IMG/VR virus record: IMGVR_UViG_3300015245_000040
Span: 1-62,875 of that record
Source of the DNA: a virus
Taxonomy: Duplodnaviria; Caudoviricetes
Reading direction: 5' to 3' (one strand)
Length of the DNA: 62,875 bases
This document shows, one piece after another, positions 1 through 62,875 of the stretch. Below the pieces are notes generated by a model. That model did no database searches. It worked only from the letters and a program-made list of their open reading frames with translations, and was not told where the DNA came from. The position numbers and the translations under genes were made by a program. Positions within the stretch are counted from its first letter, which is position 1; each line of letters starts with the position of its first letter.

Positions 1-967
1 ATAGATTGTTTGTTGACGAAGCACCAGAATCTAATGTGATTGTTGTAGCCCCACCAGCCTGTGCAGTCCCAGACCGTATGAAAGTGGCATCAGGGGGTAT
101 ACTTCCAACCGCTGTTGTTCCCCAATTAACTGTATTAGTTCCAATCTGGGCAGTTGAAGTAGATACAGCACTGCTTGCTATATCTATAATATCTGATTTA
201 ACTAGGGCAGATCCTGCTGTGCCTGTAAAATTAATAGGCTGTGTAGTCCCTTGATTAGCACTAATCGCCGTAACTGACGAAGTAGAAACAGCATTGATTG
301 AAACAGTATTAGTACCAAGTTGTGCTGATGTCGTTGATACTGCACTACCAACAATATCCCTTAAATCAGCTGGAATCATTCCAGTAGCATGAGTGCTAAG
401 AGCTGATCCATCCACATTAACTAAATTGACTCCTATCTGTGCACTTGAAGTAGATACAGCAGAGCCTGCAATATCTACAGTATCAGACTTCACCAGAGCA
501 CTAGCCCCTGTGCCTGTGAAGTTGATTGGTTGAGTAGTCCCTTGATTGGCACTTATCGTTGTAATTGAAGAAGCAGACACATTATTGATATTCTTAACAT
601 TAATATCAGGAATACCTGCTGTGGCAGGGCTAGAAACATTGGTTCCATTCCACTGCGTTACATTAGCTGGTAGTGTGTCACCCAAGATATTGGCTGCAAC
701 TTGATCAGCAAAGTCGGTTGGGTCACCAGATGCAGCAGTGATATGATAAGCAAGATCACCAAGTGTATTGGTATCAGTTGTAGTCAGAGCAATCTTATAC
801 CAACCACTGGAAACTTCAGTTACAGTTCCCCCAGCAGAAGCAAATGATCCGCCAGCCTTACTAATAGTGACTGCCGGTGTTGCACCAGTGAGTCCAGTAA
901 TATGGTCCGATGACTGGACCATAAGGAACATTCTAGTGTAGGTAGTCGATTGCTTGAGAACTGCCAT
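1..967 (-). CDS. Virion structural/tail-associated protein, 3'-truncated by window edge
   Basis: ATG at 967 directly after the stop of 968..1705; open frame MAVLKQSTTYTRMFLMVQSSDHITGLTGATPAVTISKAGG... runs off the window; Thr/Ser/Gly-rich with an internal repeat SANQGTTQPINFTGTxxSALVKSD twice. Confidence 0.7.
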   Translation of the reverse strand, partial: MAVLKQSTTYTRMFLMVQSSDHITGLTGATPAVTISKAGGSFASAGGTVTEVSSGWYKIALTTTDTNTLGDLAYHITAASGDPTDFADQVAANILGDTLPANVTQWNGTNVSSPATAGIPDINVKNINNVSASSITTISANQGTTQPINFTGTGASALVKSDTVDIAGSAVSTSSAQIGVNLVNVDGSALSTHATGMIPADLRDIVGSAVSTTSAQLGTNTVSINAVSTSSVTAISANQGTTQPINFTGTAGSALVKSDIIDIASSAVSTSTAQIGTNTVNWGTTAVGSIPPDATFIRSGTAQAGGATTITLDSGASSTNNL

Positions 968-1705
968 TTATACCATCATCTGACGCGATCCAACGCGTGT
1001 GCCAATTGATGAAAGAGTTCTGCGGAATACAACAGTGGATCCACTGCTAGGATCTATGTAATGGGCTACCTGCCGCGTATCACTACCATATAAGCTACCT
1101 GAATTGTCCTGTGTAGCCCCCGTCCAGGAAATAGAAGCAATGCTACTCAAATTGTATATATTGGTTACGACTACGACGCATCCACTAGTTGTTACATCCA
1201 AGCTCAAATTTGCCGGGCTTGCCGGTGGTGTCGTACCAAATTGCGCCGTTGAGAACGTATCAATTGCATTCCCGGCAATAGCAGCCGTATAAACCCAAAA
1301 GGTACAATCGAAAGGTGACGCGGGACCTGAGAACGTGATTGTGGCCGTTGTCCCCGCTGCCACATCGGCATAGAAAATTCCGGAATAGCATGAATTCCCG
1401 TTACCGTCGTTTGCACCTGTGACTTCACCAACCTTAGTCGCGGATATACCCGCAATTGTCATCGATCCAGTGACTGCCGTAGTCCCGCTCTGGATCATAG
1501 AGACGGCAACTATCACCCGCCTGCTAGCCCCAGCGGTCCCTATAGAAACACCTGTGGCAGACATACCGCTACCAGCTTCAGTGCGGCCTATATAAGTAAG
1601 GGAAGGTGATGGACCGCCGCCGCCATTGAAGCTCGCAGCAACACCCGTAAAATCTACGGGACTGCCGAATGTTCCATATCCAAACTGAAGGGTATGGGTC
1701 GCCAC
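968..1705 (-). CDS. Putative tail/virion beta-rich protein
   Basis: 245-aa Gly/Ser/Thr-rich ORF in late operon; similar in style to 35438..36364. Confidence 0.55.
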   Translation of the reverse strand: MATHTLQFGYGTFGSPVDFTGVAASFNGGGGPSPSLTYIGRTEAGSGMSATGVSIGTAGASRRVIVAVSMIQSGTTAVTGSMTIAGISATKVGEVTGANDGNGNSCYSGIFYADVAAGTTATITFSGPASPFDCTFWVYTAAIAGNAIDTFSTAQFGTTPPASPANLSLDVTTSGCVVVVTNIYNLSSIASISWTGATQDNSGSLYGSDTRQVAHYIDPSSGSTVVFRRTLSSIGTRVGSRQMMV

Positions 1706-1720
1706 TTTACGTTTCGTCCC

Positions 1721-2092
1721 CTATTTGAAACTTCGTCTGGCACAAACAGTAACAGTTATTTGTTCTGTAGTATCACCAGAAGCTATAAACGGTCTCATCC
1801 ATGAGGTCACTTCAGTTATCTGATGAATACCAGGGGCAGTCATTGCGATAACATTACTAAATGGGTCTGTGAGATTATAATAATTCCCACTAGTTGTTGA
1901 TATCGCATTATTTGATCCCTGAATATTGACTACGGTCCCAACACCAAAAGTCCCATCGCATTGAATAGACCTATCAACAATATCACCTCTTGATATAGGC
2001 TTAAACGTATCGCCAAATTTGGCGGGACCCCATTGAATGATATGCAGATTATTCTCATCAAAGACTGATATATTTGGGGAAATAAGAGCCAT
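1721..2092 (-). CDS. Hypothetical (probable virion) protein
   Basis: 123-aa ORF tightly packed in operon. Confidence 0.6.
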   Translation of the reverse strand: MALISPNISVFDENNLHIIQWGPAKFGDTFKPISRGDIVDRSIQCDGTFGVGTVVNIQGSNNAISTTSGNYYNLTDPFSNVIAMTAPGIHQITEVTSWMRPFIASGDTTEQITVTVCARRSFK

Positions 2093-2100
2093 GTTAAATT

Positions 2101-2631
2101 CTAACCCTGTAATAGGTTAGCAAAATCCAGTATAGCCTGTTCCCGTTGAACAACAGATTCCCTTTTACCTTTCAGAACAATACTTAATTCCGCAAGTTCT
2201 TCTTCCTTTAAAGCAAGTTGGTTCTGTTTTTGCTTAGCTTCTTTTATACTGACATCTAAATCATGATTCTTTTCACTTAATATTTGTTGTTTATCTCTAT
2301 ATTCTTGTTCAAGTTCTTTGTGTTCTTCATCAAGTTGACTTAATTTCTCATTATAAGTCTTTATTTGTTGATTAAGTTGCCCACTTAATATGTCTAAATC
2401 CTGATGTCTTTCATCTAATTGTTGTTCACGTACATCATGATCATTCTGTTTCTGTTTTAAATCATCTAAAACCTTTAATGTATCAGCCTTTTGCTTTTTA
2501 TAATCCTCAGAAGCACGTGCATGCGCATTCACTGCCTCTTTATGAGCAGCGATGACAGACTGTGCTTTTGCAGTGTCAGCAAGGAAATCAATTAGATTCT
2601 GCTGGCGGCGTGTGCTCATCATCGCTGGCAT
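2101..2631 (-). CDS. Coiled-coil protein
   Basis: 176-aa E/K/Q/L-rich heptad pattern. Confidence 0.65.
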   Translation of the reverse strand: MPAMMSTRRQQNLIDFLADTAKAQSVIAAHKEAVNAHARASEDYKKQKADTLKVLDDLKQKQNDHDVREQQLDERHQDLDILSGQLNQQIKTYNEKLSQLDEEHKELEQEYRDKQQILSEKNHDLDVSIKEAKQKQNQLALKEEELAELSIVLKGKRESVVQREQAILDFANLLQG

Positions 2632-2986
2632 GTGTTTCTTCCATAACAGGGGATGTTTCTTCTACTTCAGGAAGCAATTCCGGAGCTAATCCAATTACAG
2701 CGACGCGGTGCCCAGCGTGTACACCATAAAATAAACGTTCCCCAGGTTCTATATGATGATATTCAGGGTCAGCAACAGGGTTTTCACCGAAAGAAATTGC
2801 ACAATCTGCTTCCGTTCGTATACAAATGAAGTTCGTATAAGATGGGAAAGGCCCACTGGCTCTAGATTCATGAGTAATTTCTACATAAGCCTCAGCCAAA
2901 GGGGGTGCCATAGGAGCACCCACAGGCTGATTCGTCGAATCTCGAGCCATATCTCTCCAGCACGTTATATACAACCTAGATGACAT
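2588..2986 (-). CDS. Hypothetical phage protein
   Basis: 132-aa ORF, operon context. Confidence 0.65.
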   Translation of the reverse strand: MSSRLYITCWRDMARDSTNQPVGAPMAPPLAEAYVEITHESRASGPFPSYTNFICIRTEADCAISFGENPVADPEYHHIEPGERLFYGVHAGHRVAVIGLAPELLPEVEETSPVMEETHASDDEHTPPAESN

Positions 2987-3004
2987 TTATTAACCCCTTA
3001 ATTA

Positions 3005-3778
3005 TCATTTTGAGTTGTATTCTGTAATTAAGATACAACCATTACCTCCAGATCCGCCTGTGGCAGTAGCTGCTGTAACACCTTCAGATTCACCACCAGA
3101 ACCACCACCCCCACAAGCAGTACCAGCGGTACCATTAACAGCACCCGCAGTAGCATCTACACCAGCAGCACCACCACCCCAAGGACCTCCCGCCCCGTAT
3201 CCAGATGGAGCATCTGCTGAATTAACAGTAGCACTAAACCCAGCCCCTCCTGCCGTACCAGAAATCTTAAAATCACCTGTGCCAGAACTTCCAACACCAC
3301 CAGCGCCACCAGCGCCACCAGTATTAGCTACTCCACTACCGCCACCTGATCCACCCACTGCTACACAAAGAGTTCCAAGAGACGTGTTATTTCCAGATGT
3401 GCCAGGATTAGCACCTGTAGCACCACCATTAGCAGCCGCAGTATTAGTGGTAGCTTGAGATCCCCCTATCTGAGCAGCAGTGAGCCTTACCCGCGAATAA
3501 CTACCTGCACCACCACCACCACCTGAAGAGGCGCCAGCCGTAACAGGTGCAGCGGCCCCACCACCACCACCACCTTGCCCTACACATTCTACAATAGCAA
3601 AGAGCAGGTTGGCATTCGGGGTATAAGTACTGTTGGCACTAGTCGTAAAATATTGAGTAGTAACACTTGGTGTTGTACTGGCAACGCTCTGATTAGCGAA
3701 TTCACTTCTGGCTAAATAAGAAGTTGTTATTACACCAATACTAACAGTGCTAAGAAAGATTAAGATATACTTCTTCAT
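3005..3778 (-). CDS. Glycine-rich protein (virion/tail-fibre associated)
   Basis: VECVGQGGGGGG ... GGNGCILITEY glycine-rich domain pattern; hydrophobic N-terminus. Confidence 0.7.
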   Translation of the reverse strand: MKKYILIFLSTVSIGVITTSYLARSEFANQSVASTTPSVTTQYFTTSANSTYTPNANLLFAIVECVGQGGGGGGAAAPVTAGASSGGGGGAGSYSRVRLTAAQIGGSQATTNTAAANGGATGANPGTSGNNTSLGTLCVAVGGSGGGSGVANTGGAGGAGGVGSSGTGDFKISGTAGGAGFSATVNSADAPSGYGAGGPWGGGAAGVDATAGAVNGTAGTACGGGGSGGESEGVTAATATGGSGGNGCILITEYNSK

Positions 3779-4215
3779 GGGGCTAATACCTCAAATGAGA
3801 ACGTACAATCAACAGCATAAGTCAATGTAAATGGCCCTGTAGATGAACAGACAGCTACAAACCCTGTCTTAGTTGGAATACGACTAGCCCCATTAAACAT
3901 TAAAAAATCCGTGACCCCTAAAGAACTTATGGCTCCAATTTGGTACCACTTTAGAACACATGGCCTAGAAGCTGCTGCGTTAGTACATCCTGTAATAGCT
4001 GCCCCACCACCAGTTGGAGCAGTAGTCGCATCGAATAACATAACCCATCTTGATGCTGCATTTGTATTATTAATCTGTCCCCCATAAATATTGCATGAAG
4101 AAGCACAGAATACATGACTTGATTCTACAGCCGATGCTGTAGTCTGTGTCTGAGCGTGAACTTGAGTAGTTCCCAGAGCTAATGCCACCAGGGTAATAGA
4201 TAATTTCTTCATCAT
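3775..4215 (-). CDS. Signal-peptide-bearing hypothetical protein
   Basis: MMKKLSITLVALALGTTQVHA signal-like N-terminus; several Cys. Confidence 0.65.
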   Translation of the reverse strand: MMKKLSITLVALALGTTQVHAQTQTTASAVESSHVFCASSCNIYGGQINNTNAASRWVMLFDATTAPTGGGAAITGCTNAAASRPCVLKWYQIGAISSLGVTDFLMFNGASRIPTKTGFVAVCSSTGPFTLTYAVDCTFSFEVLAP

Positions 4216-4219
4216 AGCC

Positions 4220-4435
4220 TCATAAGTGAAATGCGTTCGTGTGTATGCCAGCCAAACCTAATAATATCTGAGCAACATAGATAACAATTATTACAACTAT
4301 AATAACAAACAGAATTCTGATGATTGTTCTGAATGGCTCACCTAATGGAACTACTTTAACTAGCTCTTGTAGCCCCCAGAGGATGACCCCTGCAATGATA
4401 CAGAAAAAGATTAAACCAATAAGAGTTCCTAGCAT
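4220..4435 (-). CDS. Small two-TM membrane protein (holin-like candidate)
   Basis: Two hydrophobic segments; AGGAG RBS upstream. Confidence 0.6.
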   Translation of the reverse strand: MLGTLIGLIFFCIIAGVILWGLQELVKVVPLGEPFRTIIRILFVIIVVIIVIYVAQILLGLAGIHTNAFHL

Positions 4436-4480
4436 TGGTCTATCTCCTTCCTAACATTTGTAATACAACTGTTGTTTACC

Positions 4481-4963
4481 TTATGGTAAGCTTCCCCCTG
4501 TTAATGCTATTGCATTTGGGAAGTCCATTATAAAAGAACTTGGTTGTCCCAATGTTGGTTGTGATTCTGTAGAATATTGAATATTCCAAGTACCATCAGA
4601 TCCATATAGAGCACATGTAAAAGCACTGGCAGTTATAGTGACTACTCTACCCCCAAGATTAATAGTTGATACAACTGTTTTGAATTGTGTATAATCATAA
4701 AAAATTGCTAGGGAATCAGAATTCACACTAGGAATCCTAGAACCAATTGGAAATTGTATTGCATTTGGAAAATGCGCTGTTACTACTTCTTGAGTAAACG
4801 TACCACCAACAGTATATATAATTATATCTAATTCTGGATTAATGTTTATTACCCAATATCCTGGTACATAGAAAATATAATTCTGAGATCCCAATAAATC
4901 TACGATAGATACAAAATCATCGTAATTACTGGGTTGTAACAATCTTCTTGCATTAAGACCCAT
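4481..4963 (-). CDS. Hypothetical protein
   Basis: 160-aa ORF coupled to upstream gene. Confidence 0.55.
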   Translation of the reverse strand: MGLNARRLLQPSNYDDFVSIVDLLGSQNYIFYVPGYWVININPELDIIIYTVGGTFTQEVVTAHFPNAIQFPIGSRIPSVNSDSLAIFYDYTQFKTVVSTINLGGRVVTITASAFTCALYGSDGTWNIQYSTESQPTLGQPSSFIMDFPNAIALTGGSLP

Positions 4964-5586
4964 TATTCATCCCCTAACTTTGGTATTGCTTCAAATATCC
5001 AACTTGTTATAGGAAATGCTTTAACCGACACATAAGTAGTATTTGCTTTAATAACCCCCTTATATTCTTTTAATAAGGCAAATACCTCAGAACTTGAATA
5101 AGTCCTAGTTCTAGTGTTTCCCCTTTTTATATCTTCAGGTATTTTGCTGGCTAAAACCCGACCAAACAAACGTCCTTCTGGACGTAACCATTTTTTGATT
5201 CTATCAAATAGAATACTAGATTGTTCTAATTCAAGGCAATCAAATATTCCAATTCCTATAATACAATCAAAAGAATTTTCTTTTAAATCTAAATCTAATA
5301 TATCAGAACATATGATTTTAACTAAATGCTTCTTTTCATCAATAATATTGTGATATAATGTATCGCAGGCCACTTTTGAGATATCAACTGCTGTGACTTG
5401 GAACCCTTTATTGACAAGAAATATAGAACTAGACCCGGTTCCACATCCTAAATCAAGAAATTTTAAACCTGAGCTTCCCCAATAATGTTCAGCCATAAAG
5501 GCTAGAAATTCCATTCCTGGGATTGTACCCCAGGAAATATTCCTATGAATTTCATCCCATAAACTTGCTTGTAGCATTACATACAC
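4963..5586 (-). CDS. Class I SAM-dependent methyltransferase
   Basis: FLDLGCGTG motif I, VTAVDIS, SFDCII, LRPEGR. Confidence 0.85.
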   Translation of the reverse strand: MYVMLQASLWDEIHRNISWGTIPGMEFLAFMAEHYWGSSGLKFLDLGCGTGSSSIFLVNKGFQVTAVDISKVACDTLYHNIIDEKKHLVKIICSDILDLDLKENSFDCIIGIGIFDCLELEQSSILFDRIKKWLRPEGRLFGRVLASKIPEDIKRGNTRTRTYSSSEVFALLKEYKGVIKANTTYVSVKAFPITSWIFEAIPKLGDE

Positions 5587-5636
5587 CTAATTATCAAGCT
5601 TTATTATCCACTTCATAGCTTCATTTATAGGTAAAT

Positions 5637-5897
5637 TTATCTACGTCCTAACATTTGTAATAAAGTCGGTAAATTTGCGCTTGATAAAGTATTCAAGGAT
5701 TGGGTCTGCCCTGGTGTAAACCCTACTGAATTAGGTCTAACATGGGTAGGCTTCATAAAACTAGGCTGAGGTAGACCTGCCCCTATAGCCTGAAACCCAT
5801 GCTGTGCAGCCTGTAGCGGGCTAGACGGGGCCTGATAAGCAGGGAATAACCCCTGTAAAGTAGCTACAGGGTTAGGGGGTTGATCGGGCTGTGCCAT
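5637..5897 (-). CDS. Pro/Gln-rich hypothetical protein
   Basis: 86-aa ORF. Confidence 0.55.
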   Translation of the reverse strand: MAQPDQPPNPVATLQGLFPAYQAPSSPLQAAQHGFQAIGAGLPQPSFMKPTHVRPNSVGFTPGQTQSLNTLSSANLPTLLQMLGRR

Positions 5898-5905
5898 TTG
5901 ATCCG

Positions 5906-5990
5906 TGTGACCGTCCGGGATTAGGGTTTAACACCTATTTCGTAATCTATGGAAGCACCTGGAGGGGTAGAGTTACGCCGGACGGTCACA
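5906..5990. repeat. Perfect 13-bp inverted repeat enclosing 59 nt
   Basis: TGTGACCGTCCGG (5906-5918) / CCGGACGGTCACA (5978-5990). Confidence 0.85.
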
Positions 5991-6004
5991 GCCCTATCAT
6001 AATC

Positions 6005-6523
6005 CTACTTAATGATATCTGCTGCTAAGTACTTAGATCCATCTTCTAAATACCTCATAACTCTATAATCCTGTGCTGGGGGCTTGGAACCGGTTAAGTA
6101 CCAGCGCCCTGCTTTATCCTCAATCTTACCTAAAGTTTTAAGCCGGTTTATGGCCAACCTAATAGATTTCTCAGTCAAAGCTGGCTTAACAGGTAGAGCT
6201 ATTACCTTATTTGTAATATCAACAGTTCTTAACCCTGAATTATCAGTGATATAAGACATGATACTATCATTCATGATCCTATCAACTTCAGTTAAGACAT
6301 AAGACTTACCTGAAACAGGTTCTACAGGATCATTTAACTTCAGAACCCTATTTATTTCTTCTTTAGCGCATTCTACCCCGTCATCAAAGGCACGCTTATA
6401 ATAAACGTCAGCCATGACCTCTTCTAATTCTGAAATTGCTTTGGCCAATTCAACAGTTAGATCACTGACTTTCTTCTTAGACTTCATAAGACGTGGGTTT
6501 TTTTCGTCTGAAAGTACATTCAT
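6005..6523 (-). CDS. Putative DNA-binding protein (C-terminal winged-helix-like)
   Basis: SIRLAINRLKTLGKIEDKAGRWYL helix-wing pattern. Confidence 0.55.
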   Translation of the reverse strand: MNVLSDEKNPRLMKSKKKVSDLTVELAKAISELEEVMADVYYKRAFDDGVECAKEEINRVLKLNDPVEPVSGKSYVLTEVDRIMNDSIMSYITDNSGLRTVDITNKVIALPVKPALTEKSIRLAINRLKTLGKIEDKAGRWYLTGSKPPAQDYRVMRYLEDGSKYLAADIIK

Positions 6524-6586
6524 TATAATGACTCTATAGGTTAAGGGGTTATATTCTCATTACCTTATTGATCTTCCTACTTAAGA

Positions 6587-6799
6587 TCAACCAGATTTTG
6601 TAGTCTTTGTCACTTTAACTGTCTGTGGTTTAACCATAGATAGTGACACTTTTTGTGGTTTGAAAGATGTAGTTTTAGGGGGCTTAGGGGGACCCTTTGG
6701 AACCTGTAATCTAGACCTGTTAACCCCCTTGGTTGGATTGCCCTTAGAATATATCTTCTCAGGTTTAGGAATAGTTGGCGGCTTTAATACTTTAGACAT
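6587..6799 (-). CDS. Small basic Lys/Pro-rich protein
   Basis: 70-aa ORF. Confidence 0.5.
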   Translation of the reverse strand: MSKVLKPPTIPKPEKIYSKGNPTKGVNRSRLQVPKGPPKPPKTTSFKPQKVSLSMVKPQTVKVTKTTKSG

Positions 6800-6825
6800 T
6801 AATCACACTCATAAATCTAGACCTA

Positions 6826-7062
6826 TTAAATTTTAATAGGTACAGGTGTGAAATCTACATAGTAACATTGTCCAATCACAAGCTGTTCAGCCGCCTTTGG
6901 ATTATCGATTTGATATTCAGCCATCCCAGTTGGCGTTGCCTTCTGGAAGGTCTGGTCTTCTTCGCAAAGTGTAGGATCGTATTCGCATCTGAAGATTGCT
7001 TTAGCCCCACCCCAAATCTGGGCGTAAACACCATCAAGCCGCATTTTACAACGAATACTCAT
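6826..7062 (-). CDS. Conserved phage hypothetical protein
   Basis: MSIRCKMRL...FQKATPTG...IDNP...YYVDFTP; AAAGGAG RBS before ATG 7062. Confidence 0.7.
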   Translation of the reverse strand: MSIRCKMRLDGVYAQIWGGAKAIFRCEYDPTLCEEDQTFQKATPTGMAEYQIDNPKAAEQLVIGQCYYVDFTPVPIKI

Positions 7063-7075
7063 AATTACTGCTCCT

Positions 7076-7378
7076 TTAATCACCTAAAAGGTTTAAGGTA
7101 GAGTCTGTACCAGTTGGTGCTCCATTCCAATTAGCACCATAAGGTAACAGAGCATTGGGCTGCTGGATTGACCCTGTCGATGGGTTACCAAATAAACCTG
7201 AGAATAGGGTGTTATTTCCAGGCTTAGTCATGGCCTTGGTAAGATCATCAGCAGCTGTGGCTGCCCCTTGAGGGGCTTTCAGAGCATTGGCCACATTAGC
7301 CTGATTGGACGGTGCAAGCGGATGCTGAGGCGGTAATGCCTGAGACTGAACAGGTTGCATAGTAGGAATGAAAGGCAT
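7076..7378 (-). CDS. Hypothetical protein
   Basis: 100-aa ORF. Confidence 0.55.
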   Translation of the reverse strand: MPFIPTMQPVQSQALPPQHPLAPSNQANVANALKAPQGAATAADDLTKAMTKPGNNTLFSGLFGNPSTGSIQQPNALLPYGANWNGAPTGTDSTLNLLGD

Positions 7379-7387
7379 TAAAATTCT

Positions 7388-7726
7388 TCATGATTTGTTG
7401 TGTTGTGAGAAACTATTCAACTGAGCCGTATGCCCTGAAACAATATTATTAATAGCTTCTAATCGTCCATTCAAAATAGATGCTGTAGAATCAATTCTTG
7501 ACCCTTGTGACAGCATCCGTTGATCCATAGCGGCTATACGTTCATCTTGACGGGCTGCTGCTACTACTATAGCCTGCACTTGTATCAATTGATTTTCAAC
7601 TTTTTCTAAGCGTGTCCCTTGATGTTTTAAATCATCCCTAAGCTTTTGGAACATGATTACAAACCCAATCAATACAATTACGATTTGTAAAATCTGTCCA
7701 ATGTTAATTTGCAGAAAACTTTCCAT
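7388..7726 (-). CDS. Membrane-anchored coiled-coil protein
   Basis: N-terminal TM segment then heptad repeat. Confidence 0.65.
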   Translation of the reverse strand: MESFLQINIGQILQIVIVLIGFVIMFQKLRDDLKHQGTRLEKVENQLIQVQAIVVAAARQDERIAAMDQRMLSQGSRIDSTASILNGRLEAINNIVSGHTAQLNSFSQHNKS

Positions 7727-7767
7727 TAATGTTCTTACCTTGCATTTATAGTATGAATGCTACTGAA

Positions 7768-8082
7768 TTACCTATAAGTCTGAGAACAAGAATGTCCCCA
7801 GTTATTTATCCTACAACCATGTTGTAGGGCAATACAATAACCTATATCACATCCCTGAGGGCCACAGTCATTATTCTTTATAAGTTGGCTGGCCCTGGCA
7901 CACTTATAACTTAAATCAGAACTTTGGTTACGTCTAGGTTGCTGAATTGGTGGATAGTAATCATTCTGGGTCTGAGGAACTGGTGGGTAATAGGGTCTAT
8001 AGTTAGGATTATATTGCCCATGAGCGGCTGTTAAACCACAAAAGATGACTCCAATGACCAAGGTTTTGGTGAGCTTTAACAT
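7768..8082 (-). CDS. Secreted Cys-containing small protein
   Basis: Signal-like N-terminus, Pro/Tyr linker, Cys-rich C-terminus. Confidence 0.55.
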   Translation of the reverse strand: MLKLTKTLVIGVIFCGLTAAHGQYNPNYRPYYPPVPQTQNDYYPPIQQPRRNQSSDLSYKCARASQLIKNNDCGPQGCDIGYCIALQHGCRINNWGHSCSQTYR

Positions 8083-8182
8083 TGAGTTAACCCCGTTTGC
8101 TGATGGGTTTTATGTATCAGTGGTAAGGGTTTATTCAAAATATTATCTTTTATATATTTTAGAGCATCACCAGTTTTTAGGT

Positions 8183-8437
8183 TTAAGGACATGCCCCAGG
8201 GGAACCATAAATTGAGAAGGTAATCTCAGCATCACGTCTATCTTTAGATTCATCAAGGTAACTAACAATATGTCGTCGTCTATGCCCATAGATTTGACAG
8301 AGTAATGGCATTTTCAATTCAGCATTAATATCAACTTCTATATCAAACCAATTAACAATAATTTCTGAGTAAAAGCTATCTATTGGCTCCCAATGCCATC
8401 TGATAGGTAAGACACCACCAAGGAGTAGACTACTCAT
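8183..8437 (-). CDS. Hypothetical protein
   Basis: 84-aa ORF. Confidence 0.45.
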   Translation of the reverse strand: MSSLLLGGVLPIRWHWEPIDSFYSEIIVNWFDIEVDINAELKMPLLCQIYGHRRRHIVSYLDESKDRRDAEITFSIYGSPGACP

Positions 8438-8522
8438 TTAAAGGCACTCACTAATCAAAGATTAAGTTTGTAATATTACACTAATTTGCATAACATTCAA
8501 CCTTATCACTAAGGAGGTAATT

Positions 8523-8753
8523 ATGACAAATGAAGAAATAAATGCAGTTGCTTCTGCCGTAGGTAAATTACTTGAGCCAAGATTGTCTCATATTGAAGCA
8601 CTTGTGTCAGAAACTAATAGCATTTCTAGAGGCACCACAATTCAGATGGCCATCATCTTCGATAAGATTGGTGCCATTGAAGATGAAATGATTAAACTGA
8701 CAGCAAGGGTTGCTGCCTTGGAACCTAAGAAGTCAAATGGGCACGCTATATAG
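8523..8753 (+). CDS. Small coiled-coil protein
   Basis: Strong AAGGAGGT RBS; heptad pattern. Confidence 0.7.
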   Translation: MTNEEINAVASAVGKLLEPRLSHIEALVSETNSISRGTTIQMAIIFDKIGAIEDEMIKLTARVAALEPKKSNGHAI

Positions 8754-8761
8754 ATGAGGTA

Positions 8762-9103
8762 ATGATGATAAGACTCAGTTGTACTTCGATAGGGCTGCTA
8801 ATGAGCGTGACGATGGCAAATTCGCAGGCTGCCTGCATACCACCCTACGCCTCACGGGAACAACTTGCTAAAGCGGTAGGGATGGGGGCTATTACGCCTG
8901 AACAAGCCCGCCAAGCTGCATATGATATGGAACGGTGTGAACGGAAAAATAAATCAGTTCAACAACCCCAATGCCCACAATTTGATATGGCTTCAATTAA
9001 TAAATGGACAGCCCAAGGTATGATTACGCCTCAACAGTATCTTTGGTATCAAATGAAGAATGCTTGCGGCGATCCAGGCGTATTCCCTCAATCACCAAGG
9101 TAG
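8762..9103 (+). CDS. Secreted hypothetical protein with internal duplication
   Basis: GAGG RBS; signal-like N-terminus; GxITPxQ motif twice. Confidence 0.6.
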   Translation: MMIRLSCTSIGLLMSVTMANSQAACIPPYASREQLAKAVGMGAITPEQARQAAYDMERCERKNKSVQQPQCPQFDMASINKWTAQGMITPQQYLWYQMKNACGDPGVFPQSPR

Positions 9104-9562
9104 TTACTCTTTTAATTTACCGCGCTGCTGATCATACTTACCAGCTTTTATTGCTTCTTCAAAACTCATCTTTTTCTTATTTGATCTAAACATTCTGTTT
9201 TTTAAGGTACTGATTGGTATTCTAGTTTCTTCAGACCATTGAGTTAATGTTTGTGTTCGTCCAAATGCTGTTAATCTATTATTGTTTCTTCTATTATTCT
9301 GTTGTTCTTTGTAGGTAGCCCAATAACAATTTTCCTTACTATAACCTTTATTATTATCTTTTCGTTCCAGAGTCAACTTATCATCTGGAATTCCCATATC
9401 TGCTACAAAATTCTGAAAGCTTTCCCACCTTTCGTCATACGTAATTCCACGGGCACCATAATTTTTATATTCCGGTGCGTTTGGACTTGTACACCTATAT
9501 TTCATCTGTCTCCAGATATGATTAACTCTAGTGTTATGCATACCATGATGTTTTCCAGTCAT
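9104..9562 (-). CDS. Free-standing HNH-type homing endonuclease
   Basis: WRQMKYRC...YKNYGARGI...W.SF.NF..DMG...TLERKDNNKGYSKENCYWAT. Confidence 0.85.
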   Translation of the reverse strand: MTGKHHGMHNTRVNHIWRQMKYRCTSPNAPEYKNYGARGITYDERWESFQNFVADMGIPDDKLTLERKDNNKGYSKENCYWATYKEQQNNRRNNNRLTAFGRTQTLTQWSEETRIPISTLKNRMFRSNKKKMSFEEAIKAGKYDQQRGKLKE

Positions 9563-9603
9563 ACGGGGTCCCTTTTACTGAGACCCCGTATGTTACTGGA
9601 TTT

Positions 9604-9628
9604 CAGTATTGGGTCAAGCCCAATACTG
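9604..9628 (-). terminator. Hairpin directly after capsid stop codon
   Basis: CAGTATTGGG-CTTGA-CCCAATACTG on the minus strand; no U-tail on that strand. Confidence 0.45.
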
Positions 9629-12600
9629 TTAGCTCGTCAATATTCCTTGCAAAAACGAGTTACTTACTGTCCAGCAGTTGTTACTCAAGTATATTACAAC
9701 TTGGGGCTAATCATTTCTGCTAGCCTCTACCTATTCCTAGGTAGCTCGGAGCACATCTTCCCTTCCGGGGTTGGCACATGCTCTCTACACACGCCCAGTA
9801 AGTTTGGACCTTACTTGCTTGGCTCGGTATTACCCGGTCTGGGCTTCCACCGAATTCGCCAACATTCCATCTAAGCCCTGGGCATTTCTACTTACTGCTT
9901 AGTGGCACAACCGAATCAGCACTCGTAAACTGATTCTTCTATGTTACCAGCCCACCCGATTAACCGTATCATCGCCAGAAATGTTATCGTTGACCTATTT
10001 ATGATCAACTTCTATATGTCACCATATAGCTCGGACTATATCATCCCTTTCGGGCCGGGCGCTCGTGGGCAGATTATTCTTTCGTCACTGCCTAGTCTCT
10101 AGACCTTTCACTGCCCTAGGGCCTGTAAGCCTTACATCAGTGACTTGGTACGGGATTGTCTCATTACTGAGGGTTTCCCCGTTTCACCCAGTTTGCAACT
10201 TATGCTTTTAATATTAACATAAGTGGGACTGCAAGTTGCTATCCTGATTTACGGAAAATCTATCTGGATCAAGTGGTACCATGTTACGCCTAGCATGGGG
10301 ACGCCAATAAATGTATTTCGTATTAAGGAAATACATAGTTGTGCTTGGAGTCCCGCCAACCGCTGTACCAGCCGCTGTCTGCGCTGGCAGTGGGTCGGTA
10401 CTGAAGCCCTGGAAGCCACCATCTAACACGACGTCAGCCTGCAGATACTTCAGGGTAGTAAACCCATACTCTGCCATGTCTGGGGCACGTCCCTCAGGCC
10501 CAATACGCTGAATGCTCTGTAAAGCATTCAGGTAATACCTATAGGTAACGTTATCAGCCACGATCAGGTCGGGGTAATCACGTCCACGCACCAGTTGCAC
10601 CCACAGCGCATCCATTTGTTGAAGGATGCTGGCTGAGCTAAGGGTTGTATTACCATTAGCAGATGCAGACCAGGCTTGGTTTTGCCAGAAGGTCCATCAA
10701 TTTTATATACTGTGCTTTACTGAACCCTGCTCCAACCCCTAACTGCATCTTCAAGTGATCCAACCCTGCTCTCCAACAGTATAACTCTGTTTTCAAGTGA
10801 GGCCACCCTTGATTCTATACCAGTCAGACGTAAGTTCAGAATTCCTATGTTATGGTTGACTTCAGCAAAGCTCCGTCTTACTTCCACATGAAAGTTATTA
10901 GTCGCAGCAGTAAGGGATTTCATCATTTCCACAACTTCATCGTCAGCCATTTTATACTCCTATATTTAAAACTTATTGTAATTGATGGCTTACGATCAGC
11001 ACAGTTTAATCTTTGTTATCATACCTGCTCTTTATCAGGTATTTCTACATATCACTATGTAGTTCGGACTATATCTTCCTTATTTCTAAGGCTGGACGCT
11101 CGTGTCAGGATTATTCTTTCGTCACCTGTTAGTCTCTGAACCTTCCACAACCCTAGGAACTTGTATGTTCTTACATTTGTGGCTTGGCTGCTGATTGTCT
11201 CTGAGAGAGTTTCCAGCAATTCATCCAGTTTTACAACGGCCTATCGACCGTTCATGAACGTGTCTTCCGCATTCATTACTCTTGATTCTAACAGATCAAT
11301 AATGGCTTCTTCCAATTTTGTTACCATACCGGCTTTTTATCCGATACTTCTGTATGTCGCCATACAGTTCAGCATATATCTTCAGGTAGTTTATTGGCTT
11401 TATGTAGATTATCAATTCCAACCATTACCTTCATATTCCATGGTACGTGCAATCCACTACATGTTTTACCGCGTAATGGATATATATGATCTACGTGATG
11501 CACAATACCAGTTTCTCTCGTGAGTCGTTGGGCTTCTTTGTATAAAGCCCCAATCTGATTCCAATGCTCATCAGTTAACCATCTTGGTATTCTTAGTTTC
11601 TTGGCTTCAGATCTACGTAAAGCATTAGCAATCACTTTTTCAGGGTTTGCTAATGCCCATTTTCTATGGGCTTCACGATAGAATTCTTGACGATCTGGGT
11701 TGTTTCTTGATGTTCTGCCATGCTTAATACGACTTTCAATTCCAAGACACCCACAACTTTGTGTGTGCCCACTTCTAACTGTATAATGTGATAGTTCAAC
11801 TTCACTACCACAATCACATTTAAAAGCCCAAATTGCTTCCCCACCGGGGGTAGACATCATATAAACAATAGCAGTTAGCCTACCAAACTTTTGTCCTGTT
11901 AAATCAAGTCTCATCGGCTTTGTATAAAGAGGGCATTGTTTACAGCAGAATTTCTGCTTGCCATTTCTTAAATACATAGCCCTAATAGGGACTTCATTTC
12001 CACAGTCACATCTACAAAGCCACCAAGCATTGTTATCCTTAGGATTTTTTACCTTCGTTAAGATTGTAAGAAACCCTGACTTCTTACCTGTTAAATCTGG
12101 GGCAATGCCTCTAGTCATTTACTACCTGCCGGGAGCTCGTGGTGGGGTTATTCTTTCGTCACCCACTATGCGTTACACCTTCATCAGCCCTAAGTCAATA
12201 GTTGACTATACATCTGATGCTTGGCTCGGTATTGTCTCTATTTCTAGAGAGTTTCACCGAATTCACCCGGTTAAGTGGCAAAACTTCTACCACTATTTTG
12301 CAGTTCCTCTAGACCACTGATAGAGACAGCCACTGCGGCCTGCCTGATTGGATACTCCGCCGCAGAAAACACCTGCGAAGGAGCGATATTGAGGGATTGA
12401 TAGCCGCTATCAATTTTGTTCTTTACAGGAGTTTTTTATCACCTGTATCTACCTGTCCCCAAGTAGATCAGCATACCTCTTCAGCCTGTGCGCTGGCGGG
12501 CGCTCGTGGAAGGATTATTCTTTCGTCACCTTCTATGCGTTACACCTTCTACTGCCCTGGGACTTGTAAGCCTTACATCAGTAGCTCGGCTCGGTATTAC

Positions 12601-12846
12601 CCGGTCTGGGCTTCCACCGAATTCACCCGCTTAAGTGGCAATTGCGGCTTCTCACCACTGGAACGTTTGGTTATCTGCGTAATTCAGTTCCTGGACAATT
12701 GTTCGTCCACCACTAAATGTCTTCAGATTTCCACGCCGCGTTAACCTAAGCAACGTGGCGTTGTTCCTTGACATATTATCGGCTAATTCCCCAGTCCTAT
12801 TTCGTAACGTAGTTGTTACGATTTCTGACAAATTGGGAAATGCCAT
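9629..12846 (-). CDS. Major capsid protein, split by five group I introns (exons 12846-12654, 12410-12289, 11312-11247, 10697-10241, 9975-9941, 9671-9629)
   Basis: Exons translate to MAFPNLSEIVTTTLRNR...NQTFQW|YSGYQSLNIAPSQVFSAAEYPIRQAAVAVSISGLEELQNSG|EEAIIDLLESRVMNAEDTFMNG|[gap]WTFWQNQ...DRFSVNQD|AMIRLIGWAGN|MTVSNSFLQGILTS*; four of the five junctions restore frame exactly. Confidence 0.9.
9672..9940 (-). mobile_element. Group I intron 5 (269 nt, no ORF)
   Basis: Exon ends in U (AAC AT|), intron ends AACAACTGCTG; core GAATTCGGTGGAA...AATACCGAGCCAAG, GAGAGCAT/ATGTGCTCC; splicing restores ATG ACA GTA. Confidence 0.88.
9976..10240 (-). mobile_element. Group I intron 4 (265 nt, no ORF)
   Basis: GAT|agc...AACATTTCTG|GCG; canonical P7 AGAGACTA...GATATAGTCC; P1 GGAT/GTCC. 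Confidence 0.92.
10698..11246 (-). mobile_element. Group I intron 3 (about 549 nt) with 3' insertion carrying a non-nuclease ORF
   Basis: P1 AACGGT/GCCGTT; AATTGCTGGAAA, AATCAGCAGCCAAG, TTCAGAGACTA, AAGATATAGTCC; ends AAAATTG like introns 1 and 2; 3' boundary less certain. Confidence 0.8.
10717..10950 (-). CDS. Intron-borne 77-aa coiled-coil protein
   Basis: AGGAG RBS; repeated (L/I)ExRV heptads; no nuclease motif. Confidence 0.7.
   Translation of the reverse strand: MADDEVVEMMKSLTAATNNFHVEVRRSFAEVNHNIGILNLRLTGIESRVASLENRVILLESRVGSLEDAVRGWSRVQ
11313..12288 (-). mobile_element. Group I intron 2 (976 nt) with homing endonuclease ORF
   Basis: GGT|aga...AACAAAATTG|GAA; P1 AGTGGT/GCCACT; ORF looped out by stem CAGGTAGT/ACTACCTG. 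Confidence 0.93.
11369..12118 (-). CDS. Intron-encoded HNH homing endonuclease
   Basis: Two DLTGxKxGxLT...WxCxCDCG repeats plus HHVDHIYPLRGKTCSGLHVPWN HNH domain. Confidence 0.9.
   Translation of the reverse strand: MTRGIAPDLTGKKSGFLTILTKVKNPKDNNAWWLCRCDCGNEVPIRAMYLRNGKQKFCCKQCPLYTKPMRLDLTGQKFGRLTAIVYMMSTPGGEAIWAFKCDCGSEVELSHYTVRSGHTQSCGCLGIESRIKHGRTSRNNPDRQEFYREAHRKWALANPEKVIANALRRSEAKKLRIPRWLTDEHWNQIGALYKEAQRLTRETGIVHHVDHIYPLRGKTCSGLHVPWNMKVMVGIDNLHKANKLPEDIC
12411..12653 (-). mobile_element. Group I intron 1 (243 nt, no ORF)
   Basis: TGG T|gag...AACAAAATTG|AT AGC; P1 AGTGGT/GCCACT, P10 AGCCGC/GCGGCT; variant P7 GCATA/TATGC. Confidence 0.92.
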
Positions 12847-13035
12847 ATCATTTTACCTTTTCAAACAGCAAATTCTTTAGGGGTTTATCTGTTTAAGCCT
12901 ACCGCACTGCCACTGCCAAGACCCTTGTAGGGTTCCCAGTGTCAGACCGTACCGCTTACCAACAGCATTACGGCGTTGTCCAGCTATGGGACTGAATCCT
13001 GTCAGACTCACCTGTTGCCGCCAACAGGGTTTGTA
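12847..13035 (-). promoter_or_regulatory. Structured 5' leader of the capsid gene
   Basis: GC-rich non-coding stretch with several hairpins (CCTGTTG/CAACAGG, TGAGTCT/GGATTCA, AAACAG/CTGTTT). Confidence 0.5.
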
Positions 13036-13040
13036 GAATG

Positions 13041-13069
13041 AAATTAGCCCTTAATAATCTTGTTGTCAA
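13041..13069 (-). promoter_or_regulatory. Putative sigma70-type promoter for the capsid gene
   Basis: TTGACA (13069-13064), 17 nt, then TAATTT. Confidence 0.5.
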
Positions 13070-13083
13070 TCCTCATGTATCAA

Positions 13084-14085
13084 TTACATTCCCATCATTG
13101 CCAGATTAAACCCAGGGATATTTATTGCTGGAGTATAAGTAATGACAATAATACCTTGACCACCATTACCACCATTACCAGTAGTGGTACTAGCTGTATT
13201 GCCACCGCCACCACCGCCGCCTCCATAATTTCCAGCATTACCACCAACAGCGCCTTGACCACCTGGAGATATATGAGAACCACCACCACCACCTGAACTA
13301 GGTCCAGCATTTACACCACCTGGACTCGATGTCCACAGTGTCTCAAAACTGCCAGTACCTCCAGTAGCTGTAGTTGTAGTACTTCCACCTGCACCGCCAC
13401 CACCATTGGAACCATTACCACCAGGAGCGGTACCACCACCGGAACCTGATCTATTGTTTCCACCAGCACCACCTGTTCCAGTAGTTGTACTTGCACCTGC
13501 AGATCCATTGTCAGCGCCACCGCCACCACCACCGCCTTGTTGAGTAGAAGGAGTTGAAGCAGCACCGCCAGCAGCACCATTACCATGAGGTCCAGCGGCC
13601 CCACCACCGGCACCACCACCGGTTACGAAAGTTGCATTTTCAACACCTGAACCGCCGTTGCCACCTGAATTCTTAACAGTACCTGTGCCAGATCCAGCAG
13701 CTCCTCCAGTACCTCCAGTACCTGGATTATTAACGCCACCAGCGCCACCACCTTTAGCTAAACAAGCAGTTGTAGAATTATCGTCTTGTTTTATAGAACT
13801 ATCACCGCCTGCAACACCTGCTGTATTATCTGCAGTAGCTCCAGTACCACCTACTCCAATAGTATAACTTCTACTAGCACCAGGAGTATAAGTTTGGTTT
13901 GAAACAGAAGAATAAGCGCCACCTGCACCACCGCCACCACCTGCAAATGGTGATGCTGCTTGCTGTCTTGCTCCTCCACCACCAGCACCAATAACTTCAA
14001 TAGTATTATTAGCGTTGTTCCAATCAGCAGGAACAGTCCAATTATTAGTGCCAGTTGTAGTGAGAAAAATAACAGTGGCGACCAT
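13084..14085 (-). CDS. Glycine-rich virion protein
   Basis: WTVPADWN...IEVIGAGGGG...GGQGIIVITY glycine-rich domain. Confidence 0.75.
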   Translation of the reverse strand: MVATVIFLTTTGTNNWTVPADWNNANNTIEVIGAGGGGARQQAASPFAGGGGGAGGAYSSVSNQTYTPGASRSYTIGVGGTGATADNTAGVAGGDSSIKQDDNSTTACLAKGGGAGGVNNPGTGGTGGAAGSGTGTVKNSGGNGGSGVENATFVTGGGAGGGAAGPHGNGAAGGAASTPSTQQGGGGGGGADNGSAGASTTTGTGGAGGNNRSGSGGGTAPGGNGSNGGGGAGGSTTTTATGGTGSFETLWTSSPGGVNAGPSSGGGGGSHISPGGQGAVGGNAGNYGGGGGGGGNTASTTTGNGGNGGQGIIVITYTPAINIPGFNLAMMGM

Positions 14086-15338
14086 TATTGAAGAGCTTTT
14101 ATTAGATAAGTAGAAATAGAATTGATTCGTCTTACTGACACAATAAATTTATTGGTATTAGTTGTAGTTAATGCATCCCCTGTAGTACCTACAGTAAATG
14201 TAGAAAATGTAATAGCACCTGCAGAAGCACCATTAGTTATAAGAATATCAATAGCAGAATCTGCAGCAGGATTAGCAAAAGTATGTGCTCCATTATTAGT
14301 ATAGAATTGATAGTTCCCATTAGCAGCACTAGGAGTGAATGTTCCAGAAGAAACAGTACCACCATTGAATGGTGTAATAGTATATCCGATAGTTATCGTA
14401 TTAGTAGTACCAGGTTTAAGAACAGTTGCTCCGGCGGTAGCAGTAATAGCAGTAGTTCCACTACCTGTTATATCTCCTGATAGAGTTATCGTCTGATTAC
14501 CAGTAAGATAATTTTGATTGGTTGCCGCAGTAACTAAACCTTTAGCATTCACTGCAATACCTTGAAAAGTACCAACATTAGCATTAACCGTAGCTAACGT
14601 AGTAGCAACAGTTCCAACTGTTGTAGTTATATCTCCAGTAAGAGCTGGTAGTCTTCCTGCTGGTAATGTACCAGAACTAATATTTGCTGCATTAGTTGTA
14701 TCAGTAGTGGCTGACGTAGCTAAGGTGGTCCACGTCATAGCCGTAGTCCCACCAGCCTGAGATGTCAGGACTTGATTAGCTGTTCCAGCAGTGATTGGAA
14801 GATTAAAATTAAATGTTCCAGCAGCCGGTACCACTTTAACTGATACAGTTCCACTTGTTGAGCCTGAAATATTTATCTGTCCCCCATTACCACTATTTAC
14901 TCCAAGGGTAATCTGAGGAACAGATCCTGTCCAGCTATGGGCACCAGTCCATGTAGGAATTATAGACTGAGATAAAACCGGGGCTGCATCAGACCGCATT
15001 CCTGTAGTGGCAACACCATTTACAGCAGCCAAACCAACAGAAGCAGTTGGGTTAGCAAAGGAACTCGCTGATGGAGAGGCAAAGGTACCATCTGCCCTAA
15101 GGAAATTAGTTGTTCCTCCCCCTGATGCAGGAACTGCCCCTGATAAAATACTACTAAAAACATTAATTTGAGCCGTTAGTTGAATCTTATTATATTCACC
15201 TAGGGTACCTGCATTATCATAAAGTACTTGCCCTGTTGAACCTCCTGTGATTTCAGTGGTCCCAACATCTAACGATGCTTCTTCAGGCTCAGTAACAGTC
15301 TGCCCTAATGCTTCAAAACCTGTAGAACCAAGTGCCAT
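14085..15338 (-). CDS. Tail fibre-like protein
   Basis: Thr/Gly-rich; GGGTTNFLRADGTFA, ISSGTLPAGRL and VNAKGLVTAA motifs typical of tail fibres. Confidence 0.75.
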   Translation of the reverse strand: MALGSTGFEALGQTVTEPEEASLDVGTTEITGGSTGQVLYDNAGTLGEYNKIQLTAQINVFSSILSGAVPASGGGTTNFLRADGTFASPSASSFANPTASVGLAAVNGVATTGMRSDAAPVLSQSIIPTWTGAHSWTGSVPQITLGVNSGNGGQINISGSTSGTVSVKVVPAAGTFNFNLPITAGTANQVLTSQAGGTTAMTWTTLATSATTDTTNAANISSGTLPAGRLPALTGDITTTVGTVATTLATVNANVGTFQGIAVNAKGLVTAATNQNYLTGNQTITLSGDITGSGTTAITATAGATVLKPGTTNTITIGYTITPFNGGTVSSGTFTPSAANGNYQFYTNNGAHTFANPAADSAIDILITNGASAGAITFSTFTVGTTGDALTTTNTNKFIVSVRRINSISTYLIKALQ

Positions 15339-15355
15339 TTATAATAATCCATATC

Positions 15356-15694
15356 TCATGGCCAAGTACAGCACCCAAGATGGGCTGATCCAGAAATGTA
15401 CCCTGTCACCACTAACCGCAAACCTGTTATAGGAAATCCAATATTACCATTCTGGGATGTGGTCTGATTTACTAAAGAATCATGACTATTCCAATAACCA
15501 TCAGCATTAGGTGATGGATCGGTAGTTAATTCTACTGTATAACTCAACGATGCCCCATTAGAAACAGTTACAGCAATACCTAATCCCCACGCAGGGGATA
15601 ATCCCATAGACTGACTAAACCCTAAAATAGGACTGACAAGAATTATGGATGATATACCATTTGATGTTAAAGTCTTCCCATTTAATCCACCCAT
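15356..15694 (-). CDS. Probable small virion protein
   Basis: 112-aa beta-rich ORF. Confidence 0.6.
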   Translation of the reverse strand: MGGLNGKTLTSNGISSIILVSPILGFSQSMGLSPAWGLGIAVTVSNGASLSYTVELTTDPSPNADGYWNSHDSLVNQTTSQNGNIGFPITGLRLVVTGYISGSAHLGCCTWP

Positions 15695-16230
15695 TACCCA
15701 CCCCTCATAAATTGATTTCTTTGAATTGCATCAGTATAAGTAGAATATTCATGTTCGTCAACAGCTCTCTGATAACCACGTTGTTCTGATTGTCTAATTA
15801 TTTCATACTCACGTGTTCTTAACTGATTTAATTGAGCCTGAATTAATTTCTCGGCTTCTTTTAATTGCCCTACGCTTGCCTCTAACCTTTTTATTTCATC
15901 TTCCCTTGTTTGTAAATCCCGATCCTTGAATTTAAGCTTTTGTTCTATTTCTACACATTTGTCTTCTCGATCTGATATAATCTGTTCCCTATAGTCAAGA
16001 GTATTTACCTTACTTTTAATTTCTTCTAGTCTGGTATTAGATTCTTGATTTAATTTCTTCCAAAACAAATCAAATATACAAGAATCACAAACATGTACTA
16101 ATCCTGTAGGATTATTCTTCTTTAAAAGAATTATTTCCAATCCTAATTCACCAATAATATTTTCCCAACGACGTGTTGTAACTGCATTGCATATACTTGA
16201 GCATACATCACAAAAGAATTTTACAGACAT
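15694..16230 (-). CDS. Zn-finger plus coiled-coil protein
   Basis: CDVC...CDSC followed by coiled coil. Confidence 0.65.
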   Translation of the reverse strand: MSVKFFCDVCSSICNAVTTRRWENIIGELGLEIILLKKNNPTGLVHVCDSCIFDLFWKKLNQESNTRLEEIKSKVNTLDYREQIISDREDKCVEIEQKLKFKDRDLQTREDEIKRLEASVGQLKEAEKLIQAQLNQLRTREYEIIRQSEQRGYQRAVDEHEYSTYTDAIQRNQFMRGG

Positions 16231-16238
16231 TTTTCACC

Positions 16239-16568
16239 TTAGTTTAATCCATGTTTAGACGGCTTCTCATCTGGTTCCTCACCATCTAATTCATGTTCTT
16301 CAATCTCAAGCCAGTCACAAAGTTCTTTCCTTGAACTAAAGAATTGCCACATCATCTTATTTTCATCTTTTGGTGGGTTGGTTACATTTGTGATCTTCAT
16401 ATCAGCCACATTAACCACCACCATGACAGCCCCAGCACTTGGCTTAATTTCTATTAGATAAAAACCATTTCCTAAATTTACCTTTACACATCCATGTTGT
16501 GTATCTTCATCCCTGTGATTGAAAATCATAAACCACTTTCCAACCAAATCATCAGCCATTACATTCAA
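16239..16568 (-). CDS. Hypothetical protein
   Basis: 109-aa ORF; start may be ATG 16559. Confidence 0.6.
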   Translation of the reverse strand: MNVMADDLVGKWFMIFNHRDEDTQHGCVKVNLGNGFYLIEIKPSAGAVMVVVNVADMKITNVTNPPKDENKMMWQFFSSRKELCDWLEIEEHELDGEEPDEKPSKHGLN

Positions 16569-16622
16569 CCCTCATTGCCAATTCAAATATACCCAATAAT
16601 TATAGATAATTCAAACAAACTT

Positions 16623-16940
16623 GTTGCCTGCTCTCATTGAGCAAAGTATGTAAAGGGCAAGGCAATGCATGAAGGTAAACACCACAGAGACATGAAACCA
16701 TAGAAATAGCTCAGTTGGTAGAGCGCAAGTCTTGAGAACTTGATGGCGCAGGTTCAAATCCTGCTTTCATACAATCAGGGGCTAAGTCCCCTTCAAGGGT
16801 GCAAGGCTAAAGGTTCTAGGATGTAAGGTTTATATCCGGCAAGTGGGCTAGGGTTAAGCGTATAGACAGCGATCAAAATGACCTGGGATAAGTTTAGTAT
16901 CATGACAAAGTGGACTTCCCAGGCTTCTCATGCAGGTGAC
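16623..16940 (+). ncRNA. Putative structured ncRNA containing a tRNA-like domain (16700-16772)
   Basis: Closing stem GTTGCCTGC/GCAGGTGAC; internal hairpins; tRNA-like TAGCTCAGTTGGTAGAGC...GGTTCAAATCC with loop CT-TGA-GA, weak acceptor stem, no CCA. Confidence 0.55.
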
Positions 16941-16960
16941 CTTAACTAGGGGTAAGTAGA

Positions 16961-17482
16961 ATGCCTAAGATTATAGAAGCCATGAAGCGGATAAAGAGCA
17001 ACAAGGAAAAGATTGCTGATCTTCAGGCACGTATTGCTGAGGTATCAGCACACCTAAGCCATGAAACCCCTAAATACGGTACTCAGACCGAAACAACCGC
17101 TTCTATACGTGAATGGTCTCAAAGTATTCATGACACCATTCAGGAAAACATCAGACTGTTAACAGCTATTTCTAGAACTAATTTAGAAACAATGGCTACT
17201 ATCACTATTAATGATAGATCTGTTACCCAGTCTCTGGCTAGATGGATCTGGCGTAGGCGTGAGTATGCTGCACTGGACCTTATCACTTGGCAAAAGATGA
17301 CTGATCGTAATCTGAAAGAAGGAATGATGCCAAGTTCAACGGGCATTCCTCAGCCGGTTACTATAGTTAGGAACTATGATCCCAATGAACGGGATCGTAA
17401 AATTGCTGAATATAAGAGTGAAGCTCATGAAATTGATGCTACACTTGAAGTGATCAATGCGGTAACTGATCTGATAGAGTAA
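16961..17482 (+). CDS. Helical conserved hypothetical protein
   Basis: 173-aa ORF MPKIIEAMKRIK...EIDATLEVINAVTDLIE. Confidence 0.75.
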   Translation: MPKIIEAMKRIKSNKEKIADLQARIAEVSAHLSHETPKYGTQTETTASIREWSQSIHDTIQENIRLLTAISRTNLETMATITINDRSVTQSLARWIWRRREYAALDLITWQKMTDRNLKEGMMPSSTGIPQPVTIVRNYDPNERDRKIAEYKSEAHEIDATLEVINAVTDLIE

Positions 17483-17518
17483 GCCTTGTAAACATTGCTG
17501 GCGATGTAGCCGCCCTGT

Positions 17519-17596
17519 GCCCCATTAGCTCAAATTGGTAGAGCATTTCTTTTGTAAGGAAAAGGTTGCAGGTTCAAATCCATGCATGGGGCACCA
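17519..17596 (+). tRNA. tRNA-Thr(TGT)
   Basis: Cloverleaf GCCCCAT/ATGGGGC, loop TT-TGT-AA, GGTTCAAATC, encoded CCA. Confidence 0.85.
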
Positions 17597-18088
17597 ATGC
17601 TTTTATGTAAACAATGTGGGATAAAAGAAGCAAAAATACTGTTCTGCTCACGTCAATGTGCTGCAACGTTCAATAATCTCAAAAGGGGTGACAAAAATAG
17701 AAAAAATTGCCTTTGGTGCAATAATAAAACTTTAAATAAAATGTTTTGTTCCTATGAATGCACAAATTCATCCAAGAAATTTAGAAATAACGAAAAGTTT
17801 CTACAAGCATTAAAAGAAGGTTTTGTTATAGATGAAGATAAAATGAAAGAGTTGATCATTTTGACCAAAGGTAGGAAATGTCAAGTATGCAATTTAGATA
17901 CTTGGAATGGAAAACCTATACCACTTGAACTTGATCATATAGATGGAAATTCAGAAAATAGAATCCCTGAAAATTACAGAATAATATGTCCTAATTGCCA
18001 CGCGCAAACACCTACTTTTAAAGGAAAGAATCGGGGAAATGGCAGATATAAACGGGCAGAAAGATATCGACAAAATAAAAGTTTCTAA
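17597..18088 (+). CDS. HNH endonuclease with N-terminal Zn fingers
   Basis: CxxC/FCS repeats; LELDHIDGNSENRIPENYRIICPNCH; ATG immediately after the tRNA CCA. Confidence 0.9.
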   Translation: MLLCKQCGIKEAKILFCSRQCAATFNNLKRGDKNRKNCLWCNNKTLNKMFCSYECTNSSKKFRNNEKFLQALKEGFVIDEDKMKELIILTKGRKCQVCNLDTWNGKPIPLELDHIDGNSENRIPENYRIICPNCHAQTPTFKGKNRGNGRYKRAERYRQNKSF

Positions 18089-18122
18089 TCGCAGAGCCAT
18101 GTTCGATTCCTAGACAAGGCAC

Positions 18123-18197
18123 GGGCTGATAGTGATAATGGGAGCACACTGGTCCTGCAAACCGGAAGTCAGAGTTCGATCCTCTGTCAGTCCACCA
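18123..18197 (+). tRNA. tRNA-Ala(TGC)
   Basis: G3:U70 acceptor pair, loop CC-TGC-AA, CCA end. Confidence 0.85.
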
Positions 18198-18284
18198 ATT
18201 AAAGAAATTATAGAGCTGACTTTTCATAGAAGGATGAGCCGACGGCCTGTAGCTCAAGTGGTTAGAGTAATCACCTTAAAATAA

Positions 18285-18361
18285 AGTCCTGTAGCTCAAT
18301 CGGTTAGAGCAGACGGCATATAACCGCCAGGTTCTAGGTTCAAATCCTAGCAGGACTACCA
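18285..18361 (+). tRNA. tRNA-Ile(TAT)
   Basis: AGTCCTG/CAGGACT acceptor, loop CA-TAT-AA, CCA end. Confidence 0.8.
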
Positions 18362-18363
18362 AC

Positions 18364-18774
18364 ATGAAATTTTTCATATGTAACAATTGCAGTAAACACA
18401 TACCAATAAGTTATGGATCTTTTAATAAATACTGTTCTAGTAAATGTGATCAAGAATTCAGATTTAAAATAAGATATAATTTATGGATAAAAAATGAACT
18501 TATTGTTCCTGATTCATATGGGGCACGGGCATTAAAACGACTTGTATCATTTAGAGATGGATACAAATGTTCAGAATGCTCACTATCAGAATGGAGAGGT
18601 AAAAAACTATCACTTGAACTAGAGCATAAAGATGGAAATCATCAAAATAATGAGCCAGAAAATGTTTGTTTATTATGCCCTAACTGTCATAGTCAAACAC
18701 CTACTTTTAGGGGCAAAAACAAAGGTAAAGGTAGATCCTATTTTAGAAACAGATTTCATAAAAACAAAAATTAA
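18364..18774 (+). CDS. HNH endonuclease, paralog of 17597..18088
   Basis: LELEHKDGNHQNNEPENVCLLCPNCHSQTPTFRGKNKGKGR. Confidence 0.9.
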   Translation: MKFFICNNCSKHIPISYGSFNKYCSSKCDQEFRFKIRYNLWIKNELIVPDSYGARALKRLVSFRDGYKCSECSLSEWRGKKLSLELEHKDGNHQNNEPENVCLLCPNCHSQTPTFRGKNKGKGRSYFRNRFHKNKN

Positions 18775-18899
18775 GTATTATTTCAATTTCCAAACAAAAA
18801 CATAAAAATATTAGAATAGTTATATTTTATGGAATACACAAACACTAAGTGATAGATCTGGGTTCAATCCCCAGCAGACCAACCAGTAAAGAGGGCAAC

Positions 18900-19682
18900 A
18901 TGTCAGAAACTGAAGTATCAAACGACGCTGAATATGACTTCGTTGATAAGAGTTCATGGGGTCAGGGGGAATGGCTCAATGAGCCAGATAAAATAACTTG
19001 GACTGATCCTGAAACAGGCTATTCATGCATTGTCCTACGCGGTCCTGTAGGATCATTCTGTGGTTATGTTGGGGTACCTATCTATCACCCTGCTTATGGC
19101 CTAAGCTATAACGGATCTACTCAACATGATCATGATCAACGCAGTGATGCTTTTTTAAAAGCCCTTAGAAATAATGTTGATAAAAGTAAGCCTTTCCTTG
19201 ATCGTATTGGTCTTGATAAACTCCCTGAAACACCTGTGGTTCCAAATATCGGTGACAAAATTAGTGAAATTAGGGTCCATGGAGGTTTGACCTATTCAGG
19301 GGGACCTCATAAACCCACTAAGGAAATGTGGGAAAATTACAAATTACAGGCCTTTAGAAGTAGAATTGAAGCTGCAATGTTTCCTCATGGTGATTCGGCT
19401 GAATTTCTAAAGGAATGGGGACCATTTCTTGATGACTATGAAGCTTGGTCTAAGCAAGTAATCTTAAAAACTATTGGTTCAGAAAATTATGATGACGAAA
19501 ATTGGTACTTTGGCTTCGACTGTTCTCATCACCTTGACCTAAGCCCTAAGCTTGAAGCCACATTAAAATTGGTTGGTAGTTATTCATCACATACTCACTT
19601 GCGTGATGTCTATCGTAATATAAGTTACGTAAAAAAGGAAGTTGTGTCACTAGCCCAACAACTTAAACAATTGGCTCCGTAG
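18900..19682 (+). CDS. Conserved phage hypothetical protein
   Basis: FCGYVGVP, VHGGLTY and WYFGFDCSH motifs; GAGGGC RBS before ATG 18900. Confidence 0.8.
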   Translation: MSETEVSNDAEYDFVDKSSWGQGEWLNEPDKITWTDPETGYSCIVLRGPVGSFCGYVGVPIYHPAYGLSYNGSTQHDHDQRSDAFLKALRNNVDKSKPFLDRIGLDKLPETPVVPNIGDKISEIRVHGGLTYSGGPHKPTKEMWENYKLQAFRSRIEAAMFPHGDSAEFLKEWGPFLDDYEAWSKQVILKTIGSENYDDENWYFGFDCSHHLDLSPKLEATLKLVGSYSSHTHLRDVYRNISYVKKEVVSLAQQLKQLAP

Positions 19683-19746
19683 CTCAACTGGAAAGAGCAA
19701 CGAATTTCTAATTCGTAGGTTGAAAGTTCGAGTCTTTCCGGAGTCA
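19673..19746 (+). tRNA. tRNA-Arg(TCT)
   Basis: Cloverleaf; stem ACGAA/TTCGT, loop TT-TCT-AA. Confidence 0.88.
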
Positions 19747-19747
19747 C

Positions 19748-19821
19748 GGCGGGATGTCAGATTGGTTATGTAGGAAACTGCAAATTTCCCTAAGTGGGTT
19801 CGATTCCCTCTCTCGCCTCCA
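19748..19821 (+). tRNA. tRNA-Cys(GCA)
   Basis: GGAAA/TTTCC stem, loop CT-GCA-AA, U73, CCA. Confidence 0.8.
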
Positions 19822-19951
19822 TATGGTACGTGTAGCATAGTCTGGTTAATTCCCTCCCTGAAGTAAGGAATAAAATTCGTATGCAGCATATAAACGATTA
19901 TGAGTGTAATAAGGTTGAGATTAATTTATTTGACAGATGATAGTATTCTCA

Positions 19952-20026
19952 GGGCTTGTAGCTTAATCGGTCTAAAGCATACGACTTTTAATCGTAAGAT
20001 CCTGGGTTCAAATCCCTCCGTGTCCT
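19952..20026 (+). pseudogene. tRNA-Lys(TTT), probably degenerate
   Basis: Good D and anticodon arms (CT-TTT-AA) but mismatched T and acceptor stems. Confidence 0.6.
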
Positions 20027-21966
20027 CATAACAAATCACAATTCCCACTAACGCAAGATAACTCTTGACTACCTGTAGTCATATCTAGTTTCTCATAATC
20101 TTTCAGTTTAATCCAATCTATTTCCTGAGGAGTCTTATTTACCCATTCATTATATTGATCCTCAGTTAAATCAGCGAATGGAGCCTGCTGATAACTATGA
20201 TCTGAGAATGGAAGAAATGAAACTCCACTCATAAATTCAAAGTTATCATATATCCAACTACCTACCCTCATCCACTCATCTTCACGGACTGATACAGTCA
20301 CCGAAGGTTTATGTTCGGTCCAATAAAGTTGATATGATTTCCATATATCTAATTGTTTAACAGCACTAAAATCTTTCTTAAATAGGGCATTATCTGGACT
20401 TTTAAGGGGGAAGTAGAATACATAATTACTGTGATGCATTAAATCATCTTCATAGTAAAAACCTTGATCTATTAAAAGTTGTGAAACAGGGTCTTTCTTA
20501 TCATTTCTTACTGAACGTAGGTAAAAAGGAGAGTGCCTAGTATGGATACCAGAGGAGGTATTGTTAAGGGAACTGACAGTCCCTGAAGGCTTAACACAAG
20601 TAATCGCGGTTGCTTGCGGTATTCCAAACTTCTTACTCCATTCTAAATTGGTTTGAATGGCCCTCTTCCTTAACTTAGTTAATACTCCCTTTAAATGCTC
20701 AGTCCCTTGGGCACCTGATGTTATCACATTATCCATTATCCCTGTCATAGATACCCCTAACAACCTTTCATCCTCAAAGTTCTTTTTCCACGTCTTTGAT
20801 AAGAATTTAAAATTTGTCAGGGTAGATTGGATAGTTCCTAGAATAGTTGCAATTTTTACTTTTTCTAACAATGTATCAATAGTGTCATCATCCCTGATAA
20901 TAATTTCAGTTAGATTACACCCTTGTTTATCCCTTAGTATTATCTCAGAGCATGGATTACAGCCCCATTCATAATTAGGGTCCCGTAACCTGCAGTCATC
21001 ACCAAAGTGTTTCTTTCTAAAGTCATTAGATCGGTTAATTATATTCTTAGAAGCCCAGCGTGAAAATATGCCCCGTTCACCTGATTTGGAATCATACAAT
21101 GACTTCCATTCGGCGATAAAAGTATCCATTGGAGGAACTTTATCAGTATAAACTGCTGAATTATTAGCTATTGATCTATAAGATGTTGTTGACCACCACT
21201 GACCCATCTTAGCATTACGCATTCTATCATCAGACAAGTTTGACAATGATATAAGGGCCGACCGTCTCACACCCCCGCTCACAACTACATTTCCTATCAT
21301 GCAACAAATATCATGACAGTCTAAGGATGTAAGTTTTTGCCCTCTGTTCTGTTTAAATTTTTCTATTACAAATTTGAATAACTGATCTAAAGGTGCTGGT
21401 CCACTTGCCCTCCCACCAAATATCCTCAATATAGCACCAGCAGGTCTTATCTTACTAAGATCATAATTTGGAATGTTACCCATATATAAAAGGCTGATAA
21501 GCTCATTCAGGGATTTAGCCCATCCCAACTTAGAATCAGAAACTACTATTGTAGTATCAGTTGGATATAATTCATCAGGAACATCAGGAAGATTATTAAT
21601 AAATTGCCTCTCAATACTAAAACCTACACCACAACCATTCATTAAGACATAAAGCATCTCACCAAATGCTTTAGGGCTATTTATAGAAAGATAGAGACAA
21701 TTATAGCCTCCTATATTGTCCCTTTCTAAGGCTAGACCAGCAGTCATCAGACATCGCATCGACGGCATAACTTGATAATTTAGAATAGCTGATTCTAAAT
21801 AACTCCTAGTTTCAGTGTCTAGAATATATCCACAATTTTCTTTCAAATGGACTTGAAAGAAGTCAAAATACCTTTTAATCGTTTCAGGCCACCTTTCCCG
21901 TCTTCCTTCCTCATGCAAGTAACGGGCGTACTTTGAGATATAAACATAGTCTGAGAAGGTAGACAT
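20026..21966 (-). CDS. nrdJ: Class II (adenosylcobalamin-dependent) ribonucleotide reductase
   Basis: MPSMR, GCGVGFS, GGRASGP, GGVRRSALI, NPCSEI, TCVKPSGT, C-terminal CxxxxC. Confidence 0.92.
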   Translation of the reverse strand: MSTFSDYVYISKYARYLHEEGRRERWPETIKRYFDFFQVHLKENCGYILDTETRSYLESAILNYQVMPSMRCLMTAGLALERDNIGGYNCLYLSINSPKAFGEMLYVLMNGCGVGFSIERQFINNLPDVPDELYPTDTTIVVSDSKLGWAKSLNELISLLYMGNIPNYDLSKIRPAGAILRIFGGRASGPAPLDQLFKFVIEKFKQNRGQKLTSLDCHDICCMIGNVVVSGGVRRSALISLSNLSDDRMRNAKMGQWWSTTSYRSIANNSAVYTDKVPPMDTFIAEWKSLYDSKSGERGIFSRWASKNIINRSNDFRKKHFGDDCRLRDPNYEWGCNPCSEIILRDKQGCNLTEIIIRDDDTIDTLLEKVKIATILGTIQSTLTNFKFLSKTWKKNFEDERLLGVSMTGIMDNVITSGAQGTEHLKGVLTKLRKRAIQTNLEWSKKFGIPQATAITCVKPSGTVSSLNNTSSGIHTRHSPFYLRSVRNDKKDPVSQLLIDQGFYYEDDLMHHSNYVFYFPLKSPDNALFKKDFSAVKQLDIWKSYQLYWTEHKPSVTVSVREDEWMRVGSWIYDNFEFMSGVSFLPFSDHSYQQAPFADLTEDQYNEWVNKTPQEIDWIKLKDYEKLDMTTGSQELSCVSGNCDLL

Positions 21967-22026
21967 TCAACCCTCAAGTAGTTAGGGGTAGCCCCAGTCT
22001 AATCATACTCTTTTCTACTTGAAAGG

Positions 22027-22341
22027 TTACTTACCTTTACGCTTTATCTGTTTAATCGCTGTATTAATACTTCCTCTAATATCCTTCCTACGATCATCAG
22101 GAGTCATCTCATATCTAGCAATAGTAATATGCATCTGATGTGCAGCTTTCTTATCTTCTTTTATATCATTATCAGAATGTTCATAATCGTGAAAAGCTTT
22201 CTTAAATTGTGGTGGGCTAATACCTTTCTTTTTAGCCTCAGCTGGTTCCTCTTTAGGGGTAGGGGTTACAGGCACTTTTCTTTTAGCCATTTTTCTGTTC
22301 CTTAAAGTTGTTGTTGTGATTTCAGGTAGATTTGGTGCCAT
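22027..22341 (-). CDS. Basic protein with capsid-like N-terminus
   Basis: MAPNLPEITTTTLRNR versus capsid MAFPNLSEIVTTTLRNR. Confidence 0.7.
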   Translation of the reverse strand: MAPNLPEITTTTLRNRKMAKRKVPVTPTPKEEPAEAKKKGISPPQFKKAFHDYEHSDNDIKEDKKAAHQMHITIARYEMTPDDRRKDIRGSINTAIKQIKRKGK

Positions 22342-22350
22342 AATTACCCC

Positions 22351-22554
22351 TTATTTTCCAAGGATTCTATTTGCCTTAGCATCAATTTTAGCTTTTGATG
22401 ATGCACTAAGATTACCTTTTTTAACCTGTTGTGTAGCCCTAGCCTTAGCGTTCTGAGCATGAGATTTATCTGGCATTGGATATTTACGTTCCCCCGGTAA
22501 GCCAAACGTCTTCTTTGGTAAAGCGTTACGGGTTTTAGCCTTGAGCAAAGCCAT
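22351..22554 (-). CDS. Small basic conserved phage protein
   Basis: RNALPxxxFGLPGERKYPMPDKSHAxNAKAR motif. Confidence 0.75.
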   Translation of the reverse strand: MALLKAKTRNALPKKTFGLPGERKYPMPDKSHAQNAKARATQQVKKGNLSASSKAKIDAKANRILGK

Positions 22555-23287
22555 CTGAAAGCTCCTTTATCTTATCAGCCAATTCAGTTAGATCTTGCTT
22601 AGAAAACCTGCTATCAATTGGAATAAGTGTTAGTTCTTTGTATAGTTTATTACCCAATCCATACTTATCTTTCCATGGATCTGATAACTTGACATCTAAA
22701 CCCATCAATACCTTTTCACGGTTCTTCAATAAAATTGGAAATACTGAAGGAAATTCATGATGATGTAATTGTCTGATATCCTTAAAAATATCCTGACAAT
22801 GGTAATAATTATTATTTCTTACCTGAATTTCCTGCCAAGTTAATAATGGATGCTTATACAAGTTAGGGACTTCACTTGGACCTGATAACCTATAGGGTGA
22901 AATGATAGCAGATCCCCTTTGCCCCGGCAAAATTTTCCTGAAACTGTTGAACCAAATTTGATTATGCTCAACTGGAATAAAAGGTTCTGGTAGCCAAACT
23001 CCATCCCTGATAACAATAGTATTAGGGGGTGAATCTTTCCCTACTAATGATTCTTTTCCGAAAAAATCAATTAGATAGAACACTTTTGGTTCACTACCTG
23101 TACCTACATTAGCAGACCAGTTAAATAATGAGTCTATATGATAGAATTCTATGTTCTTTACCCTACTTTTAACTTCATCAATTATTTCATCTGGAATGAA
23201 ATCAGGTAAATACCACGTACGATTCCGGAAATTTTCTGCAAGGACTTTAACAGCATCTAATCCCCGTTCTAACCAATAATAATACAT
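22535..23287 (-). CDS. Divergent DegT/DnrJ-like (sugar aminotransferase fold) protein
   Basis: RGLDA, LPDFI, FYHID, IDFFG and NSFRK pattern; shortened relative to the family. Confidence 0.45.
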   Translation of the reverse strand: MYYYWLERGLDAVKVLAENFRNRTWYLPDFIPDEIIDEVKSRVKNIEFYHIDSLFNWSANVGTGSEPKVFYLIDFFGKESLVGKDSPPNTIVIRDGVWLPEPFIPVEHNQIWFNSFRKILPGQRGSAIISPYRLSGPSEVPNLYKHPLLTWQEIQVRNNNYYHCQDIFKDIRQLHHHEFPSVFPILLKNREKVLMGLDVKLSDPWKDKYGLGNKLYKELTLIPIDSRFSKQDLTELADKIKELSDGFAQG

Positions 23288-23288
23288 C

Positions 23289-23468
23289 TTACTTCACCAC
23301 TGGTTTTGTGATCTTATTACTCATACAGGCTTCAATTAAATCACGTCTATACCCTCTACTAACAAGATCTTCTTTAAATTTATCCTCTATATAACCCAGT
23401 AAATCAGCAATAAGTAATTCTGATGCTACTTTAAATTCATCTTCAGTTAGCTTGGCCTTCTCACTCAT
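23289..23468 (-). CDS. Small hypothetical protein (59 aa)
   Basis: MSEKAKLTEDEF...; fills the gap and overlaps the upstream stop. Confidence 0.55.
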   Translation of the reverse strand: MSEKAKLTEDEFKVASELLIADLLGYIEDKFKEDLVSRGYRRDLIEACMSNKITKPVVK

Positions 23469-24069
23469 TTTTCACCGCCTCTACGATCCAAAGATGGATA
23501 TGTTGCCAGTCCTCACCCCGTTCTAAATCATAACTCAATGTATTGATTTTAACATCACTGAAATTATTAAAACTTTGTTTGATTTCTAGATAGTTCTGAA
23601 ACGTTGCTTCTTCTATCTCATTAAAAATCAATTTTGAGCAATTATCAGCAGGGGACATTGAAAATATCCTACCTCCTGGTTTTAGAACCTTAAATAGGCT
23701 CTGCATAACCCCTTCAATTTTATCTTTTTGTATATAACAAAGAGAATTAATATCAATGATTGCATCAAAGAAATCTGACTTGAATTCTAATTGTGTAATA
23801 TCACCACAAGCTAAAAATGCTTCTAATCTTTCCTTTGTTAACCTGTCTTTTATTTTTTCTATGGCCACTAAAGAACCATCAATAGCAGCTACTGAAAAAC
23901 CTTCCCTTGCCAAAAACCATGAAGATGCTCCTGTACCACATCCAACATCAAGTATTCTAATCTTTTTCCTGTCTGATGAATTATAGTAATGCTTGGCTAT
24001 AAACCTAATCAGCATGTTATCTGGATAACATGCTGATTGCTTTTCATACTTTTTATTCCAACTACTCAT
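23461..24069 (-). CDS. Class I SAM-dependent methyltransferase
   Basis: ILDVGCGTG, AIDGS, FFDAII, LKPGGR. Confidence 0.88.
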   Translation of the reverse strand: MSSWNKKYEKQSACYPDNMLIRFIAKHYYNSSDRKKIRILDVGCGTGASSWFLAREGFSVAAIDGSLVAIEKIKDRLTKERLEAFLACGDITQLEFKSDFFDAIIDINSLCYIQKDKIEGVMQSLFKVLKPGGRIFSMSPADNCSKLIFNEIEEATFQNYLEIKQSFNNFSDVKINTLSYDLERGEDWQHIHLWIVEAVKNE

Positions 24070-24082
24070 GTCTCATCCCATA

Positions 24083-24547
24083 TTATACATCTTTTTCCCA
24101 ATAAGACTTATCACCCTCTTCTGAGATAAAATCATTATTTTGTAAGCCAAATTTCTTATTAAGAAATCTTAATGCCTCATTATAAGAATCAGTCGTTGCT
24201 ATAATAGATCCATTCTTATACTCATCCAACCTAGTCAGCAGGTACTTTGGGTAAGATGTTTTACAATAGTGAAAATTAAGGGCTTCTACTCTTTCTTCTA
24301 AGCTCATCCCTTTCTTTAAATAAGACCAATCTTCTATTTCAAAGTCATAACATGGATCATAAATTACATCACGCCAATACCTTACCCCATAAGGTGATCC
24401 AATATATCTTGTTATATGCACATGTCCTATTACTAACCTATTTGAAAAATCAGGGGCAAAAGGCAATGCCTGAACACCCGAATTGGTTCCAAGTAAGGAA
24501 CCCATTGCTGTTAAAAATACTCTCTTAGTTAGTTTCATCATCATCAT
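24083..24547 (-). CDS. Hypothetical protein
   Basis: 154-aa ORF. Confidence 0.55.
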   Translation of the reverse strand: MMMMKLTKRVFLTAMGSLLGTNSGVQALPFAPDFSNRLVIGHVHITRYIGSPYGVRYWRDVIYDPCYDFEIEDWSYLKKGMSLEERVEALNFHYCKTSYPKYLLTRLDEYKNGSIIATTDSYNEALRFLNKKFGLQNNDFISEEGDKSYWEKDV

Positions 24548-25519
24548 CTACTTCACCTTTCGATCTAAGAACCATTGCGCCAGTTTAAGCCAAATATGAT
24601 CCTTACCGATTTGATCTTCAATGCCATGCTCTAGGTTTGGATTATCATTTACTTCCATTACAACTAAACCATCAGAAGTTTCCTTTATATCAACCCCATA
24701 AAGACCCTCACCCCCTAATGCTTTCACAGCATCAACAGCCAAGTCTAAAACTTCAACAGGGGTCTGTTCAAGTGCTTTTGTGTAGTGAGCTCCCTCCCTC
24801 TGCTTACCATCAGGGTAGTGCTTAATAATCTGCCAATGGCCCCTGGCAAAGTGATATTCACAGACAAATAGTGGTTCCCTACCTAAAACTCCAACTCTCC
24901 AATCAAACTTACTCTGCAAGAAAGGTTGAACCAGTAAAGTCTGTGATTGTCTAAAAAGTTCTGTAGTCGCCCGACCCAGTTCCTCAACTGAGTTTACTTT
25001 ATACATTCCACAACCAAACGCACCATCAGGTATCTTAACCACTAAAGGCAACTTGACTTTATCAAGGACCCGAAAGGCTTCGAGACTATTTTCTGCTGAA
25101 ATAAGTAAGGTTAATGGAGTTCCAATACCAGCATCAGCCAGCATTGTCATCTGAGGTATCTTGTTACAACAAATTAAAATTGATTTGTAATCATCTATAC
25201 AAGGTATTTTTAAAGTGTTTGCTCTAACTGCAAAATCAAAAGTTCTATTTGTTATTGAAGTGGTCTGCCTAATCCATAAGCCATCATACTGATTAAGTTT
25301 ATCTATTTCATTCTGATTTATTTGATGAACAGATATCCCAACATCAGAAACAATTTTAGCAAAATGTCTGATAGTAACCAGTGAGGAAGGAGTTGGCTTG
25401 ATTAATGGTTGACACAGAACAGCTAGATTAAATTTTGGTATTCTTAGTTTCTGTTTCCCCTTAGAGGGAGGTTTATCTGATGTTTCATCTACTTCCAATG
25501 TTGGAAGATTTGTTTCCAT
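24548..25519 (-). CDS. RimK-family ATP-grasp ligase
   Basis: PLVVKIPDGAFG, FDWRVGVL, LYGVDIKE, VMEVNDNP. Confidence 0.88.
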   Translation of the reverse strand: METNLPTLEVDETSDKPPSKGKQKLRIPKFNLAVLCQPLIKPTPSSLVTIRHFAKIVSDVGISVHQINQNEIDKLNQYDGLWIRQTTSITNRTFDFAVRANTLKIPCIDDYKSILICCNKIPQMTMLADAGIGTPLTLLISAENSLEAFRVLDKVKLPLVVKIPDGAFGCGMYKVNSVEELGRATTELFRQSQTLLVQPFLQSKFDWRVGVLGREPLFVCEYHFARGHWQIIKHYPDGKQREGAHYTKALEQTPVEVLDLAVDAVKALGGEGLYGVDIKETSDGLVVMEVNDNPNLEHGIEDQIGKDHIWLKLAQWFLDRKVK

Positions 25520-25597
25520 AACACCCTTGATTAGGTTGTTCTAAAGGGAATTTTTACATTCCCTTTAGATTTGTTTACCTTTTAACTATATACCTTT

Positions 25598-25792
25598 TTA
25601 TGATTTAACCGGTGTAAAGGGTCCTGGTGTTGCTGGTGATAGAGCATGAGCAAGACCATTAACTGCCGTAATTACTACGGTGGCAATTCCAGCCCCTTCA
25701 CTACCTAGTATATTAATCACACCAGTAGATTGAAGAATCCCAAGAATTGCCCCAGCCGCATTCAACCAAGTCATCCAAGTAGGCGATATCAT
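25598..25792 (-). CDS. Small membrane protein (holin-like candidate)
   Basis: Two hydrophobic helices in 64 aa. Confidence 0.55.
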   Translation of the reverse strand: MISPTWMTWLNAAGAILGILQSTGVINILGSEGAGIATVVITAVNGLAHALSPATPGPFTPVKS

Positions 25793-25831
25793 ACTATGAC
25801 TCCATTATAAGATCTACGCTTAAGCACAATA

Positions 25832-27115
25832 CTATCTATCAGACAATTCCGCAATGCTCTGCTTCAAACTATCCCTTACAGACAATCCTTTACTTGGAAC
25901 TTGCCTACGGCCTACCTCAGTCCCAGGGGCTGATGATGTAACAGATCCAGCGGCCCGTCTAGCCTTAGCCACTTTTTCTTGCTGAGCTTTCTGTTGTTCA
26001 ACCAATTTGGCTTGGCGGGCTGCTTCTGTCTTAGCTTGCTGATCAGCCCAAACCTGAGCTCTGATTTCTGGATGTGCATGAACTGCCGCATCATAGGCAG
26101 CATCTAGATCAACGCGACCATCCCTCAATGGAATTGCTGCATTACCTGTAGTCGGATCAGGGGTAAGAAGGTGTCCCATCATTACCCTGACATTCTCAAA
26201 GTGAGGTTTGTCAGATGCCCACTGCTCTAGCATCTCCTGAGTTTTAGCTTGCTGCTGTTCAGCAAAGCTTTGAGCCATGCCATTAAAGGTCTGCCCCACC
26301 TGATTCTGAAAACCATTGAGGCGTTCTTCAAGTTTATTAATATAAGATTGAACAGCTGGTGAGATCTGCTCTTCCTGTTGAACTTGTCCAGGTTGCTGGT
26401 ATTGACCATTCTGAAGAGGTTGTTGACCTTGTTGACCCCCTTGCTGTTGCTGCATCCATTGATGAACCTGAATAACTTTATCCAGATCAATGCCATAGGA
26501 AGTCATTAACCTACGGGGATCATATCTATAAGATTGAAGCAAGGCTGGGAAGGCTTGATCTGGATCCTTAGCCAAGGCATCAAACCAAGCAAAGAGTTGA
26601 CCTACTGCCTGTCCAGGAGTCTTATTAAACTGCCTGATAGTTTGAGAATAAGGAGCAATAGCCTGATCTACTTCAGCATATTGATTTTTAAGAGCTTGAA
26701 CCCCTTTCTCAACATCCTTTTCACGCTTTAGGACTGCTGCCTTAACAGGGGCAGGTAGTTCATTCCAAGAAGCCTTGGCTGTCTTATCCCATGCTGTAGG
26801 CGCTGTCTGAGTTTCAGTTTTAGGCTTAGGTTCAGTACGTCCCTGTTCCTCACCTTCAACCGATTCTACTGGTTCTGCATCATCGGTAGGCTCTACTGGC
26901 TCACGTGTCCTGATCTGTCTATCATCAGGCTCTTCCTCAGACTCATCACGCCTAGCATCCTCGAAGCTTTTCCGTAAAGAATCCCTGACTGAAGTACGTG
27001 CAGGTGCTGGTTCCCGCTCACGCGGCTGACGATCTTCAATCCCAGTATCTAAATCACGGTCATCAAGTGGTGCATTACGATCATTACCAACTGAAGTATT
27101 TACATCCATATCCAT
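25832..27115 (-). CDS. Putative head scaffolding protein
   Basis: Acidic N-terminus, APxxW...WxxLP...V...RE motif, LDAAYDAAV; downstream of portal. Confidence 0.7.
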   Translation of the reverse strand: MDMDVNTSVGNDRNAPLDDRDLDTGIEDRQPREREPAPARTSVRDSLRKSFEDARRDESEEEPDDRQIRTREPVEPTDDAEPVESVEGEEQGRTEPKPKTETQTAPTAWDKTAKASWNELPAPVKAAVLKREKDVEKGVQALKNQYAEVDQAIAPYSQTIRQFNKTPGQAVGQLFAWFDALAKDPDQAFPALLQSYRYDPRRLMTSYGIDLDKVIQVHQWMQQQQGGQQGQQPLQNGQYQQPGQVQQEEQISPAVQSYINKLEERLNGFQNQVGQTFNGMAQSFAEQQQAKTQEMLEQWASDKPHFENVRVMMGHLLTPDPTTGNAAIPLRDGRVDLDAAYDAAVHAHPEIRAQVWADQQAKTEAARQAKLVEQQKAQQEKVAKARRAAGSVTSSAPGTEVGRRQVPSKGLSVRDSLKQSIAELSDR

Positions 27116-27119
27116 TTAC

Positions 27120-27467
27120 TTATTCCTTACCATTCATTTCAATTATCTGTCTGATACTAGGGGCACGACCATCGCGAATATCGTGAATTGCTTTACGAAT
27201 GTCTTCACGACGTTGACGCCTGTCTAATTGAACAGGCGTATGTTTAGTAACTAGACTTTCATTGCCGATTTCCACACAATTAGCATCACGTGTTGCTTGT
27301 CTGAATCTACGCTTAGACGTATACATTTTTCCGTCTGCGTGATTAACCAAAGCACCCATTTCATCAGAAATTACATTCGGAGCATCAATAGATTCATAGA
27401 AACCCTTCTCAACAATTCCATTTTCGTTAGAATCAGGGTCATTTGGCTTATAGATGAATGTCGGCAT
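27120..27467 (-). CDS. Conserved phage hypothetical protein
   Basis: VISD...DGKMYTSK...CVEIGNE motif. Confidence 0.7.
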   Translation of the reverse strand: MPTFIYKPNDPDSNENGIVEKGFYESIDAPNVISDEMGALVNHADGKMYTSKRRFRQATRDANCVEIGNESLVTKHTPVQLDRRQRREDIRKAIHDIRDGRAPSIRQIIEMNGKE

Positions 27468-27473
27468 TTAATC

Positions 27474-27860
27474 CTACTTTTTATTCCAAGGTTTAAATTT
27501 CCTGAGCATATCAAGTTCCGGAAACTTTCCAGTGAACGTTATTGCTCGGTCGTCTATAGTTACCATAGCTGAAGGTTTGAAGCGTGTAAATCGGACATTT
27601 TCTAAACCTAACCTGCCAGGGCTGTCATTCCACATATTACCAGCATGAAATTTCAGGTACTTCCTCATGGCTGAAATTCCAAACCAATGATGAGACCTTG
27701 AACTGTGAATAACAACATCCCATCCTGCATCCAATGCCTCATCCATAAAAAGTAGAGCGCCTTCTACTGGTAGATCCGGAATGTTTCTAGCACCCTTCCA
27801 CCCGCTGACGTACGAATTTATTACGCCATCAAAATCCAGACATAAGATCGGTTTATACAT
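27474..27860 (-). CDS. HAD-superfamily phosphatase-like protein
   Basis: LDFDGVI, SSR, KP...IDDRA. Confidence 0.8.
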   Translation of the reverse strand: MYKPILCLDFDGVINSYVSGWKGARNIPDLPVEGALLFMDEALDAGWDVVIHSSRSHHWFGISAMRKYLKFHAGNMWNDSPGRLGLENVRFTRFKPSAMVTIDDRAITFTGKFPELDMLRKFKPWNKK

Positions 27861-27868
27861 CTACAGAT

Positions 27869-28135
27869 TCACTCTTCTTTATCGATGCTACGTTTCATAA
27901 GATCATACATTCTATATATCTTAGACCTTAAAATATCAATGGGGTTTATAGCACTAAGCATATCAAGACCTGATATTTTATTAGACACTGATGGAAACCC
28001 TCGACCTAATTGAGTCTTACCTATTATCAGGATATACAGTGCGTCTTCATTTGGTAGGTGTTCTACATGTACTCTAACCGGAAGATCAACAAATATCTCA
28101 CTTACTTCTTTTTCTATCTCTTCCGTTGTATACAT
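27869..28135 (-). CDS. Hypothetical protein
   Basis: 88-aa ORF. Confidence 0.55.
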   Translation of the reverse strand: MYTTEEIEKEVSEIFVDLPVRVHVEHLPNEDALYILIIGKTQLGRGFPSVSNKISGLDMLSAINPIDILRSKIYRMYDLMKRSIDKEE

Positions 28136-28178
28136 CTACTTACCTCAATGTGTTGGCACAAAAATAGGTTTCAATACT

Positions 28179-28910
28179 CTACTCATCAATAATACCCTCA
28201 ACTGATTGAGATATAGCTAATTTTGTTATCTGACCGCATATTCTATTTGAACTTGCAAGGGATTCAACACCACTTAAATCTAATCTAACCATCCTTCTAG
28301 TTGAATTCCTCTCAGTAAACATAACATCAATCAACTTCTCAGGATCGGCCTTAGCCCAATGCTTCCGTAGATTTGATTTTGGGGGTAACCTTTCTATCTT
28401 GCAAAGGTCTTCAGCTTTCTTATCATACAATCCAAGATACAGTCTGTTAGTAATATAACCAAAATCTCTAGGATTAACTGCCCCCCGTTTTTTCAATTCG
28501 GTAGTATGATCATTTCTTTCTTTAATGCTTGTCACCCTAATAATATGTTTATCTTCATCACTATAATAATACTGTTGTGATCTATTACCATTTTTCCATT
28601 CAATAAATACCGTAATAACACCATGAGTTAGTTCTTGAGCCTTTTCAGTTTTTAATAAAGAACAAAGACGAATTGCTTGCCCTTCATTCAACCAATACTC
28701 TTTGGTTGAATGAATAGCACCATTACCACCACTGATATGTGCCTTCACCAACGGCACCGTTCCATAACGTCTCAAATCATTCAGATTTGCCTCTATAATT
28801 TGCCTAATCCTTCTTGGACGACCCATACCGGCTTTTTCACCAAGAATTGTATCTTTAATGCGTGGCTCGTCATTGAAAACTGTGAGATCTTTAATCTGAA
28901 ACATTTTCAA
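28179..28910 (-). CDS. Antirepressor-like DNA-binding protein
   Basis: EPRIKD..LGE..G..RPR.IRQII...EYWLNEGQA pattern. Confidence 0.6.
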   Translation of the reverse strand: MKMFQIKDLTVFNDEPRIKDTILGEKAGMGRPRRIRQIIEANLNDLRRYGTVPLVKAHISGGNGAIHSTKEYWLNEGQAIRLCSLLKTEKAQELTHGVITVFIEWKNGNRSQQYYYSDEDKHIIRVTSIKERNDHTTELKKRGAVNPRDFGYITNRLYLGLYDKKAEDLCKIERLPPKSNLRKHWAKADPEKLIDVMFTERNSTRRMVRLDLSGVESLASSNRICGQITKLAISQSVEGIIDE

Positions 28911-28916
28911 TCATCC

Positions 28917-31763
28917 TCAATGTGTTGATTTTTGTCTACGAGCTGCGGCACGTTGTTGTTGCAACTTAATCTGAGCCAATTTATGCTGTTGTTGTGCTTG
29001 TGTCATCGTATGTTGATGTTGTTGCCTCTGCTGAGCCATTGTTTGCTCATGCTCGCGCTTCTTCTGTTCAAACTCATGCTCTTGTAATTGACGCTCACGT
29101 TCCCTTTGCTCTGCTTCCATGCTCATCTTGTGATGATCAATGGCCCCCGCCACAAACTGCTCTTGTTGGTCATATGATCTATCAAGTGCATGATCTTGCT
29201 GATCAACCATAGTCTGATGCTGAGTTGTTTGTGATTTAATTGATTCCTGCTTTAGCTCATTATCAGCCTTTGCCTTCTCAATCTGTAGTCTTATTAATTC
29301 AATCTGAAGTTCTAACTTTCTCATTTCTGCATCAATTTGTTTCTGATTAGTATCAGCCTGTGAGTTAGCCAGTTCCCCTTGATTTTCAAGCTGTTGTCTC
29401 TGCAACTCAGCTTGAGCCTGTTGTTGATCAGTCTTAGCCTTCATCTGACTTGATTGTATATCAGCTTGAGCCTTAGCCTTGACCGCTTCCAACTTCATCT
29501 GCTCTGGATTAGGTTGTTGTGAAGCCATCTGTTGATGACGTTTAGCCGCTACTATCGCTTCATCACAGAAATCTTCAATAGCCTGTTCCAATTCCCTTCC
29601 TACATTAAAGCCCCTGACACCAAACTGAAGGAACTTACCTAATAAAGGGGCTGCTTCTGGCATTTGGGCTGAAATCTGCATAGCCTGAGACATAAACTGA
29701 GTTACTGAGGCAATAAACGCAGTCCTATCACCTTTTTCCTGTTCCCTATCTGCATAGATCGTAGACTCAACCTCAATCTCAACCCTGAAGCCCAATAACT
29801 TCTCATTCCTGATTAATTGAATTGATTTAATGATCCTCTCCAACCCCTTGATCTTATCAAGCATCTCAGGGGTGATTGGAGGCTGTTGTGGAGGCATTGG
29901 GCCTTGAAAACCCATACCTGGACGTGGGGGCATTCCTTGTGGAAGTTGCCCTGGTACCCCTGATTGAAAGGGTTGGCCAGGAGGCATTCCTTGAGAGGTT
30001 CCCATACCCGGTGGGGGCATACCCATTGGACCTGGTGGTCTTGGTGGCTGTGGCCCACCTTGAGGGGACTGTCCAAGGGGTGGCATACCCGGCGGTCCAG
30101 GGGGCGCGGATGATGGTCCTGGTGGTTGTGATCCATCTGAGGGGTTCCCCATCCCAGGGGGCAGAAGTTGCTTTAAGGGGTCAGGTTCAGTCACATCCAT
30201 AGTGCCTAAACCCTGCTCATACAGAGCCCCTGAAACATCAATAAGGGATTGAGAACTAAAATGCTGACACATAATATCAGCCATTATTCTCAACGTATCC
30301 CTAGCAAACCGGGCTATTTCATTCTGCCTATGCTGAAGCCTAGTTCCTGATGCGTTTGATTTGAGCCTTTGACCCCCTAAGGTCTCCCTGGCATCTGAAG
30401 TTCCTCTCATAATATCATTGATACCAGTAAGCCGGTCCATTTCAGCAATGGCTTGTTCTTTTATTTTTGTTAATTCTTCAATAACACCCATAATTTCTTT
30501 GAGTGGAATAAAACTCAGGTTACCAGCAACACCACCTTTCTCAGCAAAAGCAGCCCAGTCATCAACTGGAATCATTTCATTTTCAACAGACTCATTGAAG
30601 AGCCTTTGAATACCTTTAGCAGCAGCATTATAGACGCCAGCCACTTTACAAGCCTTAGCCAGCATCGCTATACGTTGGGTCAATTCATCAATCTGAATTG
30701 CCTGATCTTGGTATTGAATAAAATCAGGAACAGGAACTAAGGTATTATTAGTTACATTTGAGTAAAGTGGCTTAGGGCACGGAAAGAAATTCTCAAGTTT
30801 CAGGGGATCATCTTTACGATCACAAAGGTATTGATAACCTTCAGCCACCCAAATAACTTCTTGATGGGTGCGATCCCAGATCTCATAAATCTGAGCCTTC
30901 TCATCTATCTCATGTCCTTGAGATGTATCCTCTTGACGCCTTGTTTTTCTATCATCTTTTTGAAAAGGTATAGCCTTACCAATCTTACTGCCAAACCTGC
31001 GCTTCATCTGATCACGGGTCATGTAAACCCGTTTACCTACAGCCGTCACCTCTTTCCAAGTTCTAGCCCTATTTGGAAAGGTATAAAAATCAGTCCACTG
31101 TACAAAGTCAACAGGGGTTGACTCCCTGGTAACCCTATCACCAGTTTCCCTCAACTTCATTTCTGATTCTGAATCGTCTTCCCCCTCAATGTCACCCATT
31201 GCATCAGATTGATCCATTTCATCATCATTGGGAATAGACATGCCCTCACCAAATTCAGGCTCATATCTAACCCATACTGATCCCCGTCCTGATAATAAAT
31301 AATCAAGCAATGACTGACGTATTGCTTCATCAAATCCATTAATCTCAATCTCATTTCTAAGACCCCGCTCAAGCATCTGAGCAGCACCTCTGCCTACTGG
31401 ATCCTTATCATTAAACCTGCGCTCACAAACAGGAACAGGTTGCTTACCATATAAAGCAGGGATCAATATCTGAACATTAGCCCAGAGAGCATTATAATGA
31501 CGCTGACCATCTTCATCAGTGCGATTACGCTCATCCCGGTAACGCTTTTCAATAGTGGTGCCACGCTTCAGCCAGCGTTTAAATTCCTTGTCATCATCAA
31601 CCTGAATAATCTGTTGAAGCCAGAATGACGCCAACCTACGCCCCACAGCCTCCCCATCGGGGCCAGCCAATTTATCAAGTTCAGGCTCCGGATATGACTT
31701 CCTACGGTCGTCATCCCGCTCTTCTGAATCTTCACGTGGTCTTGTATATCCAGGTGCTGCCAT
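28917..31763 (-). CDS. Portal protein
   Basis: Follows terL; YNALWANVQIL, FFPCPKPLY, TGINDIMRG, FRVEIEVEST; long coiled-coil C-terminus. Confidence 0.85.
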   Translation of the reverse strand: MAAPGYTRPREDSEERDDDRRKSYPEPELDKLAGPDGEAVGRRLASFWLQQIIQVDDDKEFKRWLKRGTTIEKRYRDERNRTDEDGQRHYNALWANVQILIPALYGKQPVPVCERRFNDKDPVGRGAAQMLERGLRNEIEINGFDEAIRQSLLDYLLSGRGSVWVRYEPEFGEGMSIPNDDEMDQSDAMGDIEGEDDSESEMKLRETGDRVTRESTPVDFVQWTDFYTFPNRARTWKEVTAVGKRVYMTRDQMKRRFGSKIGKAIPFQKDDRKTRRQEDTSQGHEIDEKAQIYEIWDRTHQEVIWVAEGYQYLCDRKDDPLKLENFFPCPKPLYSNVTNNTLVPVPDFIQYQDQAIQIDELTQRIAMLAKACKVAGVYNAAAKGIQRLFNESVENEMIPVDDWAAFAEKGGVAGNLSFIPLKEIMGVIEELTKIKEQAIAEMDRLTGINDIMRGTSDARETLGGQRLKSNASGTRLQHRQNEIARFARDTLRIMADIMCQHFSSQSLIDVSGALYEQGLGTMDVTEPDPLKQLLPPGMGNPSDGSQPPGPSSAPPGPPGMPPLGQSPQGGPQPPRPPGPMGMPPPGMGTSQGMPPGQPFQSGVPGQLPQGMPPRPGMGFQGPMPPQQPPITPEMLDKIKGLERIIKSIQLIRNEKLLGFRVEIEVESTIYADREQEKGDRTAFIASVTQFMSQAMQISAQMPEAAPLLGKFLQFGVRGFNVGRELEQAIEDFCDEAIVAAKRHQQMASQQPNPEQMKLEAVKAKAQADIQSSQMKAKTDQQQAQAELQRQQLENQGELANSQADTNQKQIDAEMRKLELQIELIRLQIEKAKADNELKQESIKSQTTQHQTMVDQQDHALDRSYDQQEQFVAGAIDHHKMSMEAEQRERERQLQEHEFEQKKREHEQTMAQQRQQHQHTMTQAQQQHKLAQIKLQQQRAAARRQKSTH

Positions 31764-31765
31764 TA

Positions 31766-32452
31766 TTATTCTTTCTTACCGTAATTCTTATTCCACATTT
31801 CTTCCTGATACAATCTATCAGCCTTACGTTCAGAGGTCTCAGGCAACTTCATTTTTAGATCACCTGTTGAATCTTCCCTTGATGCTAATCCCCACCTGGC
31901 TCCACTAGTCCTATCACCAGTAACTGTCCTAGCATAGGGATATTGTTGCTGAAGACTTCTCAGTAAACTTCTCATATCTGAAGTGCCAAAAACATGAGCA
32001 GAATTATTTGCTTGAGCGGCCCTATTTGTAAATGGTAATGGACTTCCTTCATCAGCTCCAATACTAGAAATATGAATATTATCAGTCCTTGGGTCATGAA
32101 TTAGTTCTACCCTACCAACAGATCCAACCATAGGTTTAGTATCATCTAATATGTCATGATCATAAGTAGTTTTTCCAGTCTTTCTATTATAAAACTTATT
32201 AGCAGGTTTAGATAAAAACAAAGCGGCAAGATAAGGACTCATTTTACCTGCCAAAGCAGTAGCCCCTTTTGCTACAATAGGACCGGCTGCCCCTAAAGCA
32301 TAAGGCCATAAATCTGAAGCAGCAGATCCTTGGTCTGGTTTTGTTTCTCGAGTAGGAGCTTGAGATGATACACCCTTTAACTGATCTGATATCAGTTTAT
32401 TTATCTGATCAGGGTCTTGTCCAGGGAATAGGTCTGAGTAATCTTCTGGCAT
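31766..32452 (-). CDS. Hypothetical protein
   Basis: 228-aa ORF between terL and portal. Confidence 0.65.
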   Translation of the reverse strand: MPEDYSDLFPGQDPDQINKLISDQLKGVSSQAPTRETKPDQGSAASDLWPYALGAAGPIVAKGATALAGKMSPYLAALFLSKPANKFYNRKTGKTTYDHDILDDTKPMVGSVGRVELIHDPRTDNIHISSIGADEGSPLPFTNRAAQANNSAHVFGTSDMRSLLRSLQQQYPYARTVTGDRTSGARWGLASREDSTGDLKMKLPETSERKADRLYQEEMWNKNYGKKE

Positions 32453-34104
32453 TATTTTATTCTGGCTCGGCTTGTGAACCTAATCCTATCTTGTTTATTC
32501 TCACTTGCGGCAAAAACGTCATCTAAAGAAACATTACAAACATTAGGGTCAGTTGAGAGGATCTTAGGACGTTCCTCTTCTGGTGATTTATATGGACTGC
32601 CGGAAATCATTCGGTCCAATATCTGGCCCACGAGTCCTATTGCGTCGACTGCGTCATCATTCTTACCAGCAGGGAAAGTAAGCATTTCACGTCTTAATTC
32701 AGCGTACCACGGTTTCCTGCTGGGAAAGTAAACCTTAAGCATAGCCATTCTTCCGCGAATTGATTGAGCACGTATAGATTTATCACCACGGGTGGGGAAC
32801 TGTGCCCTGGCTATATACAGCCCACGCTCCATAAGCCTTTTATGAATAAAGGGGCCAACACCTGCCCTGATCTGCCCTGACTCCTCAGCCCAACCTAAGG
32901 GTCTCCATTCTTTAACTAAGTCACAAAATGCCTCAACCCATTTATCAGATGAAGTCCTATTACGCCAAAGGTCTAGAATAAAAACATTATTATCTGGATC
33001 TACTCCAGCCACAATATGCACTGTATAATCCCCATCCCCACTAGTTACTGCATAGTCACTAGCCCCATAAATACGCAAAGATTCACGGTGAGGAACTGGA
33101 GTACGGGTTCCTTCACCATATTCCATAAACCAAGAGGATTCGAAAAAGTTACCAGTCTCAGGGGCAGGTCTTTGTTGATAAAGAGCTGACCAAGCCCGTG
33201 CTGTAGCAGGGTTGGTCTGTAATGGTATATAATCTTCTTGTCTGAAGTACTCAGGCCAAAGCCATTCACCGTGATTTCTACCTAGAGGATCATCATCCCT
33301 CTCGCAGACCATTGGTAGACAAACTACATACCAATCATAACCATCCTGTCCTTTAATCCAACCCGATTCACCATTATAATTTACTGGCAAAATGCGTCCA
33401 GGTGGATCATCTTCATGCCACCTAGTGTTGATTCCTACCTCCCATGCACCTGGTTTTTTACGTGTCCTCAATGAGTTAACATACTCATCCCATGTTCTAT
33501 CACGTATCAATTTAGAATCAGCATCTTGTCTGCCTTTAATCAAATCATCCCATACAACACCATCAGCACGGTTACCAGTAATACCTGATAGTATACCAAC
33601 AGCCTTCCATTCTGATCCATTAGTCAAGGTCCATTCATCAGCAGCAGCACTATCAGGTGATAGCTCTGTCCCAAAGATACGTTTATATAAAGGTTGCCTG
33701 ACAATAGACCTAGCCCACCTACCTTGCTTCTTAGGTAGATCGCTACCATAACCAGTTACAATAACTGTCTTATTAGAAAATCTACCCATAAAATGGGTGG
33801 GAAAACATACTGAAGAATAGAGACTTTTTGCTGATCCTGGAGGCATTAATCCCAGAAGCCTTGATATCTTTCCATCTTCTACATCTTGAAGACACTTCAA
33901 CCACAAAAGATGGTGAGCACCAAAAGCCTTAGGTATTGGTACGAAACGTTCTTTTTCTTCTTCATCAGAATCAGCAGGACGGGTTGGAATATCAATTATA
34001 GAAGCATAAGTTAATAAATCATTCTTAGCCCTAAACCTCTTCCGACGTTCAGTCTGTAGATCCCTCAGTTCCCCTGATAGTCTCTGTACTTCTGCTGAAG
34101 GCAT
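32452..34104 (-). CDS. terL: Terminase large subunit
   Basis: MPPGSAKS Walker A, VVWDD Walker B, TRWHEDD, LYQQRP, ASDYA, FPAGKNDDAVD. Confidence 0.95.
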   Translation of the reverse strand: MPSAEVQRLSGELRDLQTERRKRFRAKNDLLTYASIIDIPTRPADSDEEEKERFVPIPKAFGAHHLLWLKCLQDVEDGKISRLLGLMPPGSAKSLYSSVCFPTHFMGRFSNKTVIVTGYGSDLPKKQGRWARSIVRQPLYKRIFGTELSPDSAAADEWTLTNGSEWKAVGILSGITGNRADGVVWDDLIKGRQDADSKLIRDRTWDEYVNSLRTRKKPGAWEVGINTRWHEDDPPGRILPVNYNGESGWIKGQDGYDWYVVCLPMVCERDDDPLGRNHGEWLWPEYFRQEDYIPLQTNPATARAWSALYQQRPAPETGNFFESSWFMEYGEGTRTPVPHRESLRIYGASDYAVTSGDGDYTVHIVAGVDPDNNVFILDLWRNRTSSDKWVEAFCDLVKEWRPLGWAEESGQIRAGVGPFIHKRLMERGLYIARAQFPTRGDKSIRAQSIRGRMAMLKVYFPSRKPWYAELRREMLTFPAGKNDDAVDAIGLVGQILDRMISGSPYKSPEEERPKILSTDPNVCNVSLDDVFAASENKQDRIRFTSRARIK

Positions 34105-34115
34105 TAATTACACTA

Positions 34116-34766
34116 TCAATTATATCTACTTTTATCAGTAGGTGGCTCTTCATCATCTTTTTCAGGGATAGGAGCTTGATGAGTAACCTTCTCAATTCTG
34201 TTTAAAGTTTCTGTTATTCTCTGGTCAAGATCACGGGAATCTAAATCCTTAACCGGGGCATCCATATTAGCATTCATATTGATATTAGTAGCGGCTGCCT
34301 TACCATAACCACGATCTAAGATAACATTAGCAGCCGTTATTTTAGCAGTATCGTTGGCTTCTGGACTATTAAGAATATTAACCAAAGCCTGCATTGCATC
34401 CAATGCATACTGTCGTGCTAAATCTTGAATATCACGGGCTTCAGTAGCAACATTTTTCTTTCTGAGGACACCCATCTGAACTTCCCTAATTGTTTTTAAC
34501 CGTCTACGCCTATGTTCAATATAAGGCTTTTGTAATTCAGGGCCGCCAAGACCAGCATGACGCTTAATCCTATGACCATGAACTGAAGGATCGGGCTTAT
34601 CTGAAAACAGACTTTTCTGATTACAAGTGCCCTTCAATCCAGGGAAGGGCACTGGATTCTTCTTTAATTCTTTTTTATAATTTCTTTTAAGGGGAGTCCA
34701 TTTAAGCAAATCACGGTCTTCATAGCCCTGAAAATTCTTATTAACTTTATATTGTCCTGGTTTCAT
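34116..34766 (-). CDS. Putative terminase small subunit
   Basis: Directly upstream of terL; AANVILDRGYGK motif. Confidence 0.65.
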   Translation of the reverse strand: MKPGQYKVNKNFQGYEDRDLLKWTPLKRNYKKELKKNPVPFPGLKGTCNQKSLFSDKPDPSVHGHRIKRHAGLGGPELQKPYIEHRRRRLKTIREVQMGVLRKKNVATEARDIQDLARQYALDAMQALVNILNSPEANDTAKITAANVILDRGYGKAAATNINMNANMDAPVKDLDSRDLDQRITETLNRIEKVTHQAPIPEKDDEEPPTDKSRYN

Positions 34767-34856
34767 CTCTCATCTCTAAAGTTATTTTTTGTCCCCTTGA
34801 ATAAAATTCTTATAATTCCTATAGTAATTATAAAGATAATTTTTATCTTTTCAAGA

Positions 34857-35432
34857 CTATTTAGACGCCATAGTTCTGGATGAAGTATGACTCTTTTTCT
34901 TCTGTGCCTTCCCACTCATTAGTGCCTCAAGATGTTCCAATAACTCAGTATCATGTTCATCTTTGTATGGTTCCAAGTCCAGGTCCGAGGGGATTTTAGT
35001 TAATTTCTCATGAGCATCAGCTTTGATATAAGGATCAAAAGCCCTTTGATAAACACCCCACCAACCAGGGCCTATCATCTCCAACACACCACGCCTCTCA
35101 TATGCTGTAGCCAATTGATGGGCATGCTGATAGTGGAAATGCATTTGATCCAGCATTGTCTTTTCAAAAGTTTCATGCCTCATCAAAAACGGTATTGGAT
35201 CTATTTCCCTAGTTTGTCCATCACGCTCCAATTTAATTTTATCTGGAAGATGTTTATCAAAGTAAATTGTATTTCCATCTAAGGAGTACCCTCCAAGGTA
35301 GGGTATCGTGAACTCCTTACTTATCTTCCTTAGCTTATATAGCTCATGCTGGATCGATTCATTTTTCAGATAACGATCCAGCACTTGGGAATTGATACCA
35401 AATCCACCTAAATGTCGGTGACCTGATGACAT
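34857..35432 (-). CDS. Hypothetical protein (possible metal-binding)
   Basis: HExxE and HxHxxA motifs. Confidence 0.6.
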   Translation of the reverse strand: MSSGHRHLGGFGINSQVLDRYLKNESIQHELYKLRKISKEFTIPYLGGYSLDGNTIYFDKHLPDKIKLERDGQTREIDPIPFLMRHETFEKTMLDQMHFHYQHAHQLATAYERRGVLEMIGPGWWGVYQRAFDPYIKADAHEKLTKIPSDLDLEPYKDEHDTELLEHLEALMSGKAQKKKSHTSSRTMASK

Positions 35433-35437
35433 ATTAA

Positions 35438-36364
35438 TCAGACACCCCTAACAAACAAAGCATTAAAAGTCCAATTAGACAAGTCAGTATTATTAAATTG
35501 CTGAAGATAGTCAGTTGTTGAAGCCACTATTTCAAAGTATCCGCTAGCCTCCATCTGACCGTTCCCACCTTGATACATAGAGCTTTGAAGCCAGATAAGT
35601 TTATCACCAGCCTGTATTCCAGGCACACTAATAATACCACTACCATCATTTCCAGTAAATGTTGCACCTACAATTTCAGGTGATGAGGTCACAGAACTTG
35701 TGTGGGGTAAAATAGTCCCTTTTATATTTGTAGCTGCCCAAGCCCACCCAAATCCACTTCCTTCACCTGCCACGTTTAGATTGGCAGTCGCTTGATTAAT
35801 TCCATAACCTGCCGCTGCAGATGTCAGACCTGCATTATTAACAAATATTTGATTCCCATTAAAGCCATTGAAATGATGACCATTCCCATCCGTACACACA
35901 AAACTACCAACATATGCGTCACTAGTAGATGTTATTATTGATGGTATAGTAGGATCACCAGAAGTTCCATTGTTAGTATTAACACTATTAAATGTCGTTG
36001 ATCCACCTGTTTGATCGACACCATATAATGAGATGCCCCCACTTTTAACACTGTCTACAGTACTAGCCCAAGAAACTGATAGCGTTTTATTACCACTCAC
36101 AGGGGCTACTAATCCCCATAATTGGACTAGTGTGACATTAGTAGGATCATTGGCTTGAGCTATCAAAGATAAAGATTGATTAGCCCCTGTTAGGTCCCAA
36201 GTCACACTAATTCCAGTTGGTTGACTATAAGTAGACCATCCAAAATTAAGGGAATAAACTAAAGCCCTATTTATCCCCGTACCAATTGTTAATGAAGTAT
36301 CAGTAAACGAAGATACATTATTGTTTAAACCTCCAAATGAAGTTGCATCAAGATCGACTGCCAT
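35438..36364 (-). CDS. Putative virion beta-rich protein
   Basis: Ser/Thr/Gly-rich; WGLVAPxSG and YGVDQT motifs. Confidence 0.6.
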   Translation of the reverse strand: MAVDLDATSFGGLNNNVSSFTDTSLTIGTGINRALVYSLNFGWSTYSQPTGISVTWDLTGANQSLSLIAQANDPTNVTLVQLWGLVAPVSGNKTLSVSWASTVDSVKSGGISLYGVDQTGGSTTFNSVNTNNGTSGDPTIPSIITSTSDAYVGSFVCTDGNGHHFNGFNGNQIFVNNAGLTSAAAGYGINQATANLNVAGEGSGFGWAWAATNIKGTILPHTSSVTSSPEIVGATFTGNDGSGIISVPGIQAGDKLIWLQSSMYQGGNGQMEASGYFEIVASTTDYLQQFNNTDLSNWTFNALFVRGV

Positions 36365-37526
36365 ATTTTATCTCCAATTCTTTCACAATATCATTGATGA
36401 CTGGATCCCAATCATCACGTTCCCTCTGTCTGAAAATTCTCATTGAAGGGTACCACGGACTAGAGTCATTCCAAGAACAATCAGGTCGTTTTGCCATAAA
36501 CTGCCAACCATAAGAATAATCAGATAACATTAACCAAACCTGCTTCCCCATTGAAGCAGCCAAATGTGCTACACTTGTATCTATACTAATCAACAAATCT
36601 AAATTTTCAATCAGAGCTGCCGTTTCTGCCCAATTCAACAATCTTTCATCTTTTGGTAGGACATCTGCAATCAGATTATTGACAAGTCTAGTTGGACCTG
36701 CCTGTACAGCAACAAATCTACATGGATCTATTTCAATGATTGGCTTAAGTAGATCAAATACTATTGATTTTCTATAAAGGTAACGTTCTTTCCATTGCCC
36801 TGACTTAGGCCCAGTTGACCAACAAATTCCTATTTTATTTTTACAAGATTTGTATTTCTTAACTAATTCAGAATCAGATTTAATATAAGGTCCAGACCAG
36901 GGAATTGTATCTAATTCAGTTTGTAATACATAAGGTAGATCATCTGTTGGTAGGTGATAATCAAAGTCTGATACACCAGTTGTACCTGGATAGTCAGTAG
37001 CCAATTGAATTACCTCAATATCATGAAATGAATCCCTAGCAAGTTTTACTGCCCCTGCTTTTGCTTCATACCTAACTGTGTAACCTTTTTCTACAAGTAA
37101 TGGCAAATAACGCATTAAGCAGATATTATCACCTTCACCAGAAGTGGAGTGGATATGCACAACTGCCGGAGGTGGTTGATTTATGAATAATGATTTCCCA
37201 TTGAATCTTTTGATGTCTTGCCCTAAGATTGTTTTAGTATCTAGTTTCGCCTGGAATGATTGTTCCCATCCCTCTCTACAGAGTCCTATAGAAGACATGG
37301 AAGATGATAAATAAAACCTGAGTAGTGAATTATTACCGTCATTTATTTCTAATAATGGACTTAATAGTTCTATTGTTTTTTCATGATCTCCTTTAGCAAA
37401 GGCAATTAATGCTTTAATAATTAAAACATCATTAAATAAGTTCGGATCAGTCATAGAATTACTGATCCGAACTGCTTCATCGAATTTTTCTAATTCTATT
37501 AATGAGAGGACATGTTCTAAAGACAT
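36348..37526 (-). CDS. TPR plus glycosyltransferase family 9-like protein
   Basis: GEGDxI...RY, IGICWS, TAALIENLDLLISIDTSVAHLAASMG, SPWYPSMRIFRQ. Confidence 0.85.
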   Translation of the reverse strand: MSLEHVLSLIELEKFDEAVRISNSMTDPNLFNDVLIIKALIAFAKGDHEKTIELLSPLLEINDGNNSLLRFYLSSSMSSIGLCREGWEQSFQAKLDTKTILGQDIKRFNGKSLFINQPPPAVVHIHSTSGEGDNICLMRYLPLLVEKGYTVRYEAKAGAVKLARDSFHDIEVIQLATDYPGTTGVSDFDYHLPTDDLPYVLQTELDTIPWSGPYIKSDSELVKKYKSCKNKIGICWSTGPKSGQWKERYLYRKSIVFDLLKPIIEIDPCRFVAVQAGPTRLVNNLIADVLPKDERLLNWAETAALIENLDLLISIDTSVAHLAASMGKQVWLMLSDYSYGWQFMAKRPDCSWNDSSPWYPSMRIFRQRERDDWDPVINDIVKELEIKYGSRS

Positions 37527-37573
37527 TTATATTATTCAACGATATCTGTGACCTGAGCTCAAGATAACAAACC

Positions 37574-38104
37574 TTAGGACTTACCTCTAGAACCCAAACG
37601 ATGGGCATTTCTGTGCCCACTCATCCTGAGTGGCCCACAATGTTCTGATGGGGCATGTCCAAAACCATGACTTCCAGATACTGAACCTTCACGGAACATG
37701 TGTGCCTTACCGGTAGATTCAGGGTGATGTTCGGCCCTGGCTGTAGCTGCACCATGCATGGCATTGGCCTTTGACCCCACATGACCAAGGGGATTTGAAC
37801 TCTCACCATGCAGCTCCCCATCCCAGTTAAAAGGACGGTGATCCGACTTGTTGCCTACAGCCTCACCTGACTTACCATGAAAGTTCATGCTATGAGCATC
37901 ATTCTGATAGCCACGCTTGACTGTGCCATGACCTTCTACCCCATCACGGGCAATAGCATGTGCTGCATGGGGGGTAGAATTATTACGACCTGGACCTGCT
38001 GTATCACCAAGGGACTTCTGACCCTTGCCATGCCCACCATGCGCTGATTTATCATAAGTTCCATCACCAGAACCAATAATCTTATGTGTAGGTTGACTAA
38101 CCAT
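37574..38104 (-). CDS. His/Gly-rich low-complexity protein
   Basis: AAAGGA RBS before ATG 38104. Confidence 0.65.
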   Translation of the reverse strand: MVSQPTHKIIGSGDGTYDKSAHGGHGKGQKSLGDTAGPGRNNSTPHAAHAIARDGVEGHGTVKRGYQNDAHSMNFHGKSGEAVGNKSDHRPFNWDGELHGESSNPLGHVGSKANAMHGAATARAEHHPESTGKAHMFREGSVSGSHGFGHAPSEHCGPLRMSGHRNAHRLGSRGKS

Positions 38105-38105
38105 A

Positions 38106-38291
38106 TCATTTCTTCCTTTTAGGTTTAGATTGACCGGATTCACTTAATGAAATTGCAATGGCTTGTTTCTGCGAACGAACTATGGGACCCTTTTTACTTC
38201 CCGAATGAAGTTTCCCTGCTTTCCACTTATCCATCTCTGTTTTTACAACTTTTTGTTTCTGTGCCTTTGTTCGGGTAGGTCCTACTGGCAT
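38106..38291 (-). CDS. Small basic protein (DUF6496-like)
   Basis: MxxWKAGKLHSGSKKGPIVRSQKQAIAISLSE. Confidence 0.75.
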   Translation of the reverse strand: MPVGPTRTKAQKQKVVKTEMDKWKAGKLHSGSKKGPIVRSQKQAIAISLSESGQSKPKRKK

Positions 38292-38292
38292 A

Positions 38293-38502
38293 TCAATCCC
38301 AATCACCATAAGAATGAAATCTATAAGGTCTGTAAGTATGATAGAAGTAATGATATGGGGGGTAATACTTATATACCTGATAACCATCACGGAAACCATC
38401 ATGCCAAGATCTATGATAACCCTGATGATAATCATAGCATTGTGCCTGAGCAGCCATTGGTAGAATTACTACCAACACAATCAAACCTATTAAATATTTC
38501 AT
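38293..38502 (-). CDS. Small secreted Tyr/His-rich protein
   Basis: AAAGGAG RBS; signal peptide ending AQA. Confidence 0.6.
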   Translation of the reverse strand: MKYLIGLIVLVVILPMAAQAQCYDYHQGYHRSWHDGFRDGYQVYKYYPPYHYFYHTYRPYRFHSYGDWD

Positions 38503-38506
38503 TGGA

Positions 38507-38764
38507 TCACTCCTTTGATATATTGGTAGCAAAATGCCCTTTAAGACCTTGATTGACCACACATAATACCTTGTCACCCTCCTGAATAGTCTCAAGCCCC
38601 GACTTTTGAAGTTGCTGTTTATGCATGAAGACATCGTTAGGATAACCTTCACACTGTATAAACCCAAATCCCTTGGTATCATTAAACCATTTGCAAACCC
38701 CCCGTACTTTAACTACTTTATTGAGCTTGGAAGTATCATTAGGTGCGCTATTAGTATCACTCAT
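38507..38764 (-). CDS. Cold-shock domain protein
   Basis: GVCKWFNDTKGFGFI and DVFMH (RNP1/RNP2). Confidence 0.92.
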   Translation of the reverse strand: MSDTNSAPNDTSKLNKVVKVRGVCKWFNDTKGFGFIQCEGYPNDVFMHKQQLQKSGLETIQEGDKVLCVVNQGLKGHFATNISKE

Positions 38765-39270
38765 TTAATCTTCTCATCTTCTATCGAAGTTACCACTGGA
38801 GCTAGATCTTTTTCAGATAGCTCAATATGAACTTGTTGTCCCAGCATTTCTATAAGAACACGCACCCTATCATTAGGTCGCATGCCATCGTATAGTCCAG
38901 TATAACCCTCTAATGGGCCTGTAGCAACTCTCACCTGTTGCCCTTTTTGGAATTTAGTTGGCTCTGGTAACGTAATCAACCCTGCTTTATCTTCACGCAT
39001 TTTTAAATCTTCTATGATCTTATCTGATACAATCACTGGTTTGCTGTCTTGTCCAATCATAATCCTACTCACACCAAATGTCGAATTTATTCTGTGCCAT
39101 TGTTGTTCTATCTGCACAAAAAAATATCTGGGAAATAATACCTTAATTTTAATTTCCTTTCCAACCCTGCTCATGTATTTAGGTAAGTAAGGAACAAAAC
39201 CTTGCCTTTCCAAGTTAATAATTGCTCTGTTCTCATTTCCAGGCTTAGCTATAACAACACTCCAGTACAT
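38761..39270 (-). CDS. NusG/RfaH-family transcription elongation factor
   Basis: NLERQGF, LFPRYFFV, INSTFGV, KOW FQKGQQVRVATGPLEG...RVRVLIEMLG. Confidence 0.9.
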   Translation of the reverse strand: MYWSVVIAKPGNENRAIINLERQGFVPYLPKYMSRVGKEIKIKVLFPRYFFVQIEQQWHRINSTFGVSRIMIGQDSKPVIVSDKIIEDLKMREDKAGLITLPEPTKFQKGQQVRVATGPLEGYTGLYDGMRPNDRVRVLIEMLGQQVHIELSEKDLAPVVTSIEDEKIK

Positions 39271-39377
39271 TTTCCACCTGCCTACATTTGCCCTTTAGTT
39301 TCAGATAACCCTTTAACCTACTAAAAACTAAAGTATAATCAAAAATGGCACAAGTAGCCTGATTTGGAGTCCCCCAC

Positions 39378-39779
39378 ATGCCTGACATCCTTGCCATCCT
39401 TGTACAAGCCCGCGCCCTCATTGCCCGACCTGAGAACTGGTGCATCAAAGTTTTCAATCAAATTAAGTTCGGAGCTTATCCATCATATACAAGTTATGTG
39501 TCTTATTGTTCACGTGGTGCCATATTTGAGGTTCTGGGCATCAAAAACCCACTAGGGGACATGAAAGATGATAACCCCTACTGTTATGAACTTATCAAAC
39601 ATGTGCCTGATCCCTACCCCTTGGCAAGGGATGCTGGTGACAGTGTAGCACACTATAATAATAGTCACACGCATGCTGAAGTCCTACTGATATTTGATCA
39701 GGCTATCGCCCGGCTAAGGGCTGAAAAAGGTGTGGCTGAGTTGAAGAATACTATTTCAAGGATGCTTGAAACAGTATAG
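39378..39779 (+). CDS. Conserved hypothetical protein (DUF6197-like)
   Basis: L..ARALI...W...C..GAI...YN...THAEVL..FD.AI; related to 57691..58068. Confidence 0.65.
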   Translation: MPDILAILVQARALIARPENWCIKVFNQIKFGAYPSYTSYVSYCSRGAIFEVLGIKNPLGDMKDDNPYCYELIKHVPDPYPLARDAGDSVAHYNNSHTHAEVLLIFDQAIARLRAEKGVAELKNTISRMLETV

Positions 39780-39815
39780 GTTTCCAAAAACTAGGGCTGG
39801 TGGGGCAGCCCTTTT

Positions 39816-39890
39816 GCGCGCGTAGCCCAACTGGTAGGAGGCAACAGATTTAAGATCTGTACAGTGTCAGTTCGAATCTGACCGCGCGCA
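39816..39890 (+). tRNA. tRNA-Leu(TAA), short variable loop
   Basis: GCGCGCG/CGCGCGC acceptor, loop TT-TAA-GA, GTTCGAATC. Confidence 0.85.
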
Positions 39891-39913
39891 TCTTTACCTT
39901 TCAGGAACTATTT

Positions 39914-40081
39914 ATGACACCACAGACCAAGGCAAGGCTTTATGCAATAGGAGCTAGTATCAATGCCATACTAGCAACATTGTCAGTTCATTGGATTAAT
40001 AGTTCCGTTTCATATTTCTTTAATGCTATAGCATTTTTAATATGCTCGTTCCTGGCCTTAAAAAACTACCGCTTGCTATGA
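39914..40081 (+). CDS. Small membrane protein (55 aa)
   Basis: AGGA RBS; hydrophobic ORF. Confidence 0.45.
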   Translation: MTPQTKARLYAIGASINAILATLSVHWINSSVSYFFNAIAFLICSFLALKNYRLL

Positions 40082-40090
40082 GGTATAGGC

Positions 40091-40276
40091 ATGACAAAAC
40101 AAAAACCTAAGTTTACAAACGTTAAGTTTCCTTTTCCTGAGGGTGCTACTGTAAAGGAAATTATGAATTGGATACATGGTGATGATATCAGAACCAAAGG
40201 TGATTTGGTTGGTTGGACTGGTTCACCACCTATGCACTTGAATAGGGAACCAGTTGCAACTAATAAAAAGAAGTAA
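40091..40276 (+). CDS. Hypothetical protein
   Basis: 61-aa ORF with GAGG RBS. Confidence 0.5.
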   Translation: MTKQKPKFTNVKFPFPEGATVKEIMNWIHGDDIRTKGDLVGWTGSPPMHLNREPVATNKKK

Positions 40277-40281
40277 GTTAT

Positions 40282-40370
40282 GGAGGGTTGGCAGAGTCAG
40301 GCTGATTGCGACGGTTTTGAAAACCGTTAATGGATAAAACCATTCGGGGGTTCGAATCCCTCACCCTCCT
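40282..40370 (+). tRNA. tRNA-Ser(TGA)
   Basis: GGAGGGT/ACCCTCC, loop TT-TGA-AA, long variable arm. Confidence 0.88.
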
Positions 40371-40393
40371 TCATCACTTTAAAGGGTAGTAAA

Positions 40394-40642
40394 ATGCCAA
40401 TAACTAGCCTAGAACAAATACTTAAGCGGTTCAGCAAGACACGGGATGTTAAACTGTTTGAAGCTGCTGCCAAAGAGCTTGAGGACGGTGCCAAGCAACT
40501 TGAGGGTGCTGCTGCTGAAATAGAGGAATGGCGTAGTTGTGCTAAGTATGATGCAACAATGGAAGGGCCTAAATTCAAGGGCTGGGATATGAGTGCTTTG
40601 GATCGCTGTCGTAAAAAGTTCATTGAAGGAAAGTCTGAATGA
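40394..40642 (+). CDS. Hypothetical protein
   Basis: 82-aa ORF coupled to the next gene. Confidence 0.6.
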   Translation: MPITSLEQILKRFSKTRDVKLFEAAAKELEDGAKQLEGAAAEIEEWRSCAKYDATMEGPKFKGWDMSALDRCRKKFIEGKSE

Positions 40643-41538
40643 GTCCCATGTACCAGGGTATTACACCAATTCATTTTATGAATGATTTTTATGTGAAAAG
40701 GGAGGATTTAGCGTTCTGGTCCTCACTTGATTACCCAAGTGGATCCAAAGTCAGACAATATTTTAATATGGTCAAGGCTTATGTACCTCAACACAGTGTT
40801 CCAGGGCATGCTGCAGGCTACTCAGACCTTTGTTATTCAGACTTGACTTGTTTAGTAGGTTGTTCTGCTAATAGTTGCCAGCAAGTGTATCTAGCAGCCA
40901 CGTCTAAAATTCTAGGAATGAAAGGAATTGTTTACACTGCCAAAAGAAAAATAAGGTCTGAGGCCACACTTTATGCTGAGAATTTAGGATGTGAGATTGT
41001 AGAAGTAAGACCGGCCTATTTATCAGTCATCAGGAAGGCAGCCCGGCAACGTGCCATAGATGAAAAGAATATACTTCAATGGGATAGAAAGGCAGCCATC
41101 CTAGATACTGCTGCTCAATGTGAAAATTTGCCGGCTGATATTCAAAGGATCATAGTCCCAACAGGGTCGGGTTTAACAGCTGCTGGTGTTCTACTGGGTA
41201 TAGCACAACATTTCAAAGGGGATAGTTATCCCAGTGTAGTCATAGTGGCTACTTCACCCATGGCATCTCCTGAAAAGGTTATGCAGATGGCCATGGCAGC
41301 CAATCAGAATAGAATATTTCCAATGTCCCCTTTAGAGTTTATTCACCCCAGTACACCCTATGATGTTCCAGTTATTGAACGGTTACCAGATGGTACGCCC
41401 CTTGATTGTTTTTACGCTGGAAAGGCTTTGAAGTATCTGACTGCTGGTAATATGATTTGGTTACCCGGGTTACGGCCTGTTGTAAGTATGCCAAAAATAT
41501 GCCAAGATGCTTTTCAATCTTGGAAAGGCCCAACATAA
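40639..41538 (+). CDS. PLP-dependent enzyme (fold type II, ACC deaminase/cysteine desulfhydrase-like)
   Basis: YVKREDL...GSKVR, IVPTGSGLTAAGVLLG, LD..YAGKA. Confidence 0.8.
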   Translation: MSPMYQGITPIHFMNDFYVKREDLAFWSSLDYPSGSKVRQYFNMVKAYVPQHSVPGHAAGYSDLCYSDLTCLVGCSANSCQQVYLAATSKILGMKGIVYTAKRKIRSEATLYAENLGCEIVEVRPAYLSVIRKAARQRAIDEKNILQWDRKAAILDTAAQCENLPADIQRIIVPTGSGLTAAGVLLGIAQHFKGDSYPSVVIVATSPMASPEKVMQMAMAANQNRIFPMSPLEFIHPSTPYDVPVIERLPDGTPLDCFYAGKALKYLTAGNMIWLPGLRPVVSMPKICQDAFQSWKGPT

Positions 41539-42041
41539 TGAGAAAACCACGACGTACAATTGCCCCGTTTACACCTGATTTCTTAAGAAATGTTTTGCAT
41601 TATGATGATAAGACAGGGGAGTTTAAATGGTTATCTGGGAGATCGGATAAAATTGGAAAGATAGCTGGTTATGATGGTAAAGGAACTAACCGTTATCACA
41701 TGATTGGTATAGATAGAAACGATTATACCACCTCAAACTTAGCATGGTTTTATATGACCGGTGAATGGCCCCTCCATGAAGTCGATCATATAAACAGAAA
41801 TAAACTTGATAACAGATGGAATAACCTTAGATTGGCCACACACAGTAATAATTCTACTAATTGTGTTAGAAAGAAAAAAAGTGGGTTGCCAAGAGGTGTT
41901 GTCTTATCGCGCGGGCTATATCAGTCACAGATTATGATAAATAAAAAGTGTATCTGGTTAGGCCGATTTAACACGATTGAAGAAGCTCATCAAGCCTACC
42001 TAAAAGCTTCCGAATTCAGAAAAGAATTCTTACCAAGTTAA
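41538..42041 (+). CDS. HNH homing endonuclease with AP2 domain
   Basis: LHYDDKTGEF, VDHINRNKLDNRWNNLR, WLGRFNTIEEAHQAY. Confidence 0.9.
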   Translation: MRKPRRTIAPFTPDFLRNVLHYDDKTGEFKWLSGRSDKIGKIAGYDGKGTNRYHMIGIDRNDYTTSNLAWFYMTGEWPLHEVDHINRNKLDNRWNNLRLATHSNNSTNCVRKKKSGLPRGVVLSRGLYQSQIMINKKCIWLGRFNTIEEAHQAYLKASEFRKEFLPS

Positions 42042-42101
42042 TTGCTGTCAGGGCTATGCCTGAGCAATGTCAGCAAGAATTCAGTGATTGGAAAGGACCT
42101 C

Positions 42102-42341
42102 ATGAAATGTCCGTGGTGCAACAAGCTCATGCAACAGATAAAGGTGAAGACCTTAGCAGGTGAAAGCATAAAGTGGGACTGTAGAGTTGAATCCTGCAAA
42201 GACCTTATCAAGCCTGGAAAGAAAGTAGCTATTACTACTAACTATGATGATCCTATCTACCTCAAAGGAATTAATGTTACGTTCCTTTCACTGAATGACC
42301 TAGAGTTTCATCCTAAAGATCGTTGGATCCAGGTTAAATAG
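42102..42341 (+). CDS. Small Zn-ribbon protein
   Basis: AAAGGA RBS; CPWC...CxxxxC. Confidence 0.55.
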   Translation: MKCPWCNKLMQQIKVKTLAGESIKWDCRVESCKDLIKPGKKVAITTNYDDPIYLKGINVTFLSLNDLEFHPKDRWIQVK

Positions 42342-42354
42342 AAAGTTTAGACTT

Positions 42355-42552
42355 ATGAATTCAAATGATAGAAACTCACCTGAAGGCATGATGTGGGACG
42401 CGCTTGCTGGGAATAAACTAGTCACAATCAAATCTGTAGAACAGTTATCTATTCTAAGAATGGAAAGGTGGGATTATATAAAACAGACCCATAAATTCTA
42501 TTGGAAAAATGACCCTAGTTATTGGTGGGCTAAAACTACTAAGAAGGCATGA
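42355..42552 (+). CDS. Hypothetical protein
   Basis: 65-aa ORF. Confidence 0.5.
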   Translation: MNSNDRNSPEGMMWDALAGNKLVTIKSVEQLSILRMERWDYIKQTHKFYWKNDPSYWWAKTTKKA

Positions 42553-42556
42553 ACCA

Positions 42557-42745
42557 ATGACATGGAATTGGCTGAGTTTATACAAGAATAATAAGACTGA
42601 AGCTGAAGTCTTAGGGTTGGCAGCCATAGCAATTGAATCCTTATTTGTTAAGTTGCAGGGACGTGCTCCCTCTCAACAATATGAAGATGGGTATGCAGAT
42701 GGAATAGCTGCGGCAGCAAAGTTACTCAGGGAAATGATAAAATGA
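42557..42745 (+). CDS. Hypothetical protein
   Basis: ORF coupled to the next gene. Confidence 0.5.
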   Translation: MTWNWLSLYKNNKTEAEVLGLAAIAIESLFVKLQGRAPSQQYEDGYADGIAAAAKLLREMIK

Positions 42746-42933
42746 GACATCTGAGAGTGATGGGTAGACAAGTTGAAGATCCTGAAAACAGGGGTGAGAC
42801 AGCACATTGGATTGCAGCCCCAATGAAGGATGTTGGAACTATTCAACAATTTCATGAAGTTGTTGAGCGTGCAGATGCGGTTATGGAAAAACTACAGAAT
42901 ACAATTAAATATTTGCAGGAAAAGGGTAAATGA
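42742..42933 (+). CDS. Hypothetical protein
   Basis: ATGA overlaps on both sides. Confidence 0.5.
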   Translation: MRHLRVMGRQVEDPENRGETAHWIAAPMKDVGTIQQFHEVVERADAVMEKLQNTIKYLQEKGK

Positions 42934-43811
42934 CTAAATGCCATCTCTGTGGAAATGAATTTAAGCAGCCAGTTCTTCAACAAGGGGGCACTCCAGGTAA
43001 GATTTACTGCAGCAAGAAATGCCGCTCTAGAATGGGGGAATTAAGGAAAAAAGAAAGAATAAAAAAGAGTTGGGCTGATGGGACGAGACGGGATGTGTGG
43101 TTAACAGAACATTATGGAATAACTGAAAAAGAATGGAATGATATCTTTGACAAGCAAGGAAGAGCTTGTGCCATCTGCAAGACTACTAAACCTAAAAGTA
43201 AAGTAGGATGGCACACCGATCATAATCACAAAACCAACAAAGTCAGGGGAATTCTTTGCGAAAATTGCAATCGTGGGCTTGGAATGTATGCTGAGGATAT
43301 ATCATTTTTAAGACATGCGATGGTATACCTTGGAGTACACCAAGGAATACTTAATGCGGAATCAATAGAAAAAGCAGGAATAATCTATCCATTCTTTCCC
43401 AGGTCCAATCAAAACGGAATGACCTTTGGTGTGAGTATGGCTGGATATGATATTAGAATAGATCAAGAATTAGTTCTTATGCCAAAGGATTTTTCATTGG
43501 CATCATCAATAGAATATTTTGATATGCCAAATGATCTGGTTGGCATGGTCTGTGACAAGTCAACACATGCCCGCAAAGGGTTACAAGCCTTTAATACGAT
43601 TATAGAACCAGGGTGGAGGGGTTACCTAACACTTGAATTAGTAAATCATAGTCATAGACCTATTTGGCTAAAGCATGGGGATCCTATTGTTCAAGTTGTC
43701 TTTCAGACTTTAACACAACCAACTGATAGACCGTATAATGGAAAGTATCAGGATCAGAAACGTGGCCCACAAGAAGCTATTCTTGAACCTGTAACAAAGC
43801 GTTGGGTGTAG
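42930..43811 (+). CDS. dcd: Endonuclease VII-type nuclease fused to dCTP deaminase
   Basis: N-half YGIT...Q...CAIC...DHNH...VRGILCENCNRGLG; C-half GYDIRI, DKSTHARKGL, IEPGWRGYLTLEL, YNGKYQDQ. Confidence 0.88.
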   Translation: MTKCHLCGNEFKQPVLQQGGTPGKIYCSKKCRSRMGELRKKERIKKSWADGTRRDVWLTEHYGITEKEWNDIFDKQGRACAICKTTKPKSKVGWHTDHNHKTNKVRGILCENCNRGLGMYAEDISFLRHAMVYLGVHQGILNAESIEKAGIIYPFFPRSNQNGMTFGVSMAGYDIRIDQELVLMPKDFSLASSIEYFDMPNDLVGMVCDKSTHARKGLQAFNTIIEPGWRGYLTLELVNHSHRPIWLKHGDPIVQVVFQTLTQPTDRPYNGKYQDQKRGPQEAILEPVTKRWV

Positions 43812-43873
43812 GTAATAATTGCCATGTATAGCCAGTTAAACTACTATTAATAAAATTAAAAGGCAAAAAATAG

Positions 43874-44149
43874 ATGAAGTTTCCTAAACATGAGGGTGGT
43901 TTAATCTTAACACATAATGATCATAAGTCTTGTTATAGAACAGTTAAGAAAGCTATAGATTACAATGATCCTGGTTACCGGGATAGTGATTGGGTTAGTG
44001 AAGAACAAAAGCAAAAAGCAATAGAAACAAATGACTGTTGGACCTTACAATGGTATCCCAATACCCCAATATCTTTTAATATTCTATCAGCAGCTGACTT
44101 AGAGGTCTTACTTAAGTATGTAGGTGAACATGATGAAAAAGAAATCTGA
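43874..44149 (+). CDS. Conserved phage hypothetical protein
   Basis: HNDHK...WVSEEQK.KAI...WTLQWYPNTP. Confidence 0.7.
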   Translation: MKFPKHEGGLILTHNDHKSCYRTVKKAIDYNDPGYRDSDWVSEEQKQKAIETNDCWTLQWYPNTPISFNILSAADLEVLLKYVGEHDEKEI

Positions 44150-44351
44150 TCTGGATGTATGGTTAGATGATCTAACAGATAGACAGAACCATTTATATAA
44201 GAATGTGCTTCCATGCCCTGAGTGTAATTCCATTCAAGTACAGGTGATAAAGTTTGAAGCCCCAGCCAAATGGAAATGCAGAATCTGTAAACAGGGGTTT
44301 ACACATGAACCAGAAACTTCAGGATCAGATAAAATACCCAGCAAAAGTTAA
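44130..44351 (+). CDS. Small Zn-ribbon protein
   Basis: CPEC...CRIC. Confidence 0.6.
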   Translation: MMKKKSDLDVWLDDLTDRQNHLYKNVLPCPECNSIQVQVIKFEAPAKWKCRICKQGFTHEPETSGSDKIPSKS

Positions 44352-44562
44352 TGAGTCCAGGGTAGAAAAAGAGGTAAGATGGCGTGCTCAGCATACATGG
44401 GATGGACCACCAACAACAATTGGGTGGGTCAGTATCCCTACCTGTTCAAGGTGCGGGTGTGATGCTTCAGAACAGACACCTTGTGAGGCAAAATCATCCC
44501 CTATTAATTTAGGTAACTTTAATCTAAAGGAAAGAAGTCTTAATGATTTGAATTATTTATAA
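44305..44562 (+). CDS. Hypothetical protein
   Basis: ORF with H...CSRC...C. Confidence 0.45.
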   Translation: MNQKLQDQIKYPAKVNESRVEKEVRWRAQHTWDGPPTTIGWVSIPTCSRCGCDASEQTPCEAKSSPINLGNFNLKERSLNDLNYL

Positions 44563-44573
44563 GATTCTTGTTC

Positions 44574-44655
44574 TGTTCTAATTTCAAAAATTCTATATAT
44601 AGAAGATAAATAAAGATACCTATGTACCCTTTTTGTTCTAATTTTAAAAATTTCT
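44574..44655. repeat. AT-rich imperfect direct repeat, 60-nt spacing
   Basis: TGTTCTAATTTCAAAAATTCTA / TGTTCTAATTTTAAAAATTTCTA. Confidence 0.7.
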
Positions 44656-44941
44656 ACTATAGTAGACAGGGGTTCTTACGTATCCGTACCCTGGGCAAGT
44701 GGGTTGTTTTGTTGATACCAAACTCATCCCATGTATACCATTTCCCCTGATAGCCCCCTTACTTGGTATACTATACCAAGCATAGTATAATCATATACTA
44801 TACATATAATATCAAGCATGTGCCTAGCATACATGGCATAGCCATGTCAACCCCATTGACATACATAGCCCTGCGTTGCAGCCACTACAGGCATCATCAT
44901 ACCTAGCACGTGCTGCTATAGCCACCCCCTCATGTCAACCC

Positions 44942-45009
44942 TTATTCACTGGCATGCCAGTGAATAATTAATTGGTCATGGGTTGACGCGTGTTGTGCAC
45001 GTGCTATGT
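44942..45009 (+). promoter_or_regulatory. 26-bp perfect palindrome followed by a putative sigma70 promoter
   Basis: TTATTCACTGGCATGCCAGTGAATAA (44942-44967); TTGACG at 44983, CTATGT at 45004. Confidence 0.55.
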
Positions 45010-45220
45010 AAGGGGTGTTGAGGCAGCCATATAGGTTGCTGGGTTCACCTGATACGGCGGTTGCCCTCACCCGGGGGCAACACGGGGTTGACAGCCCCTA
45101 GCAACGCCGCAGCGCCCGTGCCAACCCGTAAGGGGGTGCATAGCAACGTTATTGTGGTTGACGCCTTCAACCGCATGCGCTGTCAAGTCAGGCAGCGCAG
45201 GTGTGTGAAGGCTAAAAACC

Positions 45221-46375
45221 ATGACCAAAGTTACTGTTGACCATGATGACGTTGACGGCGCGGCCCTGACCCGGGCAGCACTTACCACACATGCCCCTGA
45301 TACGGGCTTGCAGGTGGCCGCTGATGCGGTTGAGGCTGACGGGGCGGGTGATACCGCCCCTGATGATCATACCGCGCCTCAGGGTGACGCGCCGGCCGGT
45401 GGCGTGGCTGACATCATTGCCGCCATTCAGGCGGGTGATGATGCGGCCCTGACGGTTGCGCTTGATGCCACCACAAAGGTGGCTGATGACGCGGCCAACA
45501 ACCCGGCAGTACTGACGGCGGCCAAACCTGCCAAGCAGGTGGGTGAAACCAAAAAGCAGTACGCGGCGCGCATCAAGGCGTGGCAGGCTGAAACGGTCAA
45601 GGCGGCAACGCCTGTGATTGATGCGGTGGTTGACCCTGACATGGCCGCGCACAAGGCGGCCATTGAAGCGGCCAACGTGGCGGTTGAGGCTGACAAGCCT
45701 TTGCCCCGTACCATGCCTATGCTGGTCAGCACACCGGTCATCATGGCCCAACCTGCCACCCCTGTTTGGCCCGGTGGGTTTGACTTGAGCGGTTGGGCTG
45801 ACATGGCCGCTGATACGGCGTGGCAGGGCGGGCTTGCCCCACCCTGCCCTGATGTTGATGCGGTGCATGCGGCGTGTGCCCTGAGTGCGGGTAACCCTGA
45901 CAATGGGGTGCCACGGCTCAGTGAACCCCATACCAAAAAGGTGATGTCAATTGCCTGCTACTTGACACAGGCAATGCCGCAGCACCTTGACCAGTTGAGC
46001 ACTTTCAACGTGTTTGACTGGGGTGTGGCAATGCACATGTGCCGGTCATTGGGGCGGGTATGTGGTACCACGGCTGACAACAAGCAAAATGCCAGCCTTG
46101 ACGCTGAACGGGCCATGCTACTGTCAATTGACCGTGGCCTATCAGTTCAACACCGCTACGGCACCAGCACCAAACGGGGCGTGGTGTACCGCAACCGGGT
46201 CACCACTACCAAGGGGTACCTACTGGTGACACGGTACTTTGACCGCATCAACCGGCCGGTACCGTTGTGGCTGAGTGGCTATCATGCAGCGGTGGCAAGC
46301 TGGCAACTTGAGCACCAGCCCGCCAAGCCTGTTGACGGCATGGCCGCCCTTATGGGCGCGCCCAATACCAAGTAA
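45221..46375 (+). CDS. Ala/Asp-rich early hypothetical protein
   Basis: 384-aa ORF with TGAAGG RBS and downstream terminator. Confidence 0.75.
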   Translation: MTKVTVDHDDVDGAALTRAALTTHAPDTGLQVAADAVEADGAGDTAPDDHTAPQGDAPAGGVADIIAAIQAGDDAALTVALDATTKVADDAANNPAVLTAAKPAKQVGETKKQYAARIKAWQAETVKAATPVIDAVVDPDMAAHKAAIEAANVAVEADKPLPRTMPMLVSTPVIMAQPATPVWPGGFDLSGWADMAADTAWQGGLAPPCPDVDAVHAACALSAGNPDNGVPRLSEPHTKKVMSIACYLTQAMPQHLDQLSTFNVFDWGVAMHMCRSLGRVCGTTADNKQNASLDAERAMLLSIDRGLSVQHRYGTSTKRGVVYRNRVTTTKGYLLVTRYFDRINRPVPLWLSGYHAAVASWQLEHQPAKPVDGMAALMGAPNTK

Positions 46376-46380
46376 AACTC

Positions 46381-46415
46381 AGGGGCTAGCCTTGTGTGAG
46401 GCTAGCCCCTATTTG
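46381..46415 (+). terminator. Intrinsic terminator
   Basis: AGGGGCTAGCCT/AGGCTAGCCCCT then ATTT. Confidence 0.65.
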
Positions 46416-46467
46416 CCTTTTAGCATGCTTTGTCAGGTTGGCAGGGCAGGTGAAAAGGCAAAAAACC

Positions 46468-46653
46468 ATGTGGGCGTTTACTATCAGGCCAAATGTCACA
46501 ACACCCTCACATTTCAAGTGGCGTTGTGACATCACCTGTAACGGTACCGTTACAAATATACATACCTATGACAGTGATATGCTGCGGTTGGCGGTGCAGG
46601 CTGTCATATTATGTGAGGGCTACAACAATCATGACAAGGCAAAAGGGGGCTGA
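46468..46653 (+). CDS. Early hypothetical protein
   Basis: TGAAAAGGCAAAAAACC-ATG. Confidence 0.6.
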   Translation: MWAFTIRPNVTTPSHFKWRCDITCNGTVTNIHTYDSDMLRLAVQAVILCEGYNNHDKAKGG

Positions 46654-46983
46654 AAAGCCCCCTTACTTACACTAGGCTAAGTTGCATTCATAAAAAAGCC
46701 TAGGTTCAAGTGATTTTTGCGCCGGGTTTGCACCATAATAAGTTGTATACAACCCTTTGCGGCTATGTGCTAACCTACTCAATCACGGCACATAGCTTGA
46801 AAGGGCAAATGGCGGCCAAGTATGAAATGCGTAGCACGCGGCCGTAGGTAAAGCATTACCTATTGTAGCATAATATGCTACGGCGCGGGGTACGTTATAC
46901 GCCCTCAGTTAGTACCACGTACCCCAAACCGTAGCATAAAATGCTACGGTTCATGATAATGTACCCCTTTGCGGCCATACGCT

Positions 46984-47031
46984 TCACTTGACTGTCAACA
47001 CTTGACATCACTTGACTGTCAACACTTGACA
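46984..47031. repeat. Perfect 24-bp tandem duplication
   Basis: TCACTTGACTGTCAACACTTGACA x2. Confidence 0.95.
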
Positions 47032-47062
47032 TGTGAGGGCGTATGGCTTGAAAGGGCAAATT

Positions 47063-47266
47063 ATGAATAACCATGACTATGAGGCATGGCTGAACCTGTT
47101 GACCACAGCCATGCAACAGGCTGTCACTGATACCCCGGTGTTTGACCGGGGTCATATGGGTGAGCGGCTGATGCACACTCACTACCCTGACCCTGACGTG
47201 CGGCGGGTATTCAGGCGTTCATACCGCCGCGCCGCCGCTCAGGCAGCTTTTATCAGCCGGGTGTGA
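47063..47266 (+). CDS. Early hypothetical protein
   Basis: TGAAAGGGCAAATT-ATG. Confidence 0.65.
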   Translation: MNNHDYEAWLNLLTTAMQQAVTDTPVFDRGHMGERLMHTHYPDPDVRRVFRRSYRRAAAQAAFISRV

Positions 47267-47398
47267 AACCTGTTGCGGTATAAAAGCGTATACTAACGTA
47301 GTTTATACAACCTGCTACCTTAAGGGGCTAATTAGCCCCCTAGCCCTTTGCGGCCGTAGGTTAACTTAAATTTGACCTACGGCTTGAAAGGGCAAATC

Positions 47399-47728
47399 AT
47401 GGCTGATCAAACTGAGTTGTTACATGAGTTGATCACTGAGTTGGGCGCGCGTCACGTGCTCACCATTGACGCCAACAACATGATTTTGGCGTACCGTGAT
47501 CAGGGTGAGTACAAGGGCAAGGCGTATGACAAATACCGGCTTGCCCCGTTTTACTGGTACGCCCGCGCTGCCGCGTGGCAGCAGGCCAGCGGCTCACTGG
47601 GCGTACCGTACGGCCGCAAGGCTGATTTGCTGGCAGGGTTGGTACGGGTTGCCGCTGATGACGCGGCCACTACCAAACTGTTGACGCTGCGGCGTGACAG
47701 TGACGCCAGCGCGGGCGCTGGCGTGTGA
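47399..47728 (+). CDS. Early hypothetical protein
   Basis: TGAAAGGGCAAATC-ATG; hairpin at 47735-47760 follows. Confidence 0.7.
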   Translation: MADQTELLHELITELGARHVLTIDANNMILAYRDQGEYKGKAYDKYRLAPFYWYARAAAWQQASGSLGVPYGRKADLLAGLVRVAADDAATTKLLTLRRDSDASAGAGV

Positions 47729-47857
47729 TAACAGGGGGGTGCTACCACCCTAGCACCCCCCACCTACAAACGCCTGTAACATACCTTAAAACCCCGTGGC
47801 GGGGCATGCCTTGCGCTGTAGTGCTCAACTCAGGGCATTACTGTTGAGGGCAAGCAA

Positions 47858-48229
47858 ATGGGTAAGTTACCCTGCATCATGATTTACCGTAATAGCAGTA
47901 ACAGCAGGTTCAACCTGACCCTACGGCTGCAATGCGGTCACGTGGCTATGTGGGTATACCCGTGGTCAATTGGCTTGACTGGCTTCAACTGGCCAGCCAC
48001 GGCTTACCGCACTGATAGTGAAAAAAGTTGTGGCTGTGAGTACTGTGATGACTTGCCGCCCGGTACGTGGGTTTTCAATGACAATACGCTCACCATACGC
48101 TGGCGTGGTTGGCGTCATGTTGACCGCACCCGGGGCGTACTCAATGATGACGGCACAGTCACATGGCGGCGTTATTGGCGTTGGCCCATTGAAGCATTCA
48201 GCCACAGTCAACATGACGCCAACTGGTAA
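47858..48229 (+). CDS. Early hypothetical Trp/Cys-rich protein
   Basis: TGAGGGCAAGCAA-ATG. Confidence 0.65.
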   Translation: MGKLPCIMIYRNSSNSRFNLTLRLQCGHVAMWVYPWSIGLTGFNWPATAYRTDSEKSCGCEYCDDLPPGTWVFNDNTLTIRWRGWRHVDRTRGVLNDDGTVTWRRYWRWPIEAFSHSQHDANW

Positions 48230-48236
48230 GGGGTTT

Positions 48237-48270
48237 TGATAGGTGGGCAACGCCCACCTATCACCATTTC
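48237..48270 (+). terminator. Intrinsic terminator
   Basis: TGATAGGTGGGC/GCCCACCTATCA hairpin. Confidence 0.6.
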
Positions 48271-48416
48271 ATTTTCAATGTCAAATCAATGTCAAATCGT
48301 AGGGTTTTAGGCTGGTTCTTATGATCCAGCTGAGGGAGGCAGAGGGAGGTCAATCTTTGATCTGAGCGAGGCCGAGGCAAAGAAGATTTAATGCATCTTG
48401 AGGGGAGTTGGGATCA

Positions 48417-48605
48417 TTAGATACTTTTTATCTTCTTCCCTGAGACGATATTGATCTGAGGGGAGGTGGGAGGATTATCTTCCCTGATTCTATCAAGAAC
48501 AATTAATCGAATAAACTCAGATACCGAGCGGCGAGCACGAGCTGCTGCCTCAAATATCCTGTCTTTCTCGTCCTTTTTCACTGAAACACCAATCTGTAAT
48601 GGCAT
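48417..48605 (-). CDS. Ribbon-helix-helix DNA-binding protein
   Basis: IGVSVKKDEKDRIFEAAARARRSVSEFIR; GGAGG RBS. Confidence 0.75.
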   Translation of the reverse strand: MPLQIGVSVKKDEKDRIFEAAARARRSVSEFIRLIVLDRIREDNPPTSPQINIVSGKKIKSI

Positions 48606-48674
48606 CTTACCCTCCTATTGACTCCTAATGAACCATATTATATGTTCGATAAGTTATACATATTTCTTAACACA

Positions 48675-49322
48675 ATGTCTAGGACTCATATTGAGATGAA
48701 AGACCTACAGACTGCCCGAGTTGGGGAACTTATCAATAAAATCAATTCATCTAGTAGACGAGCGATCATTGAAATCGGAGGTTACCTTACGGAGTTAAAG
48801 AAGATAGTGGGACATGGAAATTGGTTGCCTACACTACAGCGTGAATGGGGTTGGTCTGATAGACAGGCACAAAGATATATGAATGCCTTTGCCACATTTG
48901 GACCAAATACGTCACACGCGCCGGATTTGACCCATATAAATCTGTCAGACAAAACAATATTTCTTCTTGCAGCGCCATCAACTCCTGAAGATATAAGGAT
49001 TAATATCCTTAAACGTGTTGAGGGAGGTGAGAAGATCCGGTATACAGACGTTAAAGATCTTATTCCTAGCAAGAAAATACCTATTGTTAAGGAGGTCAAG
49101 CCTATAATATCCGAGTCCAAGACACCTGTCGTCCCATCATCTAAGCCTAAGATCGAGGTAATGGTACCGAACCCACCGTCCTATAACTGGGACACAGACC
49201 CCAGAACCCTAAAACTCAAGTCCGAGCGTGATCGTCTATTAAAAGACCAGGGGTTATTAGCCAAAATTCGTGCCTCTTTAGACGAATCTGAATGGGATTA
49301 TCTCATGTCCTTGGTTAAATAA
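48675..49322 (+). CDS. DUF3102-like protein
   Basis: IIEIGGYLTELK...HGNWLP.L..EWGWS.RQAQRYM; start uncertain. Confidence 0.7.
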   Translation: MSRTHIEMKDLQTARVGELINKINSSSRRAIIEIGGYLTELKKIVGHGNWLPTLQREWGWSDRQAQRYMNAFATFGPNTSHAPDLTHINLSDKTIFLLAAPSTPEDIRINILKRVEGGEKIRYTDVKDLIPSKKIPIVKEVKPIISESKTPVVPSSKPKIEVMVPNPPSYNWDTDPRTLKLKSERDRLLKDQGLLAKIRASLDESEWDYLMSLVK

Positions 49323-49440
49323 CATACGAATAAGGCCGATTACGGAGGTAAAAACCTTAGTAACTTGCATATCTGAACCATTATTTCTCGAGAAATTCCG
49401 TTCTCCAAAGAACACCAGAACACTCTTCATATGCTTCTAA

Positions 49441-49737
49441 TCAATACTCATACTGTGGTCTATACCCACTAGGCGCTTGGTACCTGTACTTAGGGGGAGG
49501 TGACTGTGATCTAGCGGGGTAGGCAACCCTGGGTCTAGGTGGGGCATAATACTCATAAGTCCCAGGCTTATAAACGTCCCCACAGCTCCTACTCCAATAA
49601 CAACTTGGTAACCTTTCCTGATAATCCTGAATAAATTCAATCCCTACCTTAACCTCACTCACATTGGTCTCACCTCCCTTATCTATATTCACAGCATTCG
49701 TAGCCATCAACACAACAATCCCTAACAATCTCATCAT
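49441..49737 (-). CDS. Hypothetical protein
   Basis: ORF with AGGAG RBS; an overlapping alternative frame exists. Confidence 0.35.
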   Translation of the reverse strand: MMRLLGIVVLMATNAVNIDKGGETNVSEVKVGIEFIQDYQERLPSCYWSRSCGDVYKPGTYEYYAPPRPRVAYPARSQSPPPKYRYQAPSGYRPQYEY

Positions 49738-49800
49738 GATTCAACTCCTTCCTATGGGAGGGCAGTGGGAAAACCTACTACCCCCTATTTCATTATTCTA

Positions 49801-51006
49801 CTACTTATTACCTTGCCCTGTAATCTTACCCATAAACTCAGTCAGGGAGGTGGGAAACCACCACAACGACACAGTATTTGGCACCTTACCATCCCACTTA
49901 TTTGATACGGTCCTGGTAGCCTCAGCTAGAGCCAGCGCCTGTAGAGTCTGTGTATGAGGTGCCATTTGTTGAGCAATCTCAGCTTCTTTTTGTGCCACAT
50001 AGCGTCTATTAATCACGCCCTGCACTGTAGGATCAAATGTAAACGTATCAGCCCACCCAATATACTCCAACGTTATCCCTACATTAATCAGGTAATTACT
50101 GGTCTTTTGTTCTATTTCCTTCATAATCTGTGCTGCCTGTGAATTCCCTTCATCAAAGCTTCTTTTCGTAAACTCATCACACACCAAAGACTGTACCTTG
50201 GACCTGATAGGTCCATCCATAACCTCATTCAATGATCTCCCATAGAAAACACTTGTGAAAATAACCTCTGGCTTAGTTCTATCACCCTGTGGTGGTTTTA
50301 CCCCAAACCTATATAAATATTTAGCTACATTTTCCTCAGAAACTGATGTCCCAATAGCAATCCCTACTGATAAGTTTAATCCTTCCTTTGACTGACACGG
50401 GAAACTCTCATCCTTTGTTGATGTCCCCCTATGACCTTGGCTTACCCATTCCCTGTTGAAGGGAGATCTGTCCACAATTATTAGTCTACCCGTCGGTACA
50501 TAAAAATCTGCCCAGAAAGCACTTCCTGAGAGTTTCGCATGTGGAACCGTAAATCTTTTAGCTGGAATCTTGTTCTGTCTTAAATATTCCTCACTTCCAA
50601 ACCCTGCCTGTGTATCCCTGTTATTCCCTACATCCGGTATGAAGAAAGCACTTTCATTAGGTAATATAAAATATGCTTCCGTATAATCCTGTTTATCATA
50701 ATATGCCTTTGCTGGGGTTGGAATAAATAATATCCCTATTAGAAATAATGGGATTAAGTTCCTGATAATATTTCTTACTGGTTTGTACCAGATCATTGTT
50801 AAAAGTGTTATCATTAAAAGTGAAATCGAGGTGGTAATCCAGGTTGGTAGCGTCATAAATACCTGAGATGTAATATAAGAACTATCACTGTTCTCAAACT
50901 GCTTCCCAGCAGCTTCTGCTGTTAAATTCGTCACATTCGATATTAAAACATTTGCTACCACCCAGAACGCTGTAACTATCAACGTCAGAACTAATCTCGT
51001 TTTCAT
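49801..51006 (-). CDS. Membrane protein with SPFH/band-7-like domain
   Basis: N-terminal TM helices; SKEGLNLSVGI, coiled coil, KWDGKVP end motif. Confidence 0.7.
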   Translation of the reverse strand: MKTRLVLTLIVTAFWVVANVLISNVTNLTAEAAGKQFENSDSSYITSQVFMTLPTWITTSISLLMITLLTMIWYKPVRNIIRNLIPLFLIGILFIPTPAKAYYDKQDYTEAYFILPNESAFFIPDVGNNRDTQAGFGSEEYLRQNKIPAKRFTVPHAKLSGSAFWADFYVPTGRLIIVDRSPFNREWVSQGHRGTSTKDESFPCQSKEGLNLSVGIAIGTSVSEENVAKYLYRFGVKPPQGDRTKPEVIFTSVFYGRSLNEVMDGPIRSKVQSLVCDEFTKRSFDEGNSQAAQIMKEIEQKTSNYLINVGITLEYIGWADTFTFDPTVQGVINRRYVAQKEAEIAQQMAPHTQTLQALALAEATRTVSNKWDGKVPNTVSLWWFPTSLTEFMGKITGQGNK

Positions 51007-51518
51007 CTATTCAACTCCTGCCAAGTTATTGAGGTAACTGTTTATTTTACCTGATCTTTGGCTGTTTATCAACCTGTTTCCTTTCATAAATCTGTCTGTA
51101 TCCTGATACCATCACAATAGGCCTCCATGATTTGATGATTGGGTTCTACTTCATAAGTTTCTAGAGTTCTGATACATGAGGTTGTTTCCTGGGTCAGCAT
51201 ATAACATCCCTGCTTCCAACAAATCAACAATATCAAGATATGTTCCATCGCCTATTTTCCTTTAGTCTGAACTATCCCCCTGGATGTCATCTTTTATTAC
51301 CAAGCCCCATAATATAGGTTTTTCTTCCTTAAAATATACTCAATCTTGGCATCCAGATACCTATCTATTGCTTCTACTTTGTCCTTACCTGTCACTTGTA
51401 AAACCTGGTCCCTTGCTATGGCAAGTTCCTCTTCACACTCCTTAATAGTTTTCTGTATCACCATCTTTGCTCTCCTTTTTGGTATCAGGGGGCTGTATTC
51501 CTACACCCCCCTCTGTTG

Positions 51519-51764
51519 TCACTTGTTCAACAAACAGTCCACCCAGGCAATCACTACTATCTTGCGGCAGTCATCATCACCATCCTTGATCATCTTATCC
51601 TGATACTTGCCCTCATACTCAAAGTCATTGGTCTCAAAAACCTGTTCCGGTTCCATATCAATAAACTCACCCGACAATCTGGTGACGTTAGGGCCTTGAT
51701 CTAACGTGACCGTGGCATCCTGATCACAAGTCTTCAATAACTCGATCAATTCCTTGACTTTCAT
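51519..51764 (-). CDS. Acidic early hypothetical protein
   Basis: MKVKELIELL...; TGAAAGGGTAAG RBS. Confidence 0.7.
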   Translation of the reverse strand: MKVKELIELLKTCDQDATVTLDQGPNVTRLSGEFIDMEPEQVFETNDFEYEGKYQDKMIKDGDDDCRKIVVIAWVDCLLNK

Positions 51765-51856
51765 GTGCTTACCCTTTCATCTGAACTATATACTATAAAT
51801 AATCAGGCTAGATCATACACCTTGTATCTGTGGGGTTTCAGCCCTTTTCCCTTTGT

Positions 51857-52162
51857 TTAGTCCATCCTTGATATGAGGTATGATCCATCCTTCTGAATAA
51901 TTGCTACCCAGGCATACTGGAATAATATAATTCTTTCTTGTCTAAGGTCTGTCTCAGCAATGGCCTTGGTGGGAGGATCACCTGGATACTTCAACGTCAG
52001 GACTGTTAAATCCAATGTAAACCCCGGTAATGAATGCCAACCCGAGATATAATTACTATTAAACTGTTCCTTGGCTGGCCTTGGATCATTTTCATCAAGA
52101 AAACTTGGGATGAATCCCAGCATTTCTATTGTTGCTTTCTGATGCAATAGTTTCCATATCAT
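51857..52162 (-). CDS. Conserved phage hypothetical protein
   Basis: LGFIPSFL...DPRPAKEQ...YPGDPP...SRMD; TGAAAGGGC RBS. Confidence 0.75.
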   Translation of the reverse strand: MIWKLLHQKATIEMLGFIPSFLDENDPRPAKEQFNSNYISGWHSLPGFTLDLTVLTLKYPGDPPTKAIAETDLRQERIILFQYAWVAIIQKDGSYLISRMD

Positions 52163-52216
52163 GTTGTTTGCCCTTTCAATGTAAAAAGGTGGTATTTCTA
52201 CCACCTTTATTAAACC

Positions 52217-52462
52217 CTATGCCTGCTTCAAAAATTCCCACACAGCAGCCAATGCCGCTGCCTCGGAATTAAACGGTCCATCCGTATAACTGAATGAACT
52301 TACCCACCACGGCCATGGTCCAGGGGGATCATTATCATTGATATCCTTCTGAGCTTGGCTTGGTTCCTGGTAAACACTGATAGTAGCCACAGCGTCATAA
52401 TCATCACTGATCATAATGTTCAGTGCTATGGTTTCTTTGATAATCTCTGAAACCGTTTTCAT
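52217..52462 (-). CDS. Early hypothetical protein
   Basis: AAGGGC RBS; WxW...GPFxSxxxA motif. Confidence 0.65.
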   Translation of the reverse strand: MKTVSEIIKETIALNIMISDDYDAVATISVYQEPSQAQKDINDNDPPGPWPWWVSSFSYTDGPFNSEAAALAAVWEFLKQA

Positions 52463-52580
52463 GTGCTTGCCCTTACTTTGATTTCAACCATACCAGTATA
52501 TTTATTTCATCAGAAATTGATAGGTGTTTCCTTTGATTTGTGTTGTTATTTGCTTGTCAACATATGAAAGGGCCAAAACC

Positions 52581-52937
52581 ATGTCACTGATCTTACCCCG
52601 TCGTAATTTCCTGATTGGCTTGGCTGCTGGGATTGCAGCCCCCTGTATCATTAAAACTGGACTGATGGATATCAATAGCCTGAGAAATAGGCTGGTGGTA
52701 GCTTTCAAATATAGGGGAAGCTCATCTATAAACTACCAGGAATCCCTGCTCAATATGAAGACCTTCATTTCCTCACTTGATTATGAAGTATGGAAATATG
52801 GCCATGAAGGAAATGAATATTCACTGCAGCGACGTGAAATCACCATACCCAATCATTACCTCAGAATCCCTGATACGAAATGGAGTTTAAAGCGAACAAT
52901 AGCTATTATCACCCAAGACTATAACCGTTCACTGTAA
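52581..52937 (+). CDS. Hypothetical protein with twin-Arg-like N-terminus
   Basis: RRNFLIGL; TGAAAGGGC RBS. Confidence 0.6.
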   Translation: MSLILPRRNFLIGLAAGIAAPCIIKTGLMDINSLRNRLVVAFKYRGSSSINYQESLLNMKTFISSLDYEVWKYGHEGNEYSLQRREITIPNHYLRIPDTKWSLKRTIAIITQDYNRSL

Positions 52938-53035
52938 TACACCACTTAACCTCAAGGGGGACAGTCATTGTCCCTCTTTTTATCTATTTAATTAATTCAG
53001 AAAACCATATATCACCTTTAACAGTGAGGTGATAT

Positions 53036-53794
53036 ATGGACCCAGATCAATTCCTTGATATGATCATTGATGATTTCTTCAGGTTCCTGGCCCTAGGGAT
53101 CATGATCTTCTTATTATATAAATGGATCATGTTCCTGGTTTCTATCTACCGTAATAAACTGTTGATCGATGCCTTTGCACTGCAAGTTTCAGATGAAATT
53201 ATCCGAATGGATATCAATTCCCCCATAGGACGGTCCGAGAAAATGCAAAATACCATGGCCCAATTTACTGTTGATGGATTGGCCCGTGTCATGCACGAAC
53301 AAGGTAATAGCCTCTTCTATTCAGGCGGTGATGAAGCTGAGGTCTTGTCTAAAGTAGCTGATGCTGTTCATTCTTATAATGAAAAGAAAATCAGTTCATT
53401 TCTATATGAACGAACTACACTACGTTGGTGTATTGACGGCCTTGATTCTTTAATTGGAGATCATTTTTCCATTGAAAGTGCCTGGTCTAAAGGGGTTCGT
53501 TACCTCAATAGGTTTATAGATGAAGAAAAACGTAATGATTTACCTTTTATCCCTAGTTATTTGAAACTACTTAGATTACCTCATAATTTCCATCACCCTG
53601 ATTTCAATGATCGTGCCAAGGTTGTAATGAACAGGTCTTCACCTAAGGGCTATTTAAGTCTATTTATTGCCTGTAAATTCTTTACTTATAGAAGTAAACT
53701 TCGTCTATTTAATTTAAGGGGTGAAGATGCGTGGAAAGAAATACGTCGGTTCAAAGCCTCAACAATAGATTATGAAACCCTGAAACGTGATTAG
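53036..53794 (+). CDS. Membrane-anchored hypothetical protein
   Basis: GAGGTG RBS; N-terminal TM segment. Confidence 0.65.
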   Translation: MDPDQFLDMIIDDFFRFLALGIMIFLLYKWIMFLVSIYRNKLLIDAFALQVSDEIIRMDINSPIGRSEKMQNTMAQFTVDGLARVMHEQGNSLFYSGGDEAEVLSKVADAVHSYNEKKISSFLYERTTLRWCIDGLDSLIGDHFSIESAWSKGVRYLNRFIDEEKRNDLPFIPSYLKLLRLPHNFHHPDFNDRAKVVMNRSSPKGYLSLFIACKFFTYRSKLRLFNLRGEDAWKEIRRFKASTIDYETLKRD

Positions 53795-54012
53795 GTTTTC
53801 TTTAGTTTCTCATGTAACCAGTCGGCTAGCGCCTGAGCTTGTTCCTTGTTTATCGTAATCATCGCACTTACATAATCATCTATTGCCCCACTTACTGAAT
53901 TAACTTCTACATAAAAGGTATCTTTTCCAGCGATAACCGTTAGATCATCGTCTGGGTTCTCATAACTGTCAATGACAATCTTATTCTGATTTACATCTAC
54001 TTTATTCATCAA
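53791..54012 (-). CDS. Hypothetical protein
   Basis: 73-aa ORF. Confidence 0.55.
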   Translation of the reverse strand: MMNKVDVNQNKIVIDSYENPDDDLTVIAGKDTFYVEVNSVSGAIDDYVSAMITINKEQAQALADWLHEKLKKT

Positions 54013-54029
54013 CCATTTCCTTCCATTTA

Positions 54030-54272
54030 TTAAGTATCATACTTGCCCCTCGATTTCTTTGGCCTGACATGATCAAAATCAGGGTTCTTCAGATCCAGAT
54101 CATAGTTCTTTGCTTCATTAAGGCGTTTAGCCAAATGAGATAACACATGATCTACTGTTATCCCACGTCCTTCCCAGATTACGCCATCAATAGCCGTGAT
54201 GGCTACTGCCGGAGTATGTGGATCTTGCTTGAACATCCCATCGTCGCTACCCCATATGACGATCAATTTCAT
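54030..54272 (-). CDS. Hypothetical protein
   Basis: 80-aa ORF. Confidence 0.55.
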   Translation of the reverse strand: MKLIVIWGSDDGMFKQDPHTPAVAITAIDGVIWEGRGITVDHVLSHLAKRLNEAKNYDLDLKNPDFDHVRPKKSRGKYDT

Positions 54273-54322
54273 TTATTTTCCCCCTGTTTGTTGGGGCTGA
54301 TATTTCTATCAGCCCCTGATTC

Positions 54323-54592
54323 TCAGTAACCGCCACGCTCAGCCCGATCAGAGCACGCATCACATCTATAGCCTTGTACGCGGTCAGCAGGGGTCAGGCA
54401 GTTCTCAGTGCCACACTCAGGGCACGGCAGATTGCGGGGGTTGTCAGGGGTGGCTGCCCGTAACGCCGAATTGCCCCCTGGGTCAGCGAACTGAGGTTCA
54501 TTTTCCCAGTTATCATCTTCAGAGTCATCATAGGGATCTTCATCATCAAAATTGTTCCAGTCATCCCCATCATAGCTATAAATGTCAGACAT
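54323..54592 (-). CDS. Acidic Zn-ribbon protein
   Basis: D/E-rich N-terminus; CPEC...CDAC; TGAAAGGGC RBS. Confidence 0.75.
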   Translation of the reverse strand: MSDIYSYDGDDWNNFDDEDPYDDSEDDNWENEPQFADPGGNSALRAATPDNPRNLPCPECGTENCLTPADRVQGYRCDACSDRAERGGY

Positions 54593-54651
54593 GGTTTTGC
54601 CCTTTCATGCTTGAAGGGCGGCAAACAATTGCCGCCCTCATCAACGGGTAT

Positions 54652-54897
54652 TCAGTCAAAGCAACACTTGGCAGCATCATTGGCCGCCTCACCCCGGCCG
54701 GCAAAAGGGCCGCTAGGCATGACAACGGTTTCAGGGCTGAGCGTGCCCGTATCGTCATCAACTGCCCGGTGCCAATACCAGCCAGTTTTCAGGTTTTGAA
54801 ACCGCTCATCAGATACTGCCCACGGGCAGCGGTCATGAGCAAAAACCAGGATTTCAGTGCCCTGACCGTCATCACTCAAAAGCCAGATATTAACCAT
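54652..54897 (-). CDS. Early hypothetical protein
   Basis: GWYW...GPF...A motif; TGAAAGGGC RBS. Confidence 0.65.
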   Translation of the reverse strand: MVNIWLLSDDGQGTEILVFAHDRCPWAVSDERFQNLKTGWYWHRAVDDDTGTLSPETVVMPSGPFAGRGEAANDAAKCCFD

Positions 54898-54956
54898 ATG
54901 CTTGCCCTTTCACGTGAAAAAATACCTTGCTAGTATTTCATAGCCCTATGGAAACA

Positions 54957-55250
54957 TCACTTGTAATCCCAGTTTGCAGTGGCCCAGTCTGACACCAAAC
55001 TAAAAGCTTCACGATAACAAATTTCTACGGTCTTGTAAGGACCACACCAACCATCAAAATCTTCATCACCATCCGGATCAGGCACTGGAACACCATTTTG
55101 ATCCACTTGCTGGTAATACCATGTATCACCCTGCTCTACAAATGAATGATGCTGTTCCAATAAGAATGACCATTTCCTGGTATAAGTATGAGGAAGTGCA
55201 GTGTGAATCCCTTCATTAATAATAATTGCTCGCGGCATCTCATACCTCAC
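54957..55250 (-). CDS. Early hypothetical protein
   Basis: WYY...GPY motif; start may be ATG 55241. Confidence 0.6.
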   Translation of the reverse strand: MRYEMPRAIIINEGIHTALPHTYTRKWSFLLEQHHSFVEQGDTWYYQQVDQNGVPVPDPDGDEDFDGWCGPYKTVEICYREAFSLVSDWATANWDYK

Positions 55251-55314
55251 TTTTAAGGGTTACTGGTGCGGGTTTGTGAGGGCTAGGGTTGTTATAGCCC
55301 CCACATGGTTTACC

Positions 55315-55518
55315 TTACCCTTGGGCCGCTACAGGGGCGTTTTCTGCCGGTGTGAGGGCCTTAATCAGCATATCAGCCAGCCAGTTTGCGTTCTGCGTGG
55401 TAGGCTCGTTGAGCATAGCCAGCGCTACACGGTTGATAAATTCATCAGAGGTCAAATAACCGCTATCATATTTGGTCAAAAAATCCTGACAAGCCAACAT
55501 CAGCAGTGATTGTTCCAT
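55315..55518 (-). CDS. Early hypothetical protein
   Basis: TGAAAGGGC RBS. Confidence 0.6.
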   Translation of the reverse strand: MEQSLLMLACQDFLTKYDSGYLTSDEFINRVALAMLNEPTTQNANWLADMLIKALTPAENAPVAAQG

Positions 55519-55596
55519 AAAACTTGCCCTTTCATGTGGTTGCCCTCAAAACACTGTTTATTGTAATGAGTTGCCTGGATCATTCAATGATTATCC

Positions 55597-55794
55597 TCAC
55601 TCATAATCATCTATAGTTCCATTGTTATTCAGGATCCAGTTCCTGGCATCCTGCAGTGCAGCCTCCCTGTTGACATATTTAAGCACCGACGTATCACCAG
55701 AACCTGCCAATCTGACACCTCTCAAGTTGGTCACTTCCCACATCCAATGTGATCCTGACTTCCATACCTTGAAATGCATCTTTATTTTAGCCAT
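55597..55794 (-). CDS. Early hypothetical protein
   Basis: TGAAAGGGG RBS before MAKIKM. Confidence 0.6.
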   Translation of the reverse strand: MAKIKMHFKVWKSGSHWMWEVTNLRGVRLAGSGDTSVLKYVNREAALQDARNWILNNNGTIDDYE

Positions 55795-55850
55795 GATTTT
55801 TCCCCCTTTCAGAATGCAAAAAGGCTGGCATTTCTGCCAGCCTTTGATTG

Positions 55851-56225
55851 TCATCCTGCGACATAGTCCTCATTCTCATAGTTCTCATCATAGGCTTCTT
55901 GCATGATCCCCATACCCACATTCAGGCTTGAGGTAAAAACATCAGCCATTTCGCTGCTACCCTCATTGCTGTCACCCACATGATCGGCAATGCTGACACA
56001 ATGGTAAAACATCTGCTGGGCCGGTATTGCCAGTATGACTGCAATTTCTTCACCGGGCTCCAGCCGTGGGCATATGAGAGTCAGTTCTTCACCCGTTTCA
56101 TGGTGAAATACCCAAACTGTACTGATCTGAGGGTTACCATAAACAAGTTTCCACCCCCTGGCTTCGGTCAGCATGATCTCACCATTTTCTTCACCCTTGA
56201 GTACCGGCATCTGGAACTTTGCCAT
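55851..56225 (-). CDS. Acidic early hypothetical protein
   Basis: AAAGGGC RBS. Confidence 0.65.
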   Translation of the reverse strand: MAKFQMPVLKGEENGEIMLTEARGWKLVYGNPQISTVWVFHHETGEELTLICPRLEPGEEIAVILAIPAQQMFYHCVSIADHVGDSNEGSSEMADVFTSSLNVGMGIMQEAYDENYENEDYVAG

Positions 56226-56345
56226 GAGATTGCCCTTTGGTTAGGTTCAACTAAGCCTCATTAGTATAATGATTTCAGCAGAAAATGATATTAATTTCTT
56301 GAAATTGCCCTCATACTGACAGGGTTCAAGTGAAAGGGCAAAACC

Positions 56346-56600
56346 ATGCAGATCAAAGCAGTCGTACCCCAGGGCCTGCCACCTAAGATGGGCGCTGAGT
56401 TCGTTCAGTTGGCCAAAGACGGTAAGGCCGATCTGGTTACCGGCGTGGGTAACAGCAAGATCTTCAAGTTCTTCAGGGGCAACCAGATCATTACCCTGAT
56501 GGGACTTCACCCTGATGGTCACGTGGTCAAGGCACGGCCGGGTGAGATTGACCGCCTCAAGGCTGACGCTGAGAAGGCCAAGGTTGTTGCTGCGGCCTAA
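56346..56600 (+). CDS. Early hypothetical protein
   Basis: TGAAAGGGCAAAACC-ATG; hairpin at 56605-56630 follows. Confidence 0.7.
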   Translation: MQIKAVVPQGLPPKMGAEFVQLAKDGKADLVTGVGNSKIFKFFRGNQIITLMGLHPDGHVVKARPGEIDRLKADAEKAKVVAAA

Positions 56601-56651
56601 ACTTGATAGGGGCTGTTTCCAGCCCCTATCACCCTAAAAAGGGGGGTTCTT

Positions 56652-56846
56652 ATGACTGTTGTCATCAATGACATAAAGCTTACTGAAGGGCAGATCATGG
56701 CTCTTAGGGTTGCTGTTAGCAGCCTTTACACCCAAATGGGGGAGCCTGACGCCTTAGGTGAGGATGAGCATGGTCGGGCTATGACTGCTGCCTATAGGGC
56801 CCAACTGGCTTTGATACTCAGGCTTATGGCAGGGGGTAAGGATTAA
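56652..56846 (+). CDS. Hypothetical protein
   Basis: 64-aa ORF. Confidence 0.6.
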   Translation: MTVVINDIKLTEGQIMALRVAVSSLYTQMGEPDALGEDEHGRAMTAAYRAQLALILRLMAGGKD

Positions 56847-56850
56847 TTCC

Positions 56851-57066
56851 ATGATTAAAGATGAAGAAGGGATTCCTTATGAATCATGCAGAATTACAAA
56901 TTTTGATAAATTGGATATCAGGGATGGGGTTATCCATTACAAACTTTACAATCAAGAAGGTGACTTAACACCTATGACCATCAAAAATACTTATGAGAAC
57001 CGCTTATTTGTCTCATGGGTGCAAATCCATGATCGTTACACAGTAACTAAGAAAATAGAGGAGTAA
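56851..57066 (+). CDS. Hypothetical protein
   Basis: 71-aa ORF. Confidence 0.55.
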   Translation: MIKDEEGIPYESCRITNFDKLDIRDGVIHYKLYNQEGDLTPMTIKNTYENRLFVSWVQIHDRYTVTKKIEE

Positions 57067-57069
57067 ACC

Positions 57070-57504
57070 ATGACTGATGAAGTAGAAATTGAAAATGCAG
57101 GTATTCTTGATGCCATCATGACCCGTATAGAATATTTAGCCCAGAATGCTGATACCACTGAGCAGCAGACATTGATTGATAGTGCCCTTAATGCTGAGAT
57201 AAAAGCACGTGAGATACCCCTCAGGATGAAGGAAGTAGACGTAGCAGTGGCCAAAGCCCAAGCAGAGGCCCCTGTCAAGGTAGCTGAACTTCAACGTCAG
57301 ATTGCACGTGAAGAAAATGAGCGATCAGCTAAGGTAGCTCAGATACAGGCTGATACTCAGATTAAGACAGCCCAGATACAAGCCGATGCTCAGGTGAAAG
57401 CAGCGGTCCAAGCAGCCGCCGCTGTTCATAAATGGCGTATTCATTTGATCTGGGGGCTGACGTTGATCGTAGTAGTCACCCTTGCACTCATCATGCATCA
57501 TTGA
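57070..57504 (+). CDS. Coiled-coil protein with C-terminal TM segment
   Basis: GAGGAG RBS; AQIQAD repeats. Confidence 0.7.
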   Translation: MTDEVEIENAGILDAIMTRIEYLAQNADTTEQQTLIDSALNAEIKAREIPLRMKEVDVAVAKAQAEAPVKVAELQRQIAREENERSAKVAQIQADTQIKTAQIQADAQVKAAVQAAAAVHKWRIHLIWGLTLIVVVTLALIMHH

Positions 57505-57690
57505 GGGTTAGACCATGGCTGTAGAACCAAAAACACCAGTGATAAGAAACTACAGGTGCACCAACAAATGCCCTGAGACTCTACAGGCAGTAAAGATGCC
57601 TGCTGAAAGGAAGCCAGAACCCTGTAAAGGTGACCCTCAAGGTAAGCACGATTGGGTCTGGGACAAATAATCAACCAGAAGGAACAATAA

Positions 57691-58068
57691 ATGTTATATG
57701 ATCCTAAGAACGACTACGATGACATTGGTAAAACCCTCCTCAAAACTGCTGATTACCTTGAGGAACATGGTCACTGTAAAGGTAGTTTCAGTGACCTTCA
57801 AGGAAGGGTTTGCCTCTATGGGGCCTTGAATATTGTTATCTACGGTATATCAAACAGACACAACATGTCTGTAGGAAGGTTTAATAGTCTTAAAACAGAA
57901 ACAGTTCTTTGGTATTCCTGCTCTGAGGCTATTGTGGAAGCACATATAAAATTAACAAGAGATATTGAAGGGTCTGTTGTTGACTGGAATGATGCTGTAG
58001 ACCGCACCCCGGATCAGGTAATTGATCTGGTCAGGTTTGCTGCTGAGAAGCATAAGGTTATTGCTTAA
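57691..58068 (+). CDS. DUF6197-like protein
   Basis: ADYLEEHGHCKG...CLYGAL...WND...RT..QVI. Confidence 0.7.
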   Translation: MLYDPKNDYDDIGKTLLKTADYLEEHGHCKGSFSDLQGRVCLYGALNIVIYGISNRHNMSVGRFNSLKTETVLWYSCSEAIVEAHIKLTRDIEGSVVDWNDAVDRTPDQVIDLVRFAAEKHKVIA

Positions 58069-58074
58069 AGGATA

Positions 58075-58110
58075 AATAAAGGGGCTGCTTGATCAAGCAG
58101 CCCCTTTATT
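58075..58110. terminator. Bidirectional intrinsic terminator
   Basis: AATAAAGGGGCTGCTTGATCAAGCAGCCCCTTTATT between convergent genes. Confidence 0.8.
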
Positions 58111-58116
58111 ACAGTT

Positions 58117-58416
58117 TTACATGTTGTGAGGGCGGCCTAAAGCCTCACAAGCCGCCCTGTAGGCGGCCTTGCTATCAGCAAATGGGCCATGAACTACCTT
58201 AAAAGTAGCCCCCCCATACTCATCAACACACCAATTTGGCAGGTAACAATCAGCCCAAAACCAGCCGGCCCCAGATCTTGGGTAGGGGTGCGCGCTATGC
58301 GTGCCACTATGATAATACACCTCAAATGATAACTGTTGAGGAATCACCCCAAAAACGCCTTGAAAATTATCAGCCAATGGTTGAGGTACTGCCAACAGTT
58401 GCTGCAGATTAATCAT
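58117..58416 (-). CDS. Early hypothetical protein
   Basis: GWFW...GPF motif; TGAAAGGGC RBS. Confidence 0.65.
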   Translation of the reverse strand: MINLQQLLAVPQPLADNFQGVFGVIPQQLSFEVYYHSGTHSAHPYPRSGAGWFWADCYLPNWCVDEYGGATFKVVHGPFADSKAAYRAACEALGRPHNM

Positions 58417-58500
58417 GGTTTTGCCCTTTCACTTGGTTGACCCTATATAATAACCTATATGCGTAGAATTTAATAATTAGCTCTATTAAAAGGTTAGATC

Positions 58501-59358
58501 ATGAAAAGTATTCTTATCAGCGGAGCAACCGGTACCATAGGTTCTGCAGTCGTAGCTCAGGCATTAGAAGGTAATTGGGATAGAATTGTTATCTACTCAA
58601 GGTGTGAATATAAACAAGCGTTGATGGAACAGTCCTTAATCAAGCATCATAATTTCCATAAATTACGCTTCTATTTAGGTGATGTACGTGATCTATTACG
58701 ATTAGAAATGGCTATGACTGGGATTACCCATGTGGTTCACTGTGCTGCCCTGAAACGTATCGAAAAATGTGAATCTGACCCTATAGAAGCCATCAGAACT
58801 AATATAGATGGAACTGCAAATGTTATCTACGCAGCCCTTAGTTCAGGTGTTTATCATGTCTGTGCAGTATCGACTGATAAGGCTTTCTCACCTCAATCAT
58901 TATATGGGGCAACCAAACTAACAATGGAACGTTTAGTTCTAGCAGCCAATAATATCAGTGGTGGAAAATGCACCTTCTCAGTAGTCCGTCAAGGTAATAT
59001 ATTTGGATCACGTGGTTCTGTTGTAGAAATATGGACTAAAATGATCCAAAGTGGCTGTAAATCTATACCTGTCAGTGATCCTGATGCTACCCGTTACTTT
59101 GTCCGGCGTGGTGATGCAGCCACTTTTATCATAAATAATCTAGAATTACCTGGATTACACTTACCTGATGATCCCCCTGCTTTCAGGTTAGGTGATCTGG
59201 CTGACGCCATGAGACCCCCTGGGGTCTCAATCCATATCACTGGGTTATTGCCTTACGAGAAATTAAAGGAAGAACTTAATGAAACTCAAAATAGCGGTAA
59301 TGCTCGTCTTCTAAGCGTAGACGAATTACGCTTAGAACTTAAACTCCTTAAATTGTAA
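58501..59358 (+). CDS. UDP-GlcNAc 4,6-dehydratase-like (PseB/FlaA1 family) SDR enzyme
   Basis: SGATGTIG, YSRCEYKQ, GDVRD, HCAALK, STDKA, YGATK, RQGNIFGSRGSV. Confidence 0.88.
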   Translation: MKSILISGATGTIGSAVVAQALEGNWDRIVIYSRCEYKQALMEQSLIKHHNFHKLRFYLGDVRDLLRLEMAMTGITHVVHCAALKRIEKCESDPIEAIRTNIDGTANVIYAALSSGVYHVCAVSTDKAFSPQSLYGATKLTMERLVLAANNISGGKCTFSVVRQGNIFGSRGSVVEIWTKMIQSGCKSIPVSDPDATRYFVRRGDAATFIINNLELPGLHLPDDPPAFRLGDLADAMRPPGVSIHITGLLPYEKLKEELNETQNSGNARLLSVDELRLELKLLKL

Positions 59359-59391
59359 GGAGGTTGGTTTCCCAACCCCCTTAGCCTTTTG

Positions 59392-59727
59392 TTACACCGA
59401 TGCGTTGCCAATGGTAGCAATCTGAGCCGCAAGCTCAGGGGTCTCAGCAACGACTACAGCATAATGGGTCAGCTTCCCAGCATACTGCTGAACCTGTTCC
59501 TTGGTCAGCTCCTTGCCCCTCAGTTCCAGGGGCAGGTTTTCCATGGGAACCTCAGTCACAGCCCGGCAATGCTGGGCCAGATACATAGGCAGCACGCCCA
59601 CCACATGCTTCCCCTTGACATCCCCCACGGTAGCATGGGTGATGACTGGGGTTTCCTGATTGATAAAACCAATATCAATCAGGTAATCCACCAAACCCTG
59701 ATGACGGGTAACAACAATGGTTTCCAT
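59392..59727 (-). CDS. Csx16-like protein
   Basis: VTRHxG, VVGVLPxxLA and LPLELRGKELT motifs. Confidence 0.65.
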   Translation of the reverse strand: METIVVTRHQGLVDYLIDIGFINQETPVITHATVGDVKGKHVVGVLPMYLAQHCRAVTEVPMENLPLELRGKELTKEQVQQYAGKLTHYAVVVAETPELAAQIATIGNASV

Positions 59728-59785
59728 TTGTTTGCCCTTTATTTTGAAGTTACAGAGGCCATATTTCTATGGCCCCTGCCTGCCT

Positions 59786-60049
59786 TTACGCTGCGTGGCG
59801 ATGGTGGTAGGTCTGCTGATCCTTCCAGTAATTCAACTCAGCAGCCAATTGGGTGTTGATCCGGGCGTTGGGTCTGCGACCCAACTGCATCATGGCCTTC
59901 ACCTTGTCCGTGGGCTTGCCCTCACTGGTCCAATCATCAGCGCGGCTGCTTCTTGAACTGAAGTGCCGTTCCTGGTACTGCCACTGGCCGCCGGCGACCT
60001 TGATGATTCGGTGAGCGGGGCTGTTGGCGTGATAAATGGCCTTGCTCAT
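59786..60049 (-). CDS. Early hypothetical protein
   Basis: TGAAAGGGC RBS before MSKAIY. Confidence 0.6.
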   Translation of the reverse strand: MSKAIYHANSPAHRIIKVAGGQWQYQERHFSSRSSRADDWTSEGKPTDKVKAMMQLGRRPNARINTQLAAELNYWKDQQTYHHRHAA

Positions 60050-60176
60050 GTTTCTTGCCCTTTCATGTGCGTTGCTCAACTGCTACAATACCATTGTAGC
60101 TCAGCCCTAAGAAGTTACTACTTGAATCGTATCAGTTGGTTTACCGTTGAAGGGTCAATCAAATGAGGGCAAGCAC

Positions 60177-60422
60177 ATGTCAATCAGTGATGAAATCTGT
60201 GACAGCCATGGCCTTTATGTGTTTTGCATTTGGCCTGCCAACCTGACTGATCCCAACCCTGTGGTAGGGCATGACCACACGCCCCTGACTGCCGGCTACT
60301 ACTACGCGGTAACTGAGGGTGAGGTAACTGGCCCCCTTAGTTTTTTGACCAACCCCGTTGGGCCGTATCTTCTGCGCAAGCAAGCATTGGCAGCTATGCT
60401 GGCTGACATCATTGACGTGTAA
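60177..60422 (+). CDS. Early hypothetical protein
   Basis: TGAGGGC RBS; GYYY...GPY motif. Confidence 0.6.
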   Translation: MSISDEICDSHGLYVFCIWPANLTDPNPVVGHDHTPLTAGYYYAVTEGEVTGPLSFLTNPVGPYLLRKQALAAMLADIIDV

Positions 60423-60433
60423 ATAAAGTAAAT

Positions 60434-60455
60434 GGGGGCTGCTCCGGCAGCCCCT
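60434..60455. terminator. Terminator-like hairpin between convergent genes
   Basis: GGGGCTGC-TCCG-GCAGCCCC. Confidence 0.6.
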
Positions 60456-60464
60456 ACAATTAAA

Positions 60465-60872
60465 TTACTTTAGATAATATGATAAGTGGCACGGGACATC
60501 CCAAGGGCCACAATCCAACAACAGATAATTCTTAAGAAGTTGATAATTAGACTGATTGTAATTAAAGTCTGGCTGCTGGGCTATTTCCTTAAATGTATCT
60601 TTCTTATTTACTTCCTTCAAAACTTCTTTAACAACATCTTTCTTATGCTTGACCGCCTGAGCTACCTGAGTGGAATCATGTCTATGCACATGATAACAAG
60701 TTCTGATTTTGGTTCCCCGATGATAAATATGATCTTCACGGTAAACCTCACGTGCCTGTTCTTCACTTCCATAACACATGGCATAGCCATGTGCTTTGGT
60801 TTCCTTGGCTTGCACCTGTTGACTGGAGGCCAGAACACCTATCAGGGCCAACGCTGTTATCAAGGTTTTCAT
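60465..60872 (-). CDS. Secreted hypothetical protein
   Basis: Signal peptide MKTLITALALIGVLASSQQVQA. Confidence 0.6.
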   Translation of the reverse strand: MKTLITALALIGVLASSQQVQAKETKAHGYAMCYGSEEQAREVYREDHIYHRGTKIRTCYHVHRHDSTQVAQAVKHKKDVVKEVLKEVNKKDTFKEIAQQPDFNYNQSNYQLLKNYLLLDCGPWDVPCHLSYYLK

Positions 60873-61057
60873 TCATGCTTCCCCTTCTTAGGCACAGTGG
60901 ATGTGCCCGTTGATGTTCCTGAGCCGGTACCAGATCTATGGGTATCAACTGGCTTGTGCTTCATGATAATATGCTTAGTCATCCGAGGCACTTCATCTGC
61001 ACCAGTAGGAACTGTGAAATCACAGTGAGGACACTTAATAAGATTAGGCTTAGCCAT
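60869..61057 (-). CDS. Small C2H2-like Zn-finger protein
   Basis: CPHC...HxxxxH; TGAAAGGG RBS. Confidence 0.6.
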   Translation of the reverse strand: MAKPNLIKCPHCDFTVPTGADEVPRMTKHIIMKHKPVDTHRSGTGSGTSTGTSTVPKKGKHE

Positions 61058-61186
61058 TTTGAGGGTCCCTTTCATATGCCCGTGCCGTGCCCTGTGGTGC
61101 GGCCCATATAATAAGGTGGCAACTGTCACCTGATACACAAACCGCACCAGCAGGCTTGACAGGCATGATTTCTGCCATTGTATTAG

Positions 61187-61576
61187 TTACAGGGGCTGCT
61201 TACCCAAATACAAATCAATCTGATCAGCCACCATCTCTGGTGTGACATCCTCAAATTGACGCTTTACCTGATCCATCCAATCACCGCCCCCATAGAAAAT
61301 ATCAGCAGCCTTCTCATAAGGCATCTTCATAAGTTCTGATATATCTTCAACAGCTAGATGAGTGTGTGCAAGCCTAATGTGAACCCCCCACAACTGAGAT
61401 GCCAATCCCATGGCACAGGTTTCACATTTGTTGTAATTCCAACTGAATCCCTTGGGCCACAGGCCCTTGTGCCTGAGCAAATAGGATAATGCCTCCAATG
61501 AAGGCTTATCCAGGCTCAGCAGGGCTTCAACTTCCATACGCTTGATGGTCTCAAGTAACTTAGGGTCCTGATACAT
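61187..61576 (-). CDS. Hypothetical protein
   Basis: TGAAAGGGT RBS; CAMGLA, VTPEMVA. Confidence 0.7.
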   Translation of the reverse strand: MYQDPKLLETIKRMEVEALLSLDKPSLEALSYLLRHKGLWPKGFSWNYNKCETCAMGLASQLWGVHIRLAHTHLAVEDISELMKMPYEKAADIFYGGGDWMDQVKRQFEDVTPEMVADQIDLYLGKQPL

Positions 61577-61646
61577 GCTTTTACCCTTTCAGAATGAAAC
61601 TACCTGCCATTATTACATGACAAGGTAGAAATTGCATGCTGTATCT

Positions 61647-61988
61647 TCAGCGGTGCCTGATACTACCATTTACAGTCTTAACATGACCCCTAATGATTCC
61701 GTCACAATCAACAGCACCATTTACTGTCTGCACAGAACCGTGAATATCACCTTTCACCTCAATGTTCCCATTTGTGAGTGAGACATCACCAGTATTTCCA
61801 GTGATAGTAATCTGCTTACAAATATCAACCTCAAGATAAGTAACTGATCCCTCAATAGTAATAGTAATCTCCTTTGCATCGGGGGTTACATCCTTACCAT
61901 CAATAATAATCTTACCATTGCTAATAATAATACTCCCATTGCTGTTACCAGCAATGGTGACCCCATTGATTGAGACCTTATTAGCCAT
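61647..61988 (-). CDS. Beta-solenoid repeat protein
   Basis: GxVxTVNG repeats. Confidence 0.7.
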   Translation of the reverse strand: MANKVSINGVTIAGNSNGSIIISNGKIIIDGKDVTPDAKEITITIEGSVTYLEVDICKQITITGNTGDVSLTNGNIEVKGDIHGSVQTVNGAVDCDGIIRGHVKTVNGSIRHR

Positions 61989-62144
61989 TTCACTGCCCTT
62001 TTCTAAAAGTTAGCCCACCAATGCCTCAGGAACTTAATGGGGTGCTTAATCCCACACGCCCAGCAAGGTATCATCTGAGTATGCCCATGATGACAGCGCC
62101 AAAAAGTCCCACTATCAATCATGAACTGATTGGATTCATAGAGG

Positions 62145-62339
62145 TTATTTCTCATTGTTTACCCTTTTTGTATTCAGATAAATTAACTTACGTAACAGAT
62201 CAGTTTCAGCATTAATTTCCTTTATTCGTTGCTCCAATACAGAAACCCTACGTTCAGCCTCAAGAACTTCAGGGGAAGGCTTATATAGTCCCAACCATTC
62301 ACACGCCTTGAAGAATTTTATCCACATGTGATATGACAT
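62145..62339 (-). CDS. Hypothetical protein
   Basis: 64-aa ORF. Confidence 0.45.
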   Translation of the reverse strand: MSYHMWIKFFKACEWLGLYKPSPEVLEAERRVSVLEQRIKEINAETDLLRKLIYLNTKRVNNEK

Positions 62340-62364
62340 AGGTTTGCCATTTAGTTTGAGCTAA

Positions 62365-62395
62365 ACAGGGGGGGGGCTAGCCCCCCCCCCCTGTT
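62365..62395 (-). terminator. Poly-G/poly-C hairpin terminator
   Basis: AACAG(n)-CTAG-C(n)TGTT directly after the stop of 62397..62654. Confidence 0.65.
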
Positions 62396-62396
62396 A

Positions 62397-62654
62397 TCAG
62401 GCCGTTTTACGCCACAAAATCTGTAAATCTTTTGTGGGCAACCAAATAGGCCAAAATCGCTTACTGCTATCACGGTTTGTCAAGTCAGGGTCAGTATTGG
62501 CAAAGCGGCCGTTACTAATCTCCCCAGTGTTGATCACCAGGGTTTCTTCACCCCGCTGCTCAATAACCTTGAAAAACAACCGGTAATTCAGTTCTTCAGT
62601 AATGCACTGAACCACATCACCAGCTTGAAGTTCTTTCACATCAACTATTTGCAT
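62397..62654 (-). CDS. Early hypothetical protein
   Basis: TGAAAGGGC RBS. Confidence 0.65.
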   Translation of the reverse strand: MQIVDVKELQAGDVVQCITEELNYRLFFKVIEQRGEETLVINTGEISNGRFANTDPDLTNRDSSKRFWPIWLPTKDLQILWRKTA

Positions 62655-62767
62655 CACATTGCCCTTTCAATTGACTGCCTCAACAGTAAACACTGGTTTT
62701 ACATAAATAACTAGGTAAATCTAATAATACCATGCATGCTAAGGTACTACACCATGAGGGCAAAGCC

Positions 62768-62875
62768 ATGAAAAAATCCTATGTGATTTCTATCTACCTG
62801 ACTGACAAAGCCTTTGGGGGCAGTGAAGAGGGGGGATGGTGGTATACTTGTGGGGAACACATCAAAACCATCAAA
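62768..62875 (+). CDS. Hypothetical protein, 3'-truncated
   Basis: TGAGGGCAAAGCC-ATG; MKKSYVISIYLTDKAFGGSEEGGWWY... Confidence 0.65.
   Translation, partial: MKKSYVISIYLTDKAFGGSEEGGWWYTCGEHIKTIK

Follow-up and report, generated by a model that had tools for sequence, protein, structure and literature searches.

The DNA analysed here is a single stretch of 62,875 nucleotides (the window), which makes up positions 1 to 62,875 of the IMG/VR virus record IMGVR_UViG_3300015245_000040 (Duplodnaviria; Caudoviricetes). Its tRNA array contains two neighbouring cassettes of the same plan, in each of which an intact tRNA gene and the gene for an HNH endonuclease are enclosed by the two stubs of another, disrupted tRNA gene. 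The features, with the basis of each in brackets, are:

17483..17518, plus strand: 5' stub, covering nucleotides 1-36 of a tRNA-Thr(UGU)-type gene that has been disrupted (read from the sequence; tRNA alignments)
17519..17596, plus strand: intact replacement tRNA-Thr(UGU) with encoded CCA (ARAGORN; Rfam RF00005, 59.7 bits, E 1.7e-11)
17597..18088, plus strand: HNH1, gene for a free-standing HNH (His-Me finger) endonuclease of 163 aa (open reading frame; PHROG profiles)
18087..18121, plus strand: 3' stub, nucleotides 37-73 of the tRNA-Thr(UGU)-type gene whose 5' stub begins at 17483 (read from the sequence; orphan T-loop; blastn-short)
18123..18197, plus strand: tRNA-Ala(UGC), which comes next in the array, separated from the Thr 3' stub by one base (ARAGORN; Rfam, 48.3 bits)
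18243..18284, plus strand: second cassette, 5' stub resembling tRNA-Ile(UAU) (blastn-short match at 18246-18267; alignment)
18285..18361, plus strand: intact tRNA-Ile(UAU) with CCA (ARAGORN; Rfam, 59.7 bits)
18364..18774, plus strand: HNH2, a 136-aa paralog of HNH1 (open reading frame; PHROG profiles; comparison with HNH1)
18846..18885, plus strand: 3' stub of the second cassette (orphan T-loop at 18862; match to a tRNA-Ile in locus L060)

Besides HNH1 and HNH2, the open reading frames in 17483-20027 comprise one for a phrog_2164 protein. An earlier, sequence-only reading of this DNA had described the first cassette much as it is found here: the 5' half at 17483-17518 abuts the intact tRNA-Thr(TGT) at 17519-17596, which both ARAGORN and Rfam recognise, and the HNH frame starts on the base after CCA, with its ATG at 17597. 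The decayed 3' half ending in ACAAGGC-A, which had been placed after the HNH stop codon, is also present, but it overlaps that codon by two A's; the TAA of HNH1 occupies 18086-18088, and its final two A's double as nucleotides 37-38 of the 3' stub, which starts at 18087.

The Thr stubs, 36 and 35 nt long, can be read position by position as a tRNA. The 5' stub consists of GCCTTGT (nucleotides 1-7), AA, ACAT/TGCTGGCG/ATGT, A, GCCGC (27-31), CC and TGT (34-36); ACAT/TGCTGGCG/ATGT provides a D stem of 4 bp in which G18G19 is in register, the D arm being unusual, and the anticodon triplet TGT forms the final three bases. The 3' stub continues with AA, TCGC, AGAG, CCATG, TTCGATT, CCTAG, ACAAGGC and A, the last of these being the discriminator base. 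The two acceptor strands pair at 7/7 positions, ACAAGGC being the exact reverse complement of GCCTTGT. The insertion point thus lies in the anticodon loop, exactly between nucleotides 36 and 37, without any loss or duplication, and the insert between the stubs measures 568 bp (17519-18086).

The resemblance of the stubs to a tRNA exceeds chance. Across the 62.9-kb window there are 12 matches to the T-loop motif GTTCRANYC, nine in called tRNAs and three orphans, and two of the three orphans lie directly 3' of the two HNH genes, at 18101 and 18862. The acceptor strand predicted from the orphan at 18101 has its reverse complement at 17483, 619 nt upstream, and a blastn-short match covers 18101-18116 of the 3' stub. 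Against 831 distinct phage tRNAs, of which 48 are tRNA-Thr(tgt), the 5' stub reaches a best score of 21, as high as none of 200 shuffles (maximum 17), and its top five matches are all tRNA-Thr(tgt), with one tRNA-Leu tying for fifth place; the score of the 3' stub, 18, is likewise reached by 0/200 shuffles, its best matches showing no isotype specificity. An exact 19-mer from the D arm of the 5' stub is also found in intact phage tRNAs on eight IMG/VR contigs, on none of which a homolog of HNH1, HNH2 or the neighbouring open reading frames was detected. These carriers are tRNA-Lys(UUU) genes, and the assignment to Thr therefore depends on the TGT triplet and on how the matches rank. A phage tRNA-Lys in locus L195 is identical to the 5' stub over nucleotides 4-26; relative to it, stub positions 2 and 3 and their partners in the 3' stub have all changed with pairing maintained, and relative to Thr genes of the same subclass, of which L094 and L039 have intact natural alleles, the disrupted tRNA has A10-T25 in place of G10-C25. 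Such paired changes show that the halves once made a working tRNA. Together the stubs are the two contiguous halves of a single tRNA-Thr(UGU)-type gene. They are not fragments of unrelated tRNAs, the case that the sequence-only reading had named as counting against it.

That gene has since decayed. The T stem has two mismatches in five pairs (3/5 paired), the 3' strand of the anticodon stem lacks one base and an aberrant C occupies position 33. ARAGORN did not call the split gene with introns of up to 1500 nt allowed at -ps90, and it rejected the halves joined by script at default stringency, -ps95 and -ps90; it took -ps80 for them to be accepted, with the anticodon shifted. Rfam, run on stretches trimmed to the junctions with truncated matches allowed, returned no tRNA match for any stub, in a test insensitive enough to miss the well-preserved Ile 5' stub too, itself an imperfect control whose tRNA-like part stops a few bases before the end of the stretch. 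As pseudogene remnants, the Thr stubs indicate that the insertion event in the window is old and, being both short and decayed, they would make poor homology arms at present.

The spare tRNA-Thr diverges strongly from the disrupted one in the D arm and anticodon stem, and neither intact cassette tRNA has a close relative among the 831 tRNAs (at most 57/75 identical). HNH1 is located inside the tRNA cluster and outside any intron or intein. It matches the PHROG HNH families 10822, 14736 and 1271 (E 1e-23 to 1e-17) and, below the cutoff of 21.4 bits, Pfam PF01844 (HNH; E 0.031, 14.8 bits), while a PDB sequence search with HNH1 gave nothing meaningful. In an alignment of 129 homologs it retains H114 (129/129), N126 (129/129) and H135 (126/128), together with the zinc-ligand cysteines C95, C98, C131 and C134 (each in 127-128 of 128-129); these His, Asn and His residues are the catalytic ones of the beta-beta-alpha-metal motif of HNH / His-Me finger nucleases, and the cysteines supply the CX2C...CX2C pattern that goes with it. 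At one site it has R where 110/129 homologs have N. Gp117 of Serratia phage Slocum, for which the record notes similarity to T5 hegA / F-TflIV, is 39% identical over residues 43-148 of HNH1.

The tight junction between tRNA and nuclease bears on expression. The HNH1 frame is already open from an upstream ATG at 17582, within the tRNA-Thr, and a G-rich Shine-Dalgarno-like run lies in the acceptor strand of the cassette tRNA, upstream of the HNH1 ATG. Sequestration of this run is as good a reading as the leaderless mRNA proposed by the sequence-only reading, and tRNA 3' maturation at the CCA/ATG junction could equally destroy the start region of HNH1. Having no leader of its own, HNH1 would be expressed from read-through tRNA transcripts, at a level probably kept low by tRNA folding or processing. 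A limitation of expression through tRNA processing has been proposed before (PMC2330249).

The second cassette repeats the architecture with a different anticodon and is better preserved. HNH1 and HNH2 are paralogs, as had been noticed, with 40% identity over 116 aa (E 4e-29) and the common motif CPNCHxQTPTFxGKNxGxGR. The CCA of the intact tRNA-Ile(UAU) ends two bases upstream of the HNH2 ATG. The best match of the 5' stub is the tRNA-Ile(tat) of L060, to which the 3' stub is 100% identical over 18 nt; GTGAT of the 3' stub pairs 5/5 with ATCAC of the 5' stub, the T arm is intact and a CCA is present. Joined by script, the two Ile stubs are called as a tRNA by ARAGORN at default stringency.

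Homologs of HNH1 are linked to tRNA genes well beyond this virus. In a family set of 129 distinct HNH homologs or units from GenBank phages, IMG/VR and metagenomes, a tRNA lies within 100 nt in 108/129 units, and tRNAs are present in 96/104 loci with a homolog in one set and 70/80 in another. The commoner order is HNH then tRNA, with the end of the HNH frame abutting or overlapping the next tRNA in 60/129 units, and a tRNA fused directly upstream, as in HNH1, is found in only 4/129 units and, by eye, in L179, where a tRNA-Thr(tgt) of the stub's subclass is followed by CCA, one base and the ATG of an HNH. Among the 27 rows that match HNH1 almost full-length, 15 are flanked by a tRNA-Thr no more than 200 nt away. 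A phylogeny compared with the type of adjacent tRNA, as the sequence-only reading had proposed, reveals clustering: the label changes 50 times on the tree, compared with a mean of 78.3 when shuffled, and 0/200 shuffles were as low. In one starred clade all rows (9/9) adjoin Ile(gat) with varying upstream neighbours; HNH1 itself forms a deep branch without starred support. Fragments resembling tRNAs are also denser beside the HNH genes than elsewhere in the loci (1.42 vs 0.38 per kb). Detectable stubs are few, a blastn-short screen finding a 5' stub in 14/129 units and a 3' stub in 11/129; as most relatives sit between intact tRNAs, splitting and replacing a tRNA gene is not the sole mode of this family.

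Where stubs do occur, they can form the same plan. Locus L152 has a 5' stub, an intact tRNA-Thr(tgt), an HNH and a 3' stub with 7/7 acceptor pairs; L034 has a 5' stub, an HNH, an intact tRNA-Leu(tag) and a 3' stub, again with 7/7 acceptor pairs; and in L143 nucleotides 2-23 and 42-74 of one tRNA-Ile allele enclose an HNH and an intact tRNA-Ile(gat). A strict scan for stub pairs returned four units (five rows, L034 appearing twice) and none in the reverse-string control, one of the four (L036) being uninspected and possibly due to chance. In L098 and L074, the HNH frame lies within a group I intron in the anticodon loop of tRNA-Leu(UAA), which ties enzymes of the HNH1 clade to anticodon-loop insertion sites. 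The clade includes intron-borne, between-tRNA and split-and-replace forms, which might make up an evolutionary series.

Searches for closer relatives returned little. No empty-site allele of the disrupted tRNA-Thr and no near-identical copy of the cassette were found, the best HNH1 homolog in IMG/VR and the metagenomes being 46% identical, and HNH2 retrieved seven weak loci from IMG/VR. A blastn search of the block against GenBank phages gave only short matches to HNH and tRNA genes and no close relative. Four relatives (L001-L004) share the upstream open reading frame at 53-61% aa identity, a distance too great for an empty site to be recognised in them; they lack an HNH homolog, lack a tRNA downstream of that frame and give no tblastn match to the window's reductase. 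No sequencing runs, RNA included, were found that cover 16900-19000. Of the family of mobile tRNA+HNH units suggested by the sequence-only reading, the linkage to tRNAs and the parallel loci are borne out, while most members have no stubs and mobility is something we infer, since neither an empty site nor a close copy (best 46%) was found.

Homing endonuclease genes in phage tRNA clusters are known already, and the split-and-replace cassette is a variant of that kind. A group I intron in the tRNA anticodon loop was considered and rejected: no Intron_gpI match was obtained in 16000-21000 at E up to 1 with a model that did find introns in L095, L046, L098 and L074, and the Thr halves do not join to a functional cloverleaf, as ARAGORN's rejections at default, -ps95 and -ps90 indicate. 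Group I introns with endonuclease frames resemble the cassette in their insertion in the tRNA anticodon loop and in having tRNA halves as 'exons' or homology arms, whereas the cassette has no ribozyme, a spare gene restores function and the 'exons' decay. Integrase-mediated insertion was also rejected, there being no recombinase among the frames in 17483-20027 and the flanks being halves, not repeats. Integrase islands and prophages in tRNA genes insert by means of a site-specific recombinase, and all that they duplicate of the same tRNA is its 3' part; as in the HNH1 cassette, a tRNA gene is targeted and the element supplies sequence that preserves a working tRNA, but the cassette has no integrase, its halves are complementary instead of repeated and it carries a whole, divergent tRNA. 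Homing endonuclease genes reportedly also split protein genes, examples being mobE inside nrdA of Aeh1 and those 'fractured genes' that have split inteins. In these, too, a free-standing gene lies inside a host gene and its cost is offset by a device other than an intron, but their halves stay functional, whereas the Thr halves are abandoned and a full substitute is carried in.

The T5 enzymes F-TflI, -II and -IV reside in the tRNA cluster of that phage (PMC2330249) and, like HNH1, the F-Tfl type is encoded by a free-standing HNH gene among tRNA genes, with which it is co-transcribed. In the T5-like loci L015 and L020 the HNH gene starts 12-13 nt past one tRNA and overlaps the next; unlike the HNH1 cassette, the T5-like loci inspected show neither a split target tRNA nor a replacement of the same isotype. 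The T4 enzyme SegB, also free-standing in a tRNA cluster, cleaves tRNA genes and promotes inheritance of the T4 tRNA region, its own gene and the neighbouring tRNA genes being preferentially inherited (PMC2330249). It differs from HNH1 in belonging to the GIY-YIG superfamily, in recognising the T-psi-C motif with relaxed specificity and in its intergenic location, and no split target with a spare is described for it. The association of homing endonuclease genes with tRNAs is widespread (PMC13096335), and an HNH enzyme has reportedly been implicated in the diversity of the tRNA repertoire in Cluster M mycobacteriophages (Pope et al. 2014, cited in PMC6409571).

Judged on its sequence, the first cassette is likely to be a free-standing HNH homing endonuclease which moves together with a spare tRNA-Thr(UGU), itself presumably immune to cleavage, and has settled inside a resident tRNA-Thr(UGU)-type gene. 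In a co-infecting genome, HNH1 would cut or nick the uninterrupted, sensitive tRNA allele within or close to its anticodon stem-loop; the cassette-bearing genome would serve as the repair template, with the flanking tRNA halves as homology arms, and the spare tRNA and HNH would be copied together. The spare tRNA, presumably immune to the nuclease, would bring back the lost decoding and so take the role that self-splicing has for intron-borne endonucleases.

Three other explanations have to be weighed against this one. Chance resemblance of flanks that never derived from a tRNA is next to negligible: neither ARAGORN nor Rfam calls the flanks, as it would predict, but no shuffle matches the score of either stub, the top five matches of the 5' stub are all Thr(tgt), the D-arm 19-mer occurs exactly in intact tRNAs, the acceptor strands are complementary at 7/7 positions where the T-loop predicts, and the reverse-string control of the scan for stub pairs has 0 matches. 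It is very improbable that the interrupted tRNA still functions, either by splicing out a huge intervening sequence (group I/II or other) or as a split tRNA assembled in trans. The anticodon loop is indeed the site of bacterial tRNA group I introns, and relatives of HNH1 are encoded in such introns of tRNA-Leu(UAA), but Rfam finds no intron family match in 16000-21000 at E up to 1, the two T-stem mismatches, the missing anticodon-stem base and C33 speak against a working product, the joined halves fail ARAGORN above -ps80, and the intact tRNA of the same anticodon in the insert makes the split gene redundant.

The remaining alternative, which we regard as unlikely, is a one-off rearrangement, in which HNH1 is an ordinary array-dwelling enzyme, the stubs are what illegitimate or microhomology repair left behind once any array nuclease had made a break, and the tRNA and HNH arrived separately or by chance, with no homing as a unit. 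SegB breaks are reported to yield microhomology-driven rearrangements of tRNA-nuclease loci (PMC13096335), 115/129 family members have no 5' stub, the Thr stubs are decayed and no second copy of the Thr cassette was found in IMG/VR or the metagenomes. Such an accident would sit poorly with a junction as clean as that at nucleotides 36/37, with the same plan appearing twice in the window around paralogs that share 40% identity, with its recurrence in three unrelated loci, each with a replacement tRNA of the same isotype, and with HNH clades that retain the adjacent tRNA type as their other neighbours vary.

Homing by an endonuclease together with its spare tRNA, the explanation we prefer for this locus, might also be a general strategy, in which HNH homing endonucleases invade tRNA genes by bringing along, in place of a self-splicing intron, a whole same-isotype tRNA as a spare that is immune to cleavage, and the two halves of the invaded gene serve as homology arms; this wider claim we put forward tentatively, as one that could well turn out either way. 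A full-text search of the literature found no description of such a spare-tRNA homing strategy. Homing endonucleases evade counter-selection through self-splicing introns or inteins or through an intergenic location. If the strategy is real, splitting a gene and supplying its replacement would be a third way past counter-selection, and it would provide a concrete mechanism for the gain, swap and diversification of tRNA genes in phage arrays, in which such elements would drive fast turnover of alleles. The stub pairs indicate probable target sites of otherwise uncharacterised nucleases. Phage tRNA arrays are recognised as counter-defence loci against host systems that cleave tRNAs (PMC13096335), and the strategy, if true, could explain odd-shaped phage tRNAs and bear on the escape of phages from such tRNA-cutting defences.

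The Thr cassette, which carries the endonuclease gene HNH1, splits a resident tRNA gene into two halves (stubs) and supplies an intact tRNA beside them, and the second (Ile) cassette, carrying the paralog HNH2, has the same plan and is better preserved.

Features of the two cassettes, by position in the window
16961-17482, plus strand, ORF directly before the Thr 5' stub (upstream ORF); stop TAA at 17480-17482
17483-17518, plus strand, Thr 5' stub
17519-17596, plus strand, intact tRNA-Thr(UGU), encoded CCA at its end; Rfam 59.7 bits
17597-18088, plus strand, HNH1, 163 aa; its ATG is the next base after CCA; stop TAA at 18086-18088
18087-18121, plus strand, Thr 3' stub: AA, TCGC, AGAG, CCATG, TTCGATT, CCTAG, ACAAGGC, A
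18243-18284, plus strand, Ile 5' stub
18285-18361, plus strand, intact tRNA-Ile(UAU), CCA included
18364-18774, plus strand, HNH2, beginning two bases past the tRNA-Ile CCA
18846-18885, plus strand, Ile 3' stub

The Thr 5' stub opens with the acceptor strand GCCTTGT (nt 1-7) and AA (8-9), continues with a D arm of ACAT (10-13), TGCTGGCG (14-21, GG being 18-19) and ATGT (22-25), and closes with A (26), GCCGC (27-31), C, C and TGT (34-36). Because it ends at nt 36 and the 3' stub begins at nt 37 at 18087, the insert is 17519-18086, that is, 568 bp between nt 36 and 37, with no loss and no duplication. The sequence-only reading had an intact tRNA-Thr(TGT) adjoining the 5' half and the HNH ATG on the base after CCA, with which the coordinates agree (17518/17519 and 17596/17597); the decayed 3' half that it placed after the HNH stop is present but begins inside that stop, the two A's of the TAA serving as nt 37-38. 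A tRNA-Ala starts at 18123, one base past the stub. The HNH1 frame is already open from an ATG at 17582, within the tRNA; homologs align to the 17597 start from residue 1-3 onward.

Several lines of evidence bear out the claim that these flanks are halves of one tRNA: the acceptor reverse complement, co-varied nt 2 and 3, and shuffle tests. The T-loop motif GTTCRANYC occurs 12 times on both strands of the window, nine times within called tRNAs and three times as an orphan, and the orphans at 18101 and 18862 each lie just past one of the two HNH genes. For the former, the acceptor strand set by tRNA geometry is ACAAGGC, the reverse complement of which lies 619 nt upstream, at 17483. The stubs were aligned to 831 distinct tRNAs from the comparison loci (GenBank phages, IMG/VR and metagenomes; L-numbers), 48 of them Thr(tgt); the five best local alignments of the 5' stub are all to tRNA-Thr(tgt) (scores 21, 20, 16, 15 and 14, the fifth rank tied by a tRNA-Leu), and 200 shuffles scored 17 at most. 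The 3' stub scores 18, which 0/200 shuffles equalled, and does not name an isotype because its best matches are T arms of several. The Thr identity of the split gene is a probable one, read from TGT at 34-36 and the ranking of matches; position 33 is an abnormal C. The third orphan T-loop, GTTCAAATC at 37800 on the minus strand, lies outside called tRNAs; it may be a further tRNA remnant or a chance match.

The Thr stub falls in a phage tRNA subclass marked by A8 A9 and a GCAT-TGCTGGCG-ATGC D arm and also found in L094, L039, L086, L009 and L179, the stub's first D-stem pair being A-T versus G-C in the subclass, with both sides altered. The exact 19-mer of its D arm occurs in eight IMG/VR contigs (L189-L196), there in intact tRNA-Lys(UUU), and the L195 gene agrees with the stub throughout nt 4-26 and differs from it at nt 2 and 3. 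Since the 3' stub has changes complementary to nt 2 and 3, the stubs co-varied as one acceptor stem. The shared 19-mer points to a close relationship between Thr(UGU) and Lys(UUU) genes in this phage tRNA subclass, possibly by anticodon remoulding.

The two split genes differ in preservation. In the Thr gene 3/5 T-stem pairs are retained and the 3' anticodon-stem strand numbers four bases in place of five; the split gene goes uncalled by ARAGORN in intron mode, and the halves, joined in script, pass at -ps80 only, with the anticodon shifted. The Ile stubs retain 5/5 paired anticodon-stem strands, 5/7 acceptor pairs and an intact T arm, for both halves the best match is the L060 tRNA-Ile(tat), and once joined they are called at default stringency, as Ile(tat) if joined 35/36 and as 'Leu(taa)' if 36/37; the exact break point is ambiguous between the two. 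Rfam scans ending at the junctions found no stub, and missed even the well-preserved Ile 5' stub.

HNH1 is sub-threshold against Pfam HNH (E 0.031) and matches PHROG HNH families at E 1e-23. Its proposed paralogy with 18364..18774 holds (40% identity over 116 aa, E 4e-29); HNH1 has two CxxC...FCSxxC modules in its N-terminal 60 residues, and HNH2 has one. When 129 distinct homologs are aligned, HNH1 shows all strongly conserved residues (C95, C98, W103, the ELDHIDGN block with H114, N126, CPNCH with H135, T138, T140 and N145) bar one, R122, where 110/129 have N. Other nuclease genes in the window are an HNH of a different PHROG (374) at 11369-12118 on the minus strand and, at 42930-43811 on the plus strand, an endonuclease VII-like N-terminus joined to a dCTP deaminase-like domain.

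By tblastn, HNH homologs occur in 220 GenBank phage records, including T5-like, T4-like and jumbo phages, Herelleviridae, actinophages and cyanophages, and lie within a tRNA array in most of the 17 records examined; for the copy in Slocum, the annotation gives similarity to T5 hegA / TflIV. With IMG/VR and metagenome loci included, 96/104 and 70/80 homolog loci have tRNAs. Selection of stop-free HNH ORFs of 90 aa or longer with over 60 matched residues left 162, or 129 distinct proteins. In 108/129 units one ORF end or the other has a tRNA no more than 100 nt away, the ORF end abuts or overlaps the next same-strand tRNA (-40 to +6) in 60, and a tRNA ends 30-100 nt upstream in 45; fusion within 5 nt upstream was counted in only four (both window genes, L019 and L145), a fifth, L179, being recognized by eye (CCA, one base, ATG). 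The phylogeny proposed as a check, a quick IQ-TREE labelled by the nearest tRNA within 40 nt, is clustered, with 50 label changes versus a shuffled mean of 78.3 and 0/200 shuffles as low, near-copies inflating the clustering. One starred clade precedes Ile(gat) in 9/9 rows, with eight different upstream neighbours, and another precedes Leu(tag) in 12/14. HNH1 is a deep branch without support, and 15/27 rows matching it nearly full-length have a tRNA-Thr flank within 200 nt.

In most relatives the HNH gene follows a leader of 40-75 nt, in which a hairpin encloses a TATAAATA-like box and a Shine-Dalgarno sequence also occurs; in many, the bracketed box reads (T/C/G)ATAAATA and the Shine-Dalgarno then follows. 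We take the box to resemble the T4 late-promoter consensus.

Leaders with the box
L026, 2540-2580
L029, 2540-2572
L032, 2400-2437
L060, 2285-2320
L153, 2270-2312
L034, 2985-3030

HNH1 and HNH2 have no leader, and the acceptor strand of the tRNA contains their sole Shine-Dalgarno-like runs (GGGG and AGGA); their translation would therefore require either the unprocessed precursor or a processed RNA that is almost or wholly leaderless. Within 16500-20100 no terminators were seen and promoter-like sites show no excess (10 versus 11.7 expected). Control of homing endonuclease levels through tRNA processing has been proposed for SegB and T5 enzymes in passages of PMC2330249.

Stubs also occur in other loci. 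A blastn-short screen with every called tRNA as query gave, in the tRNA-masked loci, 1.42 tRNA-like fragments per kb in zones by HNH genes versus 0.38 elsewhere; 5'-type fragments lie within 200 nt upstream in 14/129 units, 3'-type within 150 nt downstream in 11/129 and both in 3, counts that are lower bounds because the Thr 5' stub of the window itself escaped this screen. A strict scan (orphan T-loop after the unit, exact reverse complement of the predicted acceptor strand within 70 nt before it) returned four units in five rows, namely the window Thr cassette, L152, L034 (twice) and a doubtful L036, and its reverse-string control none. L152 is the closest parallel: a 5' stub GCCGCCG..., an intact tRNA-Thr(tgt), 71 nt, an HNH and a 3' stub that ends in CGGCGGC and whose T stem holds the HNH stop. 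L034 and L143 have the mirror order (5' stub, leader, HNH, intact tRNA, 3' stub), the intact gene being tRNA-Leu(tag) or tRNA-Ile(gat). Both L143 stubs match a tRNA-Ile allele intact in L029 beside a different HNH lineage; L086 has the same 5' stub as L143 (100% identity to the L029 allele over 22-24 nt), and the L029 stub is identical to nt 1-18 of the allele intact in L033. Across these four loci, tRNA-Ile(gat) alleles of at least two types are combined crosswise with two HNH lineages, which looks like allele replacement in both directions.

HNH ORFs of the same clade also lie within group I introns of tRNA-Leu(UAA) at the canonical site (L098 2125-2900, also L100; L074 2068-2810), and in L095 and L046 a free-standing HNH accompanies an ORF-less group I intron. 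Separately, tRNA genes with short internal inserts were seen at L061 2944-3104 (also L062, L065) and L012 1319-1440, these being a tRNA-Thr(agt) lengthened by about 86 bases (a 158-nt match to Rfam tRNA at 53.5 bits) and a 122-nt gene annotated tRNA-Lys in Erwinia phage pEa_SNUABM_49. Full-length tRNA-like genes not called by ARAGORN at default (L143 1242-1403, L086 2350-2425) match Asn(gtt) and Ala(tgc) genes over 76-79 nt. On phage contigs, a GOLLD RNA (238.9 bits, L098 3870-4296) and a tmRNA (86.7 bits, L080 133-535) adjoin tRNA/HNH regions.

The genome is one 62,875-bp tailed-phage contig with portal (28917-31763), large terminase (32452-34104) and tail-fibre-like genes. ARAGORN calls nine tRNA genes, seven within 16699-20027, which Rfam also finds. 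Four IMG/VR relatives (L001-L004) share the upstream ORF at 53-61% aa identity; because none has a homolog of HNH1, HNH2, the 18900-19682 ORF or the window reductase, or a tRNA downstream of that ORF, the tRNA/HNH block looks accessory, the four being too distant to act as an empty site. In the 'tRNA-Ser(tga)' called at 16699-16772 the variable arm is short and the acceptor stem mismatched; this gene occupies the place of, and aligns with, a tRNA-Thr(tgt) upstream of the same ORF in L002 and L003, of which it may be a remoulded or decaying ortholog.

A split tRNA could be a one-off accident, and against this we place the clean 36/37 junction, the second occurrence of the plan 160 bp away around a diverged paralog, and the parallel foreign loci, where the replacement tRNA is of the same isotype. 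The proposed family of mobile tRNA+HNH units stands as to the shared plan, found twice here and paralleled elsewhere; since no empty site and no near copy of the cassette was found, and the Thr stubs are decayed, mobility is what we infer, and the Thr copy may no longer be active. Homing endonuclease genes in tRNA clusters are documented in passages of PMC2330249, PMC13096335, PMC8421152, PMC6409571 and PMC10448857; no split target tRNA with a carried replacement was found in the full-text literature searched, outside which Pope et al. 2014 and Akulenko et al. 2004 may bear on the matter. The simplest account is a homing endonuclease that would target a tRNA gene around the anticodon stem-loop and carry a divergent spare tRNA, the halves of the victim tRNA staying as flanks that could serve as homology arms.

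Follow-up and report, generated by a model that had tools for sequence, protein, structure and literature searches.

A phage tRNA-Ile(TAT) gene interrupted in its anticodon loop by an insert carrying an isoacceptor tRNA and an HNH endonuclease gene

In the window, by which we mean the whole 62,875-nt stretch of viral DNA analyzed here, a tRNA-Ile(TAT) gene is split at its 35|36 nucleotide boundary by an insert of 567 bp (18279–18845), which carries an intact tRNA of the same anticodon and an HNH gene. A second unit of the same design, tRNA-Thr(TGT) plus HNH, lies 760 bp upstream within a more decayed tRNA-Thr(TGT) relic. We consider that these units probably reflect intronless homing into tRNA anticodon loops, in which a linked replacement tRNA would take the place of splicing. 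To our knowledge, homing endonucleases are thought to persist in important genes only by means of self-splicing introns or inteins, or otherwise to reside between genes. The locus suggests a third route, which is to enter a gene, kill it and supply a spare.

Anatomy of the two interrupted tRNA genes

The halves of the interrupted gene lie at 18243–18278 (nt 1–35) and 18846–18885 (nt 36 to the CCA), on the plus strand like the segments of the insert and the parts of the upstream unit. An HMM trained on eight other phage tRNA-Ile(TAT) genes recognizes both, the 5′ half over model positions 2–35 (E=5.5e-5) and the 3′ half over positions 36–71 (E=6.1e-4), and the two matches, at 18244–18278 and 18846–18880, abut at 35|36. 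When the halves are joined in silico, ARAGORN calls a tRNA whose cloverleaf is the minimum-energy fold, with complete anticodon (5/5), T (5/5) and D (4/4, including one G-T) stems and an acceptor stem of 5/7 with two C:A mismatches. By sequence alone, the register of the join allows four anticodons (ACT, TCT, TAT and TAA). We read it as TAT because a degenerate anticodon-arm motif has a single match in viral contigs, which is an intact tRNA-Ile(tat) (L033:4656–4729), because Synechococcus phage B3 has a tRNA-Ile-TAT that shares 79% identity with the rejoined gene, and because the Ile(TAT) HMM matches abut. The 3′ half also gives weak blastn matches to cyanophage tRNA-Ile genes.

Two controls address the background of such joins. 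Sliding a 567-nt deletion over 62,208 positions of the window yielded 13 junction-spanning tRNA calls at x=18271–18283, the sole others being four weak calls near 39745–39766, within an ORF, and none of 60,000 random half pairs gave a tRNA call. The minimum free energy of the rejoined tRNA is not unusual (z=–0.55), and running ARAGORN in intron mode yields no call for the split gene. An earlier note on this DNA, made from the letters alone, had described a half, a tRNA, an HNH gene and a second half in this order and had drawn a cloverleaf with anticodon TAT from the rejoined halves. On re-reading the window, both the positions and the order are as it gave them, and the cloverleaf is borne out by the ARAGORN call and by the HMM halves abutting at 35|36. 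The original observation is real, and this analysis confirms that the two halves are one tRNA-Ile(TAT) gene.

Read from left to right, the insert consists of a 6-nt spacer evident from the sequence (18279–18284), an intact tRNA-Ile(TAT) (18285–18361; ARAGORN, Rfam 59.7 bits), an HNH ORF (18364–18774) and a 71-nt A+T-rich non-coding tail, again defined by sequence (18775–18845). The ORF starts 2 nt past the CCA of the cargo tRNA, which ends at 18361, and the cargo is a whole isoacceptor by both ARAGORN and Rfam, as the earlier note had held on each count. By alignment, the cargo tRNA is 71% identical to the interrupted gene. It has A33 in place of U33, which is near-universal in tRNAs, and, in the anticodon stem, an A28:C42 mismatch; its function may suffer from these features. 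Across 38 ORFs, ATA accounts for 34% of the codons for Ile and ACA for 31% of those for Thr, and given this frequency tRNA-Ile(UAU) and tRNA-Thr(UGU) are plausibly of use to the phage.

The insert has one hallmark of a mobile group I intron, insertion in the anticodon loop, and not the other, since the ribozyme core is absent. Rfam searches found no match to Intron_gpI or another intron in 16500–20200 at E≤1 and none to any intron family in 17470–18900 at E≤10. The tail has no Rfam match at E≤10 and no terminator-like site, promoter and terminator scans gave nothing exceeding shuffles, and only 79 nt of the insert lie outside the tRNA and the ORF. The HNH gene is the only ORF in the insert that matches any protein family; there is no integrase or recombinase. 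The longest word common to both junctions is 4 nt, and on this ground we conclude that there is no target-site duplication. Since the insert has no recombinase and its two ends do not repeat the 3′ portion of the tRNA, the distinction from integrases drawn in the earlier note holds.

The upstream unit repeats this layout in a more eroded state. Its 5′ remnant (17483–17518) comprises nt 1–36 of a tRNA-Thr(TGT), ends with the anticodon TGT and matches positions 1–36 of an HMM built from 10 non-canonical phage tRNA-Thr genes (E=2.9e-4), which places the decayed gene in a non-canonical D-arm class. The D stem is 4/4 and the acceptor strand complements 18114–18120 at 7/7. An intact tRNA-Thr(TGT) follows immediately (17519–17596; ARAGORN, Rfam tRNA 59.7 bits), and 4 nt past its CCA is the ATG of a 162-aa HNH ORF from the ORF list (HNH1, 17600–18088; PHROG HNH E=1e-23, family profile E=5e-43). 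The 3′ remnant (18087–18122; nt 37 to the 3′ end), placed by HMM, T-loop motif and acceptor pairing, overlaps the HNH1 stop codon and ends where a tRNA-Ala begins. It is matched by the class HMM at 18087–18115 (positions 37–66, weak, E=0.28) and by a generic tRNA HMM at 18082–18122 (positions 32–74, E=0.52), and it keeps the T-loop motif while pairing at only 2/5 in the anticodon stem and 3/5 in the T stem. The HMM puts the junction at about 36|37. Brute-force joins of this unit gave one ARAGORN call in 1350, with an implausible anticodon. The family profile finds two members of the HNH family in the window and no more, one in each unit.

The HNH family and its tRNA neighborhoods

HNH2, encoded in the tRNA-Ile insert, is a 136-aa protein with an N-terminal zinc ribbon and a zinc-bound HNH core (PHROG HNH E=2.7e-23), 40% identical to HNH1. 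Both proteins fall below the Pfam threshold (HNH_2 and HNH_3 at E=0.013), and among 38 aligned homologues 20 match HNH_3 and 12 match HNH. C69, C72, H88, G91, N100, C105, P106, N107, C108 and H109 are invariant in these 38 sequences and again in a second alignment (n=30); the catalytic His/Asn and the zinc-binding Cys pairs of the HNH fold are thereby conserved. The best Foldseek matches in the PDB for the AF2 model of HNH2 (pLDDT 86.5) are HNH domains, namely those of Cap5, PacI, McrA, Cas9 HNH, ZRANB3 and I-HmuI, with none at E≤0.001 (best E=0.045), and a profile search of PDB sequences gave no significant match (best E 0.012). The HNH2 ORF stands alone between the tRNA and the non-coding tail and is not within an intron or intein. 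Its closest relatives, 47–61% identical, mostly adjoin tRNA-Thr and not tRNA-Ile.

The family, which counts more than 580 relatives in IMG/VR alone, is tightly associated with phage tRNA arrays; tRNA genes lie within 1.5 kb at 79 of 80 loci and, in a further set of 41 distinct loci, at 38. In 36 cases a tRNA-Thr gene lies directly against the HNH ORF, and at several loci the ORF begins 0–15 nt past a tRNA CCA. The tRNA-Thr may stand on either side of the ORF, and other Thr genes of the same loci have no ORF beside them. Subclades adjoin Lys, Gly, Asn, Ala, Val or Thr genes in a tree obtained by quick search, with many open forks and without 10 of the 80 loci, whose sequences were duplicated, too short or interrupted.

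The earlier note had called for a survey of the half-tRNA, tRNA, HNH, half-tRNA pattern, and one further full case (L209) and several partial ones came to light; the design is seen in other phages at L209, L087, L046 and L214. ARAGORN joins across 20 loci produced many chimeric calls between unrelated intact tRNAs; being too permissive, they were dropped in favor of HMM matches. Twenty-three tRNA fragments were found in the 80 loci, 8 of them abutting the HNH unit, a position that takes in about 5% of the sequence (binomial p=1e-5), and 15 lying away from it. At L209, nt 1–27 of one tRNA are followed by a whole tRNA-Thr, an HNH gene beginning 0 nt past the CCA, and nt 44–76 of the first tRNA, the acceptor strands of the two fragments being complementary at 7/7. 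Here and at L087 the anticodon arm of the target is lost. At L046 and L214, two different resident tRNA-Thr genes are broken after nt 34 by a homologous cassette left end, and it is this coincidence of nucleotide and cassette end in different genes that suggests a site-specific event. The first anticodon base that remains of the resident gene, T or A, agrees at both loci with that of the cargo anticodon, tgt or agt. Wherever it can be read, then, the predicted agreement of anticodons is seen, as Ile with Ile and Thr with Thr in the window and as T34 versus A34 at L046 and L214. Only a 3′ fragment is left at L036, L064, L082, L097, L203 and L191; at L097, a whole tRNA-Glu is followed by HNH and then by a 3′ fragment sharing its acceptor strand.

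The same site is used by introns in relatives. Putative group I introns lie in the anticodon beside an HNH ORF in the tRNA-Thr(TGT) of L053, L193 and L201 and in the tRNA-Asn(GTT) of L048, with Intron_gpI scores of 62.2, 54.5, 49.6 and 61.9 bits, respectively (gathering score 50); the search that recovers these introns gave no match in the window insert. At L101, an 830-nt insert within a tRNA holds an HNH ORF and matches Intron_gpI weakly (34.4 bits, E=3.2e-5).

An uninterrupted allele in related phages, the check proposed in the earlier note, did not come to light: scans of viral, metagenome and genome sequences returned neither an empty site nor another copy of the Ile cassette, nor any close relative of the phage. 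In viral contigs, neither the exact 30-nt pattern of the 5′ half nor the cargo anticodon-arm pattern had a match, and the anticodon-arm motif of the target had none in prokaryote genomes. The 3′-end pattern matched 44 times in a metagenome scan, with 0/44 being tRNAs. A search for relatives of the downstream ORF (18900–19679) gave four pattern matches and no confirmed one, and synteny with the adjacent class II ribonucleotide reductase, whose best cultured-phage match is about 55%, revealed a matching tRNA array in 0/15 loci. Comparing the tRNA array with GenBank phages by blastn gave short HNH and tRNA matches only.

Proposed mechanism and competing explanations

In the model that we favor, 18279–18845 would be a free-standing homing-endonuclease unit composed of tRNA-Ile(UAU), the HNH gene and the 71-nt tail, around which the halves of the resident tRNA-Ile(UAU) gene would survive as a decaying relic. 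Enzymes of the HNH family would cut or nick the gene for a specific isoacceptor at the anticodon or next to it, as the breakpoints and introns at this anticodon position in relatives indirectly suggest, and the break would be repaired from the nuclease-bearing genome, by which the HNH gene and the tightly linked tRNA would be copied in. The linked tRNA, having a different anticodon stem, would remain uncut and could do the job of the destroyed gene. With no ribozyme there would be no splicing; the interrupted gene would be lost, and the spare tRNA would stand in the intron's role. Units of this kind may still be mobile today. The earlier note had likewise read the locus as a homing element, and part of that reading has support: the insertion into the anticodon loop is precise, there is no ribozyme, integrase or duplication, the design recurs for Thr and in other phages, and the protein family is tied to tRNA isotypes. 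Its statements on cleavage of the rejoined site and on resistance of the cargo are predictions, and the scans gave neither an empty site nor a second copy.

The main competitor is a one-off repair scar, in which a homing endonuclease or some other break struck the resident tRNA gene and repair copied in a tRNA and HNH segment, from nearby or from a donor, by an illegitimate or microhomology-mediated route. The order of the parts would then be a repair accident and would not mark a unit spreading as such, the cargo being a co-converted flank. Imprecise versions do occur elsewhere, such as L209 and L087 without the anticodon arm and the six loci that retain a 3′ fragment only (L036, L064, L082, L097, L203 and L191); the window cassette has no second copy in viral scans; and SegB-driven rearrangements are reported to use tRNA/segB microhomology (PMC13096335). 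However, not one nucleotide is lost or gained at the Ile junctions, two cassettes of the same design are adjacent in the window, and L046 and L214 share a break nucleotide and a homologous cassette end in different genes. We regard a scar as unlikely. Assembly error, or an unrelated tRNA duplication and decay beside an HNH gene, is a much weaker candidate still. As a viral contig, the window was assembled from metagenome data, and its completeness is estimated at 69%. Yet the boundaries of halves and insert are exact and complementary, neither the sliding deletion nor the random pairs revealed a background, and independent contigs repeat the design that the window has in two places. Moreover, an identical HNH2 protein is present in the family database, with a longest contig of 51,121 nt against 62,875 nt for the window. 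We find such an artifact or coincidence very unlikely.

The HNH gene could once have been encoded by a mobile group I intron in the anticodon loop that lost its ribozyme and acquired a tRNA later, an idea that draws on the anticodon introns of L048, L053, L193 and L201 and on L101, whose HNH ORF is seemingly intron-encoded within its insert. The lack of any intron match at E≤10 speaks against it, 79 nt outside the tRNA and ORF are too little for a ribozyme core, and the isoacceptor within the insert of both cassettes is left unexplained; we judge this degeneration very unlikely. The halves could instead be joined or paired as RNA, whether in cis or in trans, much as happens with the split tRNA genes of archaea. 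When joined, they do fold as a cloverleaf that ARAGORN calls, but the acceptor stem has two C:A mismatches, no ribozyme is present and the sister Thr relic is clearly decayed. The duplex between the trailer of the 5′ half and the leader of the 3′ half, at –6.4 kcal/mol, does not exceed chance, the shuffle mean being –7.1 with 56% of shuffles as low. We know of no protein-based tRNA splicing pathway in bacteria. A working split tRNA is the least probable explanation of all, bordering on negligible.

Homing with a linked replacement tRNA may extend beyond this locus. As a tentative generalization, which we hold with somewhat less than even confidence, the HNH family would target anticodon loops and have two interchangeable lifestyles, as a group I intron or as a ribozyme-free unit that cleaves its target and replaces it with an uncuttable isoacceptor. 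If so, it would amount to a natural cleave-and-rescue drive and could be a major force on phage tRNA repertoires, pseudo-tRNA fragments and odd neighboring tRNAs. Confirmation would account for isoacceptor duplicates, tRNA fragments and unusual D arms and anticodon loops in phage tRNA arrays. It would also mean that one protein family and one target site join free-standing nucleases, ORF-less introns and intron-encoded nucleases, and because a single family links all three states, the steps of mobile-intron evolution become testable.

Relation to known homing systems

In the openly accessible article texts that were searched, we found no description of a tRNA and HNH unit inside a tRNA gene. 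[quoted passage not shown] SegB reportedly recognizes the T-psi-C motif of tRNA genes and drives its own inheritance and that of neighboring tRNA genes, and segB homologues widely co-localize with tRNAs (PMC2330249; PMC13096335). A further likeness is that the nuclease ORF abuts a tRNA, so that tRNA processing may limit its expression. SegB differs in lying between intact tRNA genes, whereas the HNH gene of the window lies inside a tRNA gene, at the anticodon; in the window the interrupted gene is dead and an isoacceptor sits directly upstream of the HNH ORF.

Endonuclease genes that split genes and mobile elements that enter tRNA genes offer other comparisons. In fractured genes, a protein gene is reported to be split by a homing endonuclease gene, and split inteins bring its two halves back together (PMC2677866). 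There too a free-standing endonuclease gene lies between the halves of the gene that it split, but protein trans-splicing keeps those halves working, whereas in the window only relics of the halves are left and the unit brings a complete gene as a replacement. Like integrase-borne islands and prophages, the window unit would enter a tRNA gene and bring sequence that preserves tRNA function. Such elements rely on a recombinase of the tyrosine or serine type, and the att repeat that they leave duplicates no more than the 3′ portion of the tRNA; the window unit has neither recombinase nor repeat, is inserted at nt 35|36 and carries a complete tRNA only 71% identical to its target. Synthetic cleave-and-rescue drives, which are engineered Cas9 systems in insects, share the logic of a nuclease that destroys a needed resident gene while a linked rescue copy, recoded to be uncuttable, travels with it. 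The window unit, by contrast, would be natural, protein-guided and in a phage, and its confirmation would provide a natural counterpart of these engineered drives.

Closest in target are the systems that involve introns. An intron-encoded homing endonuclease can likewise have the anticodon region of a tRNA gene as both target and home, but its tRNA is restored by splicing, whereas the window has no ribozyme and carries a spare tRNA. Collaborative homing, of which F-CphI/psbA is an example, pairs a free-standing endonuclease with an ORF-less group I intron, and this is the layout of L048, L053, L193 and L201. In collaborative homing, as in the window, the nuclease's own genome has a disrupted or altered target. 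The target in the window differs in being broken by the nuclease unit itself, a second gene supplying the function with no splicing. These four loci also point to group I introns in phage tRNA genes, where a 2014 review stated that none had been observed (PMC3984707).

A tRNA-Ile gene interrupted by a tRNA and an HNH gene

The window, a metagenomic viral contig of 62,875 bp (42% G+C, estimated completeness 69%) whose class II ribonucleotide reductase reaches no more than about 55% identity to its counterparts in cultured phages, carries a + strand tRNA array between 16.7 and 20.0 kb in which ARAGORN and Rfam find seven intact tRNA genes. Within it, in the order and at the coordinates given by the earlier note, correct to the base, a tRNA 5′ part (18243-18278) is followed by a 6-nt spacer (18279-18284), an intact tRNA-Ile(tat), the cargo (18285-18361; Rfam 59.7 bits), an HNH ORF of 136 codons (HNH2, 18364-18774), an A+T-rich non-coding tail of 71 nt (18775-18845) and a CCA-ended tRNA 3′ part (18846-18885), all on the + strand. 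HNH2 begins with an ATG 2 nt past the cargo CCA and, among PHROG families, hits those of HNH endonucleases with E about 1e-23. The roughly 190 nt that separate tRNA-Ser(tga) from the following ORF (16773-16960) hold no ORF of at least 40 aa and have no Rfam match at E≤1.

Joined, the halves are a tRNA for ARAGORN in all eight registers yielding a 7-nt loop, and by sequence alone the join register allows ACT, TCT, TAT or TAA as anticodon. We assign TAT because a degenerate anticodon-arm motif with anticodon NNN has a single IMG/VR match, an intact tRNA-Ile(tat) whose arm equals that of the broken gene (L033:4656-4729; L-numbers denote loci on other viral contigs, with within-locus coordinates), because the annotated tRNA-Ile-TAT of Synechococcus phage B3 shares 79% identity with the rejoined gene, and because both halves match an HMM derived from eight further phage tRNA-Ile(TAT) genes (18244-18278, HMM positions 2-35, E=5.5e-5; 18846-18880, positions 36-71, E=6.1e-4). 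The L033 arm, the phage B3 identity and the HMM thus agree with the TAT loop that the earlier note gave for the rejoined halves; the identity of the rejoined gene to the window's other isotypes is 49-64%. The HMM matches also place the 567-bp insert (18279-18845) exactly at nt 35|36, with no loss or duplication; the longest word common to both junctions is 4 nt. The rejoined stems pair at 5/5 (anticodon), 5/5 (T), 4/4 (D) and 5/7 (acceptor) positions, the two C:A mismatches of the acceptor suggesting decay, and the minimum-energy fold is a cloverleaf of not unusual energy (z=-0.55). When a 567-nt deletion was slid across 62,208 window positions, junction-spanning tRNA calls arose at the true site (13 registers) and otherwise only four times, weakly, within an ORF at about 39.7 kb, and 60,000 random flank pairs gave 0 tRNA calls.

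An intron is rejected as an explanation of the insert, since Rfam matches to group I and group II introns are absent both from 16500-20200 at E≤1 and from 17470-18900 at E≤10, and since tRNA and ORF together account for all but 79 nt of the insert; the proposal of an insertion without an intron therefore stands, as does that of a difference from integrase elements, since neither a recombinase nor an att-like repeat was found in the insert. A working split tRNA is unlikely, given that the stretch following the 5′ half and the one preceding the 3′ half are no more complementary to each other than shuffles and that the acceptor carries mismatches.

The cargo tRNA-Ile has A33 plus an A:C mismatch in the anticodon stem and could for these reasons be impaired. 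U33 is absent from two of the nine intact tRNAs of the window, this cargo and tRNA-Ala(tgc) (18123-18197; C33), and C33 also occurs in a dead tRNA-Thr remnant (17514-17518). Because tRNA-Ala also lacks U33, and because the consulted part of one study ties phage tRNAs with altered anticodon loops to evasion of host anticodon nucleases (PMC10264068), A33 may be a feature rather than decay; the non-U33 loops of the window could represent either decay or variation of the kind tied to nuclease escape.

The neighbouring tRNA-Thr cassette and tRNA fragments in other phages

Exactly two members of the HNH family lie in the window, HNH2 and the 40% identical HNH1 (17600-18088), whose start lies 4 nt past the CCA of the intact cargo tRNA-Thr(tgt) (17519-17596, + strand). 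The 36 nt directly upstream of this tRNA (17483-17518) correspond to positions 1-36 of an HMM of non-canonical phage tRNA-Thr (E=2.9e-4) and end in the anticodon TGT, and 18087-18115, from the HNH1 stop codon on, match positions 37-66 of the same HMM weakly (E=0.28). The outer 7-mers of the remnants, at the expected acceptor positions, pair 7/7; the D stem pairs 4/4, the anticodon stem only 2/5 and the T stem 3/5, and of 1350 joins just one is a tRNA for ARAGORN. On the + strand of the whole window, a generic tRNA HMM gives only two partial matches outside intact tRNAs, both flanking the cassettes. Judging from these sequence features, we read the region as a dead tRNA-Thr whose anticodon loop holds an HNH gene and a whole tRNA-Thr with the same anticodon, apparently an older, more decayed instance of the event that produced the Ile cassette. 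In D-arm class, the dead Thr relic is non-canonical and the whole cargo canonical; the reverse holds in L046.

Among the first 80 loci of the family, the generic HMM detected 23 tRNA fragments. Eight adjoin an HNH unit, a setting that makes up about 5% of the sequence (p=1e-5), and two of these are exons of intron-containing tRNAs; the other 15 are not adjacent to an HNH gene, so other origins of fragments exist too. The full order of half-tRNA, whole tRNA, HNH and half-tRNA recurs in L209. There, 24 nt separate nt 1-27 of a tRNA from a whole tRNA-Thr(tgt) of non-canonical type, whose CCA directly precedes the ATG of an HNH gene, and nt 44-76 of the first tRNA come next; the acceptor strands of the split tRNA are 7/7 complementary and the anticodon arm of the target is deleted. 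Partial versions comprise a whole tRNA-Thr and HNH between a 5′ part and a very short 3′ end (L087), a 5′ part, tRNA-Thr and HNH (L229), a 5′ half broken after nt 34, HNH and a whole tRNA-Thr (L046, L214), and a 3′ fragment after the unit (L036, L064, L082, L097, L203, L191), the one in L097 having the same acceptor strand as the upstream whole tRNA-Glu. L046 and L214 have different resident halves and cassettes with a homologous left end. Anticodons of target and cargo match, as the earlier note expected, wherever they can be read: Ile faces Ile and Thr faces Thr in the two cassettes of the window, and the first anticodon base left in L046 and L214 (T or A) agrees with the cargo anticodon (tgt or agt). 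In L045, three tRNA 3′ fragments in a row (293-325, 469-515, 630-673) precede a tRNA-Thr and an HNH ORF and may be successive scars or a small amplification.

Anticodon breakpoints, group I introns and proposed homing with a replacement tRNA

Directly beside ORFs of the same HNH family, four tRNAs are interrupted in the anticodon by group I introns, one in tRNA-Asn(GTT) (L048:1913-2113; 61.9 bits) and three in tRNA-Thr(TGT) (L053:1000-1199, 62.2 bits; L193:1919-2099, 54.5 bits; L201:1155-1349, 49.6 bits); the Rfam gathering score is 50. A further tRNA is split by about 830 nt holding an HNH ORF and a weak intron match (L101:1203-2108; match 1852-2047, 34.4 bits); its anticodon region, read across the split, is possibly TCA, an anticodon for the UGA stop codon. 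The consulted part of a 2014 review places all phage introns known until then in protein-coding genes (PMC3984707). One HNH family thus occurs in four layouts: with its ORF inside an intron, beside an ORF-less intron, beside an uninterrupted and often odd tRNA, and, in the window, with a whole tRNA inside a dead one. The intron sites read from the exons (Thr about 34|35, Asn 36|37, within two nt) coincide with the breakpoints of L046 and L214 (after nt 34) and of the window (35|36 and about 36|37), and because breakpoints fall where introns sit, this indirectly suggests that the anticodon is where the family's enzymes cut tRNA genes.

Intronless homing with a linked replacement tRNA is in our view the best reading of these sequences, and a reasonably probable one. 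The HNH enzyme would break a sensitive isoacceptor gene at the anticodon, and repair would copy in the nuclease gene plus the tightly linked tRNA; the latter is presumed immune to cutting, because cargo and target differ in four or five of the five positions of the anticodon-stem 5′ strand, and would supply the lost function. ATA makes up 34% of Ile codons and ACA 31% of Thr codons in the window phage, so the loss of tRNA-Ile(TAT) or tRNA-Thr(TGT) would plausibly be costly. The ORF start at the tRNA 3′ end may couple nuclease expression to tRNA processing, by analogy with the control proposed, in the consulted part of the source, for SegB and the T5 enzymes (PMC2330249).

The homing interpretation of the earlier note is upheld in part: the precise anticodon-loop insertion, the lack of intron or integrase, the whole isoacceptor aboard and the recurrence next door and in L209 speak for it, but searches of viral contigs, metagenomes and prokaryote genomes returned no empty site, second copy of the cassette or close relative. 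The main rival explanation takes the arrangement for the scar of a single repair event rather than for a unit that itself spreads, and the imprecise cases L209 and L087 fit such a scar, whereas the exact Ile junctions, the presence of two adjacent cassettes in the window and the breakpoint common to L046 and L214 favour site-specific events. The logic of homing with a replacement tRNA would resemble that of engineered cleave-and-rescue drives. Collaborative homing and fractured genes are known phenomena, and an ORF beside an ORF-less intron, the layout of L048, L053, L193 and L201, is that of collaborative homing. Homing endonucleases in phage tRNA clusters, the setting of the window, are also known: according to the portions of the sources consulted, the T-psi-C motif is the recognition site of T4 SegB, which drives adjacent tRNA genes into the progeny (PMC2330249), homologues of SegB occur together with tRNAs and are able to amplify a tRNA gene (PMC13096335), and F-TflI/II/IV lie in the T5 tRNA cluster (cited in PMC2330249). 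A ribozyme-free unit in a tRNA gene that carries an isoacceptor is apparently undescribed, as we did not find, in a full-text literature search with supplements and subscription journals outside its reach, a nuclease gene inside a tRNA gene, without a splicing element and with a whole isoacceptor.

The HNH family and its association with tRNA genes

At E≤1e-10 there are 369 homologues of HNH2, and identity to the best non-self ones is 47-61%. Alignments of 38 and 30 sequences show two invariant elements, an N-terminal ribbon with four Cys and an HNH core made up of two Cys pairs, His, Asn and His; the window proteins are sub-threshold in Pfam, which many homologues match. The AF2 model of HNH2 is confident (pLDDT 86.5), and its closest structural neighbours are HNH domains, none of them significant (best E=0.045).

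tRNA genes lie within 1.5 kb in 79 of the 80 best IMG/VR loci and in 38 of 41 further distinct loci. The ORFs are set tight against tRNAs, often starting 0-15 nt past a CCA (e.g. L209:760-761, L040, L047, L110, L096) and often ending within the 5′ end of the next tRNA (L038, L043, L050, L052), which suggests that the ORFs are transcribed together with the tRNAs and that tRNA processing controls the nuclease. Non-canonical D arms occur in 29 of the 36 tRNA-Thr genes that directly abut a family ORF on either side, versus 7 of 16 elsewhere in the same loci (Fisher p=0.02, kinship ignored). A distinct class of phage tRNA-Thr, with A8-A9 and an unusual D arm, usually directly adjoins an HNH ORF (L036:1417-1491, L043:1893-1964, L046:1893-1967, L050:1896-1966, L061:1831-1905, L064:2860-2935, L068:1319-1391, L076:930-1000, L082:1803-1874, L112:1003-1075).

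In a quick maximum-likelihood tree of 72 rows (10 of 80 loci, duplicate, short or interrupted, were left out), subclades with SH-aLRT of 95 or more are found next to Lys, Gly or Asn genes (except that one row of the Asn clade abuts no tRNA), near-identical pairs next to Ala and Val, and there are large Thr groups; HNH1 and HNH2 fall on long branches of unresolved position. GenBank phages, for example of Gordonia and Enterococcus, share the tRNA-array habit, and T5-like phages are among the matches listed. The array of L033 (1600-6258) comprises 22 tRNA genes, among them an amber-reading one (anticodon CTA, given as Pyl by ARAGORN), and contains a GIY-YIG-type homing endonuclease ORF on the minus strand (2357-3013; PHROG E=4e-28).

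Follow-up and report, generated by a model that had tools for sequence, protein, structure and literature searches.

A 3.55-kb phage island free of VGA and TCB trinucleotides on both strands, a candidate early operon conserved in related phages

The window analyzed here is the whole 62,875-nt stretch of the IMG/VR record IMGVR_UViG_3300015245_000040, a virus of the Caudoviricetes (Duplodnaviria). The record is rated 69% complete and is called G000 below; G001, G002 and G003 are related phage contigs. Features of the locus, with promoters and terminators called as consensus matches, are as follows.

44712-44741, just outside the left edge of the island: weaker promoter-like site, TTGATA-18-TACCAT (consensus scan)
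44744..48298, both strands: VGA/TCB-free island, 3,555 nt, GC 54.8%
44763..44791, + strand: sigma-70-like promoter, TTGGTA-17 nt-TATAAT, 10 of 12 matches (consensus scan only)
44798..45220, + strand: long leader before the first gene (start deduced from the position of the promoter-like site)
45221..46375, + strand: first and largest island gene, 384 aa (ORF)
46381..46410, + strand: terminator-like hairpin of 13 bp directly 3' of the first gene (scan)
46396..46653, + strand: possible ORF of 85 aa (ORF list)
46753..46805, + strand: hairpin element copy 1, CCCTTTGCGGC-stem...stem-GCTTGAAAGGG (repeat search)
46965..47056, + strand: hairpin element copy 2 (repeat search)
47033..47266, + strand: small ORF, 77 aa from GTG
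47343..47393, + strand: hairpin element copy 3 (repeat search)
47372..47728, + strand: island gene, 118 aa from TTG, 56% identical to its G001 homologue
47858..48229, + strand: island gene, 123 aa, Trp/Arg-rich with conserved Cys, 44% identical to its G001 homologue
48237..48263, + strand: 12-bp terminator-like hairpin, 34 nt before the end of the island
48298..48600, no strand: VGA/TCB-dense flank, the maximum of the record (31 sites per 200 nt at 48341; mean 12.75, sd 4.9)

From promoter to terminator, the island looks like a self-contained transcription unit, with the promoter-like site beginning 19 nt inside the left edge and five plausible plus-strand ORFs, as many as an earlier note on this DNA had counted. 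Several patches of the leader are conserved with G001 in alignment, for example just 5' of the ATG, and an Rfam scan of the leader gave no family up to the threshold. In the 384-aa protein the N-terminal half is acidic and rich in Ala, and a C-terminal domain is conserved; its homologues are a 376-aa protein of G001 (32-36% identity) and the database proteins P0002-P0005. Its AlphaFold model (pLDDT 72) gave weak, winged-helix-like fold matches (best Z 4.5). The 85-aa ORF had no homologue among the relatives, and therefore its coding status is uncertain. The true start of the ORF at 47033..47266 is likely the ATG at 47063 behind GAAAGGGCAAAT, and the gene at 47372..47728 probably encodes 109 aa from the ATG at 47399; its sole database match is a 109-aa protein that is 100% identical. 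In the hairpin element a CCCTTT arm pairs with AAAGGG in the ribosome-binding region, and the stems vary between copies with complementarity kept. The loop of copy 2 includes two tandem, TTGAC-rich 24-nt repeats (46984-47031), and copy 3 shares its GCTTGAAAGG word with the G001 island and with the edge of the G002 island. No Pfam family was matched by the island ORFs. These proteins evolve fast, with 32-56% identity between G000 and G001 versus 84% for the terminase.

It had been claimed that AGA, CGA, GGA, TCT, TCG and TCC are missing from positions 44744-48298, and an exact trinucleotide count gave zero for each of the six, against 128 TGA and 86 TCA. The gap from 44743 to 48297 was also exactly as claimed; at 3,554 nt it is the longest in the window, where the runner-up is 203 nt. 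From the base composition of the island (A 820, C 959, G 990, T 786), approximately 341 VGA/TCB sites would be expected, somewhat above the 300 or so of the note. The whole window has 4,007 such positions, all of them in the backbone, so that a defined word is absent from one block and common elsewhere. Given the density of 6.75% per nt in the backbone, a site-free stretch of 3,554 nt has ln P = -248.6. The only tetranucleotides absent from the island are those containing one of the six words, and the rule is thus exactly "no VGA, no TCB". In the backbone the words occur at about expectation (observed/expected 0.95 for AGA and GGA, 0.99 for TCT and 1.01 for TCC), and CGA/TCG are low there solely because CpG is low. 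The sharp edges and higher GC described earlier agree with our values: 6-9 sites per 100 nt on the left, 0 inside and 12-16 on the right, and a GC content of 54.8% versus about 36-50% in 1-kb windows elsewhere. The constraint is on DNA, not on codons, as the earlier note had argued, because it covers both strands, all frames, the codon junctions and 1,179 non-coding nt. The latter are site-free with ln P = -82.5 by themselves. In 1,000 synonymous codon shuffles of the five ORFs, drawn from the island's own codon pool, which lacks the forbidden codons, 125.9 +/- 7.2 codon-junction sites were obtained (minimum 104), and the observed number was 0.

A count in relatives, which the earlier note had proposed, showed the same six words missing from syntenic, GC-rich islands in G001 (3,525 nt, one exception, CGA), G002 (853 nt, no sites) and G003 (747 nt, one exception, TCT). 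Terminase identity across the related contigs is 63-84%, and backbone GC ranges from 42 to 53% among the four phages. Side-effects common to all islands were enrichment of TCA/TGA (approximately 2-fold), CAA/TTG (1.8-2.8-fold) and GCC/GGC (1.6-1.9-fold). The G001 island has a promoter-like TTGACG-18-TACAGT 30 nt inside its left edge, and the G003 island is flanked by two terminator-like hairpins; in G002 no promoter- or terminator-like site was found at the scan threshold. Dense VGA/TCB patches were located downstream of the island in G003 (43 per 300 nt, mean 18.9) and upstream of it in G002. With regard to hosts, GcrA in G003 and terminase relatives in Brucella phages and Sinorhizobium contigs hint at alphaproteobacteria for this clade. 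The purge is also visible in proteins. The dipeptides [MWKQE][DE] and W[IMTNK] are not encodable without VGA, and they were absent from all 11 island proteins and from 4 of 4 database homologues (P0002-P0005), in which 5.9, 5.6, 7.7 and 2.4 were expected. Seven backbone proteins contained 4-29 of them each, 5 of the 7 at approximately the shuffle expectation and the remaining two, portal and PALP, below it.

Coding in the island is host-like. GC3 is 0.64 versus 0.30-0.35 elsewhere, and the island contains fewer of the codons ATA, TTA, AGA, ACA, GCA and AAA, for all of which the phage has tRNAs; overall it makes little use of the codons that the nine phage tRNAs serve. Promoters, codon usage and tRNAs are what point to early timing, which we infer from sequence. 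The earlier suggestion of a first-transcribed segment was consistent with the sigma-70-like promoter, the terminator-like hairpin, GC3 and the low use of phage-tRNA codons; its other part, a first-injected segment or terminal repeat, gained no support, the contig having no end repeat of at least 10 nt and no second copy of the island, and the island being internal.

Our best explanation, tentative but quite possible, is that the island is an immediate-early operon purged of 5'-TCB-3', the target of a putative DNA-acting enzyme. The operon would be self-contained, running from its promoter through a long leader and four or five small genes to the terminator; host RNA polymerase would transcribe it without help, and its translation would not need the tRNAs of the phage. 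Selection would strip 5'-TCB-3' (5'-VGA-3' opposite) from both strands in spite of the forbidden amino-acid pairs, TCB being the target of an enzyme active while the operon must function, a single hit of which in the operon would be costly. The enzyme might be a frequent nickase or nuclease, a TC-context cytosine deaminase or some other base modifier, and it might belong to the host or be carried or produced by the phage. The remaining 94% of the genome would be needed later, when the operon's products or another protection would have handled the enzyme, and in this proposal the normal word numbers there are due to the enzyme having been dealt with by then. A nuclease acting on double-stranded DNA would require the 4,007 backbone sites to be protected or to enter later, as it would otherwise cut there too; for an enzyme acting on strands opened by transcription a non-template bias would be expected, and both strands are equally clean. 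Several HNH endonucleases are predicted in G000, in which no virus-encoded nickase was identified. We know of no enzyme with TCB specificity, and none was found in this analysis. The earlier view of the island ORFs as takeover or anti-defence candidates would suit their lack of a known family and their fast evolution; as to a link with defence, Pfam gave no matches and fold comparison nothing firm beyond the weak winged-helix-like ones.

Alternatively, an enzyme of the phage itself might modify a base in every VGA/TCB, with the early operon kept site-free as ordinary DNA for host polymerase and factors, and with NusG-like and cold-shock-like proteins later helping transcription across the modified DNA. 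This resembles the hypermodification model of the earlier note, and we consider it rather unlikely. Short-motif hypermodification exists: according to the excerpted account in PMC10484667, DpdA of phage Iggy modifies approximately 97% of GA sites. A word set constant in diverged relatives is expected of a lineage's own enzyme, the island coincides with a predicted transcription unit, the densest site patch of the genome, just past the terminator, could be a barrier, and genes for NusG-like and CSD (cold-shock-like) proteins are found at the head of a 39-kb late operon. Also, the complete relative G003 has an intein-split N6_N4_Mtase domain (its six-frame score is under the curated cut-off, and the ORF scores 42 bits). 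However, this was the only one of five records searched to have it, with no match in G000, G001 or G002. TGT/DpdA (PF01702) had no match at E <= 1 in six frames of G000, and among the matches listed for scanned G000 ORFs (25 of 32 families in one scan; record 69% complete) there were no Que, FolE, thymidylate-synthase-like or DNA-methylase families. In Iggy, the longest gap is 171 nt for GA/TC and 229 nt for VGA/TCB, and such a lack of a GA-free or VGA-free block means that a known short-motif modification needs no unmodified early operon. Besides, host polymerase copes with T4, SPO1 and deazaguanine DNA. A different possibility is that the packaged genome has the island at its leading end, without host nuclease sites or CRISPR PAMs until its proteins block defence, as in the T5/T7 model. 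T5 first-step-transfer (FST) DNA, as annotated in its record, is a precedent, and a preprint on two-step injection of T5 is said to provide another. Murciavirus leading regions are a further one, in the excerpted text of PMC12455610. In G001 and G002 the contig breaks off 47 nt and 783 nt, respectively, past the downstream edge of the island, which could be a physical end. Nevertheless, we regard this placement as improbable, since the island is internal in G000 and in G003 (rated 100% complete by CheckV) and ends at terminator-like hairpins rather than at a contig end. The ends of the G000 contig, which as metagenomic ends need not be physical ends, share no exact repeat of at least 10 nt, no second island copy was found in the contig, and T5 FST DNA has no comparable purge. 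Host restriction, the other model of the earlier note, is possible. However, restriction-modification (R-M) specificities are strain-variable, yet four phages avoid the identical six words, which argues against an ordinary strain-specific R-M system. To our knowledge, no 3-nt restriction site or PAM corresponds to TCB. That note had also named avoidance of DarT-like TNTC sites. The DarT2 motif is TNTC in the excerpt of PMC11543638, and the counts speak against this candidate, as TNTC occurs 24 times on the plus strand and 39 times on the minus strand of the island.

Avoidance could also act on RNA, transcripts of both strands escaping an endoribonuclease that cuts UCB or VGA. In its favour, the extent of the island is that of a transcription unit, there are sequence-specific mRNA interferases with 3-nt sites (e.g., MazF at ACA), and GGAG, the site of T4 RegB, is absent from the island as a necessary consequence of the absence of GGA. 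But the plausible genes are all on one strand, while the word is missing just as completely as its reverse complement, and the purge reaches promoter DNA 5' of the likely starts (approximately 54 nt in G000 and 63 nt in G001), making this very unlikely. Least credible of all is a compositional relic, either foreign DNA acquired recently from a donor lacking the words or the end-product of C-to-U hypermutation without selection. The GC difference (55% versus about 42%) and the enrichment of TTG/CAA and TTT/AAA, the deamination products of TCB, would fit. Against it, the island genes have syntenic homologues in G001, from which they diverged in situ with the rule kept, the most enriched word, TCA/TGA, is not a deamination product, long ORFs are intact with codon order tuned, and the GC content of the block is above that of its surroundings rather than below.

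When phages avoid a motif, the usual outcome is a mild statistical depletion, and the sites have 4-8 bp. In this case, at least four phages have stretches of 0.75-3.5 kb from which a degenerate 3-nt word, expected every 10-15 nt, is gone, with edges that coincide with a predicted transcription unit and with visible consequences in proteins. Such a degree of purging implies a very potent activity recognizing only three bases. To return to the preferred reading of an operon purged of an enzyme's target, a fuller version, which we put forward with somewhat more doubt, is that this lineage lives with an uncatalogued 5'-TCB-3' enzyme (a frequent nickase, a deaminase of double- or single-stranded DNA or a bulky base modifier, belonging to the phages themselves or to a conserved host defence), and that the target-free operon would serve as a "safe harbour" whose DNA is out of the enzyme's reach and whose fast-evolving proteins neutralize or exploit it. 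Whether the source is a phage, with a genome modification or nuclease, or a bacterium, with a conserved defence, it would be new, and such a frequent nickase, deaminase or modifier would be a useful reagent. The island marks candidate immediate-early takeover or counter-defence proteins without a known family, and the forbidden-dipeptide footprint offers a way to further cases from protein data alone. If the reading is true, DNA-level defence pressure directly limits protein sequence space, since the purge bans 15 dipeptides from the encoded proteins.

Among known systems, T5 FST (pre-early) DNA, classically described as lacking EcoRI sites, is similar in that a few fast-evolving takeover genes form a small block and act ahead of the remaining genome. 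It differs in its location, which the record annotation gives as a 10.2-kb terminal repeat that has an injection stop signal, whereas we found no evidence of a terminal position or repeat for the island, and in lacking no trinucleotide pair (minimum count 117 in 9,140 nt), compared with 6 of 64 words absent here. According to the excerpted preprint, it is unknown how T5 DNA withstands the DNA degradation that the phage itself drives through A1 (bioRxiv 10.64898/2026.04.02.716235). In Autographiviridae, motif-free leading regions decide Type I R-M sensitivity (PMC12455610, in excerpt). For example, with Murciavirus and the Type I system Mme2I the excerpt reports that absence of the motif from the early-acting part decides the outcome even with the motif present elsewhere, and that sensitive phages have the motif, with the leading region of some natural isolates and escape mutants being free of it (PMC12455610). 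In our case, by contrast, a degenerate 3-nt word expected about 340 times is fully gone, proteins are reshaped and diverged lineages share the pattern. In DpdA deazaguanine systems (GA in Iggy, GA/GGC in CAjan) a phage enzyme targets nearly all copies of a GA-containing word of 2-3 nt, as far as the excerpt goes (PMC10484667). Unlike them, G000 has no TGT/DpdA match and allows, even enriches, TGA; Iggy, in turn, has no GA-free block. Chlorovirus nickases (Nt.CviPII at CCD and Nt.CviQII at RAG, with cognate methylases) share a 3-nt specificity with a "not-X" position and are used against host DNA. Their genomes are protected by methylation throughout, and we know of no site-free operons reported in them; here, no nickase was identified, and a DNA methylase domain is found in the relative G003 only. 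We also know of no bacterial deaminase with TCB context. In herpes and polyoma viruses, APOBEC3 pressure is reportedly visible as TC-context depletion in early genes. The excerpt of PMC8115780 describes this mutational pressure as strongest on early lytic genes. That footprint is statistical and belongs to eukaryotic viruses, whereas in the phage island removal is complete and TCA is spared.

No VGA/TCB word (AGA, CGA, GGA, TCT, TCG or TCC, here called sites) was found on the plus strand between 44743 and 48297, and hence none on the minus strand, which bears out the main claim of the earlier note. The expected number in this 3,555-nt island (44744-48298) was 341 from base composition, and a gap of this length had ln P = -248.6 at the site density of the backbone, that is, the rest of the record (6.75% per nt). 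The window, an entire virus contig of 62,875 nt rated 69% complete by CheckV, contained 4,007 sites, and the second-longest gap between them was 203 nt. The permitted words TGA (128) and TCA (86) were present in the island, and the only missing tetranucleotides were those containing a forbidden trinucleotide. Thus, the rule was exactly that GA always follows T and TC always precedes A. The note had also described sharp edges, an elevated GC content and independence of codon usage, and these held as well: site density changed abruptly at both ends, GC was 54.8% vs roughly 36-50% in 1-kb windows elsewhere, and the 1,179 non-coding nucleotides of the island were also site-free (ln P = -82.5). When synonymous codons of the five ORFs were reshuffled 1,000 times, using only the island's own codons, none of which was forbidden, 125.9 ± 7.2 junction sites appeared (minimum 104) vs 0 observed. 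Because the non-coding DNA was clean and shuffled codon junctions gained sites, the rule did not derive from codon usage. The backbone was undepleted (observed/expected: AGA 0.95, GGA 0.95, TCT 0.99, TCC 1.01), and CGA and TCG were scarce there only because CpG was scarce (rho 0.47). Its normal site numbers imply that TCB recognition matters for the island only. GANTC occurred 0 times in the island vs 140 in the backbone, but this absence is already implied by the wider rule and does not speak for an involvement of CcrM.

IMG/VR contains many relatives of the large terminase (550 aa, 32452-34104); among annotated proteins, the terminases of Microcystis phage Mwe-JY13 and of Brucella phages were closest, at ~50% identity. 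Site-free runs were scanned in 80 fetched IMG/VR loci around terminase relatives and then in whole records. The longest runs in the closest loci were 1,581 nt (L001, truncated where the locus stops) and 854 nt (L005), and the following islands were found in whole records.

Islands in related phage records (terminase identity; coordinates and length; exceptions to the rule)
G001: 84%; 14855-18379 (3,525 nt); one CGA
G002 (the record of L005): 66%; 784-1636 (853 nt); none
G003 (95 kb, rated 100% complete): 63%; 29842-30588 (747 nt); one TCT

Trinucleotide counts in relatives, a check proposed in the earlier note, showed that apart from these exceptions the same three reverse-complement pairs were missing from all four islands. 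The islands also had secondary skews in common (TCA/TGA ~2x, CAA/TTG 1.8-2.8x, GCC/GGC 1.6-1.9x), and each was GC-richer than its own backbone. CpG was strongly depleted in the backbones of this record (rho 0.47) and G001 (0.43), undepleted in those of G002 (0.89) and G003 (0.85), and less depleted inside the islands (0.69-0.90). Two records with terminases at 46-47% identity (G004 and G005) had no island over their full length, their longest gaps being 86 and 82 nt. Similarly, no island was detected in the DNA fetched for the other 74 IMG/VR loci, which represent more distant terminase relatives, or within ±10 kb of the terminase in 23 bacterial and archaeal genome contigs. Runs of 203-262 nt at ~70% GC in three loci (L008, L010, L014) were rejected as GC-rich low-complexity coding sequence, on inspection of L010, which was Pro/Gly-rich. 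Another contig (L099), related through its PALP gene, stopped short of the expected island position. Near-identical DNA was absent from the phage collection, both for the island and for 20 kb of backbone. Among sequencing runs, one from soil contained a few 151-nt pieces, and no RNA run was listed.

The arrangement of the region suggests a separate transcription unit. Promoters and terminators listed below are predicted elements, called by consensus match.

~39 kb, leftward: late operon with portal, terminase, capsid-like and glycine-rich proteins
38507-38764: cold-shock-domain gene, head of late operon
38761-39270: NusG-like gene, head of late operon
39.4-49.3 kb, rightward: gene block that includes the island
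19 nt inside the left edge: sigma-70-like promoter TTGGTA-17-TATAAT
after the promoter-like site: 430-nt leader, with patches conserved in G001
45221-46375, plus strand: gene of 384 aa, first and largest in the island
between island genes: intergenic hairpins, three of them copies of one element
ending 34 nt short of the right edge: 12-bp terminator-like hairpin
16699-20027 and 39815-40370: tRNA genes

In the three-copy hairpin element, a CCCTTT arm is complementary to AAAGGG of the ribosome-binding region. G001 likewise had a promoter-like match, TTGACG-18-TACAGT, 30 nt inside its island edge, and G003 had terminator-like hairpin matches on both sides of its island; the promoter scan of G002 gave no match at threshold, and Rfam gave no family at threshold in 44000-49000. 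The motif TGAAAGGGCAA, which precedes start codons in the island, was also found before genes at 55524, 58421, 60055 and 62659 (minus strand) and 56331 (plus strand), so it is a general translation-start motif of the phage. The highest site density of the whole record adjoined the island downstream (31 per 200 nt; mean 12.75, sd 4.9), and a similar dense patch lay downstream of the G003 island and upstream of the G002 island. This densest flank (48298-48600) contained purine-rich repeats GAGGGAGG and two copies of TGAGGGGAG-TGGGA. Directly upstream of the island (44571-44666) were two 36-nt AT-rich direct repeats (TGTTCTAATTTYAAAAATT...), 60 nt apart, which did not occur elsewhere in the record.

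Coding style also set the island apart. Nine tRNA genes were identified (Ser-UGA in two copies, Thr-UGU, Ala-UGC, Ile-UAU, Arg-UCU, Cys-GCA, Lys-UUU and Leu-UAA), and with the exception of Cys they decode codons ending in A, pointing to a host GC-richer than the phage. GC3 was 0.30 in late genes and 0.35 in other genes, both heavy in codons read by phage tRNAs, and 0.64 in the island, where ATA (0.12 vs 0.33 elsewhere), TTA (0.06 vs 0.31) and AGA (0 vs 0.25) were reduced. The island may therefore be adapted to a GC-richer host whose unmodified machinery would express it ahead of phage tRNAs and factors, and such timing would make it an immediate-early operon.

Three island proteins have homologues encoded in the G001 island, and their genes evolve fast. 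The 384-, 118- and 123-aa proteins were 32-36%, 56% and 44% identical to G001 proteins of 376, 125 and 133 aa, respectively; elsewhere, the terminases of the two phages were 84% identical and structural DNA aligned at 77-80%. At the DNA level, the two islands had only a 74-nt stretch in common. G002 and G003 each had one island gene (198 and 164 aa), and hhalign (probability 12%) and BLASTP (E ~0.1) were only suggestive of a relationship to the 384-aa family. Four homologues of the 384-aa protein (82%, 41%, 33% and 47% identity) came out of an exhaustive HMMER search through 1.84 billion representative proteins. The rule leaves a mark on these proteins. No codon for M, W, K, Q or E ends in T, so that none of these residues may precede D or E; W (TGG) is also barred before I, M, T, N and K, giving 15 forbidden dipeptides in all. 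The four phages encode 11 island proteins, and none of these dipeptides occurred in them or in the four database homologues, for which 5.9, 5.6, 7.7 and 2.4 were expected. Seven backbone proteins had 4-29 each, five near the shuffle expectation and two below it (portal 29 vs 44.8, PALP 4 vs 5.3). Thus, the rule has been kept down to 33% protein identity, limiting which proteins are possible.

Island proteins matched no Pfam family. IMG/VR locus scans with single island proteins returned nothing, and an alignment-based scan returned G001 again only. The sole metagenome match (L097) was spurious (41% identity over 44 aa; longest site-free gap 47 nt). The 118-aa protein found only itself among 5.8 billion proteins, and the ESM Atlas gave only sub-threshold leads, among them a RegA-like one at 0.89. 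For the conserved C-terminal domain of the 384-aa protein (AlphaFold model, pLDDT 72), fold searches gave nothing significant (best Z 4.5, Foldseek E 0.36 or worse); the weak matches to this model were mostly winged-helix proteins.

Several other genes and repeats were observed. At 9800-12600, direct-repeat families (45-102 nt, 68-89% identical) recurred every ~1,037 nt, seemingly a module in three or four copies, with homologues of parts in G003 and G002. A single ORF (42930-43811) combined two domains, one of endonuclease VII and one dCTP-deaminase-like; its G001 counterpart (L082 13449-14006) had the deaminase-like part only, so the nuclease part looks like an inserted homing-type module. 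Other HNH endonuclease genes were scattered in the record (e.g., 41457-42041). Sugar-pathway genes included one for a Polysacc_synt_2 dehydratase/epimerase and one weakly matching glycosyltransferase-9 (58501-59358 and 36348-37526), as well as phosphoheptose-isomerase-like and ATP-grasp genes and two for class I methyltransferases, of which one lies at 4963-5586; the set may act on virion, host envelope or DNA. A 191-aa protein (34857-35432; model pLDDT 84.5) conserved in island-bearing relatives, with 32 database homologues and no Pfam family, was considered as a modifier, but its model, with weak matches to IrrE and selecase, suggests a minimal metallopeptidase rather than a DNA enzyme. Its longer homologues had a C-terminal extension like high-potential iron-sulfur protein (PioC, E = 1.6e-5).

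We tentatively favor a target-free immediate-early operon, a reading that we hold at somewhat below even chances. A DNA-acting enzyme with a 3-nt target would be at work while the operon must function, hence the purge of its DNA, and the remaining genome would depend on products of the operon or on some other mechanism. The word set was identical across backbones of 42% to 53% GC, which argues against an ordinary strain-variable restriction-modification system and for a constant agent, either an enzyme of the lineage itself or a conserved class of host enzymes with a fixed context preference. The earlier note had offered avoidance of host defenses, such as a DarT-like activity, as one explanation. 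The DarT2 motif is TNTC (PMC11543638), and with 63 TNTC in the island this example fails; that first-entering DNA confronts a host nuclease or a PAM-dependent system seems unlikely.

The note's other explanation, genome-wide modification by the phage itself with the early operon left unmodified, is conceivable but rather doubtful. In the complete G003 record, replication genes, GcrA and an N6_N4 DNA-methylase domain split by an intein were present; this methylase was not found in the present record, G001 or G002. Neither DpdA/TGT in the present 69% complete record nor a Que, thymidylate-synthase-like or DNA-methylase family among the scanned ORFs (25 of 32 families listed in one scan) was detected. 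Moreover, phage Iggy, in which ~97% of GA sites are stated to carry dPreQ0 (PMC10484667), had no GA-free or VGA-free block in our control computation (longest gaps 171 and 229 nt), so a known short-motif modification needs no clean early operon. As further features of G003, inteins interrupted both the DNA methylase and a family-A DNA polymerase (L086 279-2318, 4403-8419), the polymerase had an N-terminal UDG-like domain, and the GcrA-like regulator hints at an alphaproteobacterial host. Avoidance of these words at the RNA level appears very unlikely, and a compositional relic or pure hypermutation highly improbable.

That early phage DNA can avoid certain motifs is, as a general idea, familiar from T5 and from Murciavirus (PMC12455610). 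In the T5 first-step-transfer DNA (1-9140), every trinucleotide pair was present, with a minimum count of 117, whereas the island lacked three pairs. No description of a trinucleotide-free phage block was found in the literature searched. To our knowledge, there is no earlier case of motif avoidance in the form seen here; what is new is the degenerate trinucleotide, its complete removal, the lineage-wide conservation and the constraint that the rule places on proteins.
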